Source: Pseudomonadota bacterium (lineage in GTDB: Bacteria > Pseudomonadota > Gammaproteobacteria > Xanthomonadales > SZUA-38). Taken from it: 64,000 bases of DNA. The first letter of the stretch is position 1; each line of letters opens with the position of its first letter. The notes under the pieces were generated by a model. The model was not told where the DNA came from and did not search any database. It saw only the letters and a list, made by a program, of their open reading frames with translations. Location: positions 1,629-65,628 of the forward strand of contig JBCCVP010000009.1 in NCBI GenBank assembly GCA_039195135.1, in the 5' to 3' direction. The position numbers were made by a program, and so were the translations under genes. Positions 1 to 64,000 of this stretch are shown piece by piece.

Positions 1-195
1 TACGGCACCAGCTACGTGACCGGCAAGTACCTGCTGGAACAGACGCTGGCGGACTTTGCCCGGCAGGCCGAGCAGGGACCGGAAGCTTTCAGCATGAAGC
101 GCTTTTTTGACACGCTCAATCGCATCGACAGTATCCCCATTGCGCTCGGGCGCTGGGAGTTAACCGGCGAAGACGACTGGATCGAGCAACCGTAG
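1..195 (+). CDS. 3' end of a gene entering from upstream; possibly a DUF885-like protein
   Basis: Frame 1 is open from base 1 to TAG at 193-195. The tail ...[22 protein letters not shown] resembles DUF885-type C-termini. This is a weak assignment from memory. Confidence 0.3.
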
Positions 196-207
196 CGAGG
201 CGGCGGG

Positions 208-1020
208 TCAGCTCACGCGCGTGCCGCGAATACCCAGCAGTACCGCGTCAACCAGATCGAGCGGAATCACCAGCCGGTTGTGACGGATGAGGCGCCGCCG
301 AATCCTTCGTTTTGAGGCTTTATGGGCCCGCGGCTCCAGCGCTTTGAATGCCTCAGCCAGGGCCGCAGCCCGCGGCAGCAGGTCGTCCACCGACGTCAGC
401 TCGTCAAAGAAACCGGCCTGCCGGGCCGTTTCCGGATCGAACGTCTCGGCGAGGGTGACGGCGCGCTGGTACGCCGCGGGATTAAGCCGGTGCTTGAGCA
501 TCGCTGCGGCTACCCGGGGCATGGTCATCCCCAGCGCCACCTCGTTGGCGGAGATTTTGAAATCTCCCTCCGCGCCGAGCACGTAATCTGCCGCCAGGGC
601 AAGAAACACACCCATGGCCATCAGGTGACCATTGCAGGCGGCAATGACCGGATAGGGGTGGGCGAGTACCCGCGCCGTCAGCGAGTAGCCGCTGGCCAGC
701 ATGCGCAGCGCCGACGTACCGCCGCGCTTCATGACCTTGAGATCAAATCCCGCCGAGAACACCTCCTCGCGGCCCGTGACGACCACAACAGCGCGATCTT
801 TCTCGGCCTGGGCAAAGGCGTTATGAATCGCTTTCAGCACCGCCGGGGACAGGGCGTTGCGCTTGCCGTCGTCGATGACAATGCGGGCGATCTGGCTCTC
901 CAGCTGGTAGGTAACCGGGTTGTTCAACGGCGTGCTCTCAAAGCCTGGACGGGCCGGGATTGTCTGGCCAAAGCCTGCGGTGTTGCAACCGGAGCATGAG
1001 TTCCGACCGTTTTCTGGCAC
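208..1020 (-). CDS. enoyl-CoA hydratase/isomerase (crotonase) family protein
   Basis: 270 aa ORF with crotonase hallmarks (IARIVIDDGKRNALS, VVVVTGREEVFSAGFDL). The true start is probably TTG at 927, preceded by GAGAG, rather than 1020. Confidence 0.85.
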   Translation of the reverse strand: MPENGRNSCSGCNTAGFGQTIPARPGFESTPLNNPVTYQLESQIARIVIDDGKRNALSPAVLKAIHNAFAQAEKDRAVVVVTGREEVFSAGFDLKVMKRGGTSALRMLASGYSLTARVLAHPYPVIAACNGHLMAMGVFLALAADYVLGAEGDFKISANEVALGMTMPRVAAAMLKHRLNPAAYQRAVTLAETFDPETARQAGFFDELTSVDDLLPRAAALAEAFKALEPRAHKASKRRIRRRLIRHNRLVIPLDLVDAVLLGIRGTRVS

Positions 1021-1070
1021 GCCGGAATTTTCGGAAATACGCCGGAATTTACGCCGGCTGCGCCGGAATT
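1019..1070. promoter_or_regulatory. three phased direct repeats (ACGCCGGAATTT twice, GCGCCGGAATTA once); candidate enhancer/UAS
   Basis: GCCGGAATT occurs at 1021-1029, 1041-1049 and 1062-1070, spaced 20-21 bp apart. The repeats lie 110-160 bp upstream of the sigma54 promoter at 1179. Confidence 0.4.
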
Positions 1071-1178
1071 ATCAGCTGTTCCGTTTCTTTGAGGTCCCGA
1101 ATTTCCATCTCGGCATCTGATTTAAATCACTGGTTTTATTGGCTTATCTGGCTCGGTTGCCACGCCCCCGGGCATTCC

Positions 1179-1193
1179 TGGCACAGGCCTTGC
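1179..1193 (+). promoter_or_regulatory. sigma54 (-24/-12) promoter
   Basis: cTGGCACaggccTTGCg matches TGGCAC-N5-TTGC exactly. Confidence 0.55.
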
Positions 1194-1446
1194 GGCGTCC
1201 TGGACGTGCAGGCCGCCCTCGACGCGGACGGCTATGTTGCGGGCGATGCCCTGTCGCCCAGGATGGGCCGGTCGGATGAGGGTGAAGTCATCACCATCCA
1301 GGATACGGCGCTGCTGTGGGGCGACGACGTCTGGGGTAACGGTTATCTCTGGGCCAACAACGTGGTCAACGCCAACGCGCTTTACAAGCACACGCGCAGG
1401 GTCTGGAGCTTCACGACGATTGAGGAGCAACACTCCCCCGGGAGGG

Positions 1447-1482
1447 ACGCCGCGGGCTGGGGCGGCTCGCGGCGTTTTTTTT
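1447..1482 (+). terminator. rho-independent terminator
   Basis: 8 bp GC-rich stem ACGCCGCG/CGCGGCGT with a 13 nt loop, running into a T8 tract (1475-1482). Confidence 0.6.
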
Positions 1483-1596
1483 GGCGGGGCACCAAATTTC
1501 CGGCGCAAAACACGCATTTTTGCACACCCACTCCCTCAAGCTGCCTGCTTAATCCGCCGTTATTACGGCCTGTAATCTTTTTTTGGGACCAGCCCG

Positions 1597-2751
1597 GTGG
1601 CCGAAATACTACTTGTCGGTGCGCGTGACGACGCGCTGACCAATCTGCAGCGCTACGTGGCCGCGCAGGAGCCTGACTGGTCCGTGGTGCACAGCCTCGA
1701 CAATCAGGGGGCGCTGGAGCGGCTGCGCAAGCGCTCCAGCGACATCGTGCTCGCCGGCATGGAAACGGAGCAGTGCGAGCTGCTTTTCTCCGAGGTGGGG
1801 GAGACGGCGCCGGGGGCGATCCGCCTGGCCCTGTCAGCGGCACCGGCTCATCTGATTCGCGGCGCCCATCAGATTCTGGCGCGGCAGAGTGAGCTGGACG
1901 ATCTGCATCAGCGGCTGCGGGCCGCCGTGCGCGTGTCCTCCCGCTCCGCCGGCCGCCGACGCCTGCAGCGGATCATCTCCCGGTTTCAGGAGGTGCCGTC
2001 ACCGCCGCAGCTCTACTTTGATATCCGGGAACAGCTCGACAGCGCCGCCGGCACGTCCACCAGCATGGCGGAGATTGCCAGCAAAGACCCGGCGCTGGTG
2101 GCGCGTACGCTGCAGATCGCCAACTCCGGCTTCTACGCCCGTTCAGGAACGGTGGGGGATCTGGTGGACGCGATCACGCTGCTGGGCACGGAAACCCTGC
2201 TGGGACTGGTGCTGGCGGCGCACCTGTTTTCGGGCATGCCGCCCCCGGGCCTCAAGCTGGACATGCTCTGGCGCCATTCCTTTTCCGTCTCTCAGCTGGC
2301 CCGGGAAATCTGCCGCGGCGAAGGCGGCAAGGCGGGTGAGGCCAGCCACAGTTTTCTGGCCGGCCTGCTGCACGACATCGGCCTGATTGTGCTGTTTCAG
2401 AACGAGCCGGCCGACTACCTGCCCATGTGGCAGGCCGCTCAGGGTGATGAGGATACGCTGGTTGACCTTGAGCGGGAAGCGTTTGAGATTTCTCACGCGG
2501 AGCTCGGTTCCATGGTGCTGACGCTGTGGAATCTGCCGGAGCGGGTGGTGTCTGCGGTTGCCGCAAGCCATGCCGGCGACCTTGCGCCGACCGATTGCCG
2601 CGTGTCTCGCGCGGTGCTGGCTGCGGAGTGGCTGCTGGGGCGCGACTGCCCGGCCACGCTGGATACGCTGCCCGCGCCGCTTGCCGACACCAGCGCCGCC
2701 ACGCTTGCGAGCTGGGTGGACGCCCGTTCCCGTTTGGAAAGCGGCAGCTGA
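1597..2751 (+). CDS. HDOD domain protein with an N-terminal receiver-like (pseudo-receiver) domain
   Basis: GTG start. The HDOD signature is present (PSPPQLYFDIREQL...IASKDPALVARTLQIANSGFYA...LLGTETL). The N-terminus is CheY-like, but the acceptor position reads DIVLAGME. Confidence 0.85.
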   Translation: MAEILLVGARDDALTNLQRYVAAQEPDWSVVHSLDNQGALERLRKRSSDIVLAGMETEQCELLFSEVGETAPGAIRLALSAAPAHLIRGAHQILARQSELDDLHQRLRAAVRVSSRSAGRRRLQRIISRFQEVPSPPQLYFDIREQLDSAAGTSTSMAEIASKDPALVARTLQIANSGFYARSGTVGDLVDAITLLGTETLLGLVLAAHLFSGMPPPGLKLDMLWRHSFSVSQLAREICRGEGGKAGEASHSFLAGLLHDIGLIVLFQNEPADYLPMWQAAQGDEDTLVDLEREAFEISHAELGSMVLTLWNLPERVVSAVAASHAGDLAPTDCRVSRAVLAAEWLLGRDCPATLDTLPAPLADTSAATLASWVDARSRLESGS

Positions 2752-2761
2752 GGTGGACGTT

Positions 2762-5725
2762 ATGAATCAGTCGGAACTGCTACGGGAATGTGTTGAAGAG
2801 TTCAAACGGCTGGCCGGTGCCCGCCATGCCAGTGTCGCGATCCACCTTTCACCCCTGGAGCGGCGATCACTTTTCGTCGCGGAAGCGGGCGCCGGCCCTG
2901 CCGTGGCTGAGCTGCAGGACGAGGCCACGGCCTGGGCGTTTATCAGCGCGCGGGACGTGGACGATGGTGATGCCCCGGTCGTCAGCGTGGTTCCGGGGAA
3001 AGAGGCCGGAACGACGCTGGTGCGCGTTGCGTTCCACGAGCTCCTGCCCCAGCCATCCTCGGAGCGGCGGGATGGACGGGAACGGCGACTTGATCCGGTG
3101 GTGCGAACGGCGCTGCCGCGAGATGGTGCGTTGTGGATCGGGCTGCGGGACGCCAGCGATGTGTCGGCGCTGGTGGGGGATCTCAACCCGGAAACCGCCT
3201 TCACCGATTCCGACCCCGTCCTCCACCGTTTGACCAACCTGTGCTGCCGGCTTGCGTTCAGCGTGTACTACCTGTCGACGCTGACGCTTGATCCGGTAAG
3301 CCAGCTGGCTGGCCGCACCCACCTGCAGGACTTTCTGCGCCGCGCGGTCAGCGCGCTTAAGCAAAGCGAACAACCGATCGCCCTGCTGCTCGTCACGGCG
3401 GACGATTTCGCCATGATCAACTGCCGCCACGGGCGGCAATTCGGTGACCAGGCGATCAGGGAGATCGCCGAGCGTTTGGAGTCCACGCTGCGCAGCACGG
3501 ACGGATTGTTCCGCTACAACGGCGCGGCGTTTGCGGTCGTGCTGCCCGCTACCAACCCCAGCCAGGCCCGGGCCACGGCAGACAAGCTGAGAACGCGGCT
3601 GGTGGGGCAGGGATACCTGGAGGAACAGCTGCCACTGACCTTCAGCATGGGCGTAGCTGTGGCAACGCCGGAAGAACTTCAGCATTGCGAAGACGCTGAG
3701 ACCGCCCTGTTCCGGCATGCCGATACGGCGCTGAACAGCGCCCGGCTTTCCGGCGGTGCTCAGTGCTGCGTGCTGTCGTTGTCGGACGAAGATGCCCCGG
3801 CCCACGGCAATCCGCTGAACGGCGTGTTTACCGCCGACACGGAAAAAGACCACCGCAACATGCTGCTGCTGTGGGATACCGTCACGCTGGTTTCCAGCGT
3901 GCCCGAGCCGGCCCAGATGGCGAGCCGGTTTGTCGAGCGGATCGCCAGCGTATTTCGCCCGGAGCGGGTGGCGCTGCTGCGCCCCGCTGAAGAGGGCCTG
4001 CAGACGGTGGCCAGCAGCCTGCGGGATGACGCCCGTCCCGACGGCCGGATCACGGGGCGCCCGATCAAGCTGAAGTCGAGTCACGCTGACCTGGTTACCC
4101 AGGCGATCGACACGCGGCAGGTGGCCCGGTCACGCACGGAGCAGGGCGCCGCGGCGTCGCGGGTGGCCTACGCCGTGCCGCTGGTTTCCGGCGCCGCCAG
4201 TCAGGGCTGCCTGTTCCTGGAAGTGCGGCGGGACACGATCAAGGTGGACTCAGCGGACGTGGTGTTTCTCAATGCGCTCGCCTCGCAAATGGCGGTCGCC
4301 ATGGAGCGGGCGGAGCTGGCGTCCCGGCAGTTTGAGGAAAAGGACCGGGAAAGCCGGTCCCTGCGAAGAGAGGTGCGGGGTCTTAGGCAGGCGCTGAAGC
4401 ACAGCCGCATGGTGTATCAATCCCAGGCGATGCACGAGGTGATGCAGCTGCTGACCAAGGTAGCGCCCACCGACGCGACAGTGCTCATCATCGGGGAAAG
4501 CGGCACCGGCAAAGAGGTGCTGGCCCGCAGCGTGCACGAGCTTAGTGACCGCCGAGAAGCGCCGTTTGTGGTGTTTGACTGTGGTGCGGTGGCCCCCACG
4601 CTGCTGGAGGCAGAGTTGTTCGGCCACATCAAAGGCGCCTTTACCGGCGCTGACAAAGCGTCCGAAGGGCATATCGCCCGGGCCGCCGGGGGCACCCTTT
4701 TTCTGGATGAAATTGGTGAATTGCCGCTCGGTATTCAGGCCAAGCTGTTGCGCTTTGTGCAGGAAAAAGAATTTGCCCCGGTGGGCAGCGCGAGCACCCG
4801 GCAGGTGGACGTGCGGGTGGTGGCGGCGACCAACCGCCGACTTGAGGACGAAGTGGCCGGCGGCCGCTTTCGCGCGGACCTTTACTACCGCCTGCGGGTG
4901 ATTGCGGTGGACGCGCCACCGTTGCGTCAGCGGCCGGAAGACATTCTGCCGCTGGCCCACTACTTCGTGGAAAAGTACGCGGTGCAGCACGGCCGGCCGG
5001 TCAGCGACCTGACGCCGGCGGCGCAGCAGAAGCTGCAACAGTATGCGTGGCCTGGCAACGTTCGGGAGCTCGAAAACAGCATCCTGCGGGCGGTACTCAC
5101 CCACGGCGACGGTCCGCTGGACGCCGCGGCGATCGAGCTGGAAACGGAAGGCCGCGCGCCGGTCGGCGCACCGGTCGCGGCGGTCTCGCCCCTGGCCCTG
5201 CCGCCCACCGCCATGCACGGCGGTCACGTCGCTGCTGACGCGGCGGTGATGCCGCCGCCGGTGGACCCCTGGGGGTCGCTGCAGGCGGAGCTTGAGCGAC
5301 AGGTGGAGCTTGCGGTGGCGGACGACGGCCGCCGTCCGGTGCCCCTGGGGCGCTGGCTGAATGAAGATCTGATCCTGCAGGCCAGCGAGGCCTGCGACAA
5401 CGTGGCGCGCCGCGCTGCGAGCCTGATCCAGGTGCCGGAGTCGACGTTCCGCCGACACTTGGACAAGGTGCACACCGGCGTCGCCAATGGCGGCCTGTTT
5501 CGCACGGATCACTGGAGCCCGGTCCGGCCGCTGCTGCGGCGGCTGATTGAGCAGGCGGACGCGGAGAGCGACAGCGGGCACAGCCTGCTGGAACGTTCCC
5601 GCTCCACGCTGCTGCGCTGTGTCCGGTCCCGGCTCGACGGACGCGCGTCCACTGCCGCGTCCCTGATGGGGGTAACGCCGCTGACCTACAAACGTTGGCT
5701 CAGCGAGCAGGAGGAAAGATCATGA
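2762..5725 (+). CDS. sigma54-dependent enhancer-binding protein: N-terminal region, degenerate GGDEF, GAF-like, AAA+, Fis-type HTH
   Basis: ATG at 2762 (MNQSELL), 10 nt after the HDOD stop. The AAA+ domain has GESGTGKE, GAFTGA and LFLDEIGE. The C-terminal HTH is ASLMGVTPLTYKRWL. The GGDEF-like block reads RSTDGLFRYNGAAF. Confidence 0.9.
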   Translation: MNQSELLRECVEEFKRLAGARHASVAIHLSPLERRSLFVAEAGAGPAVAELQDEATAWAFISARDVDDGDAPVVSVVPGKEAGTTLVRVAFHELLPQPSSERRDGRERRLDPVVRTALPRDGALWIGLRDASDVSALVGDLNPETAFTDSDPVLHRLTNLCCRLAFSVYYLSTLTLDPVSQLAGRTHLQDFLRRAVSALKQSEQPIALLLVTADDFAMINCRHGRQFGDQAIREIAERLESTLRSTDGLFRYNGAAFAVVLPATNPSQARATADKLRTRLVGQGYLEEQLPLTFSMGVAVATPEELQHCEDAETALFRHADTALNSARLSGGAQCCVLSLSDEDAPAHGNPLNGVFTADTEKDHRNMLLLWDTVTLVSSVPEPAQMASRFVERIASVFRPERVALLRPAEEGLQTVASSLRDDARPDGRITGRPIKLKSSHADLVTQAIDTRQVARSRTEQGAAASRVAYAVPLVSGAASQGCLFLEVRRDTIKVDSADVVFLNALASQMAVAMERAELASRQFEEKDRESRSLRREVRGLRQALKHSRMVYQSQAMHEVMQLLTKVAPTDATVLIIGESGTGKEVLARSVHELSDRREAPFVVFDCGAVAPTLLEAELFGHIKGAFTGADKASEGHIARAAGGTLFLDEIGELPLGIQAKLLRFVQEKEFAPVGSASTRQVDVRVVAATNRRLEDEVAGGRFRADLYYRLRVIAVDAPPLRQRPEDILPLAHYFVEKYAVQHGRPVSDLTPAAQQKLQQYAWPGNVRELENSILRAVLTHGDGPLDAAAIELETEGRAPVGAPVAAVSPLALPPTAMHGGHVAADAAVMPPPVDPWGSLQAELERQVELAVADDGRRPVPLGRWLNEDLILQASEACDNVARRAASLIQVPESTFRRHLDKVHTGVANGGLFRTDHWSPVRPLLRRLIEQADAESDSGHSLLERSRSTLLRCVRSRLDGRASTAASLMGVTPLTYKRWLSEQEERS

Positions 5726-8700
5726 AGGCCTCAGGTCTGCTTCGAAAGCTCTGCGCCGCAGCGGCCGTTCTGGCGCTGCTGTGCGCTACGCCAGCGTTCG
5801 CCGCGCAGCCGGTGGACACGCTGAAGCGGAACCTCAAGTTCGTCAATCTGACGACGGAGGATGGCCTGTCCAGCGAGTTTGTCACCGCCGTCGCGCAGGA
5901 TGGTCAGGGCTACCTGTGGTTTGCTACCCAGTCCGGTCTCAATCGCTACGACGGTCATGAGATCCGCGTGTACGAACATCGACCGGATCAGCCCAACTCC
6001 ATCAGCGACAATTTTCTCCGGGCGCTGGTGGTCGACCACCAGGGGGAGCTCTGGGTGGGCACCGGGCGCGGGCTCAATCGCTACGACGCCAGCCGCGACT
6101 CTTTTGTGCAGCGGCCGTTTGATGGCCAGCTGGCGGATCTGCGAATCCGGGCGGTGACCCAGGATGACAACGGCCGTTTCTGGGTGGGCACGGTGGCGTC
6201 GGGGCTGTTCGCTATCGACCGTGATGGCAGCAATCTGCGGCACTATAGCCACGAGCCGGGCCGGCCCGACTCGCTGCCGTCGGATCAGGTGATCACCATG
6301 CTGGAAAGCCAGACCGGGGAGGTCTGGGTCGGCACCGACGGAGGGGGCCTCGCGCGCCTCGATCGCGAGCAGCAGTCCTTTACCGTGTACCGCCACCAGC
6401 CGGATGATCCAGCCAGCCTCGCCGGCGACGAAATCCGTTCGATGTTTGAAGATCGCGATGGTTTTATCTGGGTCGGCAGCGCGCAGGGCGGCCTAAGCCG
6501 CTACAACCCGGCAACGGATCGGTTTGACCGTTTTGCCCACAACGACGAGGACCCTCTGAGTCTGGGTACCGGCCAGGTTCCAGCCATCTTCGAAGATCGC
6601 GATGGCACCCTGTGGGTGGGTACGGAAGCGGGCCTTTCTGAGTGGCGGCCTGCCCGGTCCGGCTTTGTAACCTACCGGCGCGATCGAGGCGGTCGCTACA
6701 GCCTGGTGAATGATCGCGTCAACGCGATCAGTCAGGATGCTTCCGGCGTCCTTTGGGTAGCCACCCACGGGGGCGTCAGTGCGTGGAACTACGTGAGCGA
6801 CACGTTCTTTCAATACAACGCGGAGGGCGGCTTTGTCGCCTCCGACATCGTGACCTCCGTGGCTCAGTCCCAAGATGGCCACGTGTGGGTGGCCACCTAC
6901 GGCGGTGGACTGTCACGCATCAACATGAGCGACGGCGCGGTGCGCCAGTTCCGCCATCGGCCGGGTGATGCCACCAGCCTGGCCGATGACCGGGTGATGG
7001 CGGTGTACGTCGACCAGGCGGATCAGGTGTGGGCGGGCACGCGGGACGGTGGCTTGTGCCGACTTGTGGGTGAGGACAGCTTTTCCTGCTATCAGTATGA
7101 CCCGGCCGACAGCACGTCGCTGAGCGGCAATGCGGTCACCCGGGTTTACAGCGACAGCAACGGCGACCTCTGGGTGGGCGTGTTTGGCGGGGGCCTAAAT
7201 CAGCTTCGCTGGGAAGGCGACCAGGCCCAGTTTCGCCGGTTCCGCCACGACCCGGAAAACCCGGCAACGCTGAGCTCCGACCGGGTGCTCGCCATGGCCC
7301 ACGGCCCGGATGGCTACCTGTGGGTCGGCACCGAAAGCGGCGGCCTCAACCGGCTGGATCTCGAGACCGGGCGGGTGCTGCGTTTCGATATTGAACCCTA
7401 CGCCACCAACAGCGGCGTAGATCCGGTCAGCGGCAGCCCCTGGGAACTGTATTTTTCCGAGGACGGTGCGCTCTGGATCGGCACCATGAGCCAGGGCCTG
7501 CTGCGCTGGTCCGAGCGCGATCGCGCCGCCAACCGGGCCGAGTTTGAGCGCTTTGGCCTGAACGACGGACTGACGTCCGGCATCTACGGCATCGTACCGG
7601 GCGACGACGGCAAGCTGTGGCTGAGCAGTAGCCAGGGCCTGTTTGGTTTTGACCCAAAGCGCCGGACCGTGAGGAAATTTGATCGGAGCAACGGCCTGCG
7701 CAACAACGAATTCAACGTGGGGGCGCGACTGAAAACCCAGTCCGGTGAGCTGATTTTTGGGGGCACCGCAGGATTGGTGGCGTTTTCGCCCCAGGCCCTG
7801 CCGTTCAACGCGACGCCGCCGCCGATCGCCCTGTCCGCCCGCTCCCGCCGCGCGGTGCTGGCCCGCAATGGCGATGGCGGGACGCCGCAGGTCTCGATCA
7901 CCTATCACGACCCGTTTGTCGCCTTTGATTTTGTGGCGCTGGATTTTGTATCGCCGGACAAGAACGCCTACCGCTACCGGCTGGAGGGCTACGACAGCGA
8001 CTGGAATGATGCAACGCAAATGCGCACGGCGGTTTACTCCAACCTGCCCGCCGGCAGCTACACCTTCCGGGTGAACGCCTCCAACAGCAACGGCGTGTGG
8101 AATCAGGAGGGTGAAGCGATTGTGCTGACGGTCTCACCGGCTCCCTGGGCAACAAGCTGGGCCTTCTTCGGCTACGCGTTCGCCGCCGCAGCGTTGCTGC
8201 TGTGGGCGGTGCGCCGGCAGAAGCAGAAGCGGATGGCGGAGATTGAGCAGCGCGTGAAGCTCGAGCTCCTGGTGGCCGAGCGCACCAGCGAACTTGAAAC
8301 CCGCAATACTGAGCTGGAAGCGCTGAACCGGAAGATCGAGGACGCCAGCCTGACAGACCAGCTGACGGGCCTGCGCAATCGCCGCTTTATTCACCAGTTT
8401 ATTGACTCCGACCTGTCGACGATTGAGCGCAATCACTACCGGAGTCAGCAGGATCCGGAGGCTCGCATACCCGACCAGCTGCTGTTTGTGATCATGATCG
8501 ACCTGGATCGCTTCAAGCCGGTGAACGATCGTCTTGGGCATGACGCCGGGGACCTGGTGCTGCAGATGGTCTCAGACCGCCTCACGACCTGCTGCCGCGC
8601 CTCGGATACGCCGGTGCGCTGGGGCGGCGATGAGTTTCTCCTGGTGGGCTACACGGAGACCTTTGAAGGTATCGAGACGCTGGCGGAAAAGGTCCGCGTC

Positions 8701-9054
8701 GCGTTGGGCAAGACCCTCTACGATCTGCACCCCAATGGCTCCGCCTCGCTGTCGGCCTCCATCGGCGTATCGGCGCTGCCTTTTGTGGATGGGCAGCTTG
8801 AACTCGCCAGCTGGGAGCACGTACTCGGGGCCGCCGACGTGGCCGCGTACCTTGCGAAGAACAACGGCGGCAACAGCTGGGTGAGCATCCGCGGCACCCA
8901 CCTGCTGGAGTCCAGGGACCTGATCGATCTTAAAGATGATCTGTCCAGTCTGGTCGATGCCGGCCGCATCAGCGTGAACAGCTCCCTGGGCGGTAAGCTG
9001 CGCTACAACGCTCGAAGCAAACGGGAAGTGGATATCTCCGTCGTGAGCGGTTAG
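5722..9054 (+). CDS. sensor diguanylate cyclase: signal peptide, beta-propeller/Y_Y_Y periplasmic region, TM, GGDEF
   Basis: GGAGGA RBS. The ATG at 5722 overlaps the upstream stop (ATGA). There are repeated LWVGT..GL.RYD propeller blades. One TM segment is followed by RASDTPVRWGGDEFLLVG, an intact RxxD plus GGDEF. Confidence 0.9.
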   Translation: MKASGLLRKLCAAAAVLALLCATPAFAAQPVDTLKRNLKFVNLTTEDGLSSEFVTAVAQDGQGYLWFATQSGLNRYDGHEIRVYEHRPDQPNSISDNFLRALVVDHQGELWVGTGRGLNRYDASRDSFVQRPFDGQLADLRIRAVTQDDNGRFWVGTVASGLFAIDRDGSNLRHYSHEPGRPDSLPSDQVITMLESQTGEVWVGTDGGGLARLDREQQSFTVYRHQPDDPASLAGDEIRSMFEDRDGFIWVGSAQGGLSRYNPATDRFDRFAHNDEDPLSLGTGQVPAIFEDRDGTLWVGTEAGLSEWRPARSGFVTYRRDRGGRYSLVNDRVNAISQDASGVLWVATHGGVSAWNYVSDTFFQYNAEGGFVASDIVTSVAQSQDGHVWVATYGGGLSRINMSDGAVRQFRHRPGDATSLADDRVMAVYVDQADQVWAGTRDGGLCRLVGEDSFSCYQYDPADSTSLSGNAVTRVYSDSNGDLWVGVFGGGLNQLRWEGDQAQFRRFRHDPENPATLSSDRVLAMAHGPDGYLWVGTESGGLNRLDLETGRVLRFDIEPYATNSGVDPVSGSPWELYFSEDGALWIGTMSQGLLRWSERDRAANRAEFERFGLNDGLTSGIYGIVPGDDGKLWLSSSQGLFGFDPKRRTVRKFDRSNGLRNNEFNVGARLKTQSGELIFGGTAGLVAFSPQALPFNATPPPIALSARSRRAVLARNGDGGTPQVSITYHDPFVAFDFVALDFVSPDKNAYRYRLEGYDSDWNDATQMRTAVYSNLPAGSYTFRVNASNSNGVWNQEGEAIVLTVSPAPWATSWAFFGYAFAAAALLLWAVRRQKQKRMAEIEQRVKLELLVAERTSELETRNTELEALNRKIEDASLTDQLTGLRNRRFIHQFIDSDLSTIERNHYRSQQDPEARIPDQLLFVIMIDLDRFKPVNDRLGHDAGDLVLQMVSDRLTTCCRASDTPVRWGGDEFLLVGYTETFEGIETLAEKVRVALGKTLYDLHPNGSASLSASIGVSALPFVDGQLELASWEHVLGAADVAAYLAKNNGGNSWVSIRGTHLLESRDLIDLKDDLSSLVDAGRISVNSSLGGKLRYNARSKREVDISVVSG

Positions 9055-9161
9055 CGGGCCTGGTCGTTTCGGCCAGCCGCCCGCAGGGATCGAAATGATA
9101 GGCTAGCTGGAATCCCTATCGACCCATTGGCGGCTGACGCCGATTGGAGAGGCCTTGATTG

Positions 9162-9668
9162 ATGTCTGCCTTGCTCCCCCTTGTTTTCACCGGGCTGGTC
9201 GCCGCAGCCGACGCGCCTGCGGCGACCGAACACTACTGGCACGATTGCGCCAAACGCAGCAACGTGGACCCGGAGCCGGCGCCCCGAATTCGCCGCTTTG
9301 GAGATTCGAAGGACCTGACGGACCGGCTTAACGAGCTGATCCTAGCCGGAGAAAAGACGATCACAGCGAGTTCGCCCTGGCTGTACGACCACGATAACGA
9401 GCAGCGTCCGGTCGTTGGCGGCTACTCCGTCTTCGTCGACGCGGACGGCGCTCCCGTGGGTGTCTTGCGAACGACCGAGATCAAAACCATGCCTTTTGCT
9501 GCTGTTACGGCGAACGAGAGTCGTTTCGAAGGCAAAGGGGTACGGCCTATTGAGCTGTGGCGCAACGTTCACCGTGCCTACTTTGAGGCCAGGCTGGCGC
9601 CGCTCGACAAGACCTGGGCGCCTGATATGCCGGTGACGCTCGAGTGGTTTGAGGTGGTTTGTGAGTAG
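9162..9668 (+). CDS. ASCH domain protein
   Basis: GGAGAGG RBS. The ASCH-like pattern is present (FGDS..L.D.L..LILAGEKTITASS...G...V.D..G.PV.V..T.E......A.V......EG.G...ELWR.VH..YF). Confidence 0.65.
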   Translation: MSALLPLVFTGLVAAADAPAATEHYWHDCAKRSNVDPEPAPRIRRFGDSKDLTDRLNELILAGEKTITASSPWLYDHDNEQRPVVGGYSVFVDADGAPVGVLRTTEIKTMPFAAVTANESRFEGKGVRPIELWRNVHRAYFEARLAPLDKTWAPDMPVTLEWFEVVCE

Positions 9669-9692
9669 TCGGCTGAGCGCGTCGCGCAGCGA

Positions 9693-10403
9693 TCACGATT
9701 GCGCTTCTGTCATCGGCACCCGAACGTAGCTGATCTCGATGTCGGATATCCTTGCGACCATGCGCTCGGCAAGGTCCGGGGGTTCATAGCTGGACACGGC
9801 GATGGCGCGATCGGTAACGAGGGTTTCGGCATTGCTGGCGAGATCCTCACCCAGTTTGGATGCGGTGTTGACGGGATCGCCGAAGTAGTCGATATCGTCG
9901 ATCAGCAGCAGCCGACCGTAGTCGATGCCGACGGACAGATAGATCTGCTCATCCACCGGGCGTTCTGAGTTTCCGTCAAACAGCGCGGCGTTGATCTCGA
10001 AGCTGGCCCGGATCGCGTCGTCCACCTGCTCAAAAAACGCGTAGCAGTTGTCCGCTTCCGATTTCAGCAGTCGGCCATTGTTCGCCGCGATCAGCGGCGC
10101 CATGGTTTCGCGGGCCCGGTGGATCAGCTTGAGGAAGTGACAAACGCCCATCTTCCTGGATGTGACCGAGAAGTTGGCCATATCCGAGATGAACACGGCG
10201 CCCTGCGTGCCAAACCGTTCCCAGATTTCGGCCCGGGCAGCGTCCTGTTCCGCCGCATCAGAGAGTCCGGCGAAGCCGGCGATCATCGAATCGAATTTGG
10301 TATTCCCCGTCAGTGGGTTCGGTCTGGCAGCATCATCCATGGTGCAACTCGTGGCAGTGTTTGCGCGGTGTTGTTGCCAGTATATCGCAGACGAATTTGC
10401 CAC
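9693..10403 (-). CDS. stand-alone class III adenylate/guanylate cyclase domain protein
   Basis: Cyclase homology core is present (AVFISDMANFS...YLSVGIDYGRLLL...FGDPVNTASKL). The start is uncertain; internal Met codons lie at 10340 and about 10280. Confidence 0.65.
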   Translation of the reverse strand: MANSSAIYWQQHRANTATSCTMDDAARPNPLTGNTKFDSMIAGFAGLSDAAEQDAARAEIWERFGTQGAVFISDMANFSVTSRKMGVCHFLKLIHRARETMAPLIAANNGRLLKSEADNCYAFFEQVDDAIRASFEINAALFDGNSERPVDEQIYLSVGIDYGRLLLIDDIDYFGDPVNTASKLGEDLASNAETLVTDRAIAVSSYEPPDLAERMVARISDIEISYVRVPMTEAQS

Positions 10404-10684
10404 AACGGCGACGCCGTGAAGCAGAACGGGGCAGGTATTCCATGTGCTGGAGATCAGGAAGTTGCGTCATTGACCCGGGAGCTCAACATAGGAATGCAAG
10501 GCGGCATCCCAGGGCAGGGAAATGGACACAGTCGCCGTGCATGCGACGTGTCACAGACGCGCTTCAACGGGTTGGAGCAGTTCAATAGCTGCAGCCCAGA
10601 CCAGATGGGCCGGCGGGTGGCCCGGGCCAGCTGCCTGGTGGACGACGGGCGGTTCCTCTTCTCCGACGGTTTCGAATCCGACGG

Positions 10685-11194
10685 CTAAAGCCGCAGCTCC
10701 GAAACGAGTTGTTCTGCCCAGGTTGCAATACGTTCGCCGGTCAAATCCGGCTGGTGGAGTTCGTCCAGAGCCAGGCCAACAAACTTTCCGTTGACCACCC
10801 CTTTTGATTCGGTGAAGTTGTAATTCTCCGTGGGCCAGTGGCCGATGTCGGCGCTGGCGCCCCGGGCAAGAAATCGGTCCCGCAGAATTCCCATAGCGTC
10901 CTGAAAGTTATCGGGGTAACCGAATTGATCACCGTCGCCAAAAAACGCCACCTGGGTGCCTGCGAAATTCACGTCATCGAATTGTCCGAGAGCACGCGCC
11001 CAATCTTCCTGAAGTTCACCGATGTCCCAGGTTGGAATGCCGACCAGCAGCACATCGAACCCGGTCAATTCGTCCAAAGCCAGACGCTCGACGCTGAGCA
11101 CATCCTGCACGTGCGTTTCGAGTTCGTCGAAAATGGCCTCGGCGGCCTCTTCGGTATTGCCCGTGGTACTTCCAAAAACAATCCCGATCCTCAA
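10685..11194 (-). CDS. fldA: long-chain flavodoxin
   Basis: MRIGIVFGSTTGNTEEAAE... is the canonical flavodoxin FMN-binding N-terminus. Length is 169 aa. Confidence 0.9.
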   Translation of the reverse strand: MRIGIVFGSTTGNTEEAAEAIFDELETHVQDVLSVERLALDELTGFDVLLVGIPTWDIGELQEDWARALGQFDDVNFAGTQVAFFGDGDQFGYPDNFQDAMGILRDRFLARGASADIGHWPTENYNFTESKGVVNGKFVGLALDELHQPDLTGERIATWAEQLVSELRL

Positions 11195-11228
11195 TTCCTG
11201 TCACTCCGCACGGCTAATAGGTGTAAAC

Positions 11229-11247
11229 GATAATGATTATCATTATA
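11229..11247. promoter_or_regulatory. Fur box
   Basis: GATAATGATTATCATTATA matches GATAATGATAATCATTATC at 17 of 19 positions. It lies 35-53 nt upstream of the flavodoxin start. Confidence 0.8.
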
Positions 11248-11413
11248 CTTAACACCCGGAACTCGCACAACAGGAATCGGGAGCGGGATTAAACCGGGAT
11301 TCTGGTACTAGGTGACCCACAGGCGTAAGTCAGCTACTCAAAAGCGGGAAAGAGATCTGATATCACTCACGTGCTTCCGACCTGGCACTTGGTCCTGGAC
11401 CCTAGGATTGCGG

Positions 11414-12013
11414 ATGAGCGAAAGCGAACGACAATGGCTGGTCGCGGTACTGGTGTCCCTGCTGGTGGCGATTCGCATCGTGTCCCACCTGGTGGCGGGC
11501 GGTATGTTTCGCGACCAATCCGACGGGGTGGCCCGGGAGGGAGGCGTCTGGCTGGCGGCCGGCCTGCGACTGGTTTTTCTTCTCGGCGGTCTCGGGGGAC
11601 TTTTGCTATGGCTGGTGGAGCCCAGCTGGATGCCCTGGCAGCTGGACCTGCCGCCCGTGGCCCATTTGGCTGGTCTGGTGCTGGCAGAACTGGGCCTTGT
11701 ACTGCTTGTCTGGGTGCAGATTTCGCTGGGCGTGCATTTCTCCGGCACGCTGCACCTGCGCGATGATCATCAACTGGTGCGGCACGGACCCTATGCTCGG
11801 GTTCGGCATCCCATGTACAGCGCCTTCCTGCTGATTTTTTTCGGCCTGACGCTGCTGACGGGCAACGCTTTGATCGGCGCAGTCCTCCTCGGTTCTCAAG
11901 TCTGGGTGCTCGGCTGGCGGCTGCCGAAAGAGGAGCAGGCCCTCGCGGAGCGGTTTGGCTCTTCCTGGCAAACGTATCACGCGCAAACCGGGGCCCTAAC
12001 GCCCTGGTTTTAG
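11414..12013 (+). CDS. isoprenylcysteine carboxyl methyltransferase (ICMT)/phospholipid methyltransferase family membrane protein
   Basis: Multi-TM protein with LVRHGPYARVRHPMYSAFLL and a C-terminal EEQALAERFG motif. Start chosen at MSESERQ. Confidence 0.8.
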   Translation: MSESERQWLVAVLVSLLVAIRIVSHLVAGGMFRDQSDGVAREGGVWLAAGLRLVFLLGGLGGLLLWLVEPSWMPWQLDLPPVAHLAGLVLAELGLVLLVWVQISLGVHFSGTLHLRDDHQLVRHGPYARVRHPMYSAFLLIFFGLTLLTGNALIGAVLLGSQVWVLGWRLPKEEQALAERFGSSWQTYHAQTGALTPWF

Positions 12014-12078
12014 CGAGCAACGCTCGCCTTGGCGTCACCGCGAGATGCTAACTCTCCAGCATCAGTTCATTTGAGTTC

Positions 12079-12106
12079 GCGGGGCCATGCCATCGCATGG
12101 CCCCGC
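12079..12106. terminator. bidirectional hairpin between convergent genes
   Basis: Perfect 12 bp arms GCGGGGCCATGC / GCATGGCCCCGC with loop CATC. No strong T tract. Confidence 0.5.
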
Positions 12107-12117
12107 AACCCGGTGCC

Positions 12118-15100
12118 TCACTCGAAGCCATCTTCAAACAGGAGGTCCTCGCCTGCGGCAATCGCCACGCTGGCGGACACCGCTTCACCCTCGTCACCGT
12201 TGAGATTTACCGGCCGGACGACGTAGGTGTACGTCTGCCCGGAAGCTGGCGTTTCGGCGAAGGTGGCTTCCATGGTTGAGGGATAACTATCCCCCAGGTA
12301 GACGGCTGAGGGTTCCCGGTTCGAGTATCGGTACACCGTATATCCCAGGTTGGGCGTTGTGTCGGCGTTCCAGCTCAGCTGCACGTCACCGGCAGAGCCG
12401 AGCATGGCCTGCAGACCGGACAGCTGCGGCGCCTGGCAGCTATCGCCCAGGCCATCGCGATCCCGGTCCGCCTGGTCCGGGTTGGCCACGGTCTGGCAGT
12501 TATCGATGGGGTTGGGAACGCCGTCTCCGTCTACGTCCGCGCAGCCTTCATCAATGTCGCCGTCGTCGTCGTTGTCGACCAGGTCACAGAGTTCCTCCCC
12601 GGGGATCGGATCGGGCAGCTCGCCCTCGATCGCTTCGGTCTGATCAAGGTCCGGATCGATACCTGGATCGCCTTTTCCGCCGTGCGCATGTGGCGCGCCC
12701 CCACCATGGGTATGACCCACGACCTTGTTCTGGTTTTTGGGAAACGGCAGGTCCCGGCTCACCTCGGGACAACGTCCCGTGCCAAACTCGCTGTCAAGCG
12801 GAGTAGGGCACCAGTTACGGTTGGCCAGGAACCACTCCCGACAGTCCAGCGGCTCCACGCCGGTGGCCAAGGTAGGAATGGCGTTTTCGTACGCTTCCGG
12901 CCAGGTGTAGCAGCTCTTCTCCGGTTCCGCACAGTTATTGCGGTAATGCCTCTGGCACTCGACGGCTGTGGGCGTAAACAGGTGATCGTCAAAACTCTCT
13001 AGCACCTTCCGGGACGAATTCTGATTGACGGATTGCGCGACGGTCCCCGAATCAATGACGCCGTTGCAGTTCCAGTCAATGCCCGGCCCGTGCTCGGGTA
13101 CGTCGAAGCTCCAGGTCCAGTTTTCCAGGCGGCGCGCCAGCGTCCGCCGACCGTCGCTGAGGATGTCCACCGGGCCCGTGGAATCGGAACAGCTGTACTT
13201 GAAAACCGGGAACGCATCGGGATGACTGGCGTGAGAACAGCTGAGGGAACGGATTTTTTGGGCGAACGGACTTACGCTGGATTCGTTGAGCCGGTCTTCA
13301 TCCAGACTGCCCAGATCTTCAACGCTGAGGGTGAGTACCGATACCAGCTCCGGCTGATAATCTTCCGGCAGCGGGTCCGGCACCGGTTCCATACAGGTCA
13401 GGCCGGAGTTGTACAGATAGTTCATCACACTGATGTAGTTAGGTTTGTAGTTTTCGCCATTCCAGCGAGCGCCGCCGGGGTTGACGAAGCCGCCCGTCGC
13501 GGTAGGCGGATCTCGAGGCGCTGGGCCGCCGTGCCCCAGTCCCGCTGTGTGACCCACCTCATGAAATAGCACCGAAGAGTGTCTCGCAACCCAGTCCTTG
13601 TCACATGACGGCCCGTCAAAGCCGCCGCCGATCCGGCAAGGGGTGGTGCAACTGGCAAAATCACCGTCGTCGAGAGGGCAGTCCGCGGCGGTGCTGCACG
13701 TCATACCGCGGCGACTTCCACCGTCGCAGCCGGTACGGCACATGGCTCCGGTGCCCGGGCACTCAAAGTCCCCCCGGCAGGATTCAAACTGCCTTGGGCC
13801 GCTGCTGCAAAAACCACCTGTCCCTTCGTAGGCTTCGACGGTGGAGAAGCGGTTTCCGCCGCCACCAGCCCCGGCAGCCGCGCGGTTATAGGCGTAGAGG
13901 AATGCCCACGCGCGTTTCGGATCAAAGTAATACTCACCGTCCTGCATCTGATAGACGGCGGTATTGTCTTTGAGGTGGGACTGGCGGTAGACGGTAGGGC
14001 GTTCGCGGTCGTGCGTTTCAAGATACAGCTTGATGCCGTTGTCTCGCAGCGCGCTTCGCATCATGTCGTAAACCTGCGGACTGGGTGCCGCTAACTCTTC
14101 CGAGTCTACCTGGAGCAGCAGGTCGCGCCGGCAGGGATGCACGCCGTAGTTCACCAGCGGCTCCAGCTCGCCGTTGGCAAAATGAATACCCGTGATCTCC
14201 CAGCCGTCCGACAACCCGTCAAGGTCCGTGTCGGGCGAATTGGGATCGGTACAAAGGCCGGCTTCGATGGCGTCGGCCAGGCCGTCGTTGTCACGGTCCG
14301 GTCCGGAATTGCCGAACAGCACCACATGGTCGTTTGAGGTTGCCGAAGCGTCTTCGTTAACCGTCGCGAAGGCCTTCAAACGAACCAAGGCGACGCGCGG
14401 TTCCGGCTCGATGACCCAGGTGCAGCTGGCTTCAGCGATGAACGTTGAGAAATCGCAGCGCCGGGCCGGGAATATGCCTCCCAGCGCGTCGGAAATGACA
14501 ATGGATTTGACGCCAGAGTCATCGGTGACGTCAGCGGTTACCGTCACCGCCTCGCCCGGAGCCGGGGTCGCGGGGGAATAGCTGAGGTCGATCTCCGGGG
14601 CCTCGCCGTCGACCAGGATTCGAAACTGCCGGCGACGCGAAACGGCCGTTCTGCCCGCCTGATCTTCGACTCTGGCTGACAGCTCATGCAGGCCTGGAGA
14701 AAAGGACCCCGTATACCGGCCCAAATAAGAGACCACGTCGTCTCCGGAAGAAAGGTCCACACTTTCGACCGGCACGCCATCGACGAGTAGCTCGATGAGC
14801 TCGATGTCTACGTCGTCGGAGGCGGAATAGGTGATTTCGACCTCGTTGACGTCGGGCACCGACGCCCGCCAGAGACCTGCGCTGATGGAAGGATTTTCAC
14901 CGTCCATGCGAGGCAGCGCAGCCAGGTCGATCTCAACCTCCTGCCAGCTTGACGGATTGGTGCTGGAGCCGCCCACGGGCCAGTCCAGGCGCCGTTCCTG
15001 ACCGGAGCCATTCAGGTAGCTGTGGAGCACCCGCAGGCGAAATATTCCAGCGGGGTCGGGGAGGATCGATCTTGGAATGCGAAACTCGATGGGAATCTCG

Positions 15101-16206
15101 AACTCAACGCCGCCGAAGTCGGCGAAAAGGCCCGCCGGATCGCCGATGGGCTCCCAGCTTGAGGTGCTGAACGGCCCACCGGTCGGCGGTGAGCCGATAA
15201 AGGACTGCAGCCCGTCGTTTTCTGGCCACAGTCGAAACCGATAGTCATCGTCAGCAAGATTGACCCCGCCATCGTTTTGCGTATCGATCTCCACCGCCCA
15301 GAACTGATCCGTTCGAATCACGCGCCGGGGCAGGCAGACGTAAAGGTAGCTGGCGTCGGCGCCAATCAAGACCGGCTGCGGATTGGGTTGATCGAAGGGT
15401 CTGTCGGCTTCGGGATACCACACGGGCATCGTGACGGCCGACGCGTAGCCCGGATCGTTACAGTCACCGTCAGCCTCGATGCCGGAAACCGGGCGAATTT
15501 TCAGCGGGTTGAACGGCTGTGGCGGCGAATCCAGCCCCGACACGGTTGCATCCGGCGCCAGCGCGCCGGGATGATTACCAAATCGTTCACCGGCGCCGGC
15601 TTCCAGAGACCACACCGCAACCAGCCCCGGCCGAGCGTCAACAATCTGCTCGTACATCGTCCGCTGGATCTGCTCCTCCGTGCGGGCCACGCGCCACAGG
15701 CGGGCTTCCGACAGGTAGCCGGCAAAGGGAAACAGGCCGTCCGGAAAGGTATCGGACGCTCCTTCGCCGCCGATGCCCAGCGGTGCGTCGTTGCGGGGCA
15801 GCTCAACTGAAAAGGTATGTTCAGCATCAGGCTCACCGTTGACATAGAGCCGGCTTTGTTCGCCGTCGTAGGTTGCGGCGATGTGCCACCAGGTTCCGCT
15901 TGTCAGCAGCTGCGACCCGTTGCGGACCGAACCGGACCCGCTCGCATAATGGCGAAGAATGCCACTGCACAGACCCAGCCAATAACCGTCATCAAAGCGC
16001 TTGCCGATAATGGTGCGACAGCCCGATAGGTCTGAGGGCCGCACCCACGCCTCAAGCGTAACGGACGATGTCGGATTCAGTTCCGGCGCGTGGGGAACAA
16101 CGACACGCTGCGTGTCGTCATTGCGCAGCAGCAGCGTTGCTGGAGCCGCGAAGGCTGGCGAACTCAGCAGAGTTGCTATAAAGATGATGAGACTTGGGCC
16201 GCGCAT
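12118..16206 (-). CDS. giant secreted multidomain metalloprotease: signal peptide, LamG/ConA-like domain, HExxHxxGxxH metzincin motif, Cys-rich region, thrombospondin type-3-like Asp repeats, FN3
   Basis: Start MRGPSLIIFIATLLSSPAFA with a GGGAGAA RBS. The motifs are HEVGHTAGLGH, DNDDDGDIDEGCADVDGDGVPNPIDNC...NPDQADRDRDGLGDSC, and an FN3-like C-terminus ending LLFEDGFE. Confidence 0.8.
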   Translation of the reverse strand: MRGPSLIIFIATLLSSPAFAAPATLLLRNDDTQRVVVPHAPELNPTSSVTLEAWVRPSDLSGCRTIIGKRFDDGYWLGLCSGILRHYASGSGSVRNGSQLLTSGTWWHIAATYDGEQSRLYVNGEPDAEHTFSVELPRNDAPLGIGGEGASDTFPDGLFPFAGYLSEARLWRVARTEEQIQRTMYEQIVDARPGLVAVWSLEAGAGERFGNHPGALAPDATVSGLDSPPQPFNPLKIRPVSGIEADGDCNDPGYASAVTMPVWYPEADRPFDQPNPQPVLIGADASYLYVCLPRRVIRTDQFWAVEIDTQNDGGVNLADDDYRFRLWPENDGLQSFIGSPPTGGPFSTSSWEPIGDPAGLFADFGGVEFEIPIEFRIPRSILPDPAGIFRLRVLHSYLNGSGQERRLDWPVGGSSTNPSSWQEVEIDLAALPRMDGENPSISAGLWRASVPDVNEVEITYSASDDVDIELIELLVDGVPVESVDLSSGDDVVSYLGRYTGSFSPGLHELSARVEDQAGRTAVSRRRQFRILVDGEAPEIDLSYSPATPAPGEAVTVTADVTDDSGVKSIVISDALGGIFPARRCDFSTFIAEASCTWVIEPEPRVALVRLKAFATVNEDASATSNDHVVLFGNSGPDRDNDGLADAIEAGLCTDPNSPDTDLDGLSDGWEITGIHFANGELEPLVNYGVHPCRRDLLLQVDSEELAAPSPQVYDMMRSALRDNGIKLYLETHDRERPTVYRQSHLKDNTAVYQMQDGEYYFDPKRAWAFLYAYNRAAAGAGGGGNRFSTVEAYEGTGGFCSSGPRQFESCRGDFECPGTGAMCRTGCDGGSRRGMTCSTAADCPLDDGDFASCTTPCRIGGGFDGPSCDKDWVARHSSVLFHEVGHTAGLGHGGPAPRDPPTATGGFVNPGGARWNGENYKPNYISVMNYLYNSGLTCMEPVPDPLPEDYQPELVSVLTLSVEDLGSLDEDRLNESSVSPFAQKIRSLSCSHASHPDAFPVFKYSCSDSTGPVDILSDGRRTLARRLENWTWSFDVPEHGPGIDWNCNGVIDSGTVAQSVNQNSSRKVLESFDDHLFTPTAVECQRHYRNNCAEPEKSCYTWPEAYENAIPTLATGVEPLDCREWFLANRNWCPTPLDSEFGTGRCPEVSRDLPFPKNQNKVVGHTHGGGAPHAHGGKGDPGIDPDLDQTEAIEGELPDPIPGEELCDLVDNDDDGDIDEGCADVDGDGVPNPIDNCQTVANPDQADRDRDGLGDSCQAPQLSGLQAMLGSAGDVQLSWNADTTPNLGYTVYRYSNREPSAVYLGDSYPSTMEATFAETPASGQTYTYVVRPVNLNGDEGEAVSASVAIAAGEDLLFEDGFE

Positions 16207-16379
16207 AGGATTCTCCCTGATCTGGTGGCGGATCATTGCCGGGAGGCCGCTGGCCGCAGCTTTACGTCAACCGAACCGAAATTCAGCCTCCAATCGTAGT
16301 ACGCAATGCCTGTTCACTTCGGATCATCTGATTTTTGCCCGCGCGACAAAGCCGTCAGCCCTTCCGCGCGCCGATGGCG

Positions 16380-16796
16380 CTAGGGCAGAAAGCCGTCGAC
16401 CACGATGCACAGGATGCCAGCGAAAGCCACCTGCCAGCAGAATGGGCGCAACCATGGAATCGCGCTGACGTAGGCCGGGACATAGAGGATACGCGCGATC
16501 AGAAACGTCCAGGTGCCGATGCCGGTCAACGGCGAAACCGAGTCTGCGGCGTAGACCAGGACAACGCTGGCGACAAACTGCGGCAGAACCTCGAGCAGGT
16601 TGCGATGGGCGCGAACCAGCCGGCCGGCCACGCCGCTTGGTGTAAACGGCTGATCGCGAGCGCTGAGGACCCACTCGGCACCTGCCTGGCGGAGCGTAGC
16701 GATGCTCGCTGCACCAACCTGCACGGCGGCCAGCACGATGACTCCGGCGAAGGCGATGAGGTGGCTGTCTCGAAGCGCCGCTGCGAGCACTGTCAA
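16380..16796 (-). CDS. MAPEG family membrane protein
   Basis: Hydrophobic MAPEG-like pattern of about 138 aa (RAHRNLLEVLPQF...ARILYVPAY). The TTG start at 16796 overlaps the upstream stop (TTGA). The start is uncertain. Confidence 0.6.
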   Translation of the reverse strand: MTVLAAALRDSHLIAFAGVIVLAAVQVGAASIATLRQAGAEWVLSARDQPFTPSGVAGRLVRAHRNLLEVLPQFVASVVLVYAADSVSPLTGIGTWTFLIARILYVPAYVSAIPWLRPFCWQVAFAGILCIVVDGFLP

Positions 16797-17323
16797 TGAT
16801 CTTCCGGCGGCATTTCGGCGGCCTGGGTTTCCGCAAGCCGGGCCGCTAGCGTTGTGTAGTCGACGTAGTCCCACTGTCGCTTGATACGGCCCTGGCGAAG
16901 CTCAAGCCAGGTTACGAAGGGCAGGTCGAATTCAATGCCAGCTACCGAACCTGTGACCTGCCCACGCACCACGGCGGTGCCCTGTATCGGTTGAGCCGGT
17001 GGGTTGTCCTGGGCGTCTACGAGCGATTCGACGGCGACGGCGGCTACTTGAAAGTGGACGTTTTCATATCGCTCAGCAGCGACGCGATAGGTATCCGTGA
17101 TCTCGACCTTGCTGGCGAGCTCGAGCCCCAAAAATACGTCGGTCAGAACGGCGTCATCGGCGTAAAAGGAAAGATGACTGCCGTCAAACTCGCTGTAGCG
17201 CTCAAAAAACGACCGAGTCCAACCCTCAAGTGCACGGTCGGCATTGGCGCTGTGGGCTGTCACCGTCACCCAGGCTATGGCGCCGATCATGGCCTGGAGT
17301 ATGGTTCGGCATGTGTCGGTCAT
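16793..17323 (-). CDS. SnoaL/NTF2-like fold protein with signal peptide
   Basis: 176 aa with an N-terminal signal-like segment. The assignment rests on size and pattern and is weak. Confidence 0.5.
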   Translation of the reverse strand: MTDTCRTILQAMIGAIAWVTVTAHSANADRALEGWTRSFFERYSEFDGSHLSFYADDAVLTDVFLGLELASKVEITDTYRVAAERYENVHFQVAAVAVESLVDAQDNPPAQPIQGTAVVRGQVTGSVAGIEFDLPFVTWLELRQGRIKRQWDYVDYTTLAARLAETQAAEMPPEDH

Positions 17324-17332
17324 ATCGATAAA

Positions 17333-17352
17333 ATGAATGAACGTTCATTCAT
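17333..17352. promoter_or_regulatory. perfect 20 bp palindrome; probable TetR operator
   Basis: ATGAATGAAC|GTTCATTCAT lies in the divergent 102 bp region between 17323 (-) and tetR at 17426 (+). Confidence 0.6.
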
Positions 17353-17425
17353 AATAAGTTCAATGCCTGGATGTAGCAAGTTTTCTCGAGAACGGTAAGC
17401 TTGCCGTTGGTCACCGGTACCTTTT

Positions 17426-18025
17426 ATGCCCCGAGTCAGTGAAGAGAAGGCGGAAGCGCGACGGGAAGCTCTGATCACGGCGGCGCTGCGGTGTTTCGCC
17501 GCCAGAGGTTTTGATGCAACAACCATGCGTGATATCAGCCGGGAGGCGGGCCTGGCGGTAGGTACCTACTATCTGTATTTCGAAGACAAGCGGGCCGTGC
17601 TTGATGCTGTGATCCGGTACCACCAGAAGCGGACTCGAGACTTTCTTGCCTCCCTTGACCAGGCCGACAAGCCGCTGGCAACCATTGAAGGGATATTCGA
17701 CGCCATATTGGGAATAGAAGCGACAGAGCTGCGGGCGCGCGCGGCACTGGATCTGCAGCTGCTCAGCGCCGCGGTGCGGGACGAAGTGCTCGCCAATTGG
17801 CTGGAGAACGTTCAGCTGGAGTGGGTTCAGGCGTTCCGTCATTTGATTGCTGCCGCTCAACGGGCCGGCGAGCTCGCACCAGAACTGTCGGCGCTGGCGG
17901 CCGCGCGAAGTCTCACGGCCTACATGCACGGCGTGGGTTTTTCCCAGGTGTTGAAGGCGGTGCCGGCGCGGTCTCTGCGCCGCGAGGTGCGGCGAGCCTT
18001 AAGGGCGATGCTGGGCGTTACCTAA
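17426..18025 (+). CDS. TetR family transcriptional regulator
   Basis: N-terminal HTH: REALITAALRCFAARGFDATTMRDISREAGLAVGTYYLYF. Confidence 0.9.
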   Translation: MPRVSEEKAEARREALITAALRCFAARGFDATTMRDISREAGLAVGTYYLYFEDKRAVLDAVIRYHQKRTRDFLASLDQADKPLATIEGIFDAILGIEATELRARAALDLQLLSAAVRDEVLANWLENVQLEWVQAFRHLIAAAQRAGELAPELSALAAARSLTAYMHGVGFSQVLKAVPARSLRREVRRALRAMLGVT

Positions 18026-18074
18026 ACCCTGGCGCGCCAGGGCGACAGCTCACGGAACCGGTCGCAGCCAACGC

Positions 18075-18401
18075 TTACACGTCAACGGCGGCTCTCAGGC
18101 GGTCGATTGCCTCGTCCCACTGCCGCGAAGCGCGCGCCAGACAATCCCGGGCGTCTGCAATCGGCTGGGGTTGAAGCGCAAACCGACTCTCTCGCCCGAC
18201 GCGCTCGCAGGACACCAGGCCGGCTTGTTTCAGCACCTTCAGGTGTTTGGTGACACCCTGGCGCGTAAGATCCAGCCCGGCGGCGAGGTCCACAATCGAC
18301 CGCTGCCGACCGTCACTCAGACGAGCGATGAGCTCCAGGCGGGTCCGATCACCCAGCGCGGCAAAAACCGGGATCGAAGTGGCGTCGCTAGCGTGCAACA
18401 T
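18075..18401 (-). CDS. ArsR/SmtB family transcriptional regulator
   Basis: VFAALGDRTRLELIARL...SIVDLAAGLDLTRQGVTKHLKVLKQAGLV. Start chosen at MLHASD (18401). Confidence 0.85.
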   Translation of the reverse strand: MLHASDATSIPVFAALGDRTRLELIARLSDGRQRSIVDLAAGLDLTRQGVTKHLKVLKQAGLVSCERVGRESRFALQPQPIADARDCLARASRQWDEAIDRLRAAVDV

Positions 18402-18849
18402 AGGCCGCGATGTGCTCGGCCTGCACATTCCAACCCTCCTGGTTGGAGCGCAGTACCTCCAGGCGCCGGGACTCCGGGAAAAGCGCAAACCCCGTTTCGG
18501 TGATGGTCAGGCGGGTGCCGTCCGGCGTTGGCTCCAGCCGAAACTCGACGAGCACCTTGGCGTTGTCGTCGTACTCCGTGTCGGGGTCTACGGCACTGGG
18601 CGGCCAGGAAAACACAAACCGTTCCTCGGGAATCAGCACTTCGGTCGTGGAGATCCAGCGCACGTCCTCATGGCCGGGATAGGTAATCTGCCCGGTGGTG
18701 GTTTGTCCCACCTCAAAGGGGCTTGCGAGGCGCACGCGAAACCACGCGCCAAATTCTTCATGGTCGCTAATCGCCCGCCAGACCCGAGACACGGGAGCGG
18801 ACAACTCAACAACCTTTTTTATCTGATTCTGATTCAGGTCCATAAGCAT
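18388..18849 (-). CDS. SRPBCC (AHSA1/START-like) family protein
   Basis: VSRVWRAISDHEEFGAWF... pattern. It overlaps the arsR start by 14 nt, suggesting an operon. Confidence 0.75.
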   Translation of the reverse strand: MLMDLNQNQIKKVVELSAPVSRVWRAISDHEEFGAWFRVRLASPFEVGQTTTGQITYPGHEDVRWISTTEVLIPEERFVFSWPPSAVDPDTEYDDNAKVLVEFRLEPTPDGTRLTITETGFALFPESRRLEVLRSNQEGWNVQAEHIAAYVAR

Positions 18850-18961
18850 AACGCAACCTTTTGGTTGCAATTAATTTGCCACCGCACTGCCCTAAATGCA
18901 ACTTCTGGGTTGCTTTTTGAAAAAAGACCGGTTTATTTAACATTTGCGTTAATTAACAGAT

Positions 18962-19321
18962 ATGTTTAATACTGTGTCCATGACAGAGCTACAGCAGCTG
19001 CACGGCACCTTCTCGGCCCTGGCTCACCCGGTGCGCCTGGCCATGCTGGAGCGCCTGGCGCAAGGGGAGGCAACGGTGAATGAGCTCGCGCAGCCGTTCG
19101 CCATGAGCCTCCCGGCCGTTTCCCGGCATATCAAAGTGTTGGAGAAGGCCGGCCTGATCTCCCGCGGCAATGAGGCCCAGTTTCGGCCCTGTCGACTCAA
19201 CCCCACACCGCTGGAACAGATTGCGTCCTGGGCGGAGCAGTATCGACCCATCTGGGAGGCCCGCTTCGACCAGATGCAGACTTATCTCAACAATATGGCG
19301 AAGGACTCTGATGAACGCTGA
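18962..19321 (+). CDS. ArsR/SmtB family transcriptional regulator
   Basis: FSALAHPVRLAMLERLAQGEATVNELAQPFAMSLPAVSRHIKVLEKAGLI. Confidence 0.85.
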   Translation: MFNTVSMTELQQLHGTFSALAHPVRLAMLERLAQGEATVNELAQPFAMSLPAVSRHIKVLEKAGLISRGNEAQFRPCRLNPTPLEQIASWAEQYRPIWEARFDQMQTYLNNMAKDSDER

Positions 19322-19787
19322 AAACTGGGTAACGCTTGAGCGCACGTTTAACGCGCCGATCGACACGATCTGGAACCTGTGGACCGATCCGGAGCTGTTT
19401 AAGCAGTGGTATGGGCCCAACGGGATGAGCGTGCCGGTGGCGGAGATGGACGTAAAACCTGGCGGCGGGCGAAAAATCTGCATGGAGATGCAACGGCCCG
19501 ACGGCGCGATGCAGATGTGGTTTATTGGCGAGTACAAAGAGGTGAGTCGACCCCGGCGGCTGGTCTACACCGAAAGCATGTGCGATGAAGCGGGCAACCT
19601 AATCTCGCCGGAAAGTATGGGCATGCCGCCGGGGCATCCGGACGTCACTCAGGTGATTGTGGAGCTGTCGGAAACGGCCGGAGCAACCCGCATGGTGATG
19701 ACCCATGTGGGCGTCCCGGCGGGCTCTCCCGGCGCCGGCGGCTGGTCTCAGGCCTTTGACAAGCTGGAGGCTCTGGTTGGCAGCTGA
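19311..19787 (+). CDS. SRPBCC (AHSA1/START-like) family protein
   Basis: MNAENWVTLERTFNAPIDTIWNLWTDPELFKQWYGP. The start overlaps the arsR stop by 11 nt. Confidence 0.8.
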   Translation: MNAENWVTLERTFNAPIDTIWNLWTDPELFKQWYGPNGMSVPVAEMDVKPGGGRKICMEMQRPDGAMQMWFIGEYKEVSRPRRLVYTESMCDEAGNLISPESMGMPPGHPDVTQVIVELSETAGATRMVMTHVGVPAGSPGAGGWSQAFDKLEALVGS

Positions 19788-19790
19788 GCG

Positions 19791-20042
19791 TCAGCTCTCG
19801 CGCCGGTCTGCGGCCTCGGGCTTCAGGTCGAGAAGGGCGCTGAACATCTGATCAGCAAATTTCATGACCTTGACCGACGTTTCCACCTGCTGGCGACCCT
19901 CCATGAGGGCCACCATGGCCTGGGACTGATCCGCCAGGTCTTGATCGCCGCGAGCGATGTCCGTCGCCGCCTGGTCCAGCTGCTGGAGGCCCCGGCGGAT
20001 GCCGAGCTGCGCCGTTTGATACGGAGTGCCGCTGATTTTCAT
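19791..20042 (-). CDS. small hypothetical protein
   Basis: ORF 19791-20129. Start chosen at MKISGT. No family recognised with confidence. Confidence 0.3.
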   Translation of the reverse strand: MKISGTPYQTAQLGIRRGLQQLDQAATDIARGDQDLADQSQAMVALMEGRQQVETSVKVMKFADQMFSALLDLKPEAADRRES

Positions 20043-20273
20043 GGTTGGATTGCTGCGTCGGATTTTCGCCATTACGGGATGAATCGACCGTTCGCGGGAG
20101 TTCTTTAGCCCCGGGTTTCGACGTATCAACAGGCGGCGCCTATCGAAACCATCAAATTAAACGATTTTTATGATCGTCTCTGGCTTGCTACCTTTCCCAA
20201 CTCAGCGTCATCGGTCAAAAGGCCGCGATCATTCCATCGCTCCGACCGCGCACACACGAAAGGAGAAAGCAAG

Positions 20274-22556
20274 ATGAAGGTTTCAAACCGATTTACCGTC
20301 ACGGCCCTTGCCGGAGCGCTCTCGCTGGTACTGGCGGGGCCCACAGCCCTGGCGCAGGAAGCGGAGATCAGCAAGCCGAAAGGCGCTGCGGGTATGGGGA
20401 CCGCAAATGCTGGCCAGGCCAAGAACAACCAGTTCTGGTGGCCGGACCAGCTTGATCTGTCGCCGCTTCGCGATCACGCTCGGAGCTCCAATCCTCACGG
20501 CGATGACTTTGACTACGTCGCTGCGTTTAACACGCTGGATCTGGCTGGCGTCAAACAGGACATCGATGCGGTGCTGACCACGTCCCAGGACTGGTGGCCG
20601 GCGGACTTCGGCAACTATGGTCCTTTCTTCATTCGCATGTCCTGGCACGCCGCCGGAACCTACCGCACGCTGGACGGCCGCGGAGGCGGCGAGGGCGGCC
20701 AGATGCGCTTTGACCCGCTGAACAGTTGGCCCGACAACGGCAACCTCGACAAAGCTCGCCGGTTGCTCTGGCCGATCAAGCAGAAGTACGGCGCCAGCCT
20801 GTCGTGGGGAGATCTGATGATCCTGGCCGGTAACGTCGCGCTTGAGAACATGGGTTTTGAGACCTACGGCTTCGCCGGTGGTCGCGCCGATGACTGGGAG
20901 CCAGACGTGGTCTACTGGGGTCCGGAAGTGGAGATGCTTGCCAGCGATCGAGAAGACGCGAACGGCGAGCTGAAGCGGCCCCTGGGCGCTACCCACATGG
21001 GTCTGATCTACGTCAATCCGGAAGGCCCGAAGGGTAAGCCGGACCCGGTGGGTTCTGCGAAAAACATCCGCGTCGCGTTTGGCCGCATGGCCATGAACGA
21101 TGAAGAAACGCTGGCCCTGATCGCCGGCGGTCACACCTTCGGCAAAATGCACGGTGCCCACAAGCCGGGCGATTGCGTCGGCGCTGAGCCGGCCGCTACC
21201 GCGACCGAAAATCAGGGCCTTGGCTGGCAGAACACCTGCGGCAAAGGTCACTCGGAAGACACGGTCACCAGCGGCCTTGAGGGCGCCTGGACGCAGGCTC
21301 CGACCCGCTGGACCTCCCTGTACCTGCAAAATCTGCTGACCTTCGACTGGAAGGAGACCCGCAGCCCCGCCGGTGCCATCCAGTGGATCCCCACGGATGA
21401 GTCGCTGCACGCCGTTGTGCCGGACGCTCATGTCGAAGGCAAGTTCAATCCGCCGGTGATGACCACCGCCGACCTGGCGCTGAAAGAAGACCCGGCCTAT
21501 CGCAAGATCGCCGAGCGCTTTCTTGCCGACCCGGAGGAATACCGGCTGGCGTTTGCCAAAGCCTGGTACAAGCTCACCCACCGCGACATGGGTCCGGCGG
21601 TGCGCTACCTGGGTGATGAGGTCCCCACCGACACGCTGATCTGGCAGGATCCGGTCCCCGCCGTGGAACACTCGCTGGTGTCTGCGCGGCAGGTCCGGCA
21701 GCTGAAAGAGCAGGTATTGGAGTCGGGTCTGAGCACCTCGGAGCTGGTCCGCACCGCCTGGTCTGCCGCCGCCAGCTATCGCAACAGCGATATGCGTGGT
21801 GGTGCCAATGGCGGCCGCATTGCCCTGGCTCCACAGAAAGACTGGGCCGCTAACAACCCACAGGAACTGGCCAAGGTCTTGGGCGTACTCAAAGGCATTC
21901 AGGAAGACTTCAACGGCTCATCCCGCCGCAGCAAGGTGTCCCTCGCAGATCTGGTGGTCCTCGGCGGCGCAGCAGCCATTGAGAAGGCCGCCAGCGATGC
22001 CGGTGTTGAGGTCGAGGTGCCGTTTGTGCCCGGCCGCACGGATGCCACCCAGGAAATGACCGACGTCAACTCGTTCTCGTTCCTGGAGCCAGCGGCGGAC
22101 GCTTTCCGTAACTACTACAGCGACGCGGCCTACCGCTCGCCCGCCGAAATGCTGGTCGACAAGGCCGACCAGCTGAACCTGACGCTGCCGGAAATGACGG
22201 TGCTGCTCGGCGGATTGCGGGCGCTGAACGCCAATACCGGCGGCGCGAGCCACGGTGTGTTTACCGACCAGCCCGGCACTCTCAACAACCACTTTTTCGT
22301 CAATCTGCTGGACATGTCCACCCGCTGGCAGCCCAGCGGTACTGAAGGCGTGTACGAGGGCGTTGATCGGGAAAGCGGTAAGGTGAAGTTCACGGCAACG
22401 CCGGTGGATCTGGTCTTCGGCGCTAACGCCGAGCTGCGCACCATCGCCGAGGTGTACGCCTACGACGGCGCGGAGGCGCAGTTTGCCCGGGACTTTGTGA
22501 AGGCCTGGACCAAAGTGATGCAGCTGGATCGCTTCGATCTGCGCTACGACAGCTGA
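20274..22556 (+). CDS. katG: catalase-peroxidase with an N-terminal Sec-type signal peptide
   Basis: The full-length KatG pattern is present ([36 protein letters not shown]). The N-terminus is [27 protein letters not shown]|QE. AAGGAGA RBS. Confidence 0.97.
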
Positions 22557-22571
22557 TCAGCTTGCACTGAA

Positions 22572-22618
22572 GGGGGCGTCTTACGTGTTATCACAGCGGA
22601 AGACGTCCCCTTTTTTTT
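22572..22618 (+). terminator. rho-independent terminator of katG
   Basis: 11 bp stem GGGGGCGTCTT/AAGACGTCCCC (one G-U pair) followed by T8. Confidence 0.8.
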
Positions 22619-22744
22619 CGCGCCACCAATCCCCTCGGACACCACGCGCTGACCTAATCCGTGGCAAATCTGACGTAGCTTTGTCGAGAAAGCAGATTTT
22701 ACAAACGCTTCCGTTCGTGGTTTCCTGAGGGAAAATAAGATCGC

Positions 22745-23599
22745 GTGGACCTAATGTCCGACTCCCGCCCCCCGCTTTCGGGAAACCCTCAGCTCGACCA
22801 TCTGGCGGTAGCGCGCGCTCGTGAGCTGCAGCAATCTCTGCTGAATTCATTTTCCAGCGACGAACTTGAAGATCTGACCCGCGCCATCATCACCGGGATT
22901 ACCCGGCGTGTCGCCCACCGTACAGCGCGGCCCGAGACCCCGGATGACAGTGCGCTTGAAACGCTGGTGGATGCGCTGATCGGGCCTTCCGAAGCTGAGG
23001 CAACGCAGATGGTGCTGGAAGCCCTGGACGGCGGCATTCCCATCGATTCGATCTACCTGGATTATCTCGGCCGGGCCGCCGTCCTCCTGGGCGATCGCTG
23101 GAACGACGACCGAGCCACGCTGTTTGATGTCACCCTGGGTACGGGGCGCATCTACACCATTCTTCGAGGATTGCAGCCCCTGAGCCTGGCTCCCTGGGAG
23201 GTCGGCGCAAAGCATGCGCTGTTTGTTGCGTTAGAAAAAGATGATCACACGATCGGCGTCAACGTGGCCGCGAGCTATTTCCGCCAGCACGGCTGGCACA
23301 TCGATGTGGTCGACCACCAGAGCGACACGAATCTGGTGCACGCCATGGAGAACCTGCAGCACCAGATCGTCGGCATTTCGCTCAGCCAGCCCGAGCACCT
23401 GCGGGCGGTCATTAAGCTGGTGGTCGCTTTGCGGCTGGCGCAACCGAACGTATTTGTGGTGCTGAGCGGTCCCGCCGTCACCGGTTTCCCGGATCTGAAG
23501 CTTAAGACGGACGTGGATGCGATCGCCGAAGATGCGCCGAAAGCCCTGGATAAGTTGGAACAACTGATTACGCCGATGGAGACCCCGGGTAACGCCTAG
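22745..23599 (+). CDS. stand-alone cobalamin (B12)-binding domain protein, AerR/PpaA- or CarH-C-terminal-like, with no DNA-binding domain
   Basis: A helical cap region is followed by a Rossmann-type B12 domain with the DxHxxG motif (EKDDHTIG) and a GISLS block. Confidence 0.65.
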   Translation: MDLMSDSRPPLSGNPQLDHLAVARARELQQSLLNSFSSDELEDLTRAIITGITRRVAHRTARPETPDDSALETLVDALIGPSEAEATQMVLEALDGGIPIDSIYLDYLGRAAVLLGDRWNDDRATLFDVTLGTGRIYTILRGLQPLSLAPWEVGAKHALFVALEKDDHTIGVNVAASYFRQHGWHIDVVDHQSDTNLVHAMENLQHQIVGISLSQPEHLRAVIKLVVALRLAQPNVFVVLSGPAVTGFPDLKLKTDVDAIAEDAPKALDKLEQLITPMETPGNA

Positions 23600-25278
23600 C
23601 TCATGGCCCGGGCCGCCGTGTCCTCGGCAATCCTTGAGGAGAAACAGGCTTCCGCAGCCAGCGCCGGCACCTTCGCTGGCGCAATCGGCGCACTGAAAAA
23701 GAACCCCTGCACCAGGTCGCACCCGAGCCCCTGCAGCACGTGGATCTGCTCCAGCTCCTCCACACCTTCCGCCACCACGCGAAACCTCATGGCCTGACCC
23801 AGCGCCATGATCGTGCCCAGCAGCACTGCGTCCTGGGGGTTATCGAGAAGGTTGGTGATGAAGCTGCGATCGATCTTCAGGCAGTCGATGGGCAGATCTT
23901 TCAGAGACCCGAGGGAGGAGTAGCCGGTGCCAAAGTCATCAATGGCAACCCGCACTCCGGTTTTCCTCAAGCCCTCCAGCAGCGCAGCGCTGTCCGCCCC
24001 GGATTGAATGCCGGACTCGGTGACTTCAATTTCCAGCTGTTCCGGCGCCAGGCCAGCTTCTGACAGCTCCCGCCGCACCGTAGCCAGCAGGCTCGCGTCC
24101 GCCAGGTGCCGCGGGGCAATGTTGACGCTCACGCGAGTATCCGGAAGGCCCTGTTCCCGCCAGCTGGCTACCTGTTGGCACGCCGCGCGAAGCACCCAGT
24201 TTCCCAGGTCCTTGATCAGGCCGAGGCGTTCGATTTCCGGCACAAATTCACCCGGTGGCACCAGCCCTCGCTTCGGGTGCTGCCAGCGAACCAGCGCCTC
24301 CCAGCTCCATATGCGACCGGTTGGTAGATCCACCTGGGGCTGGTAATGGAGCACAAACTGATTTTCTCGGATGGCCGCGCGCAGCTCCTGGGCCAGCGTC
24401 AGCCGGTCGGCGGCCTGTTTGGACATCTCCGCATCAAAAAACTCAAAGCGGTGGTGGCCCGCGACCTTGGCGGCATACATGGCGTTGTCGCCGGCCTGCA
24501 TGATGGATCGGGCATCATTGCCATCCATCGGATAGCGGGCGACACCGATACTCGCCCTCGGCTTAAAACGCTTTCCTACCAGGGTGATCGGTTGTCCGAT
24601 ATTGTTGATGCAGCGTTCGGCAAGCCGGGCGATATCTGCTTCGTCCGTCAGATCCTCCAGCAGGATGCAGAACTCATCACCCCCCAGGCGAGCCACCAGG
24701 TCGTTTTCCCGGGCCGATGCCAGCAGCCGCCGGGCGATTTCTTTCAACAGTTCGTCACCGGCTTCGTGGCCGAGGCTGTCGTTTACGTCTTTGAACGCAT
24801 CCAGATCGAGATAGAACAGCGTGAAGCCGACCTTTCGCCGTTTTGCTGAGCTGATCATCTCCTGCAGCCGGCGATTGAGATTTCCACGGCTCGCAAGGCC
24901 CGTCAGGATGTCAAAAAAGGCCATCTTGTGAATGGACGCAACGTGCTCATGCATCCGTTCCCGAAGGATGGCGAAATCCCTGGCGATCTGGCCAACCTCG
25001 TCGTCCTGCACCTCTCTCTGCCGGGGTTCGAATTCGGCGCTGAAGTCGCTCTTTACGAATGCCTGAATGTCCTCCGAGAGGCCGCGCAGGGGCCGGGTGA
25101 GCGACTTGGCCAGATAGCTGCTGAGGGCAATGCACGCCAGCACACCCAGGCTGATGGCCAGGTATAGTCCGGCCCCCAGATGCTCCTGCTGATACTGGTA
25201 AAACGCCAGGCACAGGCCCGCCGAGATGCCCATCATAATCAGGAAGCACAGCAGTAGTTTGGTTCGAAAGGTCAGCAC
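23596..25278 (-). CDS. membrane HAMP-GGDEF-EAL c-di-GMP turnover protein
   Basis: Two TM segments, HAMP, RLGGDEFCILL, and an EAL domain (WEALVRWQHP...DDFGTGYSSL). Confidence 0.9.
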   Translation of the reverse strand: MLTFRTKLLLCFLIMMGISAGLCLAFYQYQQEHLGAGLYLAISLGVLACIALSSYLAKSLTRPLRGLSEDIQAFVKSDFSAEFEPRQREVQDDEVGQIARDFAILRERMHEHVASIHKMAFFDILTGLASRGNLNRRLQEMISSAKRRKVGFTLFYLDLDAFKDVNDSLGHEAGDELLKEIARRLLASARENDLVARLGGDEFCILLEDLTDEADIARLAERCINNIGQPITLVGKRFKPRASIGVARYPMDGNDARSIMQAGDNAMYAAKVAGHHRFEFFDAEMSKQAADRLTLAQELRAAIRENQFVLHYQPQVDLPTGRIWSWEALVRWQHPKRGLVPPGEFVPEIERLGLIKDLGNWVLRAACQQVASWREQGLPDTRVSVNIAPRHLADASLLATVRRELSEAGLAPEQLEIEVTESGIQSGADSAALLEGLRKTGVRVAIDDFGTGYSSLGSLKDLPIDCLKIDRSFITNLLDNPQDAVLLGTIMALGQAMRFRVVAEGVEELEQIHVLQGLGCDLVQGFFFSAPIAPAKVPALAAEACFSSRIAEDTAARAMS

Positions 25279-25380
25279 TCTTTTTTTCCAGTCCGCAGGG
25301 CGGAACAGGGTCCGGGGGCGTACCTCAGGAATATCGGCCGCGGTGTCCGATTCTGTAGATGCTGGCCCTTTTTTTAAGGT

Positions 25381-25809
25381 TCAGCGTCGCCAGGACAGAA
25401 CGTGACGACGCGCAGCACCATCTTTGGCGGGTTCTTCGGCGGAAAGCTCAAGTTGCTGCGGGCCTGAAAAAACGGCGACTCGGCGCTGCCTGGTGCCCAC
25501 AAGCTCAGGGTTCAAAGCCAGCGTTACTTCGTGCACCACGCAGTCGCCGTCCAGGTGCCACGAGCCGGCGTAGTAAAACGCCGAATCGAACAGGTGCGCT
25601 CGATCCGCCGCGCTGGCGCGCCGCGGATTGGCAAACGGAAGGGGTGCGCGGTCGGCGCTGAACACGCTTGCCGTCATCATCTCCGGCGCGTAGAACAGCA
25701 GCCCCGCAGCGTCGTCTCCAAACGGATAGGTGCGGCGGCCCGTGTCGTACTCGATCCGCCACTGTTCAAGGCGCCAGGCGCCGAGGAAATCAGCTCGCTG
25801 ATGAGGCAT
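25381..25809 (-). CDS. lipocalin-like domain protein
   Basis: FLGAWRLEQWRIEYD...GLLFYAPEMM...YYAGSWHLDG pattern. Start chosen at MPHQRAD. Confidence 0.55.
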   Translation of the reverse strand: MPHQRADFLGAWRLEQWRIEYDTGRRTYPFGDDAAGLLFYAPEMMTASVFSADRAPLPFANPRRASAADRAHLFDSAFYYAGSWHLDGDCVVHEVTLALNPELVGTRQRRVAVFSGPQQLELSAEEPAKDGAARRHVLSWRR

Positions 25810-27493
25810 GGGTTTGCGCCGGTTCGCGAAACTGGACGATGCGAAACCGGTTGGCCACAAAGGCAAGATCCGTCAGGCAGGCATTGCCCGCGGGATTGAG
25901 GCCCGTAACGTGGTAGTCGCTGTAGGCGGCGGCGAAGTTGATCGGCATGGGCACGGTCATGTTGCACCATAGCGAGGCGCCGGCATCGGCAAAGGCGTTT
26001 TGCGCCACCTCGGAAAACCCGGCATCCGCGCTGTACAGGTAGGAGGCGATAGCGCCAAAGCGCCGGGCGTTGCCGCTGGCATTGGCGAGAGCTGCGTCGG
26101 CGCTTTCCTCCTGGATCAGAAAGGAAACGGGGGCAAAATGCTCCTGCGTATACAGGTCGCCCCGCTCGGCAGAAACCTTCAGCACCAGCGGCGTGGCCGC
26201 GCGGGCCTGCGGAAAGTCCGGCGGATTGAACGGACGGGTGTCCAGCAGCACCTGGTCGGCGTCCACCCGCGACTTGAGGTCCGCGAGAATTTCCAGCGAC
26301 GTCTCCGACTGAATCGCGCCGCACAGCGCAAGGGCCCGGGCCGGGTCGGCGGTGCGGGCCTCAATGGCCTGGACAAGCCGCGCCCCGAACTCACTGAAGC
26401 TGACGTGTCCCTGATCGCTTTCGATACCCGACGCCGGCACGTGCAGGTTTTGCGGCGTGGTACACATCTGGGCGGAAAAGCCGCAGAGGCAGTTGGCTAG
26501 CCCTTGGAGCAGGCCGTCGAGATTGTCGGTGGAGTGGATAACCACGCCGTTGCAGCCCGCGGTTTCCGTATACACCAGCTTGTCCGCGCAGTGGGTCTCG
26601 ATCCAATGGCCAAACTGCTGGCTGCCGGTGTAGTCGATGATCGCCGTTGCCTCGTGGTTCAGCAGGTCCTTGGTGATGGGCTCATCGGCGGTGTCCGCTA
26701 CCATGATCAGCAGATTTGGGTCGTGCCCCGCCGTTTCCAGCACCCGGCGTCCGGTGCGCACGGCCAGGGCCACCGGAAGGATTCCGTTGGGGTGGGGCTT
26801 GATGATGACCGGATTGCCCGTCACGAGGTTGGCGAACAGCGCCGGGTAGGCGTTCCACAGCGGGAAAGTGGCGCAGCACACGACCACCGCCACGCCCCGG
26901 GGCACCACGCGGTAGGTTTTGGTCAGCGCAACTTCCCCGGCCCTTCCAAACCCCTTCGACCAGTTTGCCGTTTCCGGCACATCGCCCAGGGCTTTGCAGG
27001 CGTAGGCGATCGCCTCGACGCCGCGGTCCAGCGCGTTGGCGCCGCTGCCGGAGAAGGCCATCAGGTAGCTCTGTCCCGCCGTGTGCATGGTGGCGTGGGC
27101 GTTTTCGAAAGCCTGGTCCTGAAACGCAAAGGCCATTTCCAGGCAGAGGCCCGCCCGCTCGCGCCAGGGCACCTCGCGCCAGCTCAAAAGCGCCGCGCGG
27201 CTGGCGGCAAAGGCGCTTTCCACCGCAACCTTTGGGTAGTCGATGCCAAGGGGCTTGCAGGTATAGGGCGACACTTCCCGCCCGGTGCGGCCGATCTCGC
27301 CAGGCTGCGCTAGTTCGAAGGGCTGGCCCAGCAGGGCCTCAAAATTCTGCCGGCCCGTTTCCGCCGCTCCGGCCGGGTGGAGCTTGCGGCTCGGCGATTC
27401 GACAAACGGGCTCCAGTAGTCCCGCGTTTCGCAGGCCGTCATCGCGGCTTCCAGGGTGGCCTGGTGCTTCCGGTAGTAGCTCATGGCGTTCAA
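25790..27493 (-). CDS. aldehyde dehydrogenase family protein, PaaN-like
   Basis: 567 aa. The N-terminus MSYYRKHQATLEAAM..RDYWSPF and the overall length resemble PaaN-type ring-opening ALDHs. No other paa genes are present in the window. Confidence 0.65.
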   Translation of the reverse strand: MNAMSYYRKHQATLEAAMTACETRDYWSPFVESPSRKLHPAGAAETGRQNFEALLGQPFELAQPGEIGRTGREVSPYTCKPLGIDYPKVAVESAFAASRAALLSWREVPWRERAGLCLEMAFAFQDQAFENAHATMHTAGQSYLMAFSGSGANALDRGVEAIAYACKALGDVPETANWSKGFGRAGEVALTKTYRVVPRGVAVVVCCATFPLWNAYPALFANLVTGNPVIIKPHPNGILPVALAVRTGRRVLETAGHDPNLLIMVADTADEPITKDLLNHEATAIIDYTGSQQFGHWIETHCADKLVYTETAGCNGVVIHSTDNLDGLLQGLANCLCGFSAQMCTTPQNLHVPASGIESDQGHVSFSEFGARLVQAIEARTADPARALALCGAIQSETSLEILADLKSRVDADQVLLDTRPFNPPDFPQARAATPLVLKVSAERGDLYTQEHFAPVSFLIQEESADAALANASGNARRFGAIASYLYSADAGFSEVAQNAFADAGASLWCNMTVPMPINFAAAYSDYHVTGLNPAGNACLTDLAFVANRFRIVQFREPAQTHASSAS

Positions 27494-27534
27494 AGATAAA
27501 CGACCCGCCGTCCCGGGTCTTCCCCGACGCTTTT

Positions 27535-28338
27535 CTAAAGGAGCTCGAGCGGGTCGAGAGCCACCCGGTCTGGATCATCCGCCAGCAGACCGCGAAGGAT
27601 GGCGGTGTGCCCCTGACCTCCGATGACAACCACGCGGGACCCGGGGGTAGCATGGTGCTGAATCCGGGCGTACATGCGGAAGTTCCGGTGCCACCAGCTC
27701 GCGGCTGCGTCGGCGCCGACAAAGTCCTCCCCGGCGCCCAGATGATTGGTGAGCAGATAGAAAGAGCGGTTCAGGCGATCCTCAGCGACCGTGTTGTAGG
27801 TGCGCAGCAGCGGCCCCAGGGCCAGTGTGGCCTGTTTCTGGTTGGTGTCCTCAGTGACGCGGGCGATGAGCTCGTCCATGCGCGCTTTCGTTTCGGGTTC
27901 TTTTTCGATGCGCTCAAACAACGCCTGCGCTTCCCAGCCAATCTCCCGTTCATCGCAAGAAAAGACGCTTGCGAGGCCGGCCTTGGCGGCAATCCGGAAA
28001 CCAAGCTGGTAAATCTCGTTGTGCGTCAGCTCAAACTTGCCGGCCCGGTAGCTGTCGTACTCGGTCTGCACTTCTGCCTGCTCGGCGGGGTCGTATTCCA
28101 GCAGCACAGCGGTCGGCTTCAGATCGGCAATACGCTGGCTTAAACTCTCCAGGTAGCGCTGGCTTTCGTCCGACATCACGTCAATAACGTCGGTTTTTAC
28201 GACATCAGCCTGCGGATTGGCGAAGTGGAAGGTGCCGATCAGCAGCACTTCGGCCGGCTCGGTTTCTTCGGCGTTGCCGGGGCTTGGGCCTGTGAGGAGT
28301 AATCCCAACGCGGCGATGAGAAGGCAGTAAATTGGCAT
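27535..28338 (-). CDS. secreted hypothetical protein, DUF5694 / TraB-GumN-like
   Basis: Signal peptide MPIYCLLIAALGLLL, followed by LLIGTFHFANP...VVVIGGQGHTAIL. Confidence 0.45.
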   Translation of the reverse strand: MPIYCLLIAALGLLLTGPSPGNAEETEPAEVLLIGTFHFANPQADVVKTDVIDVMSDESQRYLESLSQRIADLKPTAVLLEYDPAEQAEVQTEYDSYRAGKFELTHNEIYQLGFRIAAKAGLASVFSCDEREIGWEAQALFERIEKEPETKARMDELIARVTEDTNQKQATLALGPLLRTYNTVAEDRLNRSFYLLTNHLGAGEDFVGADAAASWWHRNFRMYARIQHHATPGSRVVVIGGQGHTAILRGLLADDPDRVALDPLELL

Positions 28339-28384
28339 GGGCGTGATCAGCTGATTCCTGGGACAGGAAGGCACGATAGCGAAT

Positions 28385-29836
28385 ATGATCACGTCCCGCC
28401 GCTGTCAAAAGTTGAGTTCCGTGAATCTAACGCCCGAAATCAGCGCCCGCATCAATCGGGTCTTTGAATCCCAGAAAGCCACGGCGCTGACCCTGCGCCG
28501 GTCATCCGTAGCCTCGCGCATCGCCAAGCTGAAGCGGCTGCGGGAGGAGATACTCAACCGCCGCGAAGCGATCGTCGAAGCGGCCGCGTTGGATTTCAAC
28601 CGACCCGTAATGGAGGTGGACTTCACGGAAATGATGCCGGTACTGGTGGAGATCAGCGACTGCTGCCGGCACCTGAAAAAGTGGATGAAACCCCGCAAGG
28701 TGCGTGCGACGCTCGCCATGCTGGGAACGCGCAGCTGGGTTCGCTACGAGCCCCGGGGCCGGTGCCTGATCATCGCGCCCTGGAACTACCCCGTGACGCT
28801 GACCCTGGGGCCTCTGGTACCGGCCGTGGCCAGCGGCAATACGGCCATGATCAAAACCTCCGAGGTCGCGCCGCACTTTTCCAAGGTGCTGGTGGAGATT
28901 GTGGAGGCGGTTTTTGACGAAAACGAAGTGGCTATCTTCGAGGGGGATGCGGAGGTAGCCACAGCGCTGCTGGAGCTGCCGTTCGACCATTGTTTTTTCA
29001 CCGGCTCGCCGCAGATCGGCAAGATCGTCATGGAAAAGGCGGCGGCGAACCTGACCAGCGTGACGCTGGAGCTTGGCGGCAAGTCTCCGGTGGTGGTAGA
29101 CGAAACGGCGGATCTGGATCTGGCCGCCAAGACGATTGTCTGGGGCAAGTACATCAATACCGGCCAGACGTGCATCGCCCCGGACCATCTGTTTGTCCAG
29201 CGGTCGGTCTACGAACCGTTTATGGAGCGGGTTAAGCAGCACCTGCGGGAGTGGTACGGCGACGGCGACGCTGGCCTTCAGGCGCAGCTGTCCCGATCGA
29301 TCAATGAGCGCCACGCGGCTCGCGTAGCGCATCTTCTGGACGATGCGGTTAAGCGCGGTGGCAAAGTGGTGTTTGGCGGTCATGTGGATGTGGAGCAGAA
29401 GTTCATCGCGCCAACGGTGCTCGCCGACGTGCCGCCAGACGCGGAGGTCATGCAGGAAGAAATTTTCGGTTCGCTCCTCCCGGTGATGCCGTTTGATTCG
29501 CTGACGGCGGTGATCGACCAGATCAATGAAGGTCCCAAGCCGCTGGCCATGTACATCTGGTCTAAATCTCGGGAAAACTGCGACCTGCTGGTCGAGTCCA
29601 CCAGTTCCGGCGCCGTATGCATAAACCACGTGGCGGTGCATTTTCTCCACAGCAACCTGCCTTTTGGGGGCGTCAATAACTCCGGTATCGGCAGCTACCA
29701 CGGCGAGTGGGGCATCAAGGCGTTTTCCCACGAGCGCGCGGTGCTAAAAACCCAGGTCAACACGACGAAGTGGTTTTTTCCGCCGTATTCCGAGCGAATC
29801 AGCCGGATTCTGACGAAGGCGCTTCGGTACCTCTAG
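28385..29836 (+). CDS. NAD(P)-dependent aldehyde dehydrogenase (class 3 / coniferyl-aldehyde DH-like)
   Basis: IIAPWNYP, ELGGKSP, GQTCIAPD, and PFGGVNNSGIGSYHG near the C-terminus. Confidence 0.9.
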   Translation: MITSRRCQKLSSVNLTPEISARINRVFESQKATALTLRRSSVASRIAKLKRLREEILNRREAIVEAAALDFNRPVMEVDFTEMMPVLVEISDCCRHLKKWMKPRKVRATLAMLGTRSWVRYEPRGRCLIIAPWNYPVTLTLGPLVPAVASGNTAMIKTSEVAPHFSKVLVEIVEAVFDENEVAIFEGDAEVATALLELPFDHCFFTGSPQIGKIVMEKAAANLTSVTLELGGKSPVVVDETADLDLAAKTIVWGKYINTGQTCIAPDHLFVQRSVYEPFMERVKQHLREWYGDGDAGLQAQLSRSINERHAARVAHLLDDAVKRGGKVVFGGHVDVEQKFIAPTVLADVPPDAEVMQEEIFGSLLPVMPFDSLTAVIDQINEGPKPLAMYIWSKSRENCDLLVESTSSGAVCINHVAVHFLHSNLPFGGVNNSGIGSYHGEWGIKAFSHERAVLKTQVNTTKWFFPPYSERISRILTKALRYL

Positions 29837-29948
29837 CCGGGCGTATTGTCTGACAAGCGGGTGATTCAGCTAAAAATACGCCAAAAAATCCGTTCAGAAT
29901 TCAGGTTTTCAATATAATCAGGCGCACCGTCACCGCCGGTACGCCGCC

Positions 29949-30893
29949 GTGGATACCGAACACTTAAGACTTTTTGTGATGGCAGCGGAGCTGCTCAACA
30001 TCAGCGCCGCCGGCCGGAAGCTAGGGCTTGCGCCGGCGGTGGCAAGCGCTCGCCTGGCGCGGCTTGAAAAATCGGTTGGCGCCGATCTGCTGCACCGTTC
30101 CACCCGCAAAGTGTCCCTGTCCCGGGAAGGCGCTGAGTTTCTGCCCTTTGCCCGGGAGATCCTGGCGCAGGAGGATGCGGCCCGGGCGGCGCTCGGCTAC
30201 GGCAGCGCTGAGCTTACCGGCGTGTTGCGCTTTGCCTGTTCAAGCACTTTTGCTCAGCTCTATGTAGCCCCTCTGCTGCCCGAGTTTCTTCGCCGCCATC
30301 CGGAGCTGCGGCTGGAGCTGCGCCTGTCGGACACGCAGATGGACCTGATTGAGGGCGCCTACGATCTGGCGCTGCGCAATCTGGCCATCGAAGACAGCAG
30401 CCTGCGGGCTCGCAAGCTGGCGGACGATCGCCGGATTCTGTGTGCCTCCCCCGGCTATCTGGCGCGGGCGGGGACGCCGGCAACGCCGGAGCAGCTGCAC
30501 GGTCATCAGCTGCTGGCCTTTCAGGAAGGCGCCAGCCGCAAGCTGTCGGCCGGCGATGATCGGCCCCACCACCTTTTCCCGCCACCGGGTAGTAACGCCC
30601 GCATGGCCTGTGATGACGGCGCCAGCCTGCGGATTGCAACGCGCGCTGGCGCCGGCATCTCGATCAATTCGCTGTGGAGCGTCCGAGCTGATCTCGACGC
30701 GGGAGATCTGGTTCGGGTGCTGCCGGACTACGAGGTGGACGATGGATCCGCCATCTGGCTGGTGTATCCCAAATCCAACGTACTGACGGCCAAGGTACGG
30801 GTGCTGATCGACTTCCTGCTGGAGCAGCTGGGCGACCCGCCCGTATGGGAGCGTCCCACAGCCGGCTGTTTGTCTTCGGATTCGGAAAACTGA
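29949..30893 (+). CDS. LysR family transcriptional regulator
   Basis: GTG start. The HTH is LRLFVMAAELLNISAAGRKLGLAPAVASARLARLE, followed by a LysR substrate domain. Confidence 0.9.
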   Translation: MDTEHLRLFVMAAELLNISAAGRKLGLAPAVASARLARLEKSVGADLLHRSTRKVSLSREGAEFLPFAREILAQEDAARAALGYGSAELTGVLRFACSSTFAQLYVAPLLPEFLRRHPELRLELRLSDTQMDLIEGAYDLALRNLAIEDSSLRARKLADDRRILCASPGYLARAGTPATPEQLHGHQLLAFQEGASRKLSAGDDRPHHLFPPPGSNARMACDDGASLRIATRAGAGISINSLWSVRADLDAGDLVRVLPDYEVDDGSAIWLVYPKSNVLTAKVRVLIDFLLEQLGDPPVWERPTAGCLSSDSEN

Positions 30894-30971
30894 ATCCTGG
30901 CTCCGGTGCTTGTTGCGGCTATCCCCGCCGCTAAGCTCGTGGCGTTCCCTGATATGACCCCGGAGACTGAA

Positions 30972-31958
30972 ATGAAGGCCATGATTCTCAACGCCTACGG
31001 CGCGGAAGCATCATTCGAGGCGGCAGACCTGCCGGAACCGGTACTCAAGCCCGGGCATGTGCAGCTCAACATTGCCGCTACCAGCGTGAATACGGTAGAC
31101 ACCATGATCCGCGCCGCTGGCAAAGATCTGCCCCTGTCGCCAGATCTGCCGGCGCTGCTGGGGATGGACTTTGCCGGCACCGTGCAGGCGGTGGCCAGCG
31201 ACGTGAGTCACTTTGAGCCTGGGGATGAGGTGTACGGCTGCGCCGGCGGCCTGGCAGATCTGCCCGGCGCGCTGGCGGAATCCATGGTGGTGGATGCCCG
31301 GTTGATCGCGCGCAAACCCGGGTCCCTCACCCTGCGCCAGGCGGCAGCCCTGCCGCTGGTTGGCATCACCGCTCAGGAGGGGCTTCAGCGAGCCGGGGTC
31401 AGCGCCGGGCAGAAGGTGCTGGTGCATGGCGGTACCGGTGGTGTGGGTCATGTAGCGGTGCAGCTGGCGGTAGCGGCCGGCGCGGAGGTATTTGCCACCG
31501 TGAGCAACGATGCGGCGGCGGACATCGTCGCTGGCTACGGCGCCACCCCGATCAACTACCAGACCCAGTCGGTGGATGAGTATGTGGCGGAACACACCGG
31601 CGGTGCGGGCTTCGATGTGGTTTACGATTCGGTCGGCGGCGCCAACATGGTCAACTCGTTTGCCGCGGCAACCCTCAACGGCCACGTCGTCTCCACCGTC
31701 TCGCTGCTGGAAATGGACCTGTCTCTGGTTCACTTCAAAGGCCTCTCGCTGCACGTGGTGTTTATGCTGATTCCCATGCTGCACAACGTGGGCCGCGAGG
31801 ACCACGGGGTCATCCTCAAGCAGCTGGCCCAGGCGGCGGACGCCGGGGCCTTAACGCCGCTGCTTGATGAGCGTTCGTTTGAGCTTGGCGACGCTGGTGC
31901 GGCCTACGATCATCTGGTCAGCGGTCAGGCAGTCGGGAAAATCGTCATCAACATCTAG
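30972..31958 (+). CDS. zinc-type/quinone oxidoreductase (MDR superfamily)
   Basis: MKAMILNAYG..., GHVQLNIAATSVN, VLVHGGTGGVGHVAVQLA. Confidence 0.85.
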   Translation: MKAMILNAYGAEASFEAADLPEPVLKPGHVQLNIAATSVNTVDTMIRAAGKDLPLSPDLPALLGMDFAGTVQAVASDVSHFEPGDEVYGCAGGLADLPGALAESMVVDARLIARKPGSLTLRQAAALPLVGITAQEGLQRAGVSAGQKVLVHGGTGGVGHVAVQLAVAAGAEVFATVSNDAAADIVAGYGATPINYQTQSVDEYVAEHTGGAGFDVVYDSVGGANMVNSFAAATLNGHVVSTVSLLEMDLSLVHFKGLSLHVVFMLIPMLHNVGREDHGVILKQLAQAADAGALTPLLDERSFELGDAGAAYDHLVSGQAVGKIVINI

Positions 31959-32033
31959 CGGTACGCCCCTGGGATGTGGGCGTGGCATTGTGTAGCCTGA
32001 CACCAGCGAGGGGCTGGACAGCGGAGGCTATGA

Positions 32034-32705
32034 ATGTTGCGCCCGATAACTGCTTGGGTGTTTTTGTGCTGGCTTGCCGCGGCGCCGCTGGCGTCGGCGG
32101 AAAACGAGGGTAGCCAGCTTTATCGCGCCATCACCGTGCGCGCCGCCCCCGGCGCTTTTGCCGAGCTGCTGGACTGGGTGGCGCCGCGCAACGGCCGGCA
32201 GTTTTACGTCATGCGTCACTCCCAGGGCGACCAGTGGGATCTCATGATCCTCCTGCCGCTGGAGACCATGTCGCTAAAGTCGCCGCTGGCGGAAATTGAT
32301 CGTCTGATCGCGTTCCAGGAAGACAACTTTGCCTACGGGCCGCCGGCAGACACCGTGGCGTCCCAATATCGCCGCAGCGGTCTGTTCCACGTTGAGGTGT
32401 TTTCTGCCCTGGCGGGCAAAAAGGAAGCGCTGCTGGACCAGCGCCGGCGTGAGAACGCTTATCTTGAGGCAACCGGCCAGCAGACCAACCTGATTTTCCG
32501 CAGTGCCGCCGGCAGCGATATCGATGTGTTCACGATCGGCTTTCATCGCTCCCTCAAGACGTTTGCGGCGGCGTCCCCGCCAAGCGAGGAGGCGGCGGAA
32601 GAAGCCGCCCGGGCGGCTGGGTTCAAAAACCGTGCGGACCTTTCCTTTTCGCTGCGGGCCCTGATTTCGAGCCACCGCGACACGCTGGCTACCCGAATCC
32701 AGTAA
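32034..32705 (+). CDS. hypothetical secreted protein
   Basis: Signal peptide MLRPITAWVFLCWLAAAPLASA. No family recognised. Confidence 0.5.
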   Translation: MLRPITAWVFLCWLAAAPLASAENEGSQLYRAITVRAAPGAFAELLDWVAPRNGRQFYVMRHSQGDQWDLMILLPLETMSLKSPLAEIDRLIAFQEDNFAYGPPADTVASQYRRSGLFHVEVFSALAGKKEALLDQRRRENAYLEATGQQTNLIFRSAAGSDIDVFTIGFHRSLKTFAAASPPSEEAAEEAARAAGFKNRADLSFSLRALISSHRDTLATRIQ

Positions 32706-32715
32706 CTCTCCGCCG

Positions 32716-33423
32716 GTGATCTACCTTTTCATCGTCGCCACGCTGATCACTCTGGTGATCAACCTGCGGCCCGCGTTTGAGCTACCGTCGGAGGCCGACG
32801 TGTCCCGCATGCTCAGCGGCGATCTGCGCTATCGCAAGAGCCTGTTTCGCCTGTTTGGTTCTATGGGGCTTGGCCTGCTTTTCATGGGCGTTGCCGCCTT
32901 CTTTGCCATTTCGGACGTGACGCCGTCGGACCCGACGCTGGTGTTCGGCCTGCTGTTCTACTACCCGGCTTACTACTGGGTCTCGGCGCTGGGGTATTCG
33001 GAGGTGGCAGCCTGGGTGCTCAAGGAACGCTTTGCCTTTGATGACCCGAAGCTACGGCCGAGACTGTTTGCCATCACCCGGGATCGGGCGCAGCGGGTCC
33101 ACGCCATCATGGCGGTGCTGTTTTCGCTTGTCCTGATCGGCAAAACTGAAATCAGCGACGTTTGGGCCGCGGTGATCGTTGGCATCACGGTGCTGGGCTG
33201 GATGGCCTGGATCCCGGTAAATTTCTACTACTTCAAATCTACGGCCAAAGCCATTGAGCTCGCTTATCCGGACCAGTTTCGACCGGGCATTACCGCGGTG
33301 CTGGTCGGCATCGGATTTGCGTTCCACATGATGCTTGGCCTGTTCGTACCGTTTTTGATTATCGCCGCCCCGTTTGTGCTGCCAAAAATTCTGCGCCGAG
33401 ACCGGGAGCTGGCGCCCACCTGA
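32716..33423 (+). CDS. hypothetical integral membrane protein
   Basis: GTG start with about 6 hydrophobic segments. No family recognised. Confidence 0.5.
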   Translation: MIYLFIVATLITLVINLRPAFELPSEADVSRMLSGDLRYRKSLFRLFGSMGLGLLFMGVAAFFAISDVTPSDPTLVFGLLFYYPAYYWVSALGYSEVAAWVLKERFAFDDPKLRPRLFAITRDRAQRVHAIMAVLFSLVLIGKTEISDVWAAVIVGITVLGWMAWIPVNFYYFKSTAKAIELAYPDQFRPGITAVLVGIGFAFHMMLGLFVPFLIIAAPFVLPKILRRDRELAPT

Positions 33424-33540
33424 CCGGGCCTACGGATCCGCAGATCCAGACGAAAACGAAGATTTTGAATCCAAATCGCAAACGGCTGCGAAAGCCTTCC
33501 TGTGCGCACCCCTATTTCTCACTATTTTGGAGCACAGAAA

Positions 33541-34323
33541 ATGAAAAACGCGATTTGCGCTGTTGCCGTGGCCCTCGTGGTGGTCGGCAGCCCGGTTCAG
33601 GCTGGTGGTCACGCCAGCAGCAGTAACACGATTGTCGACGTCGCCGCCTCCGCGGGCCAGTTTGGCACCCTGCTGGCCGCTGCCAAGGCGGCGGGCCTGG
33701 CGGACGCCCTGGCCGGTGAAGGTCCTCTGACGGTCTTTGCCCCCACCGATGACGCGTTTGCCGCACTGCCCGAAGGCACCGTGGAAACCCTGCTCAAGCC
33801 GGAAAACAAAGATCAGCTGGTCAGCATTCTCACCTATCATGTGGCGCCGGCGCGGCTGAAAGCGGCTGACGTGGTGGGCCTTAATGAGGTGGACACGCTG
33901 AACGGCCAATCGCCCGCCGTGACGGTGAACGGCAGCCGGGTGAAGATCAACGATGCGAACGTGGTGAAGGTAGATATCATGGCCAGCAATGGCATCATTC
34001 ACGTCATTGACAAGGTGCTGCTGCCGCCGGAGCAGCAGGCCGCCGTGGCCCCGGCCATGCAGGTGATTGAGCAGGCCATTGCCCGGGGCGCGCCGCTTTA
34101 CAACGCCGGCCACGCCCGGGCCTGCTCCGAGATCTACCAGATGGCTGCGGTGAGCCTGCTGGCTTACGAGGACACGCTGGACCGGCGCGATCGTCGCCGC
34201 CTGACCATGGCCCTGGACCGGGTGGAGAAAACCCACAGTCAGGATCGGCGTGCCTGGATCATGCGGGACGCGCTGGATGCGGTTTACCATGGCAGCAGCA
34301 TGCCGCTGCTGTCCGCTCGCTGA
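33541..34323 (+). CDS. secreted fasciclin (FAS1) domain protein with an extra helical C-terminal domain of about 100 aa
   Basis: MKNAICAVAVALVVVGSPVQA, then TVFAPTDDAFAALP...LTYHV...NGIIHVIDKVLLP. Confidence 0.85.
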   Translation: MKNAICAVAVALVVVGSPVQAGGHASSSNTIVDVAASAGQFGTLLAAAKAAGLADALAGEGPLTVFAPTDDAFAALPEGTVETLLKPENKDQLVSILTYHVAPARLKAADVVGLNEVDTLNGQSPAVTVNGSRVKINDANVVKVDIMASNGIIHVIDKVLLPPEQQAAVAPAMQVIEQAIARGAPLYNAGHARACSEIYQMAAVSLLAYEDTLDRRDRRRLTMALDRVEKTHSQDRRAWIMRDALDAVYHGSSMPLLSAR

Positions 34324-34341
34324 GCGCGCGGAATCACCACA

Positions 34342-34363
34342 GGCGGGCTCAGCTGAGCCCGCC
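34342..34363. terminator. perfect 22 nt palindrome hairpin after the fasciclin gene
   Basis: GGCGGGCTCAG|CTGAGCCCGCC. There is no T tract. It lies 12 nt before the sigma gene. Confidence 0.4.
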
Positions 34364-34374
34364 GCCATGATTGA

Positions 34375-34899
34375 ATGAGCCAGTCATTACTTAAACAAAT
34401 TGCGGCCGGTCACCCAGGTGCCGTGCAGCGCTGCGTAGACGCGTATGGCGCGCGCATCTGGTCGCTGGCCCGGCGGCATCTGCCGACGGCGGCGGACGCA
34501 GAGGATGCGGTGCAGGAGGCATTTATGGACCTATGGAAGTCCGCCCATCGTTTTGACCCGGAGCGGGCGGAAGAGTCAACGTTTGTGTTGATGATCGCCC
34601 GCCGCCGGATTATCGACCGAAGCCGGCGTATACCTCCGCCGGAGCACCCGGCGGCGGAGGAGATGCCCTGGCGCAGTTCCCACGAGGCGGTGGAGGCCTC
34701 GGCGGAGCTGCAGACCGTTTCCCGCGTGCTCGAGGGCCTGGACAGTCCGCAGCGGGAGGTGATCGCCATGGCGGTTTGCGGCGGCTACAGCCATGCTGCC
34801 ATTGCGCAGCACCTGAGTATTCCCCTGGGCACCGCAAAAACGCTGCTACGTCGTGGCCTCAAGGCCGTGCGAAGCGCGCTGGCAGGGGTGACCCCGTGA
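34375..34899 (+). CDS. ECF (sigma-70 family group 4) sigma factor
   Basis: Region 2 is DAEDAVQEAFMDLWKSAHRFDP. Region 4 is YSHAAIAQHLSIPLGTAKTLLRRGL. Confidence 0.9.
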   Translation: MSQSLLKQIAAGHPGAVQRCVDAYGARIWSLARRHLPTAADAEDAVQEAFMDLWKSAHRFDPERAEESTFVLMIARRRIIDRSRRIPPPEHPAAEEMPWRSSHEAVEASAELQTVSRVLEGLDSPQREVIAMAVCGGYSHAAIAQHLSIPLGTAKTLLRRGLKAVRSALAGVTP

Positions 34900-35576
34900 G
34901 CAATTCCATGAATGAAAAGATCACATCGTCCACCGAATATGCCGAGGCCGCCCTGGAACGGGCGATTGCCGGCGATCACGCCGACCAGGAACTCCCGGCG
35001 GCGCTTCGGGCAAAGCTGATTGACGACGGCCAGGCGTTTTTTACCCGGCAGCGCCAGCCGCAGGCTTCCGTGCGTCGACCGCGCGTCAGCTGGTGGGCCC
35101 GGCCCGCGTTGGGCTGGGGTGTGGCCTGTGCGTGCCTGCTGGTGTTGGTGGTGCTCGCTCCCTGGCGGCCCCAGCCAGGCCTAGCTCCCGAGGCATCGCT
35201 GGCGGCGCTGGACCGGGCACTGGAGTCCCGCCCTGGCGTGGTGGAGCTCAACTGGCGGGGCATGGGTGATCCCGCCTTTGAAAACGTCAGCGGCTACGTG
35301 CGCTGGGATGCGGCGGCCCAGCAGGGCGTGATGCGGCTGGCGGGCCTGCCGGCCAATGACCCGGGTCAGACTCAGTATCAGCTGTGGATCGTTGATCCCG
35401 ACCGGGACGCCAACCCGGTAGACGGCGGCGTGTTTGATCTCAGCGCCGGGGACAACCTGGTGGCGATTGACGCCAAGCTTCAGATTCTTGAGGCCAAGGC
35501 TTTTGCCATCACGCTGGAGCAGCCAGGTGGCGTGGTGGTATCCGAAGGTCCGCTGCTGGTGATTGCCAGCGGCTGA
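34896..35576 (+). CDS. anti-sigma factor, RskA-like (single TM, C-terminal anti-sigma-K domain)
   Basis: GTGA overlap with the sigma stop (or ATG at 34908). There is one TM segment. The C-terminus reads YQLWIVD...PVDGGVF...FAITLEQPGG. Confidence 0.7.
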   Translation: MSNSMNEKITSSTEYAEAALERAIAGDHADQELPAALRAKLIDDGQAFFTRQRQPQASVRRPRVSWWARPALGWGVACACLLVLVVLAPWRPQPGLAPEASLAALDRALESRPGVVELNWRGMGDPAFENVSGYVRWDAAAQQGVMRLAGLPANDPGQTQYQLWIVDPDRDANPVDGGVFDLSAGDNLVAIDAKLQILEAKAFAITLEQPGGVVVSEGPLLVIASG

Positions 35577-35579
35577 GGA

Positions 35580-36278
35580 TCAGGCGCCGCGCAGCAGCTG
35601 CTCCAGGTAGCGATAGCCGGCCGCCATGGGTTCAATCAGCGGGATGCCGCGATCTTCGAGCATCGCGGCGGTCGGCGCCATGCAGGTGCAGCCGAGGATA
35701 ATCACCTCCGCCCCTTCGCGAGTCAGCGCGGCGCGGCAGGCGTTTTCGATCTGGCTGATCGACGTCAGCGCGCAGCCCCGCATCTGCTGAACAAAGTTGT
35801 CCGGTTCCGCTAACGTTGCCAGCGCCTCGTCGTCGGACAGATGGTGTATCCCCACACACTGATTGTCTGCATCGCAGAACCCGAGCACCGCGTCATAGAT
35901 AAATCGCATCTGCGGCGGCCAGATTGTGACGATGGCAAATCGCTGGTGGGTGCTTAGCGCCGTTCGGATGCTGCCTTCACCGGCGCCGGTCACGGTGATC
36001 GGTCCGCTCTGGCGGAGCGCCGCCAGACCATAGTCACCGACCGTATTGATGTAGGCGCCGGCGTAGCCCTGAGTTGCGGCGCTGCCGGCGGCGGTGACGT
36101 AGGCCCCTTCGCAGATTTTGCGAGAGGATGTGTCCAGAGGAAACACCGCCCCCGGCACTTCCATGATCTCAGGCTGAGAGTGCTGGGCTGCCTGAACAAT
36201 GGGGTCTGGCACCGCGGGCAAACCATCCGGTGCGTCACCCGTGCCGAGGACAGCAATCTGGCGCCGTTCAGACGTCAT
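35580..36278 (-). CDS. Asp/Glu/hydantoin racemase family protein
   Basis: GGAG RBS, start MTSERRQIAVLG. The C-terminal block is EVIILGCTCMAP...GIPLIEP. Confidence 0.6.
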   Translation of the reverse strand: MTSERRQIAVLGTGDAPDGLPAVPDPIVQAAQHSQPEIMEVPGAVFPLDTSSRKICEGAYVTAAGSAATQGYAGAYINTVGDYGLAALRQSGPITVTGAGEGSIRTALSTHQRFAIVTIWPPQMRFIYDAVLGFCDADNQCVGIHHLSDDEALATLAEPDNFVQQMRGCALTSISQIENACRAALTREGAEVIILGCTCMAPTAAMLEDRGIPLIEPMAAGYRYLEQLLRGA

Positions 36279-36385
36279 GAAATCTCCAGGGCTGCGGCCA
36301 GCCGGCGGCGCTGGTCCGCTGATATTGCTCAATCTACCCTGTCCCGTGCCCGACGATCAAAGCACTTGCTAGGTCCGCCAGTTCA

Positions 36386-38296
36386 CTACCGCGGCAGCGC
36401 CAATGCGATCAAAAAGTCACCCGGCATCTCCGTGCCTTCGCGGGAGCCTCCCGCGGCCACCACAACATATTGGCGGCCCTGGTGCCGGTAGCTCATCGGA
36501 GAGGCATGGATGCCGGCGGGCATTGGGATTTTGGCGACGGACGTACCGGTGGAAACATCCATAGCGACCAGTGAGCGGTCCCAGGATGACGCTGCGAATA
36601 CGAGATCGCCGGCGGTGATCAGCGGGCCGCCGGACAAAGTAGAGCCCCACTTCGATGCTTCCGCATGGTCCGCCAGCCAGGGGAAAGGCGGGGCGGCGCT
36701 TTCCCAGAGGCGCTTGCCGCCCTGAAGATCAATGGCGACCCAGGTGCCCCAGGGGCCCCGCAGGCAGGGCAACAAAAGATCGGGGTTAAAAAGGTTGAAC
36801 CGGTTCATGCCGTAGGGTGTGCCTGCCTGCGCGGTAAATTCCACGTCCTGGCTGCCACCCTCTTCATTCGCCTCGCGGCGGGCAAACTCATTCCTCGGCA
36901 CCAGCTGTACCACCGTCGGCAGGCGGTTGAGTGCCAGCACCGCAATCTGACGCTCCCGGTGGATGGCGACGCTGCCCCAGTTGGTACCTCCGGCATTTCC
37001 GGGATAAAGCACCGTACCTTCCAGGCTGGGGGGTGTGAACGGACCTTCATAGCGTCGGCCCTTGAGCAGCTTTTCGCAGTGCCGGCGGTGTTCGGGACTA
37101 TGATCCCAGAGCTTCATCGACTCGGGATGGAGCTTGAGGTCCGCAGACGGCATGGGTTGGCTGGGAGAGGAAACTTCGCCCGGCACCTGAGTCTTCGGCA
37201 CCGGGTGTTCCCGGACGGGGTAAACCGGCTCGCCGGTCGCGCGGTCGAAGCCGAAAAAGTAGCCCATTTTAGTCGCCTGGAGCACGACGGCGCGCTGTTG
37301 GCCGCTGCGTTGTACGTGCGCCAGCGCAGGCTGGGAGGCCAGATCATAGTCCCAGAGATCATGGTGCACGGTCTGAAAGTGCCAGGCCACCTGGCCCGTT
37401 TGCAGGTCCACCGCCACAAGCGAGTTGGCAAAGCGATTGTCACCCAGGCGCTCGCCGCCAAAAAAATCGGGTGCGGGACTGGTCGTGGGCAGGTAAGCAA
37501 GCTGTCGGGTTTCATCGACGGCGGCCATCGACCACACGTTGGCGGCGCCGGTGCGTCGGGCCTGCGTGAGGGTCCAGCGAGATGCCATGGGGTGATCGTC
37601 GGATTTGGGAATCGGGTCGAAGGCCCAGCGGAGCTCGCCGCTGCGGCCATCAAAAGCGCGAATTGTTCCTGGCTCCATTTCGACGCCGCCGTTGTCGCCG
37701 ATCGACGAGCCCACAATGACCAGCCCACCGGCAACCGTTGGCGGCGAGGTCAGTGCGTACTCTCCCCGGCGGAAATGGCGAATACCCGCCGACAGGTCAA
37801 CTTCTCCGTTTTTTCCAAACGCGCGGCAGCGCCGGCCGGTGGTCCCGTCGAGCGCGATGAGTCGCGCATCCAGCGTACCGAGATAGATGGTCACCGCGCA
37901 GGGTTTTCCGGCCGTCCCCCGGCCCGCCGCCACGCCCCGGGCGGTGAACAGCTCCGAGTAGCTGCGCCCGAAATCGACCTCGGGGTCGAAGCGCCAGATC
38001 AGGCGGCCCGTGTCGGGTTCCAGCGCGTACACCCGGTTGAAGCCGGAAACGACGTATAGGCGACCGTCGACATAGATCGGGGTCGCTTTAAACGAGCTTT
38101 TGCGGGAGTGGCTGCTGCCGTCTGCCGCATCGCCGGTACGAAATTGCCAGGCCTGCTGCAGCGAACCGGCGTTGGCTGTGGTGATCTGGGTATGGGGGGA
38201 ATAGCGATCGCCCGCCAGCGTGGCGCCGACGTGCTCCCAGCTGCGGTCCGGCGCCGCAGCTGCCGCCAGCGTCGCGATCATTAGAAGCGCTTTCAT
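36386..38296 (-). CDS. periplasmic PQQ-dependent dehydrogenase (quinoprotein beta-propeller)
   Basis: Signal peptide MKALLMIATLAAAAAP. Repeated W-motif propeller blades. Length of about 636 aa is typical of glucose/alcohol quinoprotein dehydrogenases. Confidence 0.8.
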   Translation of the reverse strand: MKALLMIATLAAAAAPDRSWEHVGATLAGDRYSPHTQITTANAGSLQQAWQFRTGDAADGSSHSRKSSFKATPIYVDGRLYVVSGFNRVYALEPDTGRLIWRFDPEVDFGRSYSELFTARGVAAGRGTAGKPCAVTIYLGTLDARLIALDGTTGRRCRAFGKNGEVDLSAGIRHFRRGEYALTSPPTVAGGLVIVGSSIGDNGGVEMEPGTIRAFDGRSGELRWAFDPIPKSDDHPMASRWTLTQARRTGAANVWSMAAVDETRQLAYLPTTSPAPDFFGGERLGDNRFANSLVAVDLQTGQVAWHFQTVHHDLWDYDLASQPALAHVQRSGQQRAVVLQATKMGYFFGFDRATGEPVYPVREHPVPKTQVPGEVSSPSQPMPSADLKLHPESMKLWDHSPEHRRHCEKLLKGRRYEGPFTPPSLEGTVLYPGNAGGTNWGSVAIHRERQIAVLALNRLPTVVQLVPRNEFARREANEEGGSQDVEFTAQAGTPYGMNRFNLFNPDLLLPCLRGPWGTWVAIDLQGGKRLWESAAPPFPWLADHAEASKWGSTLSGGPLITAGDLVFAASSWDRSLVAMDVSTGTSVAKIPMPAGIHASPMSYRHQGRQYVVVAAGGSREGTEMPGDFLIALALPR

Positions 38297-38448
38297 GGTC
38301 AATCCCCGTGTCGGTCGCCACCACCGTGCGGCCCCATCGCGCGGGAAACAAGCGTTTTGGGTTGAACGGCAGATTTTTGCCACAAGCGGCGGCCGTCGCG
38401 TTCGGGTGTCCGTTTCGGTGGTCGGGTTCAGGTTGATAGGCGCCGAGA

Positions 38449-39015
38449 TCAGTTGATCCGAAATCGACTCTCCTGACTTACCTGCGCCTTAAGGAATGCC
38501 ATCTGGTCGGCCAGAATGCGTCGATTCGACAGAATCAGTCCTTCCGCCACGTTCGGGACATACGGGATCGCGAGCAGCTTCATGCGCAGTTCGCTGAGCA
38601 GTCTGCTGCCTTTACGCTGATTGCAGGCGCGGCACGCTGTCACCACGTTTTCCCAACGATCTCGGCCGCCTCGAGCTACGGGAATCACGTGGTCCCGGGT
38701 GAGCCAGGCCGGCGGCAGCACCTCCCCGCAGTACAGACACATGTGCCGATCCCGCTGAAACAGGCGCGCGTTGGTCAATGCGGGTACATCCCGTTGTTTC
38801 CGCCCGTTCCGGTTCCGGAAACGGGTCGCGACAATCGTATTCAGGTCCAGCCGAGACCGCTTCCCGGTCGCCCGCGAAACGCCGCCGCGCAGGCACAAGG
38901 TCGCTGCGCCGGCCTCCCAGGCGACCCGGTCCAGGCAGTACAGCGTGGCGCACTGCTCCCGGGTCAGCCAGCCCAGCGGCAGGCCGGCAATATCCAGTTT
39001 TAAAATCCACACCAT
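38449..39015 (-). CDS. HNH endonuclease family protein (188 aa)
   Basis: CLYCG...LTRDHVIPVARGG...WENVVTACRACNQRKG. AAGGAG RBS at 39028-39023, 7 nt before the ATG. Confidence 0.85.
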   Translation of the reverse strand: MVWILKLDIAGLPLGWLTREQCATLYCLDRVAWEAGAATLCLRGGVSRATGKRSRLDLNTIVATRFRNRNGRKQRDVPALTNARLFQRDRHMCLYCGEVLPPAWLTRDHVIPVARGGRDRWENVVTACRACNQRKGSRLLSELRMKLLAIPYVPNVAEGLILSNRRILADQMAFLKAQVSQESRFRIN

Positions 39016-39020
39016 CGTTT

Positions 39021-39052
39021 TGCTCCTTGAGAATGTGGATGTGTGAAGGGCC
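39021..39052 (-). repeat. 3' arm of the long-range stem (inverted copy of the boxA/GU-rich leader segment); contains the HNH Shine-Dalgarno
   Basis: The plus strand TGCTCCTTGAGAATGTGGATGTGTGAAGGGCC compares with the reverse complement of 40805-40836. The core 16/16 match is at 39032-39047. About 27 of 32 positions can pair, counting one G-U. Confidence 0.7.
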
Positions 39053-39057
39053 TTGAT

Positions 39058-39135
39058 TGGTAGCCGCCCTCGGACTCGAACCGAGAATCGCCTGTTTCTG
39101 AAACAGGCAGGTATGCCAATTCCCGTCAGACGGCT
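39058..39135 (-). tRNA. tRNA-like gene, anticodon CAG (Leu) on a class I scaffold with a weak D-stem; CCA encoded
   Basis: T-arm CTCGG-TTCGAGT-CCGAG. Acceptor AGCCGTC/GGCGGCT with A73. Anticodon arm CCTGT-TTCAGAA-ACAGG. The variable loop is only 5 nt. The D-loop GAATTGG is Leu-like, but only 2 of 4 D-stem pairs form. Confidence 0.55.
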
Positions 39136-39142
39136 TTGTTTG

Positions 39143-39213
39143 AGACGCTGCCCGGATTCGAACCGGGATTTGAGGATTTGCAGTCCTCCGCCTTACCCTT
39201 CGGCCACAGCGTC
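39143..39213 (-). tRNA. tRNA-Cys (GCA)
   Basis: Clean cloverleaf. Anticodon loop CTGCAAA, U73 discriminator, G13-A22 mismatch as in other tRNA-Cys. CCA is not encoded. Confidence 0.85.
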
Positions 39214-39223
39214 GTTCCAAAAG

Positions 39224-39299
39224 TGGACCGCCTGGAGGGACTCGAACCCCCGGCCTGCCGGTTCGTAACCGGCTGCTCTTCCAGCTGAGCTACAGACGG
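39224..39299 (-). tRNA. tRNA-Arg (ACG)
   Basis: 76 nt canonical cloverleaf. Anticodon loop TTACGAA, A20 present, CCA encoded, unusual C1-G72. Confidence 0.85.
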
Positions 39300-39303
39300 T
39301 AGT

Positions 39304-39378
39304 TGGTTTGAACCATCGGACTCGAACCGATATCTCCAGGGTCACGACCTGACGCTTTACCCTTAAGCTAGGCTCAAC
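39304..39378 (-). tRNA. tRNA-His (GUG)-like with encoded G-1, A73 and C33
   Basis: All four stems form well. The anticodon loop TCGTGAC has C at position 33. G precedes U1. CCA is encoded. Confidence 0.65.
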
Positions 39379-39424
39379 ACCGTGGGAGCCCGAAGAGTTG
39401 TCAAATCCCTGGCTCCGAAAAAAT

Positions 39425-39502
39425 TGGTCTGAAGGGCTGGATTTGAACCAGCGACCCCTCGGTTCCAAACCGAGAACTCTGACCAGACTGAGCTACCTTC
39501 AG
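39425..39502 (-). tRNA. tRNA-Pro (UGG)
   Basis: Canonical cloverleaf with C1-G72 and A73. Anticodon loop TTTGGAA. CCA encoded. Confidence 0.88.
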
Positions 39503-39545
39503 CTTTCGCAGCGTCGGGGCTGTTTGCTCCCGCCGCTGCCCATGT

Positions 39546-39621
39546 TGGTAATCCGGACAGGATTCGAACCTGCAATCTCGAGGTTGAAGGCCTCGCGGCT
39601 TAACCATTCGCCTACCGGATC
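39546..39621 (-). tRNA. tRNA with anticodon UUC (Glu) on a non-Glu-like scaffold, C33
   Basis: Exactly 76 nt in canonical numbering. The anticodon loop CCTTCAA has C33. There is a G1-U72 wobble and A73. The body does not resemble gammaproteobacterial tRNA-Glu. Confidence 0.6.
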
Positions 39622-39628
39622 AAAAAAC

Positions 39629-39703
39629 TGGCGCTGCGGATCGGGCTTGAACCGACACCTGCTGGATCGACAATCCAGTGCTCTAACCTTGAGCTACCGC
39701 AGC
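39629..39703 (-). tRNA. tRNA-Asp (GUC)
   Basis: Canonical cloverleaf. Anticodon loop TTGTCGA, G73, CCA encoded. Confidence 0.88.
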
Positions 39704-40048
39704 GGATAGAACGGCTGAGACTAGGCCGTTGCCAATCACCCTTTGACGGGATTACCCAGCACCTGCCGGCGCCGGTTGCCCGCGTGTCCACGCTCAACCG
39801 GCGGGCGCCGGCTTGAACGTAGGCGATCATGACTGCCTTTTTTGGAGTGTGGCGACTCACTCATCGCGCGTGTCTAGTCAGCAGTTTGCGTACCGTGAGC
39901 CTCGCGGGCTCCAAATAGGGGCTACCCAACCGTGCGGCGCACCGCCAAAGCCTTCTCTGCTTGCGGCATCGAAGGCCACCGGATTGTCTTGCGACTCCGG
40001 CCTTAAGCCACTTTCGACACGAACTGAGGCGCGTCTTTGCGTTTGCTA
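39704..40048 (-). ncRNA. ORF-free, tRNA-punctuated spacer of about 345 nt; candidate structured RNA of unknown class
   Basis: No credible ORF on either strand. Many local GC-rich hairpins, for example AAGGCCGGA...TCCGGTGGCCTT and CGCCGGTTG...CAACCGGCG. It is bounded by a tRNA-like element and tRNA-Asp. Confidence 0.3.
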
Positions 40049-40118
40049 AAGCATGTGCCGGACTCGAACCGGCTATCTCGATCTTGAGTCGAACGCTCTC
40101 CCGTTGAGCTACATTGCA
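40049..40118 (-). pseudogene. degenerate tRNA-like element, anticodon CAA
   Basis: Good D-arm (TAGCTCAACGGGAGAGC), anticodon arm (TTCGA-CTCAAGA-TCGAG) and T-arm (GCCGG-TTCGAGT-CCGGC). The variable loop is only 3 nt, the acceptor stem has 5 bp plus a bulge, and there is no CCA. Confidence 0.45.
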
Positions 40119-40596
40119 TCCCACTGCGACGTGCACGCCTCAGTCGCTTCATAGCCTTTTGGGCCACAAAATACGACACGCCGAATGCCTTTCGCCTGCC
40201 GGCTACTGAGCCGAATGTTCGGGACGCCGGCTCCACACCAGAACCCCGGACCTCTGGGCTGACGCGCTCGCTCGCAAAGCTCGCACTTTTCGCCCTATCC
40301 GTTACCCCTCACGGTTGACGATGTTGGTTTCGCGGGGTGCACCACCACGTGGTCTTTCACTGACCTGCATTCCCGCCCCGCCGTGGCGGTTAGGTGCATC
40401 AATCAGCTACTTCCGCGCATCGCTTGGCCGCTATCTCTGCCGAAGCAAAGACGAGGAGGCCAGACTTGCCTGGACTGACCGAGCTGCTGCTCGGCGAAGC
40501 GCCATGGGGACACTCCTTTCCCGCCGTTACCGACGGTTATCGACGCCAGGCCGCCAAGGCCGATCCCGGCCAGGCCGGTAATCGGACATTCCTAAC
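40119..40596 (-). ncRNA. ORF-free, tRNA-punctuated spacer of about 480 nt; candidate structured RNA of unknown class
   Basis: It lies between tRNA-Asn and the tRNA-like element. Only Arg/Pro-rich shadow ORFs are present. It is GC-rich with many hairpins, for example GAGCCG-N14-CGGCTC. Confidence 0.3.
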
Positions 40597-40672
40597 TGGC
40601 TGGCACGGCAGGACTCGAACCTGCACCACCCCGCTTAACAGGCGGGTGCTCTACCGTTTGAGCTTCGTGCCA
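40597..40672 (-). tRNA. tRNA-Asn (GUU)
   Basis: 76 nt. Anticodon loop CTGTTAA, U1-A72, G73, CCA encoded, unusual A8. Confidence 0.8.
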
Positions 40673-40673
40673 G

Positions 40674-40749
40674 TGGTGGATCGGGTTGGCGTCGAACCAG
40701 CAACGCGCCGGACTTCACCCGGCCGCTCTACCACTTGAGCTACCGATCC
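40674..40749 (-). tRNA. tRNA-Phe (GAA)
   Basis: 76 nt. Anticodon loop GTGAAGT, A73, CCA encoded, one C-A mismatch in the T-stem. Confidence 0.75.
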
Positions 40750-40804
40750 AGAAAACTCGCCGGGACCTCCCGCGTCGGGCACAAAACCACGTCGACCGGG
40801 CACC

Positions 40805-40836
40805 GGCATTTCACACATCCACATTGTTAAAGAGCA
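40805..40836 (-). promoter_or_regulatory. boxA (TGCTCTTTAACAA, 40836-40824) plus a GU-rich boxC-like tract; 5' arm of the long-range stem
   Basis: The minus strand reads TGCTCTTTAACAATGTGGATGTGTGAAATGCC. The first 13 nt are identical to the E. coli rrn boxA consensus. Confidence 0.7.
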
Positions 40837-40839
40837 CAG

Positions 40840-40882
40840 CCAGGGCACAAAAAAGCCCTGGTCAGTTGGTACCTGCCAGGGC
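40840..40882 (-). promoter_or_regulatory. boxB-position hairpin overlapping an alternative terminator-like hairpin
   Basis: The minus strand reads GCCCTGG-N14-CCAGGGC-TTTTTTGT-GCCCTGG. The middle heptamer can pair with either flank. Confidence 0.55.
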
Positions 40883-41112
40883 TTCACTTGCGTTTTGTCC
40901 TGAAAGGTCCGGTTTCTCGAGCCTTCCAGAACAAATGTCTGGAGGCTTTACCGCATCGGCTCACCATGGCGAAGGCAAAATGCATTCGCGCGCCGGCCGC
41001 GGTCATTCACGGGGCGCAGGTCAAGCATCTGCGTCGCACACAAACGGGCAGCAGCGTCTTTGACGCGCGCCGGCGTTTGAGCAGCGGTACTGATTGAGTT
41101 AGAAAATTGCAT
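40883..41112 (-). other. transcribed leader (about 230 nt) between the predicted TSS and the boxB/boxA elements
   Basis: Position is inferred from the promoter at 41147-41120. There is no convincing ORF. Confidence 0.4.
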
Positions 41113-41119
41113 GCCGGGG

Positions 41120-41147
41120 AGTATACGCCGGAAGAACGCCGTGTCAA
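41120..41147 (-). promoter_or_regulatory. near-consensus sigma70 stable-RNA-type promoter
   Basis: TTGACA (41147-41142), a 16 bp spacer, TATACT (41125-41120), then the GC-rich discriminator CCCCGGC. Confidence 0.7.
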
Positions 41148-41150
41148 CAC

Positions 41151-41190
41151 GTGAAATGAATTAGTATTCATTCGAAATGAATTTATTTGA
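41151..41190 (-). promoter_or_regulatory. AT-rich UP-element-like tract containing AATGAAT / ATTCATT / AATGAAT heptamers
   Basis: About 75 percent AT in a GC-rich genome, immediately upstream of the -35. GAAATGAAT occurs at 41153-41161 and 41174-41182, with the inverted ATTCATT at 41166-41172. Confidence 0.5.
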
Positions 41191-41230
41191 GGCAAATGCG
41201 ACCGCAGCGCCCGGACTCCGGTTTGCTACC

Positions 41231-41776
41231 TCAGCTGTCCGCCGCAGGCAAAAGCGCGGCGGTAGGTTTTGTTGGCGTGAGGGTGACAGCGACGCGTTGC
41301 TGGCTCGGGCTGCGGCGGGCAGAAAACTCCAGCGCCTGTTCATCCGGCGCTGCGCCAAAGAGGTTAAACGAGAGCGTCATCTCGCCCTCGGGGTTGTTGA
41401 GGGCATACCGGCCCATCGCCACAAGCTGAGAGCTGGGTGCGCTGGACGTGTCATGGGCATGGGCCGGTGAAAGCAGCAGGCCTTCAAGTGCGCAGGCACC
41501 TCCCGCATCGGACAGCACCACTCGCTCGATGACGGCCGCGGCGATAGCGTGCTGATGGCGATGGAATTCTTCGGTGGAGAGGCGACCGTCCTGATCATCG
41601 TCCACGCCGGCAAACGCGCTAACGGGGATGGAGACGACCAGATAGGCCCCGTCGTCGACCACGTTCAGCGTGCCCCGCTGGGCGGCCATGGGATGAGCCG
41701 CTGCCCCGGTGCACACCAGCGACAGAAGTAGACCCGCAACCGGCGAGGCCAGGGTTGAAGTTCTGAACGACCGCAT
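41231..41776 (-). CDS. secreted His-rich protein with a single EF-hand-like Ca-binding loop
   Basis: The signal peptide ends AAA|HPM, which predicts an N-terminal His. The loop DDDQDGRLSTEEF fits the EF-hand consensus. HRHQH and HAHD clusters are present. The start overlaps the upstream stop (TGATG). Confidence 0.6.
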   Translation of the reverse strand: MRSFRTSTLASPVAGLLLSLVCTGAAAHPMAAQRGTLNVVDDGAYLVVSIPVSAFAGVDDDQDGRLSTEEFHRHQHAIAAAVIERVVLSDAGGACALEGLLLSPAHAHDTSSAPSSQLVAMGRYALNNPEGEMTLSFNLFGAAPDEQALEFSARRSPSQQRVAVTLTPTKPTAALLPAADS

Positions 41777-43368
41777 CACAGCTCACCTTTGACGCAGCGC
41801 TGAAAGTAGGGGTAGGTGTCGGTCGCATAGTAGTGGTAGATGCCGCCCGGGAACTCTGGGGTCACACCCTCCCGGCCGTTGCACTCGTCCAGGTCGCCTG
41901 AGCCTTCGACGTATTCGAAGTCCTGGACAAACGTGCCAAGCGGGTAGAGATCGGTCGAAGGCCTGGCGCTGCTCACATTGGCTACGTGCTGATAGCTGCC
42001 CGTCATCGCCTTCAGCCCGGAGGAAGCGTCGTCCGCCACCACGTAGCCGTAGCGGGCGTAGATGGGAAAGCCATCCGCGGCCCAGCCGATCAGCGTCATG
42101 GCGGACTCGCTGCCGCCGCGCTTGGCGACAAATCCCTCCGGCATGCCGTGGTAGTGGTACTGGCCGTCGGGCTGCACGTGGGCGTTGTTCTGATCGGTGC
42201 CGAAGTCAAACGAATCCTGACCCAGGGCTTCGATCTGCCAGCTGCCGACCATGCCGTTCAGGGTGCAGTTGTCGCCAGAGTCGTTGCAGGTGCCGCCGGT
42301 GCCCGCGTCGATTTTGACTCCGTTGAGCACGAAGCCGATGGTGCCGCGGGGGCCGCCAAGTTCGGTAACGGCATCTGTCTTGACCGGTTCAAGGGTCATG
42401 TTTGCTGTCACGTTCTGCTCGGAAATTGTGCTGGGGTTACCGGCGTTGGGGAAGGTGCCCACTTCGTGGTCCGGAATGCCGTTCGCCGTGAGAGCGCGTG
42501 TGCCGCTGCTGCAGTCCCACTCCGACGTGCTGGTGATCGTGAGGGACGGCTGGTTGTTTGCGGTGGTGTCTGCGTAGCTGCAGAAAATACCCAGCGTGCT
42601 GTTGCTGACACTGGTGACCGCGGCAAGTCCAAAAGGCATGTCGTCGAGCCGCAGGGCGACAACCTGCAGGGCGTCGGCGCTGCTGTAACCAGCGTAGAAA
42701 CGCTGTGACTCCGGGAGAATAAGAGGGAGCAGGTCTTCGCTGGCGTTGTTGAGCGTCAGCATCACGTCGCCTTCGAGCAGCTCAATGGCGCCCACCGCAG
42801 CGCCGCTGACGAGGTTGGTGACCGCCGCCGTGCCGTTGCCTGCCGACTCGTGGATGCGCACAAGCTCGCTGGTCTGGGCATCACCGTCGACGTAGGTGAG
42901 CAGCCACTGGCCCGCCAGCTGGTCCACGACGTCGAGCCAGCCAAACTCAATCCGCTGGATGGGTATCGTTTCGCCCTCCCAGCTGAGGTTAGCGCTGCGG
43001 TGGTCAGTAAAGACGATGCTCAGCGGGCCCTGGGAAGACTCGGCGGTAAAGGGCTCGCTGTAGTCGCAGCCCAGGCACTGGCCGCTGCTGCTTTCGAACA
43101 CCGAACCGTCGAACTGGCCGATTTCCGTACCCGATGTGGCCGGCGAATACTGACCACTGGCGGACAGCCAGGCCGTGGAGCCGTCGGCGGCGTAGTGCAT
43201 GGACACCACGTACATCGTTTCGCCCTGGCGCTCAATCAGGTAACCACGGCCGGAGGCGGATGGGTCCCACCACCAGCCGTCTTCCGGATACGTGGACTGA
43301 GCAAAAGCGTTGATCGAACCTAGCAGGCCGAAGGTCAGGCCAATAGCGAACGTTCGGGCGGTCTTCAT
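41776..43368 (-). CDS. secreted YHYH domain protein
   Basis: Signal peptide MKTARTFAIGLTFGLLGSINAFA. The C-terminal half contains the GQYHYHGMPEGF motif typical of the YHYH family. Confidence 0.75.
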   Translation of the reverse strand: MKTARTFAIGLTFGLLGSINAFAQSTYPEDGWWWDPSASGRGYLIERQGETMYVVSMHYAADGSTAWLSASGQYSPATSGTEIGQFDGSVFESSSGQCLGCDYSEPFTAESSQGPLSIVFTDHRSANLSWEGETIPIQRIEFGWLDVVDQLAGQWLLTYVDGDAQTSELVRIHESAGNGTAAVTNLVSGAAVGAIELLEGDVMLTLNNASEDLLPLILPESQRFYAGYSSADALQVVALRLDDMPFGLAAVTSVSNSTLGIFCSYADTTANNQPSLTITSTSEWDCSSGTRALTANGIPDHEVGTFPNAGNPSTISEQNVTANMTLEPVKTDAVTELGGPRGTIGFVLNGVKIDAGTGGTCNDSGDNCTLNGMVGSWQIEALGQDSFDFGTDQNNAHVQPDGQYHYHGMPEGFVAKRGGSESAMTLIGWAADGFPIYARYGYVVADDASSGLKAMTGSYQHVANVSSARPSTDLYPLGTFVQDFEYVEGSGDLDECNGREGVTPEFPGGIYHYYATDTYPYFQRCVKGEL

Positions 43369-43522
43369 GGTGAACTCCTGTGCGCGTTACTGCGGGAACC
43401 GTGCTCAGGCTAAGAACCAAGTTGGGAGCGAATATGGAGCAACTGTGGAGATGGGCGAGGGCGACGCCACCCAACGAGGTCGCCGGTTGCCTCTCTGGCC
43501 GTCGCGTGCGAACCTGCCTCGC

Positions 43523-44488
43523 ATGACCGCTATCCGATTCGACCGCTGTGCCTTCGATCCGCACACGCTGCGCCTGACACGAGCCGGGCAGACCGTCCCG
43601 CTACGGCCAAAAGCCGCACTGCTGCTGCGGGAACTCATCGACCGCGCCGGCGAGGTGGTCAGCAAAGCTGAGTTGCTGGAAAAGGTCTGGGGGTGCCACC
43701 TGGTGGCTGATCAAAACCTGTTTCAGGCCATCAGCGAGCTGCGGCTGGCCCTGCCGCTGAAGAACGCCATCGTGACCTACCCCAACCGGGGGTATGCTTT
43801 TGTGGTTCCGCTGAGCGAGGCGCCGCCGAGTGCCCGTTGGCAGCGCTGGGTCGCTGCGGCCAGCCTGGCGGTCTCGGTCGTGCTGGGCGGCTCCCACCCC
43901 CACGTCGCGGGTGATCGCGCCAGCGCGCTGTCGTTGCCCCCTTCGATCCACGCCTTCAATCTGGGGCTTGCGCAGCTGGAGACGGACCCGGGGCAGGCGG
44001 TGCATTTCTTTCAGCGCACGCTCTCGGAAAACCCGCAGTTCCTTGAAGCCCGCATGATGCTGGCGGAGGCGCTGCTGCGCGACGGAGCGAGCGATGCTGC
44101 GCGCGTCGAAGCTGAGCTGACCTACGTCCAGGCGGTGGAAAGCGGCCAGGCCTATGTGCAGGTTGGGGTCATGCAGCTGCTGAGCCGGCTGGATGCGGTG
44201 GCCGGGCGTCCGCAGTCGGCCATCGACTGGGCCCGGTCGGCAGCGGAAAAGGCGCTTGAGGGAGGGTTTGCCTGCGCCGCGGAGGAAGCTCGGCGCCAGC
44301 TGAGCCAGCTCCTAGCGCGGGAACCGGACCTGCCTCGTTCCGCCAGCCCCGCAGCACTTCCCGCACGGCGGGACGGCCGGCTGGCACAGCTGGCGCCGCC
44401 GCCGCAGTGCGAACCGCTGCTGGGGGACGCGCTGGGCCGCGATGGCCCGACGCCGACGCTCAAAAGCGGCCTGCGGGGTGCTGTTTGA
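43523..44488 (+). CDS. CadC/ToxR-like membrane-anchored winged-helix regulator with a TPR-like periplasmic part
   Basis: OmpR/PhoB-type DNA-binding domain (LRPKAALLLRELIDRAGEVVSKAELLEKVWG...YPNRGYAF), then one TM segment, then helical repeats. Confidence 0.75.
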   Translation: MTAIRFDRCAFDPHTLRLTRAGQTVPLRPKAALLLRELIDRAGEVVSKAELLEKVWGCHLVADQNLFQAISELRLALPLKNAIVTYPNRGYAFVVPLSEAPPSARWQRWVAAASLAVSVVLGGSHPHVAGDRASALSLPPSIHAFNLGLAQLETDPGQAVHFFQRTLSENPQFLEARMMLAEALLRDGASDAARVEAELTYVQAVESGQAYVQVGVMQLLSRLDAVAGRPQSAIDWARSAAEKALEGGFACAAEEARRQLSQLLAREPDLPRSASPAALPARRDGRLAQLAPPPQCEPLLGDALGRDGPTPTLKSGLRGAV

Positions 44489-44557
44489 GATCTTTTGAGG
44501 TGCTTTAGGCCCCGGTCGATGTCACGCTCGAGGCTGCTGAACATGGAGTAGCCTCAG

Positions 44558-45256
44558 GTGCATGAACTGGTTTTGGCGCTGCTGCTGACGACAGCGGCTG
44601 CGGACGAGCTTGAGCAGGTGCGCGCCGTTGCCGCGGGTTTGTTCCCCGATGCCAATCCCGCCGACGTGGCCGTCAGGCCCTCGGCGCTGCCGGATTTCTA
44701 CGAGGTCTCCCTCGGCACCCGGGTGGTTTATCTCAGCGCGGACGGCGAGTTTCTGGTCGACGGACCGCTGTATTCCCTGACCAGTCAGCAAAACCTGACG
44801 GCTCTGCGGCAGACCGAGGTCCGGCGGGAACTGGTCAGGGACGCGCCGAAGGTTTCTTCCATTGTGTATCCGGCCAAAACCGCCTCCGCCGCGGAGGTAA
44901 CGGTGGTGACGAATATCAACTGCACCTTCTGCCGCCAGCTGCACGCGCAGCTGGATGATTACGCGGCGGCGGGCATCGCGCTCCGCTATGTGATGTTGCC
45001 AAGCGCCGGACCGCAGCACTATCAGACGACGGCCGCCCTGCTGTGCGCCGCCGATCCGGCGGAGGCGGTAACGAACGTCATGCTGAACCGCACGCCGCCG
45101 GCCCCCGCACCTGCGTGTGAACACAACCTGGACGACCACGTTGCGTTGGCGGGACAGCTCGGTGCCGTGAGCACGCCAAATCTCATTCTGCCCAACGGAG
45201 AGCTGATCCAGGGGTACCAGACGCCGGCACAGCTGCGCGAACGACTGGGCCACTAA
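44558..45256 (+). CDS. DsbC/DsbG-like periplasmic thiol:disulfide isomerase
   Basis: N-terminal dimerisation-like segment (PDFYEVSLGTRVVYLSADGEFLVDG) and a thioredoxin fold with CTFC. Confidence 0.75.
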   Translation: MHELVLALLLTTAAADELEQVRAVAAGLFPDANPADVAVRPSALPDFYEVSLGTRVVYLSADGEFLVDGPLYSLTSQQNLTALRQTEVRRELVRDAPKVSSIVYPAKTASAAEVTVVTNINCTFCRQLHAQLDDYAAAGIALRYVMLPSAGPQHYQTTAALLCAADPAEAVTNVMLNRTPPAPAPACEHNLDDHVALAGQLGAVSTPNLILPNGELIQGYQTPAQLRERLGH

Positions 45257-45349
45257 GCACCCCGGGCCGAGAAAAGCCAAGGCTGGATGAGAGGATTGCT
45301 GCGGTAACTCGCCCGGAGCGCCCCCCTGCGCCCCGGGCACAGAAGCCGG

Positions 45350-46039
45350 CTAGGGAACGTCAAACACCGCAACGCCGGCCGGATACCCAAACGGACGACC
45401 TTCGATCCCCAGATGAGGAATACCCGACAGCGGGTCCTCCGGCGTGAGCAGCTGCCGCGCCAGCTGACGCTTGTCTTCCAGGTCTGCCGGACCGTGGCCA
45501 AACACAAACAGCCAGACCTGCGAGCCGGAAGCCGGCACAAAGTCTTTGAAATCCCCGCTCAGCCAGTGCCTATTGCGCTGCTTCGCCACCGCCCCGTCCA
45601 TACGGCCAAACACCACCAGGGGATTGAGAAACTCGCCGGACTCGTCTGGCGTAAAGAAGTCCGCCAGGCCGCAGGGGGTTGCGTAGCCCAGCGGCTCGTC
45701 CACCGGAACCTCAGAGTTTTCTGTCGTTAAGGGAAAATTGACGCAGGCGCCCGGGTTGTCAACGTAGACCCACCAGACGGTGTAGGCGTTCCCTTCCTTC
45801 ATGCCGGTGACCTGCATATTGGCCTGGAGTCCGCGCCGGGTTGCACAGAGCCCAGCGCCGCCTCCCAGCGGGCCGCCGGTGAAGGCGCCTTCCCAGAAGT
45901 CGGTGATTGGCTGAACGACGCAGTTGGAGAAGATTCGCTTCGTTTCACTCGCCGCGGCTGGGCCGCTGAGCAGTGCCGCCAGACACAAACCCAGGCCGCC
46001 GGCCCAGGAAACGGATCGCCATCGGTTGCTTCGTAACAT
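45350..46039 (-). CDS. hypothetical secreted protein
   Basis: Signal peptide ...GLCLAALLSGPAAA. Several conserved-looking Cys residues. No family recognised. Confidence 0.5.
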   Translation of the reverse strand: MLRSNRWRSVSWAGGLGLCLAALLSGPAAASETKRIFSNCVVQPITDFWEGAFTGGPLGGGAGLCATRRGLQANMQVTGMKEGNAYTVWWVYVDNPGACVNFPLTTENSEVPVDEPLGYATPCGLADFFTPDESGEFLNPLVVFGRMDGAVAKQRNRHWLSGDFKDFVPASGSQVWLFVFGHGPADLEDKRQLARQLLTPEDPLSGIPHLGIEGRPFGYPAGVAVFDVP

Positions 46040-46128
46040 CGTTCTTACCTCCAGTGAGCCGACGAGCGTCGGCGGAACCCGAAGGGTGCGACAGCGGCGT
46101 TTTGCGAGTCACGAAATCGCCGCGATCA

Positions 46129-46150
46129 AACTGCGAAAGAACTGCGAAAG
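46129..46150. repeat. tandem 11 bp direct repeat (AACTGCGAAAG twice)
   Basis: Perfect duplication, 90-110 bp upstream of the start of the 45350-46039 gene. Confidence 0.6.
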
Positions 46151-46200
46151 TGTTAACTGATTGAAAGTATTGTTTTTATTTCGACGAAAGTTGGCTGTTC

Positions 46201-47736
46201 CTAAGGCCCGTCCGGCTCGTCATTCGCCGGGATCTGCGCCTCATCCTCCGGGTTCAGCACACGATCGGTGTTCTCCTGTAGCGGTGCACCTGATCCGGAA
46301 AGGGGCCTGGAGATATCCTTCGCCGGTGGCTGCGGGGCCGGTGGCTCGTCGGCGGGCGGCGTCGCGGTGGGGACGGCGGGCGCAGATTCCTGAACGGTTG
46401 GCGTCTGCTCGGAAACGGGGCTGGGCACCATCGACGCTTCATCCCTGGTCTCGCCAGCCTGAGGATTGTCCACCGGCTCCTGGACTGTTTCAGTTGCGGC
46501 CGCGTCGTTTGCGGGTTCCTGCGGCGGCGCCATGGGATCCCCGAGCACTTCCACTTCCTCCAGCGGCGGGCTGTCCACGTCGGCCGGCAGCCCGTCCTCC
46601 GGCGCCGGCGGGCCCACATACTCCACCGCGTCCGCGATGGCCCCCGCGACGCTGGCCTGCCGTCCAACGTGATAGGCGGCAAAACCAGGCATCACAACCT
46701 GGTTAACCGCCATGCCCAGGATGCGGCCGTTAAACGGGGCGACCAGATTGGTCATGTCATTGCGGATCGGATCCGTGACGGTACCCAGCACCTGTCCCTT
46801 CTTCACCGTCTCGCCGAGCGTCACTTCGGTAAACAGAATGCCTCCGCTGTTGGCGCGGACCCAGGTGGACTCGTAGAACGCCGGCTGCGGTTCTCCAAAA
46901 AACCGAAACCGGGACACCATGTTGAGGTTGCTAAGCAGCGACTGCAGCGCTTCGACGCTTTTGTCGACGCTGTCCTTATCAAAGCGGCTTGCTTCACCCG
47001 CTTCGAGCGTCACCGCGGCGATGCCAACGTCGGTGGCGGCCCGGCGCAGTGACCCGCGGGGACCCGCGCTGTGCAGCACCGCAATGTTGCCAAACTGCCG
47101 GCTGAACTTCTCAACCTCCGGGTTGGTCAGGTCCGCCCGCAGCTGCGGCAGGTTCTTCCGCTGAAAGCTGCCGGTATGGAGATCCACCACGGCGGTGCAG
47201 CGACTGATGATCGTGTCGAACAGGGCCCGGGCGAAGCGGGAGGCAAGGCTGCCCGTAGTGCTGCCGGGGAAAAAGCGGTTCAGGTCCCGTCGGTCCGGCA
47301 GGTAGCGGGAGCTGCGCAGGTAGCCGGAGGCATTGACAATCGGAATGCCGATCACCGTGCCGGTGAGGTCCTCCGGCTTGAGGTCGAACAGAATTCGCCG
47401 CACCACCTCAACACCGGTCAGCTCATCACCATGGATAGCGGCGGTCAGGCAAAGCACCGGTCCGTGGGTGGTGCCGTGGGCCACCAGCACCGGCGTCGGT
47501 AGGGCCACCGCCCCCATGGCAGCCTCGATCTCCCAGTTCAGCTGCTGCCGCTGACCGGGCTGAATCTCGGTGCCGAGCAGCTGGAACGGCTCTTCGTCCG
47601 GTACCGCAGCGGCGCCTTCAAAACCGTCCGCCGTCAGCGTCGGCGGCTGAGGCATGTCCAGTGGAGGTTCTTCGGTGGCCAGCGCAGGCGTCATCGCGAG
47701 CGTGAGCGCCAGACCTCTGATTAACTGTGGAGCCAT
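46201..47736 (-). CDS. succinylglutamate desuccinylase/aspartoacylase (AstE/AspA, M14-like) family protein with a long Pro/Glu/Ala-rich C-terminal tail
   Basis: Signal-like N-terminus, LTAAIHGDELTGVEVV zinc-site motif, a barrel-like middle region, and a low-complexity tail of about 130 aa. Confidence 0.7.
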   Translation of the reverse strand: MAPQLIRGLALTLAMTPALATEEPPLDMPQPPTLTADGFEGAAAVPDEEPFQLLGTEIQPGQRQQLNWEIEAAMGAVALPTPVLVAHGTTHGPVLCLTAAIHGDELTGVEVVRRILFDLKPEDLTGTVIGIPIVNASGYLRSSRYLPDRRDLNRFFPGSTTGSLASRFARALFDTIISRCTAVVDLHTGSFQRKNLPQLRADLTNPEVEKFSRQFGNIAVLHSAGPRGSLRRAATDVGIAAVTLEAGEASRFDKDSVDKSVEALQSLLSNLNMVSRFRFFGEPQPAFYESTWVRANSGGILFTEVTLGETVKKGQVLGTVTDPIRNDMTNLVAPFNGRILGMAVNQVVMPGFAAYHVGRQASVAGAIADAVEYVGPPAPEDGLPADVDSPPLEEVEVLGDPMAPPQEPANDAAATETVQEPVDNPQAGETRDEASMVPSPVSEQTPTVQESAPAVPTATPPADEPPAPQPPAKDISRPLSGSGAPLQENTDRVLNPEDEAQIPANDEPDGP

Positions 47737-47849
47737 TCCTTAGCACTTCCGGGTGCGCCAGCGGCGACACCCTGTCCAATTCCAGCCCCGATGCTCGCTC
47801 GATCGGAAAAAAAACGCAACGTCGCCGGGTCCGGATCACGGCGTCCGGT

Positions 47850-48758
47850 CTAGGGAGCAGGTTCGTCCTCCCGCTCGTAGCGACCGTCCCAGATTGGTGT
47901 CCAGGTCGCCTTGTCATCGTTTGAGGTTTCCCAGTACTGGCGTACGCTGCCGTCATCATTTTGCGTGAACTGGAAGCGGTGGTGCGTCACGCTGGCGTCC
48001 GCCGGATTTACCGTTTCGGCAGTGTAGAAGATGCCGCCATCGCGGGCCTCGCCAACAAACTCAATGATGGTGCCGGAGTCGGAAATCCAAATCTGACGCC
48101 AGCGATCGTAGCCGGGATCGTAGTAGTTGAAGCTCTTGCCTTCGCCGCCGGTGATGGACGTCCACTGCTCATAGATCACACAGTGGCCGAGCATCGCCGA
48201 AATATCATTATGGCCGGCGAGCTGCCCGCCCTGGGTGACCCGCCAGCGCCCGATCCAGAAATCAAAATCGTGATGTTTCGGATTCTGCTCGCAGGGAAAG
48301 CGCGCGGAGCGAATCGTATTAAGCGCGGTCTTGAACCGTTCTTTGTCCCGGAGGCTGGCGTAGTCTTCCTCCCCCTCAATCAGGCCAGGCTGTCCGAAGC
48401 CGCCTTCCGCGAGGGCCTCGATTTGCTCAAGAGCCGCGTCCGTCTCGCCCCGGCGGGCATAGATTCTCGCCAGCCGGTAGGCCACACCGAGGGGCTGGAA
48501 GCCCAGCTCACCCGCTTTTTCAAATCGCGCTTCGGCCGCCTCCGGCTGCCCCCCGTCCATCAGCAGTACCCCCAGCCGATAATGTGCCGCGCCATCCTCC
48601 GGCGCCTTTTCCGTAAGCTCCGCAAAGAGCGCAATGGCTGCTTCGGTGTTGCCTGCGGCGGCGGCCTCCCCGGCTTTGGCCCGCAGGGCTTCAAGGTCCT
48701 GCGCGAGGGCCGGGGTGGTCAACAGCAGGCAGCTCAGCAAGAAAATTCGCACAATCAT
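47850..48758 (-). CDS. secreted TPR-repeat protein with an unknown C-terminal domain
   Basis: Start MIVRIFLLSCLLLTTPALA. TPR-like helices are followed by FDFWIGRWRV...NYYDPGYDRWRQIW. Confidence 0.55.
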   Translation of the reverse strand: MIVRIFLLSCLLLTTPALAQDLEALRAKAGEAAAAGNTEAAIALFAELTEKAPEDGAAHYRLGVLLMDGGQPEAAEARFEKAGELGFQPLGVAYRLARIYARRGETDAALEQIEALAEGGFGQPGLIEGEEDYASLRDKERFKTALNTIRSARFPCEQNPKHHDFDFWIGRWRVTQGGQLAGHNDISAMLGHCVIYEQWTSITGGEGKSFNYYDPGYDRWRQIWISDSGTIIEFVGEARDGGIFYTAETVNPADASVTHHRFQFTQNDDGSVRQYWETSNDDKATWTPIWDGRYEREDEPAP

Positions 48759-48936
48759 TCTCCCAGGTGATGGCTTTGGCCTGATGCTAGCGCTTTTTTC
48801 TCCCGGGGCCGTTGCTTCGCCGCTTTTTCTGTCACAACCGCGGTATTCCCGCTCGCCGGCCAGGTGTCGGCTAAAGCCCCCATGCGCCTTTGCCGATACC
48901 TGAGTGATGCCCGAGAGGCCGTCTTGACCACGGAAC

Positions 48937-50571
48937 ATGCTGCACCTGCGCCACCCGGTACATAACCCAGTTTTCATCTGGACGACGGCCATCAGCCTGC
49001 TGCTGGTGGTAGCCGGCGGGCGCCAGTGGCTCAGCTATGAGGAGGGTCGTGCCGAGCAGGAGCTGAAGCGGGTCAACTGGCTGCACGATCAGGTCGACCT
49101 GGCGCGCCGGGTGCTCGCCAGTCCCGAGCCGGTGCTGACGACCCGGCTGGCCGCCGGGCTGAGCACTGAAAACACCCATCTGCAGCTGTCCGCTGGTCTT
49201 GCGCCGGCGTTTGGCGACGTGCGGACGAGGCTGCAGGAGTCCCTGGCCCTGGCGCAGTCCGGGCAGCCGCCTCCGGTGGACCTGCCCGACCGGCTGGCCC
49301 GCACGCTGGAGGTGTTTCAGACGCAGCGTGCCCGGGTGCTTTTGCGGCACGAACAGACTCACGGTCGGCTGCAGCTGGTCGTGCTGACGGCGGAAATCCT
49401 GCTGGTGGGATTGGCGCTGCTGGTACTTGCCAGTCGCCGGGCGGAGCAGGAGGGCGCTGACAGCCGCTTTGCCCACTCGCCCAACCCCCGCCTGATTCTC
49501 GATGAGGCCGGCACCATATTGGCGGCCAATCAGGCGGCGGCCGATCGACTTGGCGCGAGCTGTGAGGGGCTTCGGGGGCGGCCCTTGCAATCGATCATCA
49601 GCAGTCCCGAAGACCAGAAGCGCCTAAGCCTCTCGCGCATTCGGCAGGGGAGCCAGAGCGAGTTTATCCTGCCGCTCAAAACCGCCGCCGGCGCAACCTG
49701 GGAGAGCCGGGTGCGCTCCCACATCAGCCCGGCTCTTCCGGGCCAGAGTCGGCGCATTGATCTGTTTCTGCAGGCGCCGGTGGACGGGCTGGTGCGCTCT
49801 CATCTGGACGAGTTGCCGATCCCCGTCTTCAGCCTGGATCTGAACGGACGCTATGTGGAAGCTGCCGACGCGATGCTGCGCATGATCGACTGCAGCGGGC
49901 TGGAGGAGCTGAACGAGCTGGGCCACGACGCGACGTTTATTACCGAGGTATTTCGCGAGCGGCATCGGCCGGGGGTGATCACCCATGTACCCCACGTGCT
50001 GCTGGACGGCGCGGGTGAGGCGCTGCCCGTCAGGGTTACGCTGCGCGCGGCGGATACGCGGGACGGTCCGGTGGTGCGGGGTTTTATGAGCGACGCTTCG
50101 GAGCTTGCCGCCGCGCAGCGCGACCTGGTGCTCCGGGAAAAGGAGTTTCAGGCGCTCTACGACCGCACGCCGGTGATGATGTACGCCGTGGACGCAAAGG
50201 GTTCGATGACCAGCGTCAACCAGTTCTGGCTGGACGCGATGGGCTACGAGCGGCACGAGGTGATCGGGCAGCCCAGCCTTCGCCATTACGTTTACGAAGG
50301 CGAGAAGCTCGAATTTCTTGAAAACGTCATCAACGCCAAGCCCGGCACGCGGACCGTGAACGTGCAGATGCGCACAAAGACCGGTCGCCTGATTGATGGG
50401 GCGCTGGATTACTCGCAGCAGCTGGACGAGCAAGGCCGCTTTGCCGGCGCCACCGCCTGCATTTTGGACCTCACCATCGAACGGCAGATAGCCCGGGAGC
50501 GGGACCGACTGGCGGAACAGCTTTCGCTGGTGGCGGCCAACGATCAGCCGCCGGAGGCGGCGGCCAGCTAG
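48937..50571 (+). CDS. membrane protein with multiple PAS domains and no recognisable output domain
   Basis: Two TM segments flank a periplasmic segment. At least two or three PAS-like blocks follow (PNPRLILDEAGTILAANQAAADRLG; TPVMMYAVDAKGSMTSVNQFWLDAMGY). Confidence 0.65.
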   Translation: MLHLRHPVHNPVFIWTTAISLLLVVAGGRQWLSYEEGRAEQELKRVNWLHDQVDLARRVLASPEPVLTTRLAAGLSTENTHLQLSAGLAPAFGDVRTRLQESLALAQSGQPPPVDLPDRLARTLEVFQTQRARVLLRHEQTHGRLQLVVLTAEILLVGLALLVLASRRAEQEGADSRFAHSPNPRLILDEAGTILAANQAAADRLGASCEGLRGRPLQSIISSPEDQKRLSLSRIRQGSQSEFILPLKTAAGATWESRVRSHISPALPGQSRRIDLFLQAPVDGLVRSHLDELPIPVFSLDLNGRYVEAADAMLRMIDCSGLEELNELGHDATFITEVFRERHRPGVITHVPHVLLDGAGEALPVRVTLRAADTRDGPVVRGFMSDASELAAAQRDLVLREKEFQALYDRTPVMMYAVDAKGSMTSVNQFWLDAMGYERHEVIGQPSLRHYVYEGEKLEFLENVINAKPGTRTVNVQMRTKTGRLIDGALDYSQQLDEQGRFAGATACILDLTIERQIARERDRLAEQLSLVAANDQPPEAAAS

Positions 50572-50650
50572 TCAGCCAGCTAGTGAGCAATTGTTGTCTT
50601 GGCTAGCAGTTCCAGGGCCTTTTGGGTTTTCGGGCGGTCTTCGCCCAGGT

Positions 50651-52633
50651 CTACAGGGATCGTGCCACCCGGTCGCCTTCGCTGGTAGCGGCCAGCACGC
50701 CCCGGGGAGCAGCGCAGTCCCCAACCCGGATGACTGCCCAGGGCTTTTCCTTCAGTGCCGGGTATAGGTCGAGGTTGGGCAACCGGGGGCTGGCATAGGT
50801 AAGGCCGACAATATCGTCCACCTTCTCGAGGTTGCCGGTATAGACGTTGCGCAGATTCACCTCGGCCTCGTCGAGGTTGTCCAGGTCGGCCACCTCGAGG
50901 CTGGTTTTGAGCACTACGCCAAGCTCGGCCAGCCGCTGGTAGATGCCCTGGCGATTGATCAGAGACACGTCGGAGGCGATGCGTTCGCGGGGCGTAACGA
51001 TCACGATGCGTTCAAACTGGCTAGCGAAAAACTGGGCGGCTGCGTAAGTCATTTCGGTGTGATCACGGTCCTCGATCAGCAGCGTTCCGTCGGTAGGCCG
51101 GGGCTGGGCAAGCAGGTCCGCGGCGAGCTCACGCAGATCCGGTACCGCGCCCATTTCGCGCCATTCCTCGCTGATCCAGTCCGGCACGCTGAGCGACGAG
51201 CCGGTGGCCAGCAGCACCACGTCCGCCTCGATATCCGCGACGCGAGCGGGAGTTACGGCGCCGTCCAGTTCAAACCGCGCGCCGGCCGCCTTGGCCGTGA
51301 GGTATTGATAGTCGTAGATGCTGCTCAGGTTTTCGCCGCCGGGCAGCATGGCGTGCACCCGGGTCTTGCCGCCCGGTTCCCCGGACGCCCCGTAGACCGT
51401 AACCTCATGCCCGGCCCGGGCCGCCACCTGCGCCGCTTCCAGGCCGGCGATGCCGGATCCGATCACCGCAATGCGGCGGGGGGAACTGGTGATGGCGGGC
51501 TTGAGCGAGAGTTCATCCGCTTCGCCCACTCGCGGGTTGTTGTCACAGCGCAGCTGGTGAAATTCGATGATGGAGCGCCAGCAGGTGTTGCAGGAGACGC
51601 AGTAGCGGATGGTGGCCTCAGCACCGGATTCCGCCTTGCGCCCGAAATAGGCGTCGGTAATCAGGGGGCGGCCCAAAAACACCAGTTCGGCGGTGCCGTC
51701 CGTGAGCGCCGTTTCGCATTCGTTGGGATCGGTAATGTAGCCCAGGGCGCCCGTGGGAATCTCCGGCCCGGCCCCGCGCAGCTCGCGGATGTTGTCCAGA
51801 AACGGGTGTCGCTCGCCAAAGGCATCCGGCAGATGCTGATACAGGGAGCGGGCGTGGGCGCCCCAGCAGAAGGTCCAGTAGTCCGCGATGCCGGTGGCCG
51901 CCACCTGCCGGGCAATGTCGCCGGCCAGCGGCAGGTCGATGCTGCCGGCAACGCCGTCGTCACCGGGGAGTTTGACGCCGATAATAAAATCGCTGCCGCA
52001 GGCCTCCCGCACCGCTGCCAGCAGCTCGCAGACCAGCCGGCAGCGCCCCTCAAGATCACCGCCAAATTCGTCTTCCCGGCGATTGCTCCACGGCGAAAAG
52101 AACTGGTGGAACAGGTGTCCGTGGCCAGCAGAGATCTCAACGCCAGAGAAACCCGCCCGTTTAAGCCGCAGGCTTGATTCAGCCCATTGCACGATCAGAC
52201 CACGAATCTCCGCCGCGCTCAGCTCCCGGGGCACGGTCCAGCTCAGATCGTCCGGCAGCGCCGACGCGCCGATAGCGCCGTCGTTGCGTCCCACCTCGTG
52301 GCGGCCCCGCCCCGGATCCTGGATCTGGCCCAGTAGATGGCAGCCCTCCGAACGCACGGCTTCGGCGACCCGCGTGAGCCCGTCCATGGCCTGATCGTCG
52401 TAGACCCGCAGTCGGCCGGGATTGGGATTGTTGCTGATCATGGCCAGCGGTTCGGTCACGATCATGGCGCAGCCGCCGCGGGCCCGGGCCGCAAAGTAGT
52501 TGATCATGGCCTGCGTGGGCTGCCCGCCCTGGGCCATCTGAGTCAGGATAGAGGCGTGGCAGAGCCGGTTCCGCAGCGTTTGGCCGGCCAGTTCAAAAGG
52601 ACTGAACAGCGTCGTATAGATCGTTTCACCCAT
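50651..52633 (-). CDS. NADH:flavin oxidoreductase (OYE-like TIM barrel fused to an FAD/NAD(P)-binding domain; 2,4-dienoyl-CoA reductase-like)
   Basis: 660 aa with the OYE N-terminal pattern, a Cys cluster CVSCNTCW, and VIGSGIAGLEAA dinucleotide motifs. Confidence 0.8.
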   Translation of the reverse strand: MGETIYTTLFSPFELAGQTLRNRLCHASILTQMAQGGQPTQAMINYFAARARGGCAMIVTEPLAMISNNPNPGRLRVYDDQAMDGLTRVAEAVRSEGCHLLGQIQDPGRGRHEVGRNDGAIGASALPDDLSWTVPRELSAAEIRGLIVQWAESSLRLKRAGFSGVEISAGHGHLFHQFFSPWSNRREDEFGGDLEGRCRLVCELLAAVREACGSDFIIGVKLPGDDGVAGSIDLPLAGDIARQVAATGIADYWTFCWGAHARSLYQHLPDAFGERHPFLDNIRELRGAGPEIPTGALGYITDPNECETALTDGTAELVFLGRPLITDAYFGRKAESGAEATIRYCVSCNTCWRSIIEFHQLRCDNNPRVGEADELSLKPAITSSPRRIAVIGSGIAGLEAAQVAARAGHEVTVYGASGEPGGKTRVHAMLPGGENLSSIYDYQYLTAKAAGARFELDGAVTPARVADIEADVVLLATGSSLSVPDWISEEWREMGAVPDLRELAADLLAQPRPTDGTLLIEDRDHTEMTYAAAQFFASQFERIVIVTPRERIASDVSLINRQGIYQRLAELGVVLKTSLEVADLDNLDEAEVNLRNVYTGNLEKVDDIVGLTYASPRLPNLDLYPALKEKPWAVIRVGDCAAPRGVLAATSEGDRVARSL

Positions 52634-52725
52634 AGCGCGCTATTTTGCCATTGCTGGGCTCCCGATGGGCCATCGTCGATGGCCGGTCGTGCTACATTTC
52701 TTCTAAACAAAAAGGAGATTCCTCT

Positions 52726-53040
52726 GTGACGACCCTGGTGGTGCTGTTTAACCTGAAATCGGATGCGGACCGGGCTACCTACGAAGCCTGGGCCCAGTCC
52801 ACCGATCTGCCCATCGTTCGCGACCTGACCAGCGTGGATGCCTTTGACGTTTACCGCACCAGCGGCCGCCTCGGCACGGACGACCCCGCGCCGTATGAGT
52901 ACGTGGAGATCATTCAGGTGAACGACATGGAGACCTTCGGCGGAGAGGTGAAAAGTGAAACCATGCAGAAAGTGGCGGCGGAGTTTCGCGAATTTGCTGA
53001 TGCGCCCTGCTTTATGCTCAGCGAGGCCCTCGGGTCATGA
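52726..53040 (+). CDS. small alpha+beta barrel protein of about 104 aa (REDY/HapK- or EthD-like)
   Basis: AAGGAG RBS, GTG start. The family call is weak. Confidence 0.45.
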   Translation: MTTLVVLFNLKSDADRATYEAWAQSTDLPIVRDLTSVDAFDVYRTSGRLGTDDPAPYEYVEIIQVNDMETFGGEVKSETMQKVAAEFREFADAPCFMLSEALGS

Positions 53041-53867
53041 GCGCTCTCGACGGAAAGGTCGCTATCTGCACCGGCTCCGGCCGCCAGGGCGGGCTGGGGC
53101 TGGGCATTCTCAAACGCCTGGCGGAGGACGGCGCCAAGGTGGTGGTCACCGATCTGGGCACGGCGGAAGGGGCCTTGTCGAACGATCACATCGGCGCCAC
53201 CGACGAGATGATGGAAGTGGCGGAGGGGCTGCGCAGCGCCGGCGCCGAGGTGCTGGTGGAGCCCTGCGACGTGCGCAGCGAAGAACAGGTTCATCGCCTG
53301 GTGGCGCGCACGGTGGAGACCTTTGGCCGCCTCGACATCATGGTGAACAACGCCGGCGTCGGCTACCTCATGAAGCCGCTGGAAGAGGTGGCGCTGAAAG
53401 ACTGGCAGCTGGTGATTGACGTCAACCTGACCGGCGCGTTTCTCTGCACCCAGGCTGCCGCCCGGCAGATGAAAGCCCAGGGCGAGGGCGGCCGGATCGT
53501 GAATATCGCAAGCCAGGCGGCCAAATCCGGCTTTCCCCACCTGCCGGCGTACGTGGCTTCCAAGCACGGCATGGTGGGTTTAACCCGCGCCGCCGCCATC
53601 GAGCTGGGCGCGGACGGTATCACGGTCAATGCGGTATGCCCCAATCACGTCACCACGGGCCTCGGCGCCAAGCAGAACGAGTACTTTGCCCGCTACCGCG
53701 GCCAGACGGTGGAGGAATACCGGGCTGGTATCCGCTCGCGGATTCCCGTTGGCCGGGTTGGCCTGGTGGAGGACACGGCGAACGCAACGGCGTTTCTATG
53801 TTCGCCGCAAGCTGACTTCATCACCGGCGAAGCGCTGAACGTCAGCGGCGGAGAGGAGATGCACTAG
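53037..53867 (+). CDS. SDR family oxidoreductase
   Basis: ATGA overlap with the upstream gene. Motifs TGSGRQGGLG, NNAG, YVASKHG. Confidence 0.88.
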   Translation: MSALDGKVAICTGSGRQGGLGLGILKRLAEDGAKVVVTDLGTAEGALSNDHIGATDEMMEVAEGLRSAGAEVLVEPCDVRSEEQVHRLVARTVETFGRLDIMVNNAGVGYLMKPLEEVALKDWQLVIDVNLTGAFLCTQAAARQMKAQGEGGRIVNIASQAAKSGFPHLPAYVASKHGMVGLTRAAAIELGADGITVNAVCPNHVTTGLGAKQNEYFARYRGQTVEEYRAGIRSRIPVGRVGLVEDTANATAFLCSPQADFITGEALNVSGGEEMH

Positions 53868-53933
53868 GAAGATTCTCCCGAACCCTTGGTGGAACTGGCG
53901 AATAGACCCGCCAAAACTATGGGTTACGCATCG

Positions 53934-55841
53934 TTAGGGGTCAGTGGTTCGTTCAAATCCGTCACTGAGCAGTGGCCGTCGGTCCAGCGCCGTCATAGCG
54001 TGGAAACGCGGGCCGGCCGAGAAGGGATTGTCAAAGTCGCTCACCACGGTGGCCAGTACCGGTTGCACTGCAGGTCCCTCCGGATCCATGGCCACGGAAA
54101 TCACGACCTCCGCGATCGACCTTCCCTGTTCAAAAGTAACAGTTGTGAAGGTTGGTGCGGGTCCGGCGACGGCACCATCTGCTCGCACCGTCACGATCAG
54201 GGCCTCCGCTGTGTCTCCGGATCTGGTGAGCTGAAACGGCGCAACCGAGACGCTGTCCGGTAGGAAGTGCCGCAAAGTATTGATGTTGACCTCCTTGAGC
54301 TCTGAGGTGGCAAATGACAGCGCGGCGACGCCGCCACCCAGCACGGCAAACCGGTCCGGGCCGTCCAGGGGACCGTCGGCAAGCTGCACGTTGTCAAAGA
54401 CCCAGTTTTCGATGGCTGCGCTGTCATAGGTTTCCAGCCGGGGCAGGTTGCCGTCACGGTTTTGATCAAAAGTTGCGTGCTGTACCACTACGTTGGCGAA
54501 GCTGGCTTGCCGGCGGGCGGTCGACCGGAACACGGCAGAACCCCGAGATTCTCCAAAATGGGTATTGCGGAAGAGCACTCGTTCAATTCGGGGGTCATCG
54601 CCCGGCAGAGAGGTGGTCTCCCGCATGCTGATGTCAAAACCGAAGCGGGCGGCCACCACGTCGTTATTTTCAAACAGGATCCGGCCGAAGCGCGTGGCTT
54701 CGAGCTGGCTGCCGATGCCGATTCCTGCGCCGAGGGCCGAGTTGAAAATAACGTTGTTCACAAAAGCAATGTTGTCGATGAGCGGGAAAGTGGGCGAGAT
54801 GCCCTTGATAGCCACCGCGTCGTCGCCGGCGTAAATCAGCGAGTGTTCAACGGTCACGTTGCGGGACGCATCGGGATCTATGCCGTCTTCACCGGCATTG
54901 CTGCCGAGATCCCGATTAGCGAAATCGATAAGCCGGGTGTTGTAGATCAAAATCCCATCGCTGTCTCTGATCCAGGTGGAGAAGGCGCTGGGATTGAGCA
55001 CCAGCACGTCTCGGACGCTGCTGTTGGTGGCCCGGTCGGCGCGAATCGCCGAGGAGCTTTTACCAAACTGATCCTTCAGAAACAGTCCGTTGGCGTCGAT
55101 CGAACCAGGCCCGGCCAGATGGGCGTTATCGACGTCCAGAAACTTCACCAGGGCATCCTCTGTTGAAGGGGTATCCGCGCCGAGCAGCCGCGCACCATCA
55201 CCGAGCCGCAGCGTGACGTCATCGGCGAGTAGCAAGGATCGAATTTGGTACAGGCCCGCTTCCATCGCCAGCACCCCACCACCGGAGGAAGAAAGATCAT
55301 CGATCGCCTGCTGGAGTGGGATGGTGACATCTTCCAGGCCTGTGCTATCCAATCCCAGGTCAACACTTGTCAGGTTTGCGGCCACCTCTTGTGACGCACC
55401 CGGGAGGGCGTCGGCGAAGATCAGCAGCCTGCGCCCCAGAATAAAGTCCTCTTCCGATAGGCCCTTGCGATGCACAATCAGGTTGACGGGTCGATCCAGC
55501 TCGAACTGGAGCGTTGTTCCCGCTCGGGTGGCCGCCAGCTGGTAACGTTCAGGACTCAGCGTGAAGGAATCGGCCGGACCCGGTAATTCAACCGTTACCT
55601 GCACCCGGCCGGCAAAGAAAAATCGTCCAAAACTGATTCGGCGACGACCCTCAACGAAGACTTGTTCGCCGTTGACGGTCAGGGTGAAGTCGTCGCTGAC
55701 CAGGGCGCCGGGGGGAGGTTGCAGGCTCTGGGCGATCGATCGATCGGCAAACGCCTCGGGGGATGTGCCGGTGGCCGGCGGCGGCAGGCTCACGAGGCTG
55801 AGGGCGGCGATCAGGCCGAGACCAGCAGCTCGATACCTCAA
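53934..55841 (-). CDS. secreted right-handed beta-helix (pectate-lyase fold / GH28-like) protein
   Basis: Signal peptide. Repeated beta-helix coil patterns (N.V..N.......GI). The C-terminus contains LLSDGFERTTDP. Confidence 0.65.
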   Translation of the reverse strand: MRYRAAGLGLIAALSLVSLPPPATGTSPEAFADRSIAQSLQPPPGALVSDDFTLTVNGEQVFVEGRRRISFGRFFFAGRVQVTVELPGPADSFTLSPERYQLAATRAGTTLQFELDRPVNLIVHRKGLSEEDFILGRRLLIFADALPGASQEVAANLTSVDLGLDSTGLEDVTIPLQQAIDDLSSSGGGVLAMEAGLYQIRSLLLADDVTLRLGDGARLLGADTPSTEDALVKFLDVDNAHLAGPGSIDANGLFLKDQFGKSSSAIRADRATNSSVRDVLVLNPSAFSTWIRDSDGILIYNTRLIDFANRDLGSNAGEDGIDPDASRNVTVEHSLIYAGDDAVAIKGISPTFPLIDNIAFVNNVIFNSALGAGIGIGSQLEATRFGRILFENNDVVAARFGFDISMRETTSLPGDDPRIERVLFRNTHFGESRGSAVFRSTARRQASFANVVVQHATFDQNRDGNLPRLETYDSAAIENWVFDNVQLADGPLDGPDRFAVLGGGVAALSFATSELKEVNINTLRHFLPDSVSVAPFQLTRSGDTAEALIVTVRADGAVAGPAPTFTTVTFEQGRSIAEVVISVAMDPEGPAVQPVLATVVSDFDNPFSAGPRFHAMTALDRRPLLSDGFERTTDP

Positions 55842-55853
55842 GAAGACGCCTGG

Positions 55854-58415
55854 CTACTCGAAGCTGTTGGCAAACAGCGCGTCCGGCCCGGACACATTCA
55901 CGGTGACAACCACCTCGGCCGGACTAAAATTGCCCTGGCCGTCCGTGGCCCAGTAGCGGAACCGGTCGGTGCCGACAAAATCGTAGTCCGGCCGGTAGAG
56001 CACCGATCCATCGCCATTGTCGAAAACCAGGCCGTGCACCGGCGGCGTCAGGCCGTCGATGGTCAGCGGGTCTGATTCCGGATCAGAATCGTTGCCGGTG
56101 AGGAGGATGTTTACGGCTGAATCCCGCGTGGTTTCGGCCTGGTCATCTACCGCCACCGGTGGTTGGCTGGCCAAATCGATGGGGCCGCGCTCGAAGGCGT
56201 CCCGCCAGGCGTGAAACCGGCTTCCCAGCAGATTGACCACGTCCGGTCCCAGTCGGGTCTTCAGCCCCCGTTTGTGGATTTCGCCGGTAGCGCGGTCGGT
56301 GAAGTACTCCTCCACCACGGCGTAAACTTCGCCGCCGGCGGTGCGGTAGTAACCGTCTTCCGCGGTGATGGCGATCATGTCATAGGACGGCGTGCCCAGC
56401 CCGTCGGTGCCGGCGGGAATGGGAATCGGACCGATGCTGTCACTTTTCAGGCCGGTGTAGGTGACGCCGGATCCCGCGCTCGTCGCCGGAGACAGGTATT
56501 CCTGGGGCTCGTTGTCCAGGGTGATGTCCATGCGGTTGGGCGAGAGATCCGCCGCGGTGAGGAGCTGGTCGATGGCCGGGTCGTAGAGCGCGTAGGGCTC
56601 CGCCACGTCCGTCATTGTCGCATCGACGATGACGTACTGGTTAGCTTCCGGCGGTACCCCTTCATCGGTGAAGTCCTTCCCAAGGCTGATGCCGGTGGGG
56701 AAGCCATCGATTCGTGCGTTGACCACGACCATGTCGCTGGTGTTGGTGCCAAAGTCGATGCCGAACTGGGCGTTGTTAAACGGCTCCGGTGATTTGCCGA
56801 CCAGATCAAAGCCTTCCAGCGCGTAATGCGAGGTGTATTCCAGCGCGGCGCCGGCTTCCACTTCCCAGGCGAGAAAGTCCGTCAGGTGGCTCTGAACGTC
56901 GTGGCCCTGGTTGGGGTTGGCCTTAACCACGTAAAGACCGACGGTGCTGGCAAAGCTCTCGTTCTGGTGGAAGCCGAGGATGGGCGCGTCGTCGGGCGCC
57001 GTCTGCCGGCCCCGGGGGAGCGCTTCGGGCAGGCTGAAGATGTCGCCCTCGAAGGTGAGCATACCCGTGCCGCGGTGCAGATAAACGAACCCGTGGTTCA
57101 CGCTGGCCGCGATGTTGCCCACGCTTTTGACCATTCGCCCCTGAAACCAGAAGCCATCACCGGTGCGGCCCATGTCGAAGGTGTCGACGTCGTTGCCGTT
57201 TTTGGGGTTAAACGCGGAGTTGCCTTCAGCCCGGATCGCGATGTTGTGGGTCCAGGTACCGATTTCATTGCCGGTCTCGGCGACAAAGCCCGCGCCAAAC
57301 GTGTCGTAGGACGCGTTGTTGTGAAAGATGGCGTTGCTGTCGTGGTGGACGTAGCCCCAGCCCGGCGAGGCATATACCGCGTTGCCGATCACCACCGCCG
57401 GCTGCCGCGGCGTGGTCACGCCGGCCCGGTGGATATGGAAGGGGTAGCGGCCCCGCACGTTGCTGTCGGCGGCAATGGTTCCAAAATCGGCGGCCTCCAG
57501 CGAGTCCAGTGATTTTGACGTGCGGCCCAGGTGCCAGAAGCTGGCATAGCGCACGTCGATGTTGTCGTTGTGCATGAACATCACGTGTGCCCGCTGGTGC
57601 CGCGGCACCGATGGGTTGGCGGTGGCAAACGTCACGTTGCGGGTGAAATTGGCCACGGAGGTCTTGAGATCCGATCGGGGCGTCACGTGGTCGTAGGCCA
57701 GCGCAGGGGAAAACGACACGTCGCGTCCATTGATGGCCGTGATGGTCAGCACCTCGTCCTCGGTGCCGAAATAGCGCACCGCCCGAATATCGTTGTCCCA
57801 GCGCCAGCCGGAGTAGCGCGTGCCCGCCAGCACCAGCGTGTCGCCGATGGACCAGTTCTCCGGCGTTTCAGCGAGCGAAAGAACCGTATCTCCGGCCCGG
57901 GGATCGACGGCGACTTTGCTGTGGACGCTTTTACGTGCGCCATGAATGCGCACTGCGCCGCTGGCTACCAGTCCGCGGCCCAGCAGGCTGGGATCCGTGG
58001 TCGGGTCCAGATCGCCGACGTCGGCAAACCGAATTTCGACCTGTGTACCCGCTTCAACCGGTTGCCCCAGACGCCCGATTTCCAGCTGCCCGCCCGCTTC
58101 AACCCAAAGCAGGTCGACCACCAGGCGGGAGGATCGACTGGTGGAAAAACGCAGCACGCCGTCGACATCAATGCGGTTGAGAGCCGCGTCGGCGACGCCG
58201 TCATAGGTGACCGTCACGCCGGCCGGAATGCGGACCGAATCACCTTCTGCAGGAAGGCCGCCGCCCCAGGTGACGGGGTCAAACCAGGAGCCGGATGCAG
58301 CGGCGGTAACGCTCGGGTTTCCCTTGGGCTGCGGCGGCAGCATGTCGTGATGCAGCGTGCCGGCCGCGGCACCCGTTGTCAGCAAGGCCAGTCCGATGGC
58401 CAGATGTCTTTTCAT
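55854..58415 (-). CDS. secreted G8 domain / beta-helix protein with a C-terminal cadherin/Ig-like domain
   Basis: Start MKRHLAIGLALLTTGAAAG. The G8-like block is SGSWFDPVTWGGGLPAEGDSVRIPAGVTV. The C-terminal block is PPVAVDDQAET...NDSDPESDPLTI, ending ALFANSFE. Confidence 0.7.
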   Translation of the reverse strand: MKRHLAIGLALLTTGAAAGTLHHDMLPPQPKGNPSVTAAASGSWFDPVTWGGGLPAEGDSVRIPAGVTVTYDGVADAALNRIDVDGVLRFSTSRSSRLVVDLLWVEAGGQLEIGRLGQPVEAGTQVEIRFADVGDLDPTTDPSLLGRGLVASGAVRIHGARKSVHSKVAVDPRAGDTVLSLAETPENWSIGDTLVLAGTRYSGWRWDNDIRAVRYFGTEDEVLTITAINGRDVSFSPALAYDHVTPRSDLKTSVANFTRNVTFATANPSVPRHQRAHVMFMHNDNIDVRYASFWHLGRTSKSLDSLEAADFGTIAADSNVRGRYPFHIHRAGVTTPRQPAVVIGNAVYASPGWGYVHHDSNAIFHNNASYDTFGAGFVAETGNEIGTWTHNIAIRAEGNSAFNPKNGNDVDTFDMGRTGDGFWFQGRMVKSVGNIAASVNHGFVYLHRGTGMLTFEGDIFSLPEALPRGRQTAPDDAPILGFHQNESFASTVGLYVVKANPNQGHDVQSHLTDFLAWEVEAGAALEYTSHYALEGFDLVGKSPEPFNNAQFGIDFGTNTSDMVVVNARIDGFPTGISLGKDFTDEGVPPEANQYVIVDATMTDVAEPYALYDPAIDQLLTAADLSPNRMDITLDNEPQEYLSPATSAGSGVTYTGLKSDSIGPIPIPAGTDGLGTPSYDMIAITAEDGYYRTAGGEVYAVVEEYFTDRATGEIHKRGLKTRLGPDVVNLLGSRFHAWRDAFERGPIDLASQPPVAVDDQAETTRDSAVNILLTGNDSDPESDPLTIDGLTPPVHGLVFDNGDGSVLYRPDYDFVGTDRFRYWATDGQGNFSPAEVVVTVNVSGPDALFANSFE

Positions 58416-58535
58416 ATCCTGATGGCTACAAACCTGGTTCCAGCCGGCAACCATAAGCCGAATCGAAAACCAAAGCTGTGACCTGCGTTCGGCAGACCGA
58501 CCAGCGGTCTGGACAGTTACCGGGCGGACTACCCG

Positions 58536-59894
58536 CTAATTAGCTCTCTGAATGGATGAAGGGTGCGGGTCGGGACTGGGGGGATCCGGGTCAAACCCGT
58601 ACCAGTCGACGTTTCGGGTGGTATACATCACGATGCCAAGCAGCAGGAGGATCGTTGATGACCCGATCAACAGGGAGTAGCTCTCGTCAATGATCAGCCA
58701 GAAAAGCACTGCGTAGACGGCGGAATGCAAAATGCCCGCCAGCAAACCCCGGCGACGGCTGGCCAGCACGGCTTGGCAGTACGTGCTCACCATCATAACC
58801 AGCGCGCTCGCCGCGGTCAGGTAGGCCCACCCAAATCGGATGTGCTCCGACAGCGCCAGCAGCAGCAGATAGAAGGTTGTCAGGGCCAAGCCAACAAACA
58901 GGTACTGCACCGGGTGCAGACGCACCTTCATCAGGGTCTCGAACACAAAGAAGCCGAGGAAGGTCAGGCCGATAAACAAGACGCCATACTTGATGGCCCG
59001 CTCGCTGCGCTGATAGCTGTTGCCGGGAAGCACAAAGCGGACTCCAAAACGAGACGCCATGAGCTCGAACGGTGGCTCGCCGCGCCAGCTTTGACCGTAG
59101 CTGCGATTCAGCTCCGCAATCTGCCAGCGCGCACTGAATCCGGCCTGCGAGATGTCGCGCTCAAGCGGCACGTATAGCCCTTCAAAGCCGGGGCTGGGCC
59201 ACTTGCTCTGCATCGTTACCGAGGTGGCTTCGCCGAGGGGTAAAAAGTACAGCGCCTCGCTCCCGGCGACCGTCACCTCCAGGCGAAAGGTCTTGCTGAT
59301 CCCGAGGTTTTCGAGCGGCAAAGGTGCCGCAACTCCCTGGATTGCGCCGTAAACTGACCCACCGGATCTGAGTTTGTAGCGGTCTGTTCCCACGGTCAAA
59401 GCGCTGACGGACCGAATCGCCCGGGTGTCGGAAATCGGCACCAGAAGGTGCGCGGCCGTGAGTTCACCTCGCGTCGGTAGTTCTTCGCCACCAATCGAAC
59501 CCGTCATGGTTATCGTCGCTGTATAAACCGGCATTTCGTAGATTCCCAGGTAACGCACCTCGGAACGTGTTTTGACCTCGATCTTCAACTCTGCCGGCAA
59601 CTCAATAATTTGCTCGTAGACGATTTGCGTTTCGCCTGTGGCGGTACGTCGGGACTGCCGTTCGGTGACAACGATCATCGGGCCAGACAGTGTTTGCTCT
59701 CCGCCCCAGCGTCGCGCGATCTCCGCGAGGGCCTCAGCCCGCCGGCCCTGACGCTCATCGATCAGCCCGCGAACCATCGCCAGCGGAATCAGCATAACCA
59801 GCGTGAGAATCGCGACGGCAAGGAGTTTTAGCGTGGTCGCCGTCTGTTTTCGCATGTTCGCCAGCGCATTCATGATTAAGCTGATTAGAGCCAA
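58536..59894 (-). CDS. creD: inner-membrane protein CreD
   Basis: N-terminal TM segment, LIDERQGRRAEA motif, a large periplasmic domain, and a C-terminal multi-TM block, as in CreD. Confidence 0.8.
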   Translation of the reverse strand: MALISLIMNALANMRKQTATTLKLLAVAILTLVMLIPLAMVRGLIDERQGRRAEALAEIARRWGGEQTLSGPMIVVTERQSRRTATGETQIVYEQIIELPAELKIEVKTRSEVRYLGIYEMPVYTATITMTGSIGGEELPTRGELTAAHLLVPISDTRAIRSVSALTVGTDRYKLRSGGSVYGAIQGVAAPLPLENLGISKTFRLEVTVAGSEALYFLPLGEATSVTMQSKWPSPGFEGLYVPLERDISQAGFSARWQIAELNRSYGQSWRGEPPFELMASRFGVRFVLPGNSYQRSERAIKYGVLFIGLTFLGFFVFETLMKVRLHPVQYLFVGLALTTFYLLLLALSEHIRFGWAYLTAASALVMMVSTYCQAVLASRRRGLLAGILHSAVYAVLFWLIIDESYSLLIGSSTILLLLGIVMYTTRNVDWYGFDPDPPSPDPHPSSIQRAN

Positions 59895-60052
59895 TTATGC
59901 GGGCAATTAGCCGTCACTCCGATGACCAAATCATGGCTGTTGAAACACTGGCCAAACCCATCCAAAAGTGGCGGCGCTTGAGCCCTTTGAAGTTCAGCAG
60001 CTGCTGGATCAGCTCGCCACAATCCAGCAATAGCGCATCGCACGGCAGCCCG

Positions 60053-60715
60053 TCAGTCCTCGCCACCCATGGCAAGCAGTTCTACCCGGCGCCTTATGGT
60101 GATGCTGCCGTAGCCCAGGCTGATCAGACCACGCTGACGGAGCCGATCGAGCGCCTTTCCGACACTGACCCGAGACTTGCCCAGCGAGAAGGCGATGTCG
60201 GACTGCCGCAGCGGGATCTCATCATCGTCAAATCCGCCGGTTCTTGCCACGCGCAGCAGCATCATGGCGATCTGCTGCTCAATGCTTCGGTGCCGCAGGT
60301 CGTCCGCCGTGTCCAGCGCTTCATAGAGCCGTTGGGTCACGGTGACCGTCACCGCTCGGGCAAAACGCGGGTGCGCATCGTAGAGCGCGTTGAAGGCCTG
60401 CCTGCCGATCGACAACACCTCGGTCTCGCCGAAGGCTTCAGCGTGATAGGCACGGGGTCGATTGGCAAACAGGGTGACCTCGCCGAAACAGTGTCCGCGG
60501 CCGAGAATGCCGCTCAGATTGAACGAGCCGTCGGTGGTATAAAGCCCAAAGCGTACGCGACCGCTCAGCACAATCGACAGGCCCACCGAATCGGCGCGCT
60601 GCGTATGGAGCACCTGCCCGTCGTGGTAGAAGCGGGTTGTGCCGGCGGCCTCCAGCAACCGAAGAAGCTTTGGCGGGAGCAGATCCACAAGGCTTTGATG
60701 GGTCGGTATCGGCAT
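60053..60715 (-). CDS. Crp/Fnr family transcriptional regulator
   Basis: cNMP-binding-like beta-roll followed by the C-terminal HTH LRQSDIAFSLGKSRVSVGKALDRLRQRGLI. Confidence 0.85.
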   Translation of the reverse strand: MPIPTHQSLVDLLPPKLLRLLEAAGTTRFYHDGQVLHTQRADSVGLSIVLSGRVRFGLYTTDGSFNLSGILGRGHCFGEVTLFANRPRAYHAEAFGETEVLSIGRQAFNALYDAHPRFARAVTVTVTQRLYEALDTADDLRHRSIEQQIAMMLLRVARTGGFDDDEIPLRQSDIAFSLGKSRVSVGKALDRLRQRGLISLGYGSITIRRRVELLAMGGED

Positions 60716-60718
60716 CGG

Positions 60719-60739
60719 CTAAAAATGCTAAATTTTTAG
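60719..60739. promoter_or_regulatory. AT-rich inverted repeat CTAAAAAT-N5-ATTTTTAG
   Basis: 8 bp perfect arms in the 80 bp divergent region between the crp-like gene and the hydroxylase gene. Confidence 0.4.
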
Positions 60740-60795
60740 TATTTTACCCACTCCCGGGATCGTAATCTCTAGCTCACGCTAAACGGTATTACGCC

Positions 60796-61620
60796 ATGGA
60801 AAAGCTCGCGATCCTGCTGATTTTTGTCTTTTTTGCCGGTCTGGAGATCGTAAAAACCCGCTTTTTCTCAAAACGCGGTCAGTCCCGGGACGACGCCATC
60901 GTCGAGATCGCCAGCGTCGTTGCGCTGCTGCTGATCACCCAGCCCCTGGCCCTGGCGGGCGGCGGTCTGCTTGCCAGTTTCATCTGGCCTGATGCGCAGG
61001 GTGCGCTGGTCTCCATACCCCTCGTCGCCGCCATCGGTCTGTTTCTGCTGTTTGATGACATGACCCAGTACTGGTGGCACCGGCTCTCCCATACCGTTCC
61101 CTGGCTGTATAAGCTGCACCGCCCGCACCACAATGCGAACTATCTGTCGATCCGCGTCGTCTACCGCAACAACATCTTCTACTACGCGATGATGCCGGGG
61201 ATCTGGCTGTCCGGCGCGCTGATCTATTTCGGCCTGGGCTGGGTGTATGCGGGCTACATCGTCGTCAAAATGACCGTCATCTTCGGCGCCCACTGTGACG
61301 TGCGCTGGGATGAGCCGCTGTACAGGATCCGCTGGCTGTCGCCCGTGATGTGGGTGGTGGAACGGCTGATCTCCACGCCGGCCACGCACAGCGCCCATCA
61401 CGGCAAATACGCGGCCGACTCAGCGACCAACTACAAGGGTAACTACGGCAATCTACTGTTCTTCTGGGATGTGCTGTTCGGGACCGCAAAGATCACGCGC
61501 CGCTATCCCAAAGCCATGGGCGTTGAGAACCTGCCGGACACCACGGTGGGGGAACAGCTGCTGTGGCCGCTGATCAGGTCCAGCGAACCCACGCCCGCGG
61601 CAGCGCGCGAGGCTACCTAG
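60796..61620 (+). CDS. fatty acid hydroxylase / sterol desaturase family membrane protein
   Basis: His boxes WWHRLSH, HRPHH and HSAHHG. Confidence 0.85.
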   Translation: MEKLAILLIFVFFAGLEIVKTRFFSKRGQSRDDAIVEIASVVALLLITQPLALAGGGLLASFIWPDAQGALVSIPLVAAIGLFLLFDDMTQYWWHRLSHTVPWLYKLHRPHHNANYLSIRVVYRNNIFYYAMMPGIWLSGALIYFGLGWVYAGYIVVKMTVIFGAHCDVRWDEPLYRIRWLSPVMWVVERLISTPATHSAHHGKYAADSATNYKGNYGNLLFFWDVLFGTAKITRRYPKAMGVENLPDTTVGEQLLWPLIRSSEPTPAAAREAT

Positions 61621-61684
61621 TGATTGCTGCTCACGGCTAAGCACAACTGAAGCGCGCTCGGGGTTACGAAAACCTGCCGGAAAT

Positions 61685-62161
61685 TCAGAACAGATCGGCT
61701 GGCTGAATGACGTCGATGCGCGCAATCTTGCCGTTCTCAAACGTAAACACCTCAACAATATCCGCTGGGTCCTTTTGTTCTGCTGTGAGCCAGACCTGGT
61801 CGTGCATGATGACGCGGTTGTCGATCGCCACCAGATGGATCAGCACGTTTCTGGCCTCCGGATAGTTGCGGAAGTGGTTGGCTCGATTGTCCTGCACCGC
61901 GTTTTTTCCACGCAGGCGAACGGCGCCCTGGTACATGCTCACCACCACCTCATCAGCGAGGTCGCGAACGTATTGCTTGCTGTTCTTCGCGTTGACCGCC
62001 GCGACGATGTTTCGCGCCGCGTCGAGGCGATCAGTTTGTTGCGACGATGGTTGATCGGAGCCCGGTTGCAGGGCGTTCTGATGTCCGCCCGCGGTGGCGA
62101 CGAATACCGCCAGGGCGGTAAGCGCCGCTCCAGCAATCCAAATCGTTGGTTGTTGTTTCAT
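61685..62161 (-). CDS. NTF2/SnoaL-like protein with signal peptide
   Basis: MKQQPTIWIAGAALTALAVFVA, followed by a body of about 130 aa of NTF2-like size. Weak assignment. Confidence 0.45.
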   Translation of the reverse strand: MKQQPTIWIAGAALTALAVFVATAGGHQNALQPGSDQPSSQQTDRLDAARNIVAAVNAKNSKQYVRDLADEVVVSMYQGAVRLRGKNAVQDNRANHFRNYPEARNVLIHLVAIDNRVIMHDQVWLTAEQKDPADIVEVFTFENGKIARIDVIQPADLF

Positions 62162-62371
62162 CGTTGCGCCGGTTTTCTGTAAAGCCGGGTATTACTGCAC
62201 GCAAGGCGGTGCGTCTCAATACGCCGGGCGGCGTCTGCGGCAAGTAGACACCTGGCTGCGCTACGATGAGCCTCCGCCTGCGAGGGTCCCCGCGGCTGCG
62301 TTGGATGTTATCGGCGGTATAGGTGCGCGACATGCCCAGCTGATCGTAAACGCCCAGCAGTTGAGCAACCT

Positions 62372-63142
62372 CTAGGTAAGCGGTGGCAGCCCGGCCCGCT
62401 GCCTGCCTTCGGGTGTTTTCAGCGAAAAGTCAGTTCCGGCAAATTCCGCCGCATCGTCGCTGCACAGGTACTCCAGCGCCTGCGCCACCCACTCAGCGGG
62501 GATATGCGCATCCGGGGATAGCTGGCTGACCGGGTTGATACCCGACTCCCGGATCAGTACCTGCATCTGCGTAGCAACGGTTCCGGGGCTGATGCCTACG
62601 GTACGGATACCCTGCTCCGCGTATTCCTTGTGCGCGCAGGCGGTCAGCATCAGCACCGCAGCCTTGCTGGAACAGTAGTGGCTCCAACCTTCCAGAGCGC
62701 TGACCGCGGCGCCGGAGCTGACGTTGATCACCACGCCGCCGCCGGACTTAACCAGGGCCGGGATCGCGTATCTGAGGCCGTAGTACACGCCTTTGTAGTT
62801 GATATCCGCGACCCGGGCCCACTCCAGCGGATCACTGTCAGCGAGCCGGGCAACGGGTTCGATCAGGCCCGCGTTGTTGACCAGGATATCCAGCCGGCCA
62901 AATTCCTCGACGGTGCGATCAACCAGCTTCGACACCTGGTGATGATCACTGACATCGCAGGCGACGGCGATGGCCGTGCCGCCCTCGTCGCAGATCTCCT
63001 GCGCCAGCGCCTGGATCTGAGTTTCGCTTCGAGCTGCCAGCGCCACGCGGGCGCCGCGGCGGGCAAAATGCCTCGCCGCGGCCGCGCCGATGCCGCGGCT
63101 GGCGCCGGTGATGATGGTGCTTTTGCTGTGTAAAACGCTCAC
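62372..63142 (-). CDS. SDR family oxidoreductase
   Basis: GTG start at 63142 after AGGATAGGA. Motifs TGASRGIGAA, NNAG, YCSSKAA. Confidence 0.85.
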   Translation of the reverse strand: MSVLHSKSTIITGASRGIGAAAARHFARRGARVALAARSETQIQALAQEICDEGGTAIAVACDVSDHHQVSKLVDRTVEEFGRLDILVNNAGLIEPVARLADSDPLEWARVADINYKGVYYGLRYAIPALVKSGGGVVINVSSGAAVSALEGWSHYCSSKAAVLMLTACAHKEYAEQGIRTVGISPGTVATQMQVLIRESGINPVSQLSPDAHIPAEWVAQALEYLCSDDAAEFAGTDFSLKTPEGRQRAGLPPLT

Positions 63143-63170
63143 GTTTGAATTCCTATCCTTGATCTGCCTG

Positions 63171-64000
63171 CTACGGGTCTGGGTTTGCCGCCAGCCAGCT
63201 CTCGGCCTCCCGCGTGTACCAGTGGGGTGAAAAGTTCTCGGCGTCAACGATGGCGCGAAACTGGACCGCTGCGCTCGCCGGGTCTCCGCGGCCGGCATAG
63301 AGCTCCGCCAGGTAGTATCTCGCGTAGGGATTGTCCGGCTGATCCGCCAGCAGCCGTTTACCCAGCGCCTCAAGCTCGGCGTCAAATCTATCCAGCGGCG
63401 GCCGCTCCTGATGGAAGGCCACGGTTTTAAGAAACATCACGGCGTGCAGCACATTCAGGTCGCCCTGTTCCTCCCAGCGCGCCGCAGTGGGCAACAGTTT
63501 CGCCAAGGCACCTAGCGCCCGGTCAAACTCGTCGCGGTCAAAGCGGGCGAGAAAAGCACTGGTCATCAGGTCAGACCTGGCCCGCTGCGTCGCGCTGGGG
63601 TCGCTTTCGCCCGCCCGGCTCAGAAAGTTCTCCAAAAACGCCAGCGTCAGTGGTGAGGTGGTCACATCGCCGTTGATGAGTCGCGCCGCGTCACTCAGCA
63701 GGTTGTTGTTCGCCAGGGCCACCATTTGCAGCTCCCGGGCGGGAATCATGATCCAGAGACCGGCAAAGCCATCGTACTGGCCATAAGCCCACAGAACCTC
63801 ATGACCACCCACCTCCTGCACAAACATACCCATGCCGTAGGGCAAACCCGGCGCGAAGGGGCGGGTCAGCTGGCGGTAGGACTGCTCGCTGAGCAACGCA
63901 CCACGCATCAGCGCCTGGCCCATACGGATCACTGCCCGGGGCGTTGCAACGAGCCCGGCGGACGCCGATACCCCATATTCCTGATCCATGGGCGCCGCGC
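63171..64000 (-). CDS. serine hydrolase / beta-lactamase-family protein with a TPR-like C-terminal region; 5' end lies outside the window
   Basis: The ORF is open to the window edge. The C-terminal part of a class C beta-lactamase-like fold is followed by helical repeats. Confidence 0.55.
   Translation of the reverse strand, partial: AAPMDQEYGVSASAGLVATPRAVIRMGQALMRGALLSEQSYRQLTRPFAPGLPYGMGMFVQEVGGHEVLWAYGQYDGFAGLWIMIPARELQMVALANNNLLSDAARLINGDVTTSPLTLAFLENFLSRAGESDPSATQRARSDLMTSAFLARFDRDEFDRALGALAKLLPTAARWEEQGDLNVLHAVMFLKTVAFHQERPPLDRFDAELEALGKRLLADQPDNPYARYYLAELYAGRGDPASAAVQFRAIVDAENFSPHWYTREAESWLAANPDP

Follow-up and report, generated by a model that had tools for sequence, protein, structure and literature searches.

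What does the short segment upstream of the HDOD gene in the window (the whole 64 kb stretch of DNA that was analysed) represent? An apparent sigma54 promoter, a set of phased upstream repeats and a strong terminator bracket about 280 nt there, and the segment had been read as a possible small RNA, a small protein gene or a gene remnant.

Promoter core, upstream repeats and terminator

The sequence-only reading had placed an exact core sigma54 promoter at 1179-1193, and this was confirmed. The forward-strand sequence TGGCACaggccTTGC is an exact match to TGGCAC-N5-TTGC, with a predicted transcription start at ~1204-1205. Binding of the sigma54 holoenzyme is set mainly by the -24 GG and -12 GC elements, and in this core the GG and GC dinucleotides are 10 nt apart. 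It is the sole exact match in the 64 kb window. As 0.26 exact cores per window are expected by chance (at least one match arose in 23/100 shuffles), the match alone is not significant, and its weight comes from position and conservation.

Upstream of the core are three direct repeats (UAS) of the form (A/G)CGCCGGAATT(T/A) on the same strand, at 1019-1030, 1039-1050 and 1060-1071 (ACGCCGGAATTT at 1019, ACGCCGGAATTT again at 1039, and GCGCCGGAATTA at 1060), and the claimed spacing of 20 and 21 bp is what we found. These are the only three copies of the 10-mer CGCCGGAATT in the window, all within 1019-1071. Measured from the -24 GG, the repeat centres are 114-155 nt upstream, inside a range of 80-200 bp and with helical-turn phasing. 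The spacer between repeats and promoter (1072-1178) is relatively AT-rich, with 58% A+T in 1072-1150 vs. 37% for the window, and a scan of 1072-1178 with WATCAANNNNTTR (<=1 mismatch) gave no match to the IHF consensus. Matches to CGCCGGAATT-N9-12-CGCCGGAATT in more than 120 metagenome stretches were discarded as chance; none was accompanied by HDOD, EBP or subtilase relatives or by a similar intergenic region.

The strong intrinsic terminator said to precede the HDOD gene is a 22-pair forward-strand hairpin with a T8 tail (1438-1484, T8 at 1475-1482), folding at -35.2 kcal/mol (z = -4.6; 0/200 shuffles as good). A simple terminator scanner failed to detect this hairpin. Between the terminator and the HDOD gene we found a fourth, inverted copy of the repeat at 1494-1507 (AAATTTCCGGCGCA, reading TGCGCCGGAAATTT on the minus strand). 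Related copies occupy the equivalent place in the related loci L004 (ACCGAAATTCCGACGC), L003 and L013, and the inverted copy may serve the HDOD operon as an EBP operator.

The neighboring operon and its candidate activator

The HDOD-domain protein (1597-2751, forward strand; Pfam HDOD, 4.7e-43) is encoded by the first gene of a conserved regulatory operon, in which the order HDOD / EBP / YYY-GGDEF is kept in L002-L004. A scan of the genome collection with the single HDOD protein returned no relative; repeated with an alignment, it succeeded and orthologues were found.

The adjacent gene (2762-5725, forward strand) had been proposed to encode an activator of the sigma54 type. Its product is a sigma54 enhancer-binding protein (EBP) with a Sigma54_activat domain (E = 4.9e-67) and GAFTGA at residue 625. 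From the N-terminus it comprises a degenerate GGDEF domain (NGAAF, with an RSTD I-site), a GAF domain, the AAA+ domain carrying GAFTGA and an HTH-like C-terminal tail. This EBP is a candidate activator of the promoter at 1179, and would be expected to be the protein that binds the repeats.

The coding-like frame aligns to the C-terminal tail of subtilases

Strong GC3 bias and a protein-like sequence had been noted for the frame of ORF 960-1628. Both hold for 1191-1430, where GC by codon position was 0.64/0.44/0.84 (0.72/0.49/0.81 in intact neighboring genes), but not for the whole ORF, as no codon-position GC periodicity was seen in 1071-1190 or 1431-1596. A minus-strand ORF at 1122-1517 was rejected as GC-rich antisense noise, the codon-position signal belonging to the forward frame.

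A word-indexed protein search with the peptide gave no match and was superseded by an exhaustive HMMER search of 1.8 billion proteins. This returned 37 proteins at E <= 1e-3, with E values of 4e-14 to 1e-9 for the remnant against subtilase tails. One of them, P0121, is the ORF call of the same locus, and the other 36 matches are to C-terminal parts of larger proteins. In most of the matched proteins longer than ~400 aa, the peptide aligns C-terminally (residues 399-464 of 473 in P0122, 828-897 of 956 in P0128, 596-650 of 652 in P0129 and 835-881 of 881 in P0139). The homologues are Peptidase_S8 subtilases of 470-950 aa in which a tail motif, ALSPxMxRS…EDTAxLWG…GYLW, follows the catalytic domain; together with the 800-aa protein of L004 they were assigned to Peptidase_S8 at E = 3e-53 to 4e-46.

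A TBLASTN/BLASTP comparison had been suggested as a check, and tblastn matched 1191-1430 to the ~77-80 C-terminal residues of Peptidase_S8 subtilases, with 49-61% identity over their final ~56-80 residues. The alignment to P0122 was collinear up to its natural stop, running from residue 397 to residue 473, the last one, which falls at 1428-1430. The Pfam S8 domain ends at residue 668 in the L004 protein and at residue 396 in P0122, and the match to the window starts at 669 and 397, respectively. By HMMER, tblastn and a GC3 of 0.84, 1191-1430 (forward strand) is an 80-codon 3' remnant of a Peptidase_S8 subtilase gene. It holds the final S8-domain strand (GVLDV) and the C-terminal tail (ALSPRMGRSDEGEVITIQDTALLWGDDVWGNGYLW…LY…TTIEEQ). 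The S8 catalytic domain with its Asp/His/Ser triad is absent, the window ORF has no Pfam match, and no other subtilase was found in the 64 kb window.

Of the three possibilities first offered, it is the gene remnant that stands: the alignments show the segment to be the 3' end of a known gene whose rest is missing, an outcome named beforehand as counting against the proposed unit. The small RNA and the small protein gene did not hold up. Co-option of the remnant as a sigma54/EBP-dependent small RNA of ~280 nt (~1204-1482) in a c-di-GMP-linked circuit is quite improbable. In its favor are an undamaged, perfect -24/-12 core, an sRNA-sized stretch between three enhancer repeats and a strong terminator, and the slight decay of the remnant; against this, Rfam gave no meaningful match at E <= 10 (best E = 0.12, far below the gathering score), the fold outside the terminator is not significant (z = -1.89; 9/200 shuffles as good), and the protein-coding signature is wholly accounted for by subtilase ancestry. 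The truncated unit was seen in the window genome only, with no counterpart in the sister clade.

The breakpoint and the missing gene signals

At nt 1191-1194 homology sets in abruptly, right behind the -12 TTGC, and all eight tblastn alignments begin at 1191. A profile HMM that included 90 residues upstream of the breakpoint had no match in the window before its position 91, where the alignment (E = 6e-24) began, and with filters off the other five frames gave nothing. The 90 upstream residues were thus matched in none of the six frames. A faint resemblance of ARLPRPRA, in another frame, to ARLMRSAR was dropped, as the profile search gave it no support. The -12 region of the relatives reads TTGCAC(T/C)TA; in the window TTGC is followed directly by GGCGTCCTGGAC, which encodes G-V-L-D. 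Window positions 1-4615, junction included, recur without a difference in a Logan contig (L001) from an independent assembly, and the arrangement is therefore not an assembly artefact.

The frame had been described as lacking both a stop before the terminator and a clear ribosome-binding site. The first stop is at 1626-1628, past the hairpin, and no Shine-Dalgarno sequence precedes GTG 1206 or ATG 1263, the latter encoding an internal Met that is conserved as part of ALSPxM. A signal peptide, catalytic residues and a credible start codon are all missing from the remnant. By comparison with P0122 and L004, the ancestral stop codon would be expected at 1428-1433 (forward strand), where the window now has CAA CAC; L004 reads TAA-CCAGAC-TCCCGG against CAA-CAC-TCCCCCGG in the window, and the stop was probably lost when TAA became CAA at 1428.

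These features make it extremely unlikely that the segment is a small protein gene for the tail domain alone, starting at GTG 1206 or ATG 1263. The open frame and strong codon bias would suit such a gene, and a real one exists in L213: a stand-alone tail-domain gene (P0144) encoding a secreted 102-aa protein with a signal peptide, preceded by an AGGAG ribosome-binding site and, further upstream, by a sigma54-like promoter (at 718, 2 mismatches) and the same UAS motif, so that small genes of the tail domain are possible in principle. In the window, however, GTG 1206 is only 1-2 nt from the predicted transcription start, and the frame crosses the hairpin to 1628, entering the HDOD gene. A similar short protein, P0127 (53 aa, 69% identical), was considered as a conserved small gene and rejected; it is a gene call at L209, within a decayed gene of the same subtilase family that has an internal deletion and a frameshift. 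The hypothetical protein P0121 (210-222 aa, the 222-aa call being on the Logan contig; ORF 960-1628) is likewise an artefact.

The remnant has hardly decayed, with no internal stop. It is 59% identical to the L004 subtilase, while the intact neighboring HDOD protein is 52% identical to that of L004. So little decay fits a recent deletion, yet is compatible with continuing constraint.

The locus in relatives

L004 shows the layout with an intact gene. Two copies of AAATTTCGGCGC at 859 and 879 (20 bp apart) are followed by the promoter TGGCCCcctttTTGCA at 1044, an ATG at 1103, the 800-aa subtilase gene (1103-3505), a terminator directly 3' of the subtilase stop (-40.5 kcal/mol, z = -5.5), the HDOD gene at 3694 and then the EBP and YYY-GGDEF genes. 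Read against this layout, the hairpin at 1438-1484 is, on sequence grounds, the native terminator of the lost subtilase gene.

Counterpart promoters were found before other cluster-linked subtilase homologues, namely TGGCACggccaGTGCA at 2866 on the minus strand of L022, TGGCACagctcATGCA at 4970 in L023 and TGGCATggcgcATGCA at 11729 in L016. Those of L004, L022 and L023 have <=1 mismatch and that of L016 has 2 mismatches; the background of sigma54-type matches is 4.6e-5 per nt per strand, or ~0.006 per 120-nt upstream region. No sigma54 promoter was found for the subtilase homologues of L205 and L207, so not every member of the family is under sigma54 control.

Conservation of the repeats together with the promoter in related genomes had been raised as a further check, and it bore the claim out: in seven loci (L004, L012, L017, L018, L021, L022 and L213) a sigma54 promoter is preceded, at 157-185 nt, by the motif AAATTTCGGCG (<=1 mismatch). 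In the six besides L004, the sigma54-type promoters that it precedes adjoin the EBP family. The window repeats are the reverse complement of the AAATT(T/C)CGGCG motif of the relatives. Judged by this sequence comparison, the promoter, the phased enhancer-type repeats and the terminator are conserved regulatory elements tied to the EBP family.

The same comparison makes it very unlikely that the sigma54 match arose by chance, or lost its activity through a deletion that replaced -11 to +1 and the whole 5' UTR, with the repeats serving only the HDOD operon or the divergent enoyl-CoA hydratase gene. The chance expectation of exact cores per window, the loss of the native CAC(T/C)TA downstream of TTGC and the repeat copy upstream of HDOD all lean that way, but strand and distance to the repeats are both as they should be for the core, which occupies the same position as the promoter of the relatives.

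In the closest sister clade (68% identity; L002, L005 and L006), neither a subtilase nor the promoter precedes HDOD, so the locus has had no simple history. Since no intact-gene allele of the same species was found, we infer the deletion from the relative L004. A literature search on sigma-54 with subtilisin, EBP and HDOD found nothing relevant.

A truncated subtilase gene with preserved regulatory DNA

The homology, the breakpoint, the motif, promoter and terminator layout of the relatives and the absent gene signals point to a pseudogene of an ancestral sigma54/EBP-controlled secreted subtilisin-type (Peptidase_S8) protease gene, a reading to which we give a probability of about 0.85. The ancestor would have had EBP-binding AAATTTCGGCG-type repeats ~110-185 nt upstream of a -24/-12 promoter and a subtilase gene of ~2.4 kb, followed on its 3' side by the intrinsic terminator, one more repeat copy and the HDOD / EBP / YYY-GGDEF operon. 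A single deletion of ~2 kb that began just past the -12 TTGC (nt 1193/1194) and ended where the last strand of the catalytic domain is encoded would leave the enhancer sites and promoter core, 80 C-terminal tail codons and the native terminator. The promoter may still fire: if the EBP binds and the promoter opens, the product would be a non-functional transcript of ~280 nt (~1204 to ~1482), any translation of which would be non-stop.

A self-contained functional unit of 280 nt is not supported; this is an ordinary pseudogene whose regulatory DNA is well preserved. That the breakpoint falls exactly after the -12 element, leaving a perfect core, is either a coincidence or a hint of selection retaining the promoter. 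We regard it as improbable that the fossil has been kept for a function, whether as a ~280-nt regulatory RNA or as an enhancer-promoter decoy titrating the c-di-GMP-linked EBP from its remaining targets; if true, this would be a regulatory exaptation of a pseudogene.

As an answer to the question posed by the locus, the pseudogene reading is a clean negative, in which a striking sigma54 promoter and terminator-bounded unit is explained by a truncated protease gene. The analysis also defines a conserved cis-regulatory module, a AAATTTCGGCG-type enhancer ~115-185 nt upstream of a -24/-12 promoter, which accompanies an unusual GGDEF(degenerate)-GAF-AAA+ activator. Among its targets are secreted subtilases whose tails carry GYLW repeats, a tail-domain protein that stands alone and a GGDEF-EAL gene. 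For uncultured Gammaproteobacteria this makes a testable regulon joining c-di-GMP signalling and sigma54 to extracellular proteolysis.

Comparison with known systems

Classical sigma54 promoters with EBP-bound upstream sites include NtrC/glnAp2, NifA/nifH and XylR/Pu. The module shares with them the exact -24/-12 spacing, two to three sites ~110-185 bp upstream in two-helical-turn phasing, an AT-rich spacer and a GAFTGA AAA+ activator encoded next door. Unlike in those systems, the spacer lacks a consensus IHF site, the driven gene has been deleted, and the N-terminus of the EBP is a degenerate GGDEF with an I-site plus a GAF domain.

Compared with tailed Peptidase_S8 genes (L004:1103-3505, P0122, P0128 and P0129), the remnant has the same C-terminal tail to its natural end. 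Whereas those genes carry (GYLWxx)n, it retains one GYLW unit, and it lacks the propeptide, catalytic domain, start and stop. As a decayed bacterial pseudogene with promoter and terminator kept, it has an independent parallel in the decayed subtilase of L209, which it resembles in its large coding-region deletion, its residual codon bias and an ORF that is still called (P0121 in the window, P0127 in L209). It differs from L209 in that the deletion begins promoter-proximally, fusing the -12 element directly to the 3' tail.

FleQ and VpsR are activators of the sigma54 type that respond to c-di-GMP and have no GGDEF domain. Like them, the window EBP is an AAA+ regulator of the sigma54 family amid c-di-GMP signalling genes (HDOD, GGDEF, EAL and PilZ neighbors); unlike them, it carries a degenerate GGDEF domain, with an RxxD site, as the candidate sensor.

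Promoter, repeats and terminator upstream of the HDOD gene

The intergenic region at 928-1596 is flanked by a divergent enoyl-CoA hydratase gene (208-927, - strand) and the HDOD gene (from 1597, + strand). The exact sigma54 core, three phased upstream repeats and terminator before the HDOD gene, all proposed in the sequence-only reading, were found here. The core TGGCACaggccTTGC (1179-1193) is the sole exact TGGCAC-N5-TTGC in the 64 kb, but since 0.26 are expected per window by chance, it is weak proof on its own. The repeats are direct (ACGCCGGAATTT at 1019 and 1039, GCGCCGGAATTA at 1060), spaced 20 and 21 bp apart, and all three window occurrences of the 10-mer CGCCGGAATT fall within them. 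The terminator is a 22-pair hairpin including a T8 run (1438-1484, -35.2 kcal/mol, z = -4.6), directly 3' of which lies a fourth, inverted repeat copy (1494-1507).

Two further elements were observed in the window. The block CGCCGTTATTACGGCCTG (1555-1572), set ~25-40 nt before the HDOD start, is conserved, unlike the remaining intergenic region; its form in the closest sister clade (68% identity) is CGCCGTTATTTCGGT (L002 ~610-627, L005 ~5958-5975), and the block is a candidate promoter or operator for the HDOD operon. On the - strand at 18867-18881, TGGCAAattaaTTGC departs from the sigma54 core at one position and keeps GG/GC; it has AT-rich surroundings, adjoins the IHF-like AACCAAAAGGTTG (18854-18866) and is a possible second sigma54 promoter.

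The coding-like segment is a truncated subtilase gene

The ORF at 960-1628 (+) had been noted for its protein-like frame. That signal was real but limited to the 240 nt of 1191-1430, where codon-position GC (0.64/0.44/0.84) follows the pattern of the intact neighbouring genes and is flat on both sides. A Pfam scan of the ORF gave no domain match, and a word-indexed protein search with its peptide returned none. Exhaustive HMMER searching of 1.84 billion representatives gave 37 proteins at E <= 1e-3, including P0121, the ORF call at this locus. The 95-residue query aligned C-terminally in most matches longer than ~400 aa (for example residues 399-464/473, 828-897/956, 596-650/652 and 835-881/881). 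Independently, tblastn matched L004:3113-3274 (59% identity across 54 residues), inside an 800-aa gene directly upstream of the HDOD orthologue. Pfam identified the homologues as Peptidase_S8 subtilases (E = 3e-53 to 4e-46). Beyond the catalytic domain they share the tail …GAGVLDxxxAL…ALSPxMxRSxxGxxxLVEDTAxLWGxxxWxxGYLW, extended by 1 to > 12 hexapeptide repeats (GYLWxx) and closed by a short …LY…S.TLNDD stretch. The window sequence CGVLDVQAALDADGYVAGDALSPRMGRSDEGEVITIQDTALLWGDDVWGNGYLWANNVVNANALYKHTRRVWSFTTIEEQ retains every conserved tail position. In both searches the segment thus aligned as a known gene cut down to its 3' end, the outcome named beforehand as making it a simple pseudogene. 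The segment is a truncated Peptidase_S8 gene, a well-explained pseudogene with preserved control elements.

The whole ORF is called as a protein of 222 aa on a Logan contig and of 210 aa (P0121) in the protein library. This was rejected as an artefact: a single open GC-rich frame runs from the enhancer and promoter through the subtilase remnant and terminator into the HDOD leader.

At the C-termini of the L004 subtilase (L004:3270-3440), P0128, P0146, P0126 and P0131, up to a dozen or more hexapeptides (GYLWAD, GYLWSN, GYMWSD…) were repeated in tandem, and no Pfam family covered them. Roles in sorting or anchoring, or processing into peptides, are guesses only.

Breakpoint and 3' end

In eight full-length or partial homologues the alignment always started at nt 1191 (L004 residue 669, P0122 residue 397), the residue directly after the Pfam S8 domain end (668 and 396). 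A profile HMM of 18 homologues, including 90 highly conserved upstream residues (…SGTSMAAxxVSG…ATVKARLMRSARK…), matched the window solely from profile position 91 (E = 6e-24); when 850-1640 was searched in six frames with every filter disabled, the upstream part had no match, and no further subtilase sequence was found anywhere in the window. The abrupt start and this partial match therefore place the breakpoint at 1191-1194, directly after the -12 TTGC. This region reads TTGCAC(T/C)TA in the relatives L004, L016, L022 and L023, and in the window TTGC is followed by GGC GTC CTG GAC, encoding G-V-L-D. Since an independently assembled Logan contig was identical to window 1-4615 (four SNPs beyond), the arrangement is not mis-assembled.

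At the 3' end, the final residue of P0122 aligned at 1428-1430. As had been remarked, there is no stop before the terminator, and the frame reads through it as far as 1628. Comparison of L004 (TAA-CCAGAC-TCCCGG) with the window (CAA-CAC-TCCCCCGG) suggests that the ancestral stop codon was probably lost through a single change.

Conservation of the regulatory layout

The operon of HDOD, EBP (the enhancer-binding protein; GGDEF-GAF-AAA+) and YYY-GGDEF genes is conserved among relatives. The layout is intact in L004, whose HDOD protein is 52% identical to that of the window. Upstream of its 800-aa subtilase (from ATG 1103) stand the repeat AAATTTCGGCGC at 859 and again 20 bp further on at 879, a related third copy at 1004 and a sigma54 promoter TGGCCCcctttTTGCA at 1044; downstream come a strong terminator, a copy resembling the repeat, and HDOD. 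With one substitution, the motif of L004 is the reverse complement of the window repeat. Sigma54-type promoters, for which the background rate is 4.6e-5 matches per nt per strand, also precede cluster-linked subtilase homologues in L022 (Pseudomaricurvus alcaniphilus; TGGCACggccaGTGCA, with two CGGCAyTTTTCGCCAA repeats 20 bp apart), L023 (TGGCACagctcATGCA) and L016 (TGGCATggcgcATGCA, two mismatches). Upstream of sigma54 promoters in L004, L012, L017, L018, L021, L022 and L213, at a distance of 157-185 nt, stands the motif AAATTTCGGCG (<= 1 mismatch). The proposed check for conservation in related genomes was thus borne out, for example by L004 and L022. The window promoter may be fortuitous or dead, but its position and conservation speak against chance. 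Because of this conservation, and because the window EBP (2762-5725, +) has a Sigma54_activat domain and GAFTGA (4634-4651), we conclude from sequence that the promoter is genuine and that the repeats are an enhancer of this EBP family, with binding predicted.

Sigma54 control is not universal in the subtilase family: L205 and L207 have TGTGA-N6-TCAC sites instead. The remnant's best homologue, P0122, and P0129 are without a sigma54 promoter and have TGTGACGCGTTTCACGG-type (CRP/Clp-like) sites (L205:4720-4790 and 4887-5003; L207:4880-4940). The L205 gene is split by an in-frame TAG into 35-aa and 473-aa ORFs.

A conserved pair just downstream of the EBP gene, CAATTTCGGCG and, ~173 nt on, TGGCA(T/C)GGAGGTTGC, was seen at L012:10317-10505, L017:10314-10500, L018:10336-10523, L021:5516-5705 and L022:10439-10610, in the last with a GGDEF-EAL gene (10667-12121) after it. 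The EBP family probably acts on this pair as a second target.

The N-terminal GGDEF of the window EBP (part 3491-3532) is degenerate (NGAAF), with an RxxD I-site (RSTD) exactly five residues upstream, and is followed by GAF; the protein looks like a c-di-GMP- or nucleotide-sensing activator of unusual architecture. Pfam found no HTH in it; stretches resembling an HTH occur at both 5438-5470 and 5675-5710.

Output of the remnant

In the ancestral state, a secreted subtilase would have been switched on by the EBP, acting from the phased sites through contact with sigma54 holoenzyme at the -24/-12 promoter and probably in response to a signal sensed via its degenerate GGDEF/GAF N-terminus. A single ~2-kb deletion in the window lineage would then have left the promoter core abutting the final 80 codons; little decay of the remnant suggests that this was recent. 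Its output would be at most a ~280-nt transcript, ended by the subtilase gene's own terminator, with non-stop translation. Catalytic domain, signal peptide, RBS and credible start are all missing from the remnant (ATG 1263 is the conserved internal Met), so it is unable to make a protease.

The sequence-only reading had offered a small RNA, a small protein gene or a gene remnant, and the tail homology favoured the last over the other two. A co-opted small RNA would use the same promoter and terminator, but there was no Rfam match, the fold outside the terminator was no better than shuffles (z = -1.89) and the sister clade (L002/L005/L006) has no counterpart. A small tail-domain protein gene is real in L213: P0144 (L213:533-1129 region) is a stand-alone secreted protein of 102 aa with signal peptide, subtilase tail domain and AGGAG site, and ahead of its gene stand the same motif and type of promoter (ACCGAAATTTCGGCG, L213:533-547; TGGTATgatgtTTGCT, L213:718-733). 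The window copy, however, has neither any translation signal nor a stop, and the similar-looking P0127 was called within a further decayed subtilase, that of L209.

In L213, P0144 is preceded by a gene with YLW repeats at its end and followed by two small ORFs and a gene for a PilZ-domain protein. The L209 locus (40-687) represents an independent pseudogenisation in the family, in which the N-terminal propeptide region and the …SGNSMAAAMVSG… region are fused in different frames and the tail is called as the 53-aa P0127; the locus is present in six contigs from different samples.

A literature search found no description of a sigma54/EBP subtilase regulon. The window itself is not new in kind, either in architecture, a textbook sigma54/UAS promoter, or in content, a truncated Peptidase_S8 gene.

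Follow-up and report, generated by a model that had tools for sequence, protein, structure and literature searches.

The question raised by this locus is whether an enhancer-binding protein that activates sigma-54 promoters can read c-di-GMP through a GGDEF domain that has lost its catalytic motif, and which genes it would then control. The window, i.e. the whole 64-kb stretch of DNA that was analysed, includes a gene for such a protein, with an ATG start at 2762 and a GAGG located 8 nt upstream. From the N-terminus, the product consists of a GAF-like domain, a degenerate GGDEF domain, a GAF domain, an AAA+ module and a double helix-turn-helix (HTH).

2762..5725, + strand: sigma-54 enhancer-binding protein gene (987 aa)
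2762..3286, + strand: N-terminal alpha/beta domain, GAF/PAS-like (aa 1-175)
3287..3781, + strand: degenerate GGDEF domain (aa 176-340)
3491..3502, + strand: I-site motif RSTD (R244-D247), invariant in 26 orthologues
3518..3532, + strand: NGAAF in place of GG[DE]EF (aa 253-257)
3809..4309, + strand: GAF domain (aa about 350-516)
4412..5155, + strand: sigma-54 AAA+ module with lid (aa 551-798)
5267..5722, + strand: helical C-terminal candidate DNA-binding region with two Fis-like HTH motifs (aa about 862-908 and 962-986)

The protein has the AAA+/Walker and GAFTGA hallmarks of a bacterial enhancer-binding protein. Pfam places Sigma54_activat at aa 551-716 (E 4.9e-67) and AAA_lid_14 at aa 722-798, and the module includes Walker A (GESGTGKE, aa 578-585), Walker B (LFLDEIGE, aa 646) and the GAFTGA loop (aa 625-630, nt 4634-4651). 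It scores 240-255 bits against ZraR and NtrC1 and 236 bits against FleQ, and its model reaches a TM of up to 0.96 with the AAA+ domains of FlrC, FleQ and NtrC1. A long linker helix (aa 497-545) joins it to the GAF domain, which was recognised as GAF_3 at aa 383-516 (E 8.9e-9). The near-invariant segment FTADxxKDYRNMLLLWDT lies in the first helix of this domain, with DYR present in 98 of 100 family members. Pfam and the motif positions thus agree with the initial annotation, which had described a GAF-like domain followed by a canonical AAA+ module. The N-terminal domain was delimited using the secondary structure and pLDDT of an AlphaFold2 model; the Pfam scan gave no match for aa 1-175, and in the relative P0154 Pfam recognises GAF at the matching place. 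A flexible loop of this domain carries a conserved RR pair (R108 and R109) that is found in 74 of the 100 members. At the C-terminus, the HTH_8 match is weak (E 0.11 at aa 869-902), and the equivalent place in the relative P0153 gives E 1e-5.

The block at aa 176-332 matches the Pfam GGDEF profile with E 3.4e-27 over positions 3-159 of 161; hence, the fold was upheld by HMM analysis, a check that could have overturned it. Its best matches in a sequence search of the PDB are the cyclases GcbC, WspR and PleD. The AlphaFold2 model of aa 1-345 (pLDDT 90.3) gave TM values of 0.85-0.90 with GGDEF crystal structures, and it also matches cyclases with a sensor-linker-GGDEF layout. As judged by this model, the similarity to the GGDEF fold is more than chance.

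The segment RSTDGLFRYNGAAF at aa 244-257 corresponds to RSTD-x5-NGAAF, and the residues are those read initially as RSTD-GLFRY-NGAAF, with the inhibitory-site (I-site) RxxD intact and the catalytic motif lost. The first metal-binding Asp (D327 equivalent) is replaced by Thr in the activator and by Asn in 75 of the 100 members. Judged by GG[DE]EF with its Mg-binding Asp and Glu, the mark of an active diguanylate cyclase, the block is not one. A further basic I-site residue, K275, is K or R in 83/100 members and aligns without gaps with R390 of PleD. The block thus combines the sequence features of a degenerate-GGDEF receptor, namely the fold, the loss of catalytic and metal-ligand residues, an RxxD five residues upstream and an additional basic residue. 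These features support a receptor-type reading, and conservation throughout the family adds to it: only five residues are invariant in the regulatory half (73-sequence alignment), R244 among them, RxxD is intact in 92 of 100 degenerate members, and the catalytic D/E-E pair is replaced in all 100. Binding of c-di-GMP by the activator is predicted on this basis.

The family was defined by an exhaustive HMMER search of representatives, which returned 131 at E <= 1e-30. Walker A and a GA[FY]TGA loop are present in 102 of them, and 100 of these make up the degenerate-motif set. About 100-130 clusters (50% identity) share the architecture, and co-occurrence of GGDEF with Sigma54_activat is rare. Two runs of a word-indexed homologue search, one of them with a 22-sequence profile, yielded a single true orthologue, and the family size was therefore taken from the exhaustive search together with a genome scan. 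All named NCBIfam equivalogs, NorR and RtcR included, scored below their cut-offs, the best being NifA (336.6 bits against 528.9). No GGDEF-containing enhancer-binding protein was found in the searchable literature. The domain combination, which had been suspected to be unusual, is generically annotated and absent from reviews of c-di-GMP effectors up to 2025. The activator belongs to a small uncharacterised gammaproteobacterial family and is not a one-off. An orthologue from a cultured strain, Thiocystis violacea DSM 208, is WP_200327800.1.

Lineages of the family are only 30-45% identical. The consensus in the degenerate-motif set is GGA[IV]F, with A/V at position 255 and V/I/T/M at position 256. 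Residues of the active-site half that would contact guanine, equivalent to N335 and D344 of PleD, are kept in 98/100 members, which exceeds the conservation of RxxD. The few members without RxxD tend to be missing K/R275 and the RR loop of the N-terminal domain as well (Fisher p about 0.027 for each, from small numbers uncorrected for phylogeny). Rare relatives (P0154 and P0166) have an intact GGDEF or GGEEF motif fused to GAF and sigma-54 domains.

The activator gene is flanked by two genes on the same strand.

1597..2751, + strand: pseudo-receiver and HDOD protein (384 aa), first gene of a conserved trio
5722..9054, + strand: periplasmic-sensor diguanylate cyclase (1110 aa), coupled to the activator

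The upstream product was identified as an HDOD protein by Pfam (E 4.7e-43) and by matches to HDOD structures, including MmoQ 3LJX and 3P3Q (E about 1e-13). The HDOD part of the initial assignment was therefore substantiated, and the pseudo-receiver part is based on a sequence pattern, as the N-terminus resembles a receiver domain without the acceptor Asp and gave no Pfam call for REC. HDOD orthologues lie directly upstream of the activator gene in at least 17 loci. Downstream, the cyclase comprises a signal peptide, nine Reg_prop repeats (beta-propellers), Y_Y_Y, a transmembrane helix and GGDEF. Its RASD-x5-GGDEF motif is intact, and both RxxD and GGDEF are kept in 14/14 complete orthologues. 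The ATGA stop/start overlap to which the initial annotation pointed was seen at 5722-5725, and it joins the activator and cyclase genes with a GGAGGA Shine-Dalgarno sequence. About 24 gammaproteobacterial genomes retain the HDOD-activator-cyclase order, in many cases with stop/start overlaps between the genes. The cyclase gene lies apart from the activator in about half of the loci, where it is preceded by a sigma-54 promoter of its own.

Across the family loci, 17 pairs of a sigma-54 box and an upstream palindrome, ATTTCGG-N8-CCGAAAT, were found, all on the activator's strand, as compared with 0.2 in shuffled controls. Examples of the palindrome are those at L016 861, L009 14278 and window 1028. 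The genes behind these pairs encode the cyclase (6 loci), an EAL phosphodiesterase (2 loci) and Peptidase_S8 (6 loci). The palindrome is a candidate site for the activator, to which it is assigned by adjacency alone, and the activator family probably controls the adjoining c-di-GMP enzymes and secreted proteases. Occurrence of cyclase and EAL targets in different lineages fits activation and inhibition by c-di-GMP alike. Apparent sigma-54 boxes in three loci (L008 15284, L011 3940 and L015 19527) were discarded, as they are coding sequence for the HGTHVAG motif of subtilases. No conserved sigma-54 promoter was found in relatives directly upstream of the HDOD gene; hence, the operon probably has a promoter of another type.

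Given these data, we lean towards a GGDEF-derived domain that senses c-di-GMP and controls the sigma-54 activator, forming a feedback module with the cyclase. The catalytically dead GGDEF domain would most likely sense the ligand via its preserved I-site surface, formed by R244-x-x-D247 and K275, and binding would be relayed through the GAF domain and the linker helix to assembly or ATPase activity of the AAA+ ring. How the I-site faces the other domains is a matter on which the full-length model (pTM 0.53) is uninformative. The co-translated periplasmic-sensor cyclase would be the main source of c-di-GMP, and the pseudo-receiver/HDOD protein would be a third partner. The C-terminal HTH region may bind the palindrome about 120-190 bp upstream of sigma-54 promoters, and the outputs in relatives would be the cyclase itself, the EAL phosphodiesterase and secreted S8 peptidases. 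The proposed route from an envelope signal to c-di-GMP and further to sigma-54 transcription, in a compact module, is supported by comparative genomics, as it fits the conserved HDOD-activator-cyclase synteny and the sigma-54/palindrome promoters that precede cyclase, EAL and S8 genes.

A more elaborate version is put forward only tentatively. It would place the protein in a hitherto unrecognised class of c-di-GMP-responsive sigma-54 activators, in which an intercalated c-di-GMP dimer is clamped between RxxD/K275 and the R108/R109 pair in the flexible loop of the preceding GAF-like domain, and the clamp switches the AAA+ ring via the GAF domain and linker. The activator would then directly drive its own cyclase or EAL gene, which would provide a built-in feedback, as well as genes for secreted subtilases with GYLW repeats, and the HDOD protein would act as co-regulator.

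Since the N335 and D344 equivalents are more conserved than RxxD, the ligand could sit in the active-site half or be a different guanine nucleotide. In the latter case, the dead GGDEF would sense GTP, (p)ppGpp or pGpG via its residual active-site half and tie transcription to nucleotide pools. Retention of the two guanine-contacting residues in 98/100 members and of K or R at the K442 equivalent agrees with such a function, which would be similar to that of the degenerate, GTP-sensing GGDEF of Caulobacter PdeA (CC3396). GTP-binding degenerate GGDEF domains are on record (PMC2952852), and PleD has been solved with (p)ppGpp (9g85 and 9g86; bioRxiv 10.1101/2025.08.22.671821). However, the loss of both metal ligands (first Asp and GGDEF Glu) and of the R446 equivalent is expected to weaken binding of a triphosphate, and this reading would explain neither the near-invariance of RxxD nor the tight coupling to a cyclase, nor the presence of EAL and cyclase genes among the targets. 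Sensing of another nucleotide is thus considered unlikely. The same coupling would suit a GGDEF domain that serves as a protein-interaction module; by self-pairing or by pairing with the cyclase GGDEF, it would let the activator read the conformation of the cyclase rather than free c-di-GMP. The stop/start overlaps favour co-assembly, the synteny is conserved with a single, specific cyclase, GGDEF domains function as dimers, and interaction roles are documented for them, e.g. with HubP (PMC9061725). Nevertheless, the separation of the cyclase gene under its own sigma-54 promoter in about half of the loci, the location of the cyclase in the membrane while the activator needs DNA, and conservation that centres on nucleotide-contacting residues make this reading improbable.

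The GGDEF block might also be the relic of a fusion between an active cyclase and the activator, in which case sensing would fall to the GAF or N-terminal domain, with another small molecule as ligand, or to the HDOD partner. GAF domains regulate NifA, NorR and FhlA, which provides a precedent, and conservation in the regulatory half is highest in the KDYRNMLLLW helix of the GAF domain (98/100); the rare relatives P0154 and P0166 still carry the intact motif. A relic would not be expected, however, to keep R244, D247, N220 and D229 at 92-98% across such divergent lineages or to show a uniform GGA[IV]F replacement, and this origin is regarded as very unlikely.

A c-di-GMP receptor of the GGDEF type has parallels among known systems. 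PelD of P. aeruginosa and PopA of C. crescentus resemble the activator in having a GGDEF fold with the catalytic motif lost and RxxD five residues upstream, and PelD also has a GAF domain before GGDEF. In contrast to the activator, both lack a fused AAA+ or DNA-binding module; a polysaccharide synthase is under the control of PelD, and PopA serves as an adaptor in proteolysis. The activator block further differs from PelD in its sequence family, being closest in the PDB to the cyclases named above. The RxxD receptors listed in PMC10333796 include both proteins.

FleQ, FlrA, FlrC and VpsR share with the activator the AAA+ family (236 bits to FleQ; TM about 0.9) and c-di-GMP as the presumed input, whereas in the activator the candidate receptor is a separate GGDEF-derived domain. 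Of the residues of the FleQ-type site (LFRS, post-Walker-A R/N and ExxxR), comparison by eye suggested ARS in the activator for ARN, and YxxxK for ExxxR. The c-di-GMP site reported for the FleQ group is on the AAA+ domain itself, and their N-terminal domains are of REC type (c-di-GMP effector reviews), in line with the earlier claim that FleQ and VpsR bind the nucleotide differently. NifA, NorR and FhlA have the same series of GAF, linker helix, sigma-54 AAA+ and Fis-like HTH. NifA and NorR gave the highest NCBIfam scores, which are far below the cut-offs, so the activator is not their equivalog; it differs from this group in the extra GAF-like domain and GGDEF at the N-terminus and the double HTH at the C-terminus. 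The gene arrangement is similar to that of MmoQ/MmoR in Methylococcus capsulatus, where a receiver-like HDOD gene adjoins that of MmoR, a sigma-54 activator with a GAF domain. Unlike the window, the MmoQ system lacks GGDEF components; together with the histidine kinase MmoS, it controls methane monooxygenase (PMC7994243).

It has long been predicted that degenerate GGDEF domains with a retained I-site act as c-di-GMP effectors, and GGDEF-only proteins of this kind rarely have output domains (Seshasayee et al. 2010, PMC2952852). The majority are attached to nothing but additional sensor domains, which leaves their outputs obscure. The activator family contrasts with this pattern, as the candidate receptor domain is fused straight to a well-understood output, a sigma-54 AAA+ activator that ends in a DNA-binding region. 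Comparative data further indicate where the activator may bind and which genes (cyclase, EAL phosphodiesterase and S8 peptidases) may form its regulon. Together with the defined output machine, this makes the hypothesis directly testable in vitro. If true, c-di-GMP would be read by enhancer-binding proteins in a manner distinct from the AAA+-domain sites of FleQ, FlrA, FlrC and VpsR, HDOD pseudo-receivers would gain a defined partner, and a compact sensor-to-promoter module would be added from poorly studied sulfur-oxidising and Lysobacterales-like Gammaproteobacteria.

The window itself holds a single promoter of the box and palindrome type, which is among the 17 pairs and lies upstream of the operon.

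1017..1075, + strand: upstream activator-site-like region with three copies of CGCCGGAATT
1179..1193, + strand: perfect sigma-54 -24/-12 box TGGCACAGGCCTTGC (0 mismatches)
1191..1423, + strand: 3' remnant of a subtilisin-like S8 peptidase gene (about 75 codons) with a GYLWA[DN] tail
1447..1482, + strand: intrinsic terminator of the remnant gene, a GC-rich hairpin (1447-1475) followed by T8

The best match to the family palindrome is TTTTCGGAAATACGCCGGAAT at 1028-1048, which has an N7 spacer and 2 mismatches and lies 151 nt upstream of the box (120-193 nt in relatives). The remnant was identified by tblastn with the S8 peptidase of locus L016 (59% identity over 56 aa, E 6e-16); its reading frame is broken near 1390, and the upstream part of the gene is absent throughout the 64-kb window. 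Expression of a small ORF or an sRNA from the 1179 promoter was considered and rejected, since the region is a homologue of the S8 3' end with a broken frame and is followed by the S8 terminator. Rfam analysis of positions 900-1700 gave no riboswitch or sRNA between the box and the operon. With only a peptidase remnant and a strong terminator behind it, the 1179 promoter is a poor reporter target in this window. The weaker palindrome, decayed gene and strong terminator of this only matching promoter count against the proposed circuit as far as its local output is concerned. The terminator has a fold energy of -38.6 kcal/mol (z -5.2), and in L016 an equivalent terminator follows the intact S8 gene.

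The frame of the activator gene extends from 2558 to 5725 in the window, and the ATG at 2762, which is preceded by GAGG 8 nt upstream and lies 11 nt past the stop of the preceding gene, is a plausible start that gives a product of 987 aa. This product is NCBI MEM9529877.1, encoded in a metagenome-assembled genome of a Pseudomonadota bacterium and bearing only the annotation 'sigma 54-interacting transcriptional regulator'; its domains and motifs are as follows.

Residues 105-112 (window 3074-3097), [EQ]RRxx[TS]D motif in a variable low-pLDDT loop of the N-terminal domain
Residues 176-332, GGDEF domain (Pfam E 3.4e-27, nearly complete profile)
Residues 244-257, RSTD-GLFRY-NGAAF
Residues 356-371 (window 3827-3874), FTADxxKDYRNMLLLWDT, first helix of the GAF domain
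Residues 383-516, GAF_3 (Pfam)
Residues 551-716, Sigma54_activat (Pfam E 4.9e-67)
Residues 578-585, Walker A
Residues 625-630, GAFTGA
Residues 646-653, Walker B
Residues 722-798, AAA_lid_14 (Pfam)

Both motifs quoted in the initial annotation, RSTD-GLFRY-NGAAF and GAFTGA, as well as the GGDEF, GAF and AAA+ domains that it named, were therefore located as described. No NCBIfam equivalog scored above its cut-off, the best being NifA with 337 bits against 529 required. At the sequence level, the protein would belong both to the sigma-54 activators and to the proteins with a receptor-type degenerate GGDEF domain (GGDEF*).

The AlphaFold2 model of the full-length activator, built with 73 family sequences, had a mean pLDDT of 88 and a pTM of only 0.53; hence the individual domains are trustworthy and their relative placement is not. 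The AAA+ domain superimposed on those of FlrC, NtrC1 and FleQ with TM up to 0.96. When modelled on their own, residues 1-345 (pLDDT 90.3, pTM 0.82) matched GGDEF crystal structures (GcbC 5euh, Dcsbis 4zmm, 3ign) with TM 0.85-0.90, in agreement with the predicted GGDEF fold, and over the whole length of the model they matched cyclases of sensor-linker-GGDEF build, for example the GAF-GGDEF enzyme 4zmu. Residues 1-175 are modelled with the alpha/beta order usual in GAF/PAS domains, and the equivalent region of the relative P0154 is a Pfam GAF domain; thus, the architecture begins with a GAF-like domain. The final 190 residues gave a weak HTH_8 match (E 0.11), are confidently predicted as a helical domain that contains two Fis-like helix-turn-helix segments, and correspond in position to an HTH_8 match (E 1e-5) in a relative. 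The order of domains is GAF-like, GGDEF*, GAF, AAA+ and two helix-turn-helix segments.

Scanning one genome per GTDB species for a sequence pattern revealed orthologues sharing 35-63% identity in ~24 Gammaproteobacteria, including Lysobacterales MAGs, Thiogranum, Thiolapillus, Sedimenticola, Methylomonas and the cultured Thiocystis violacea DSM 208. An exhaustive HMMER search with residues 1-545 against 1.84 billion 50%-identity representatives returned 131 proteins at E <= 1e-30, mostly of 940-1080 aa. A word-indexed search gave one orthologue only, which reflects the limit of that tool and not the size of the family. The co-occurrence of GGDEF and Sigma54_activat, proposed as a check, was seen by Pfam in 10/10 distant representatives, and the family is rare but real, with about 100 clusters.

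Motifs were counted in 102 representatives with Walker A and a GA[FY]TGA loop, and the GGDEF signature was degenerate in 100 of these, most commonly as GGAIF (24) or GGAVF (22). Of the two positions that are acidic in active cyclases, 255 is A or V in 96/100 degenerate members and 256 is V, I, T or M in 91/100, and the first metal-binding Asp is replaced by Asn in 75/100. RxxD, five residues upstream, is intact in 92/100, so that the pattern of a kept inhibitory site beside a lost catalytic motif, likened earlier to PelD and PopA, holds across the family. K275, which corresponds to PleD R390 in an ungapped alignment, is K or R in 83/100; WspR likewise has Lys here. In the 73-sequence alignment, only five residues of the regulatory half are invariant (R244, N220, A327, D363 and R365). 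Two of these, D363 and R365, lie in FTADxxKDYRNMLLLWDT, the top conserved feature of this half, of which DYR occurs in 98/100 members and which persists even in members without RxxD. The conservation pattern fits a nucleotide-binding domain under purifying selection and incapable of catalysis.

Two rare representatives, P0154 (locus L028, 1940-5104) and P0166 (locus L029, 1061-3826), have an intact GGEEF and GGDEF, respectively, fused to GAF, sigma-54 AAA+ and HTH_8 domains. Their Pfam GGDEF scores are 137-145 bits, as compared with about 90, and they occur in unrelated gene contexts lacking the HDOD gene and the partner cyclase. They are apparent cyclase-activator fusions with an apparently active domain, which suggests that the activator family descended from such fusions.

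The activator gene is flanked in the window by the genes for an HDOD protein and a cyclase, and a sigma-54 box lies upstream.

Window 1017-1075, upstream element with three CGCCGGAATT copies, related to the family palindrome but weaker
Window 1125-1137 (+), AT-rich stretch AAATCACTGGTTT
Window 1179-1193, perfect sigma-54 box (1179 promoter)
Window 1191-1482 (+), S8 peptidase gene remnant (3' part, subtilisin-like, GYLWA[DN] tail), directly behind the box
Window 1447-1482, strong hairpin followed by T8 (-38.6 kcal/mol, z -5.2)
Window 1597-2751, HDOD protein gene (Pfam E 4.7e-43)
Window 5722-5725, ATGA overlap of the activator stop and cyclase start, with GGAGGA ahead

The upstream gene had been described as an HDOD pseudo-receiver. 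The HDOD assignment stands, and the receiver part is a sequence-pattern reading of the N-terminal 120 residues, which are receiver-like without the acceptor aspartate and in which Pfam calls no REC. The translational coupling to a periplasmic-sensor cyclase was confirmed; this 1110-aa protein has a signal peptide, nine Reg_prop repeats, Y_Y_Y, a membrane helix and a GGDEF domain with intact RASD-x5-GGDEF. By tblastn, the HDOD gene is immediately 5' of the activator gene in at least 17 loci, and a Reg_prop/Y_Y_Y/GGDEF cyclase follows in most loci, where stop and start codons often overlap. Its RxxD and GGDEF are retained in 14/14 complete orthologues. HDOD proteins such as SadB appear in papers on c-di-GMP-related pathways, and the HDOD partner recalls MmoQ, whose gene adjoins that of the activator MmoR.

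Matches to TGGCAC-N5-TTGC with <=1 mismatch in 26 related loci and the window (526 kb) cluster just 3' of the activator gene on the same strand. A 22-bp palindrome with the consensus ATTTCGG-N8-CCGAAAT lies 120-193 nt 5' of every genuine box, and 17 box and palindrome pairs were found, whereas 50 block shuffles averaged 0.2 and never gave more than 2. From this adjacency, the palindrome is a candidate binding site of the activator family. The sites and elements in related loci (coordinates within each locus) include the following.

L016 861-882 and L009 14278-14299, perfect palindromes
L007 13035, L010 2513 and 6402, L013 5518, L015 14449 and others, further palindrome sites
L004 16436-17557 and L002 6957-8077, stand-alone EAL genes, each preceded by a palindrome and a sigma-54 box
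L016 3250-3440, L009 about 17150-17330 and L017 about 8470-8560, GYLW[AS]D repeats

The first gene after the box encodes the cyclase in L006, L007, L010, L012, L013 and L023, a stand-alone EAL protein in L004 (Pfam E 1e-58) and, by sequence, its L002 homologue, and a Peptidase_S8 protein in L008, L009, L010, L011, L015 and L016. The peptidases of this candidate regulon end in up to ~10 tandem copies of the six-residue GYLW[AS]D repeat, preceded by a conserved 55-aa module. If the palindrome is bound as proposed, the activator would control c-di-GMP synthesis or breakdown, as would be expected of a c-di-GMP-sensing regulator with feedback. Whichever the sign of regulation, lineages with a cyclase target and those with an EAL target get opposite feedback. 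In relatives, no conserved sigma-54 box precedes the HDOD-activator-cyclase operon itself. In L002 and L004, the closest relatives (63% identity), the sigma-54-driven EAL gene is placed after the cyclase gene; the window has an ASCH-domain gene (9159-9668) in its place.

In the window, the best palindrome match of the upstream element, at 1028, has an N7 spacer and two mismatches. The AT-rich stretch between this element and the box is loosely IHF-site-like (2 mismatches to WATCAANNNNTTR), and relatives have AT-rich stretches at the same place. The segment 1191-1358 is 59% identical (E 6e-16) to the end part of the S8 peptidase gene located 5' of the HDOD gene in L016. In the window, the frame is broken near 1390, nothing is left of the gene body (about 2.3 kb in L016), and the hairpin corresponds to the terminator of the peptidase gene. 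Thus, only the promoter and the tail of a target peptidase gene remain in the window, the body having been deleted, and no intact gene follows the 1179 promoter. The operon starts beyond the terminator of the remnant.

The observation in the initial annotation is confirmed in all its details, and the comparative evidence supports, though it does not prove, the interpretation given there. The best-supported reading, to which we give somewhat better than even chances, leads from the cyclase through c-di-GMP and GGDEF* to sigma-54 transcription. The cyclase would turn a periplasmic signal into c-di-GMP, which would bind the RxxD/K275 surface of GGDEF*, probably as an intercalated dimer, possibly bridged, as in PleD, to another domain or to the flexible N-terminal loop, whose Arg-Arg pair (R108/R109) is present in 74/100 members. 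This loop may form a second arginine clamp for c-di-GMP. K/R275 and the Arg-Arg pair are missing more often from the eight members without RxxD (Fisher p ~0.027 each), which is only a hint, as the numbers are small and uncorrected for phylogeny. The GAF domain and a 50-residue linker helix would relay binding to the AAA+ ring, which would act at palindrome-bearing sigma-54 promoters.

This c-di-GMP reading, which follows the logic of PelD and PopA, is complicated by preservation of that half of the former active site which binds the base: equivalents of PleD N335 and D344, which contact guanine, are retained in 98/100 degenerate members. Sensing of another guanine nucleotide at this residual site is judged unlikely, and a similarly low probability is given to a purely protein-protein role of GGDEF* with the cyclase. 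That GGDEF* is a relic and sensing is done elsewhere is more doubtful still, as the strong and specific conservation of the domain argues against it.

The activator resembles PelD and PopA at its input end and NifA and NorR at its output end. It differs from FleQ, FlrA, FlrC and VpsR, which have REC-type N-termini and reportedly bind c-di-GMP on the AAA+ domain. Neither reviews of 2020, 2023 and 2025 nor the full-text literature, coverage of which was incomplete, yielded a description of an enhancer-binding protein with a GGDEF domain, and an earlier description is possible. In this family, the ligand, the DNA site and the regulon can all be put to the test.

Two further genes of the window lie on the reverse strand.

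Window 12118-16236 (-), secreted protein of 1372 aa
Window 23596-25278 (-), GGDEF-EAL protein of 560 aa (Pfam E 1e-43 and 1e-73)

The GGDEF-EAL gene is a second c-di-GMP gene, with no sigma-54 box or palindrome nearby. The secreted protein has an N-terminal Laminin_G_3 domain, a bacterial Ig domain and, near the C-terminus, Asp-rich repeats similar to thrombospondin type 3.

Follow-up and report, generated by a model that had tools for sequence, protein, structure and literature searches.

The 64-kb window (the whole stretch of DNA analysed) carries on its minus strand a proteobacterial long tRNA array (L-array) composed of nine tRNAs and a GOLLD RNA. A predicted promoter and leader region precede the array, and a gene for an HNH endonuclease follows it (Table 1).

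Table 1. Features of the locus, in window coordinates.
Feature	Position	Strand	Remarks
HNH endonuclease gene	38449-39015	minus	188 aa; Pfam HNH_5 and HNH
3' arm of bracket helix, TTCACACATCCACATTCTCAAGGAGCA	39047-39021	minus	3' end is the anti-boxA; contains AAGGAG
Seven tRNAs: Asp, Glu, Pro, His, Arg, Cys, Leu(cag)	39058-39703	minus	ARAGORN, Rfam
GOLLD RNA	39704-40596	minus	Rfam RF02032
GOLLD, conserved 3' domain	40186-39712	minus	
GOLLD, variable 5' half	~40596-40187	minus	
tRNA-like element inside GOLLD	40117-40050	minus	37.3 bits
tRNA-Asn(gtt)	40672-40597	minus	ARAGORN; Rfam tRNA score 67.6 bits
tRNA-Phe(gaa)	40749-40674	minus	ARAGORN; Rfam tRNA score 45 bits
5' arm of bracket (leader-trailer) helix	40836-40810	minus	begins with boxA
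boxA, TGCTCTTTAACAA	40836-40824	minus	exact consensus match
Attenuator-like leader	40849-40947	minus	RNAalifold consensus, 11 loci
G+C-rich hairpin	40883-40855	minus	followed by U-run 40854-49
r3, GACCTTTCAGGA	40909-40898	minus	
r2, TCTGGAAGGCT	40930-40920	minus	
r1, AGCCTCCAGA	40947-40938	minus	immediately past the leader ORF stop codon
Small leader ORF (MQFSN...RHGEPMR)	40948-41112	minus	54 aa; ORF list
Predicted promoter region	41120-41181	minus	-35 TTGACA 41147-41142, -10 TATACT 41125-41120
Further half-site, TTCATTTCAC	41160-41151	minus	upstream of the promoter
Operator-like palindrome, TTCATTTCGAATGAA	41181-41167	minus	upstream of the promoter

The array, its leader and the HNH gene

The nine tRNAs and one embedded tRNA-like element occupy a single strand within 1.7 kb, as is characteristic of an L-array, and the window copy is short by comparison with the arrays of its relatives, which carry 12-37 tRNAs. 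Its tRNA-Leu(cag) is 78 nt long with a short variable region. Rfam detected no rRNA anywhere in the 64-kb window. At gathering thresholds the same search returned tRNAs only, and the GOLLD match surfaced with E-value thresholds: it covers the full RF02032 model (positions 1-416) at 133.7 bits (E 1.9e-36), the gathering score being 150. Of the homologous copies in related loci, L016 exceeds that threshold with 153.5 bits and L003 reaches 147 bits. Comparison between the GOLLD homologues by nhmmer gives E-values of about 1e-144, and nhmmer also finds the domain in L243, L244, L245, L251 and L092. Consistent with this assignment, the RNA contains a tRNA-like element and is flanked by tRNAs on both sides. 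The GOLLD identity of this ~900-nt array RNA had been missed in an earlier reading of the DNA, as had the leader ORF.

The protein encoded downstream matches Pfam HNH_5 (5.2e-17) and HNH (2.9e-13) with scores that pass both cut-offs, and the CxxC...CxxC, DH and N residues of the HNH core are invariant across 30 homologues. Its profile matches the Gme HNH nickase (4h9d; 9e-15), which is also the best Foldseek match of a mediocre AlphaFold2 model (pLDDT 67), the PDB similarity being confined to the HNH core. Foldseek gave no PDB match for the N-terminal beta-rich domain (residues 1-65), and PHROGs and NCBIfam returned generic HNH, Cas9 or IscB core matches with no specific family. We found 3457 homologues, with a family length of about 189 aa; full-length members occur in the cultured jumbo phages RsoM2USA and SCTP-2, where they are annotated only as hypothetical proteins.

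Upstream of the array, the TTGACA-16-TATACT pair is the only sigma-70-like site between 38000 and 41600 and agrees with the consensus at 11 of 12 positions; TTGACA-N16/17-TATACT and upstream GTTCAC-type repeats are kept in 11 related loci. The leader ORF is probably leaderless because its ATG lies only 7 nt past the -10 hexamer, a judgement made from this spacing. The original prediction had taken the HNH gene for the sole ORF of the operon, a view that must be abandoned, since the 54-codon ORF (41112-40948) is conserved at the start of the transcript. All 11 loci with a locatable promoter have an equivalent (48-59 aa, ATG 7-10 nt downstream of the -10 hexamer, GEPMT-like C-terminal motif), and over these loci its reading frame holds 0 stops, whereas the two alternative frames hold 25 and 33.

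For the region between this ORF and boxA, the RNAalifold consensus of the 11 loci predicts an r2:r3 hairpin and a terminator-like hairpin. An alternative pairing, of r1 with r2 and of r3 with the 5' half of the terminator, is complementary in 76.7% of cells, with weak covariation that is no better than in shuffles. The arrangement suggests the hypothesis of an attenuator, in which the two sets of hairpins would be mutually exclusive. The leader also has a weak Rfam resemblance to His_leader (E 0.69). With a terminator-like hairpin and U-run standing between promoter and boxA, polymerase may read into the array only under some conditions or at a low level.

BoxA and the helix around the array

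The boxA sequence is unique in the 64 kb and was matched in none of 100 shuffles. It opens the 5' arm of the inverted repeat that ranked first in a repeat search of the window (arms 39012-39052 and 40805-40845, 1752 nt apart). Within it lies a 27-nt core in which TGCTCTTTAACAATGTGGATGTGTGAA faces TTCACACATCCACATTCTCAAGGAGCA with two mismatches and one G-U pair, for an RNAduplex energy of -45.9 kcal/mol. A boxA together with an equivalent helix encloses every array tRNA in 16 loci (WIN, L003, L013, L016, L102, L161, L237-L239, L243-L246, L248, L250 and L254, where WIN is the window's own locus and the L-numbers are related loci of our survey).

MAFFT placed the concatenated arms out of register, so 15 of these loci were aligned by hand with an anchored register. 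In this alignment, on which the covariation counts lean, pairing holds in 90.8% of helix cells, and at 12 of 19 pairs both partners have changed in a compensatory manner. The pairing score was reached by none of 500 shuffles, and slid controls gave 26-45%. Each arm of the window's own locus lacks 1 nt, the two deletions being matched. The cargo is thus flanked by complementary, covarying strands of more than 17 bp, as expected of a leader-trailer helix. By analogy, the helix may work like that of an rrn operon, yet it is not an rrn helix, having no rRNA cargo.

The Shine-Dalgarno (SD) sequence of the HNH gene, AAGGAG at 39028-39023, lies 7 nt before the ATG and within the 3' arm, where it pairs with the CUCUUU of boxA, just as the original prediction had it. 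A two-strand partition function gives its bases a pairing probability of 0.83-1.0 in the presence of the 5' arm and of 0-0.4 when the 3' segment is folded on its own. The further proposal that translation is occluded until the stem is cleaved or melted therefore fares well in the window as far as thermodynamic sequestration goes, but it does not extend to the 15 relatives. These have a separate SD outside the core helix, and 15 to ~95 nt separate the end of the 3' arm from the start codon, compared with 5 nt in the window. Occlusion is accordingly found in one of the 16 loci (possibly two, counting L003), leaving no obvious conserved selection on it. Given the separate SD of the relatives, translational gating of the HNH gene is plausible in the window, where the folding model points to it, but is not a conserved design. 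The complement of boxA (UUGUUAAAGAGC) is inherently SD-like, so that shortening of the spacer may have produced the overlap incidentally. A hairpin formed locally by the 3' arm with the opening codons of HNH scored no better than shuffles (z 0.23) and was discarded as a candidate.

Array linkage and expression of the HNH gene

The neighbourhoods of HNH homologues, which the original prediction had singled out for a survey, proved strongly linked to tRNA arrays, the reverse of a family never found at tRNA loci. In the window's own clade 19 of 23 members are array-linked, and all eight of the best protein matches examined have arrays. The array-linked homologues are accompanied by 950 tRNAs on the HNH strand and 0 on the opposite one, with a spacer of typically 14-113 nt between the last tRNA and the HNH gene. 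RtcB, adjacent in 17 related loci, is absent from the entire 64-kb window; an HNH gene beside the window array and RtcB recurring among relatives are partners typical of L-arrays.

We think it fairly probable, without being confident, that the HNH gene forms the 3' cistron of an L-array island that has spread horizontally and whose cargo of nine tRNAs and GOLLD is packaged by an rrn-like boxA and helix, with the SD covered in the window copy. Transcription would begin at the 41147-41120 promoter and pass through the leaderless leader ORF and the attenuator-like hairpins, whereupon boxA would load a NusB/NusE antitermination complex, as it does in rrn operons. RNA polymerase antiterminated in this way would cross about 1.8 kb of untranslated structured RNA and continue into the HNH gene. 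The 5' arm initiated by boxA would pair with the sequence past the last tRNA to form the leader-trailer helix that brackets the cargo, a likely RNase III substrate whose cleavage would part the RNA array from the HNH mRNA. In the window the spacer is short enough for the anti-boxA strand to double as the HNH SD, and an intact helix would keep translation low. Translation would be possible only co-transcriptionally, with boxA held by NusB/E, or after cleavage or melting.

More speculatively, and with doubts that outweigh our confidence, this scheme can be generalised: proteobacterial GOLLD/tRNA L-arrays would be made as rRNA-like precursors, with a repressor-controlled promoter, a leaderless ORF and attenuator that sense translation, boxA antitermination, a helix that releases the cargo, and HNH and RtcB expressed from the processed 3' fragment. 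The window would add the peculiarity that its anti-boxA is the HNH SD, and nuclease synthesis there would depend directly on helix processing.

The HNH protein might instead be a selfish or passenger endonuclease of the homing type, sitting at the array edge and expressed by read-through, its SD pairing with boxA by accident and without regulatory effect. Such a role agrees with the published view of array-linked HNH proteins as homing endonucleases that spread arrays (PMC8421152, PMC6582537). It also agrees with the clear mobility of the arrays, which have differing flanks, plasmid and phage locations and IS insertions. The lack of SD occlusion in 15 of the 16 helix loci fits too. On this reading, a short spacer has brought the purine-rich anti-boxA beside the start codon. 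The array-linked HNH clades are sporadically distributed. However, the family is unusually conserved for a selfish endonuclease, with a mean column identity of 69% over 30 diverse sequences and with residues invariant on both the N- and C-terminal sides of the HNH core. Moreover, large chromosomal clades persist array-free in housekeeping contexts; nothing about function could be learnt from their neighbours (MazG, aminotransferase, ClpB, polyprenyl synthase). In the window, AAGGAG has a G that makes for a better SD but leaves the helix with a U-G wobble, and the cofold model predicts strong occlusion. Taking both sides together, we regard a passenger endonuclease as a serious but rather unlikely explanation.

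Far less probable is that the 27-nt inverted repeats act as DNA and form no RNA helix. They would then be the terminal repeats of a mobile tRNA cassette or the sites at which it recombines, and possibly the HNH target. Horizontal movement, with repeats that persist while the array cargo differs greatly among loci, would suit such a role, as would the endonuclease gene adjoining one repeat. Against it, the 5' repeat opens with a sense-strand consensus boxA, and boxA-like sites on that strand are almost exclusive to array loci (22 of 72, against 1 of 180 array-free loci). G-U cells outnumber A-C cells by 8 to 3 in the helix alignment, which fits pairing on the sense RNA. In addition, the conserved unit (promoter, leader ORF, HNH, RtcB) reaches beyond both repeats, and the layout copies the boxA and leader-trailer design of rrn operons.

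We give equally little credence to an HNH gene that is independent of the array, its position thus uninformative on shared expression, and driven by its own promoter like the TrcR-controlled one of its array-linked counterpart in Anabaena: a consensus scan, crude and blind to non-sigma-70 promoters, found no sigma-70-like site between 39016 and 39057, 27 of the 42 nt between tRNA and ATG are helix arm, no terminator-like site precedes the gene, and HNH and array share a strand in all of the ~70 array loci. That the gene follows the last tRNA on the same strand had been seen correctly, apart from a spacer given as 43 nt; with the end of the last ARAGORN tRNA at 39058, the distance is 42 nt. The claim that no terminator intervenes likewise agrees with our consensus scan, which returned no terminator-like site on the minus strand from 38000 to 41600. 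We regard co-transcription of the HNH gene with the RNA array as very probable.

Significance and comparison with known systems

HNH genes beside tRNA arrays are already known, so the arrangement is not as new as the original prediction supposed; what appears to be new is the rRNA-style packaging of the array. Within an incomplete coverage of the literature, we found no published account of a tRNA array packaged by a boxA and bracket helix, and nothing relevant on tRNA arrays or tRNA gene clusters with boxA or on GOLLD with RtcB. The packaging extends the boxA and leader-trailer design beyond rRNA to mobile stable-RNA cargo. By comparison the SD-occlusion idea matters less, being a local variant with known mechanistic precedents.

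To our knowledge, no function of GOLLD has become known since 2009. The question has been made more pressing by the structure of its 14-mer nanocage, published in 2025 (PMC12286853). The locus places GOLLD in a defined and conserved transcription unit with a predicted promoter, operator-like site, leader ORF, boxA and processing helix. The unit adjoins RtcB, Band-7 and HNH, partners that respond to translational stress together with the L-array in Anabaena. It also offers handles for experiment: a promoter to induce, the helix, the host factors Nus, RNase III and Rho, and a cultured replicon, pM7012 of Burkholderia sp. M701, which carries locus L254.

In Anabaena sp. PCC 7120 the HNH gene all8564 lies beside the cyanobacterial L-array, the trn operon, with which it is co-induced (Santamaria-Gomez et al. 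2021, PMC8421152). Both systems have co-oriented supernumerary tRNAs of foreign origin with a conserved HNH neighbour, RtcB and slipin/Band-7 partners (in one regulon in Anabaena, adjacent in our surveyed relatives) and a repressor-controlled promoter, a predicted one in the window. They differ in that the Anabaena gene lies upstream of the array and has its own TrcR-regulated promoter (PMC8421152; TrcR regulon, PMC10272220), so that a position within the operon, as in the window, where the gene lies downstream inside the transcription unit, is not universal. The two proteins share only residues 70-154, the window array carries a GOLLD RNA, and the window copy is without RtcB, Band-7 and an HTH regulator. 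The boxA, bracket helix, leader ORF and attenuator-like hairpins of the window go unmentioned in PMC8421152 and PMC10272220.

The tRNA clusters of Mycobacterium aubagnense, M. abscessus and M. conceptionense hold GOLLD and HNH (PMC6582537). They resemble the window in a (pseudo)tRNA embedded in the 3' domain of GOLLD, tRNAs on both sides and an HNH gene in the cluster, whereas the window's host is a proteobacterial MAG (Pseudomonadota). The GOLLD literature that we covered reports neither the rrn-like packaging nor RtcB/Band-7 partners, and the window copy scores below the Rfam gathering score (133.7 against 150). A nuclease also sits in the phage T4 tRNA cluster, namely SegB, as cited in PMC8421152. 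In the window, RNase III could plausibly act on the long duplex that hides the SD, which would be exposed by cleavage or melting. RNase III-sensitive structures mask the SD in the same manner in the phage lambda N leader and in T7 early mRNAs. Unlike those, the window duplex spans 1.75 kb of stable-RNA genes, has boxA as its anti-SD, and its occlusion is not conserved.

BoxA-dependent antitermination of CRISPR arrays is reportedly the subject of a primary study. The use of boxA ahead of such arrays is mentioned in PMC7862264, and here too a boxA precedes a long untranslated array, presumably against Rho termination; the cargo is different, and CRISPR arrays are not known to have a bracket helix. 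In rrn operons, boxA is followed by a leader-trailer helix that carries an RNase III site (PMC10250234). The window shares with them a consensus boxA abutting a long helix (>17 bp) whose 3' strand lies just past the stable-RNA cargo. It departs from them in its cargo of tRNAs and GOLLD, in a boxA drawn into the helix itself, in an intrinsic-terminator-like hairpin before boxA, and in a protein gene that follows directly.

Organization of the array locus

All features of the array locus lie on the minus strand, with the promoter first and the HNH ORF last. The boxA sequence occurs only once in the 64 kb, and 0 of 100 shuffles gave a match. Between the last tRNA and the HNH start codon we found neither a promoter-like nor a terminator-like site, in agreement with the original prediction of a terminator-free gap.

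Features of the array locus in the window, in order of transcription
Feature	Position	Strand	Remarks
Operator-like palindrome TTCATTTCGAATGAA with repeated half-site	41151-41181	-	just upstream of the -35
Strong sigma-70-like promoter, TTGACA-16-TATACT	41147-41120	-	sole such site within 38000-41600
Leader ORF, 54 codons	41112-40948	-	
r1/r2/r3 and terminator-like hairpin with U-run	40849-40947	-	between leader ORF stop codon and boxA
Second of the two leader hairpins, G+C-rich and followed by a U-run (the terminator-like hairpin)	40883-40849	-	
boxA TGCTCTTTAACAA	40836-40824	-	exact consensus match
Helix core, 5' arm TGCTCTTTAACAATGTGGATGTGTGAA	40836-40810	-	
tRNA-Phe and tRNA-Asn		-	after boxA, before GOLLD
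GOLLD RNA, the ~900-nt spacer in the tRNA array	39704-40596	-	Rfam RF02032; match 40186-39712
tRNA-like element inside GOLLD	40117-40050	-	
Seven further tRNAs		-	last one ends 39058
tRNA-Leu at array 3' end	39058-39135	-	
Helix core, 3' arm TTCACACATCCACATTCTCAAGGAGCA	39047-39021	-	
Shine-Dalgarno AAGGAG	39028-39023	-	7 nt upstream of HNH ATG
HNH ORF, 188 aa	39015-38449	-	Pfam HNH_5, 5e-17

The long spacer, which the original prediction had not recognized as GOLLD, is identified by a match to the whole RF02032 model (133.7 bits, E-value 1.9e-36; gathering score 150). GOLLD RNAs are found near tRNA islands and form a 14-mer cage (PMC12286853). Besides the window, carriers are the homologue loci L003, L016, L243, L244, L245 and L251 and the viral contig L092. 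Because GOLLD RNAs of this proteobacterial lineage score close to or slightly under the Rfam gathering threshold, routine annotation misses the window's copy.

Most of the window's relatives have further partner genes beside HNH and the array: 17 loci have RtcB adjoining HNH, 18 encode a Band-7 protein, and at least nine carry an XRE-like HTH gene directly ahead of the promoter. GTTCAC-type repeats occupy the operator position in relatives, with the XRE-like gene immediately upstream. The 64 kb of the window encode no RtcB ligase, no Band-7/SPFH protein and no HTH regulator of this kind, which makes the copy here a reduced island, with an array of nine tRNAs versus 12–37 elsewhere. The tRNA-Leu genes at the array 3' end (in the window and in L002, L004, L013 and L243-L248) measure just 75–79 nt, have a short variable region and carry the anticodon at position 36–37, in contrast to the usual class II tRNA-Leu of bacteria; against the Rfam tRNA model, the window copy reaches only 33 bits.

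The HNH family and its linkage to tRNA arrays

The HNH family comprises 3457 matches of about 189 aa each, conserved over their full length (mean column identity 69% in 30 sequences). We surveyed reference genomes, viral contigs and metagenomes at 80 loci each, adding the contigs of eight top protein matches and annotated phage and plasmid records, and defined an array locus by at least three same-strand tRNA genes. Arrays were present at 6/80 genome loci, 8/80 metagenome loci, 48/80 viral loci (the best 80 of 389) and 9/11 of the additional loci. The tRNA genes of the array loci always share the strand of HNH (950, versus 0 on the other strand), and the refuting condition set out with the original prediction, homologues never linked to tRNA loci, does not hold. 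Linkage goes by clade. It holds for 19 of the 23 members of the window's clade (of the other four, two have no detected array, one of them a 2.8-kb contig, and two have too little upstream sequence) and almost throughout several viral clades; three large chromosomal clades, with 116 loci from Solimonas, Lysobacter, Burkholderiales and others, lack arrays altogether and are surrounded by housekeeping genes.

The large array-free chromosomal clades with full-length HNH (L005-L080; e.g., L006 2581-3378, L080) belong to Gamma- and Betaproteobacteria, such as Solimonas, Lysobacter enzymogenes and Tepidimonas, and in about 20 array-free loci HNH and a MazG gene are transcribed divergently. Full-length homologues occur in 389 viral contigs (IMG/VR), many of jumbo-phage size (150–380 kb); in the 48 array-bearing loci among the best 80, HNH lies inside the array, frequently with tRNAs to either side of it.

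In its core the HNH protein is similar to the Gme HNH nickase (4h9d) and to the HNH domains of Cas9/IscB. The conserved, beta-rich N-terminal domain (residues 1–65; AlphaFold2 pLDDT about 77–80) had no match in Pfam, PDB sequences or Foldseek. The high conservation of the family, together with its array-free chromosomal clades, speaks against a homing endonuclease that is purely selfish and decaying.

A leader–trailer helix around the array and the HNH Shine-Dalgarno

The top repeat of the region is an inverted repeat around the array, whose 27-nt core pairs with two mismatches and one G-U. At 16 loci the 5' helix strand directly follows a boxA or boxA-like sequence, and the 3' strand comes immediately after the last tRNA, so that the entire cargo is enclosed: 2 to 37 tRNAs, in some loci accompanied by GOLLD, Band-7 or IS elements, over 0.4–5.2 kb. 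Sense-strand boxA-like sequences were found in 22 of 72 array loci versus 1 of 180 array-free loci. The arms vary by lineage yet remain complementary (e.g., TGTGGATGTGTGAA, TTTGGATGATTGAAG, ATCGGAAAGTGTGTTTT, TCTGGAGAGGTA). When 15 loci are aligned with the register anchored, pairing holds in 90.8% of cells and both sides have changed in 12 of 19 pairs. The covariation score was reached by 0 of 500 shuffles, and sliding one strand lowers pairing to 26–45%. Moreover, the window has a 1-nt deletion matched in both arms, and the excess of G-U over A-C cells (8 versus 3) fits pairing on the sense transcript.

IS elements (DDE_Tnp_1_4, IS481-type rve, DDE_Tnp_1) lie in or beside arrays at L013 2459-3772, L245 2635-3822 and L250 6641-8146, where the helix arms are kept. 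Among the viral contigs L081-L160, a helix adjoins HNH only in L102.

The placement of the Shine-Dalgarno inside the stem, with AAGGAG opposite the CUCUUU of boxA, was as originally predicted: in a two-strand partition function its base-pairing probability is 0.83–1.0 with the 5' arm present and 0–0.4 for the 3' segment alone. The boxA complement, UUGUUAAAGAGC, is intrinsically SD-like. In the window, where the spacer from the 3' arm to the HNH ATG is only 5 nt, the anti-boxA (AAGGAGC) has been co-opted as the SD, which costs the helix one U-G wobble; gating of HNH translation until the stem is processed is therefore thermodynamically credible. RNase III-dependent unmasking of an SD provides a precedent. 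While RNA polymerase carries the Nus complex, NusB/NusE would hold boxA, and the SD could then stay free for co-transcriptional initiation. A real gating effect in the window is possible, with the balance tilting somewhat against it.

As a conserved feature, occlusion is absent. At the 15 other loci the 3' arm ends 15 to about 95 nt upstream of the start codon and the gene has its own SD beyond the core helix; RNAduplex can carry the pairing on across the SD at L003 and a few more loci, but only through weak, wobble-rich pairs. What is conserved is the helix, with HNH placed directly beyond it; SD occlusion is a local variant rather than the island's design principle. The original observation was largely right; its interpretation holds in part for the window's locus alone and does not generalize.

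The leader region and relationship to known L-arrays

Contrary to what had been proposed, HNH is not the operon's sole ORF. A 48–59-codon ORF occupies the leader position in all 11 relatives with a locatable promoter, with a common C-terminal GEPMT-like motif (GEPMR in the window) and a stop codon whose place in the alignment is conserved. Across the 11 loci the ORF's frame contains 0 stops, versus 25 and 33 for the two alternative frames. The window's ATG lies 7 nt past the -10 hexamer, so the leader ORF is probably leaderless or nearly so.

Immediately past its stop codon, r1 (AGCCTCCAGA) is complementary to r2 (TCTGGAAGGCT), which also pairs with r3 (ACCTTTCAGG); r3 in turn shows partial complementarity to the 5' half of the terminator-like hairpin ahead of boxA. 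A ribosome at the leader stop codon would cover r1 and favor r2:r3 and the terminator, and failed or stalled leader translation would favor r1:r2 and r3:anti-terminator, and hence read-through. Such read-through would mean induction under translational stress, matching the behavior of the Anabaena L-array. The alternative pairings are complementary in 76.7% of cells, in sequences too uniform for covariation support, and a translation-sensing attenuator is a hypothesis that we consider less likely than not.

The arrangement, originally thought undescribed, is an L-array with HNH and GOLLD and thus of a known kind (PMC8421152, PMC6582537). L-arrays spread horizontally with a conserved HNH "homing endonuclease" alongside, and in Anabaena translational stress co-induces the array HNH gene all8564 with the trn operon and rtcB (PMC8421152); the TrcR regulon includes all8564, the trn operon, rtcB and a slipin/Band-7 gene (PMC10272220). 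The partners RtcB and Band-7 of the Anabaena L-array recur in the window's relatives. Mycobacterium tRNA clusters likewise carry GOLLD and an HNH gene (PMC6582537). The window HNH matches all8564 over residues 70–154 only and the array HNH of Mycolicibacterium alvei over residues 18–154; the match to that of plasmid pM7012 is full-length (46% identity), and there the gene follows 37 tRNAs. pM7012 (L254, 441131-455688) also has a boxA-like ACTCTTTAACAA and a 14-bp bracket helix and, as a conjugative plasmid of the cultured Burkholderia sp. M701, is a practical experimental system.

Our literature search, whose incomplete coverage is no proof of novelty, found no paper joining boxA with tRNA arrays or GOLLD, and no published description of the rRNA-style boxA and leader–trailer packaging or of the conserved, probably leaderless leader ORF, which appear new. 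The island shares with rrn operons the order of boxA and then a leader–trailer helix, which in rrn carries an RNase III site; there, the antitermination complex has been proposed to retain the leader strand up to the emergence of the trailer (PMC10250234).
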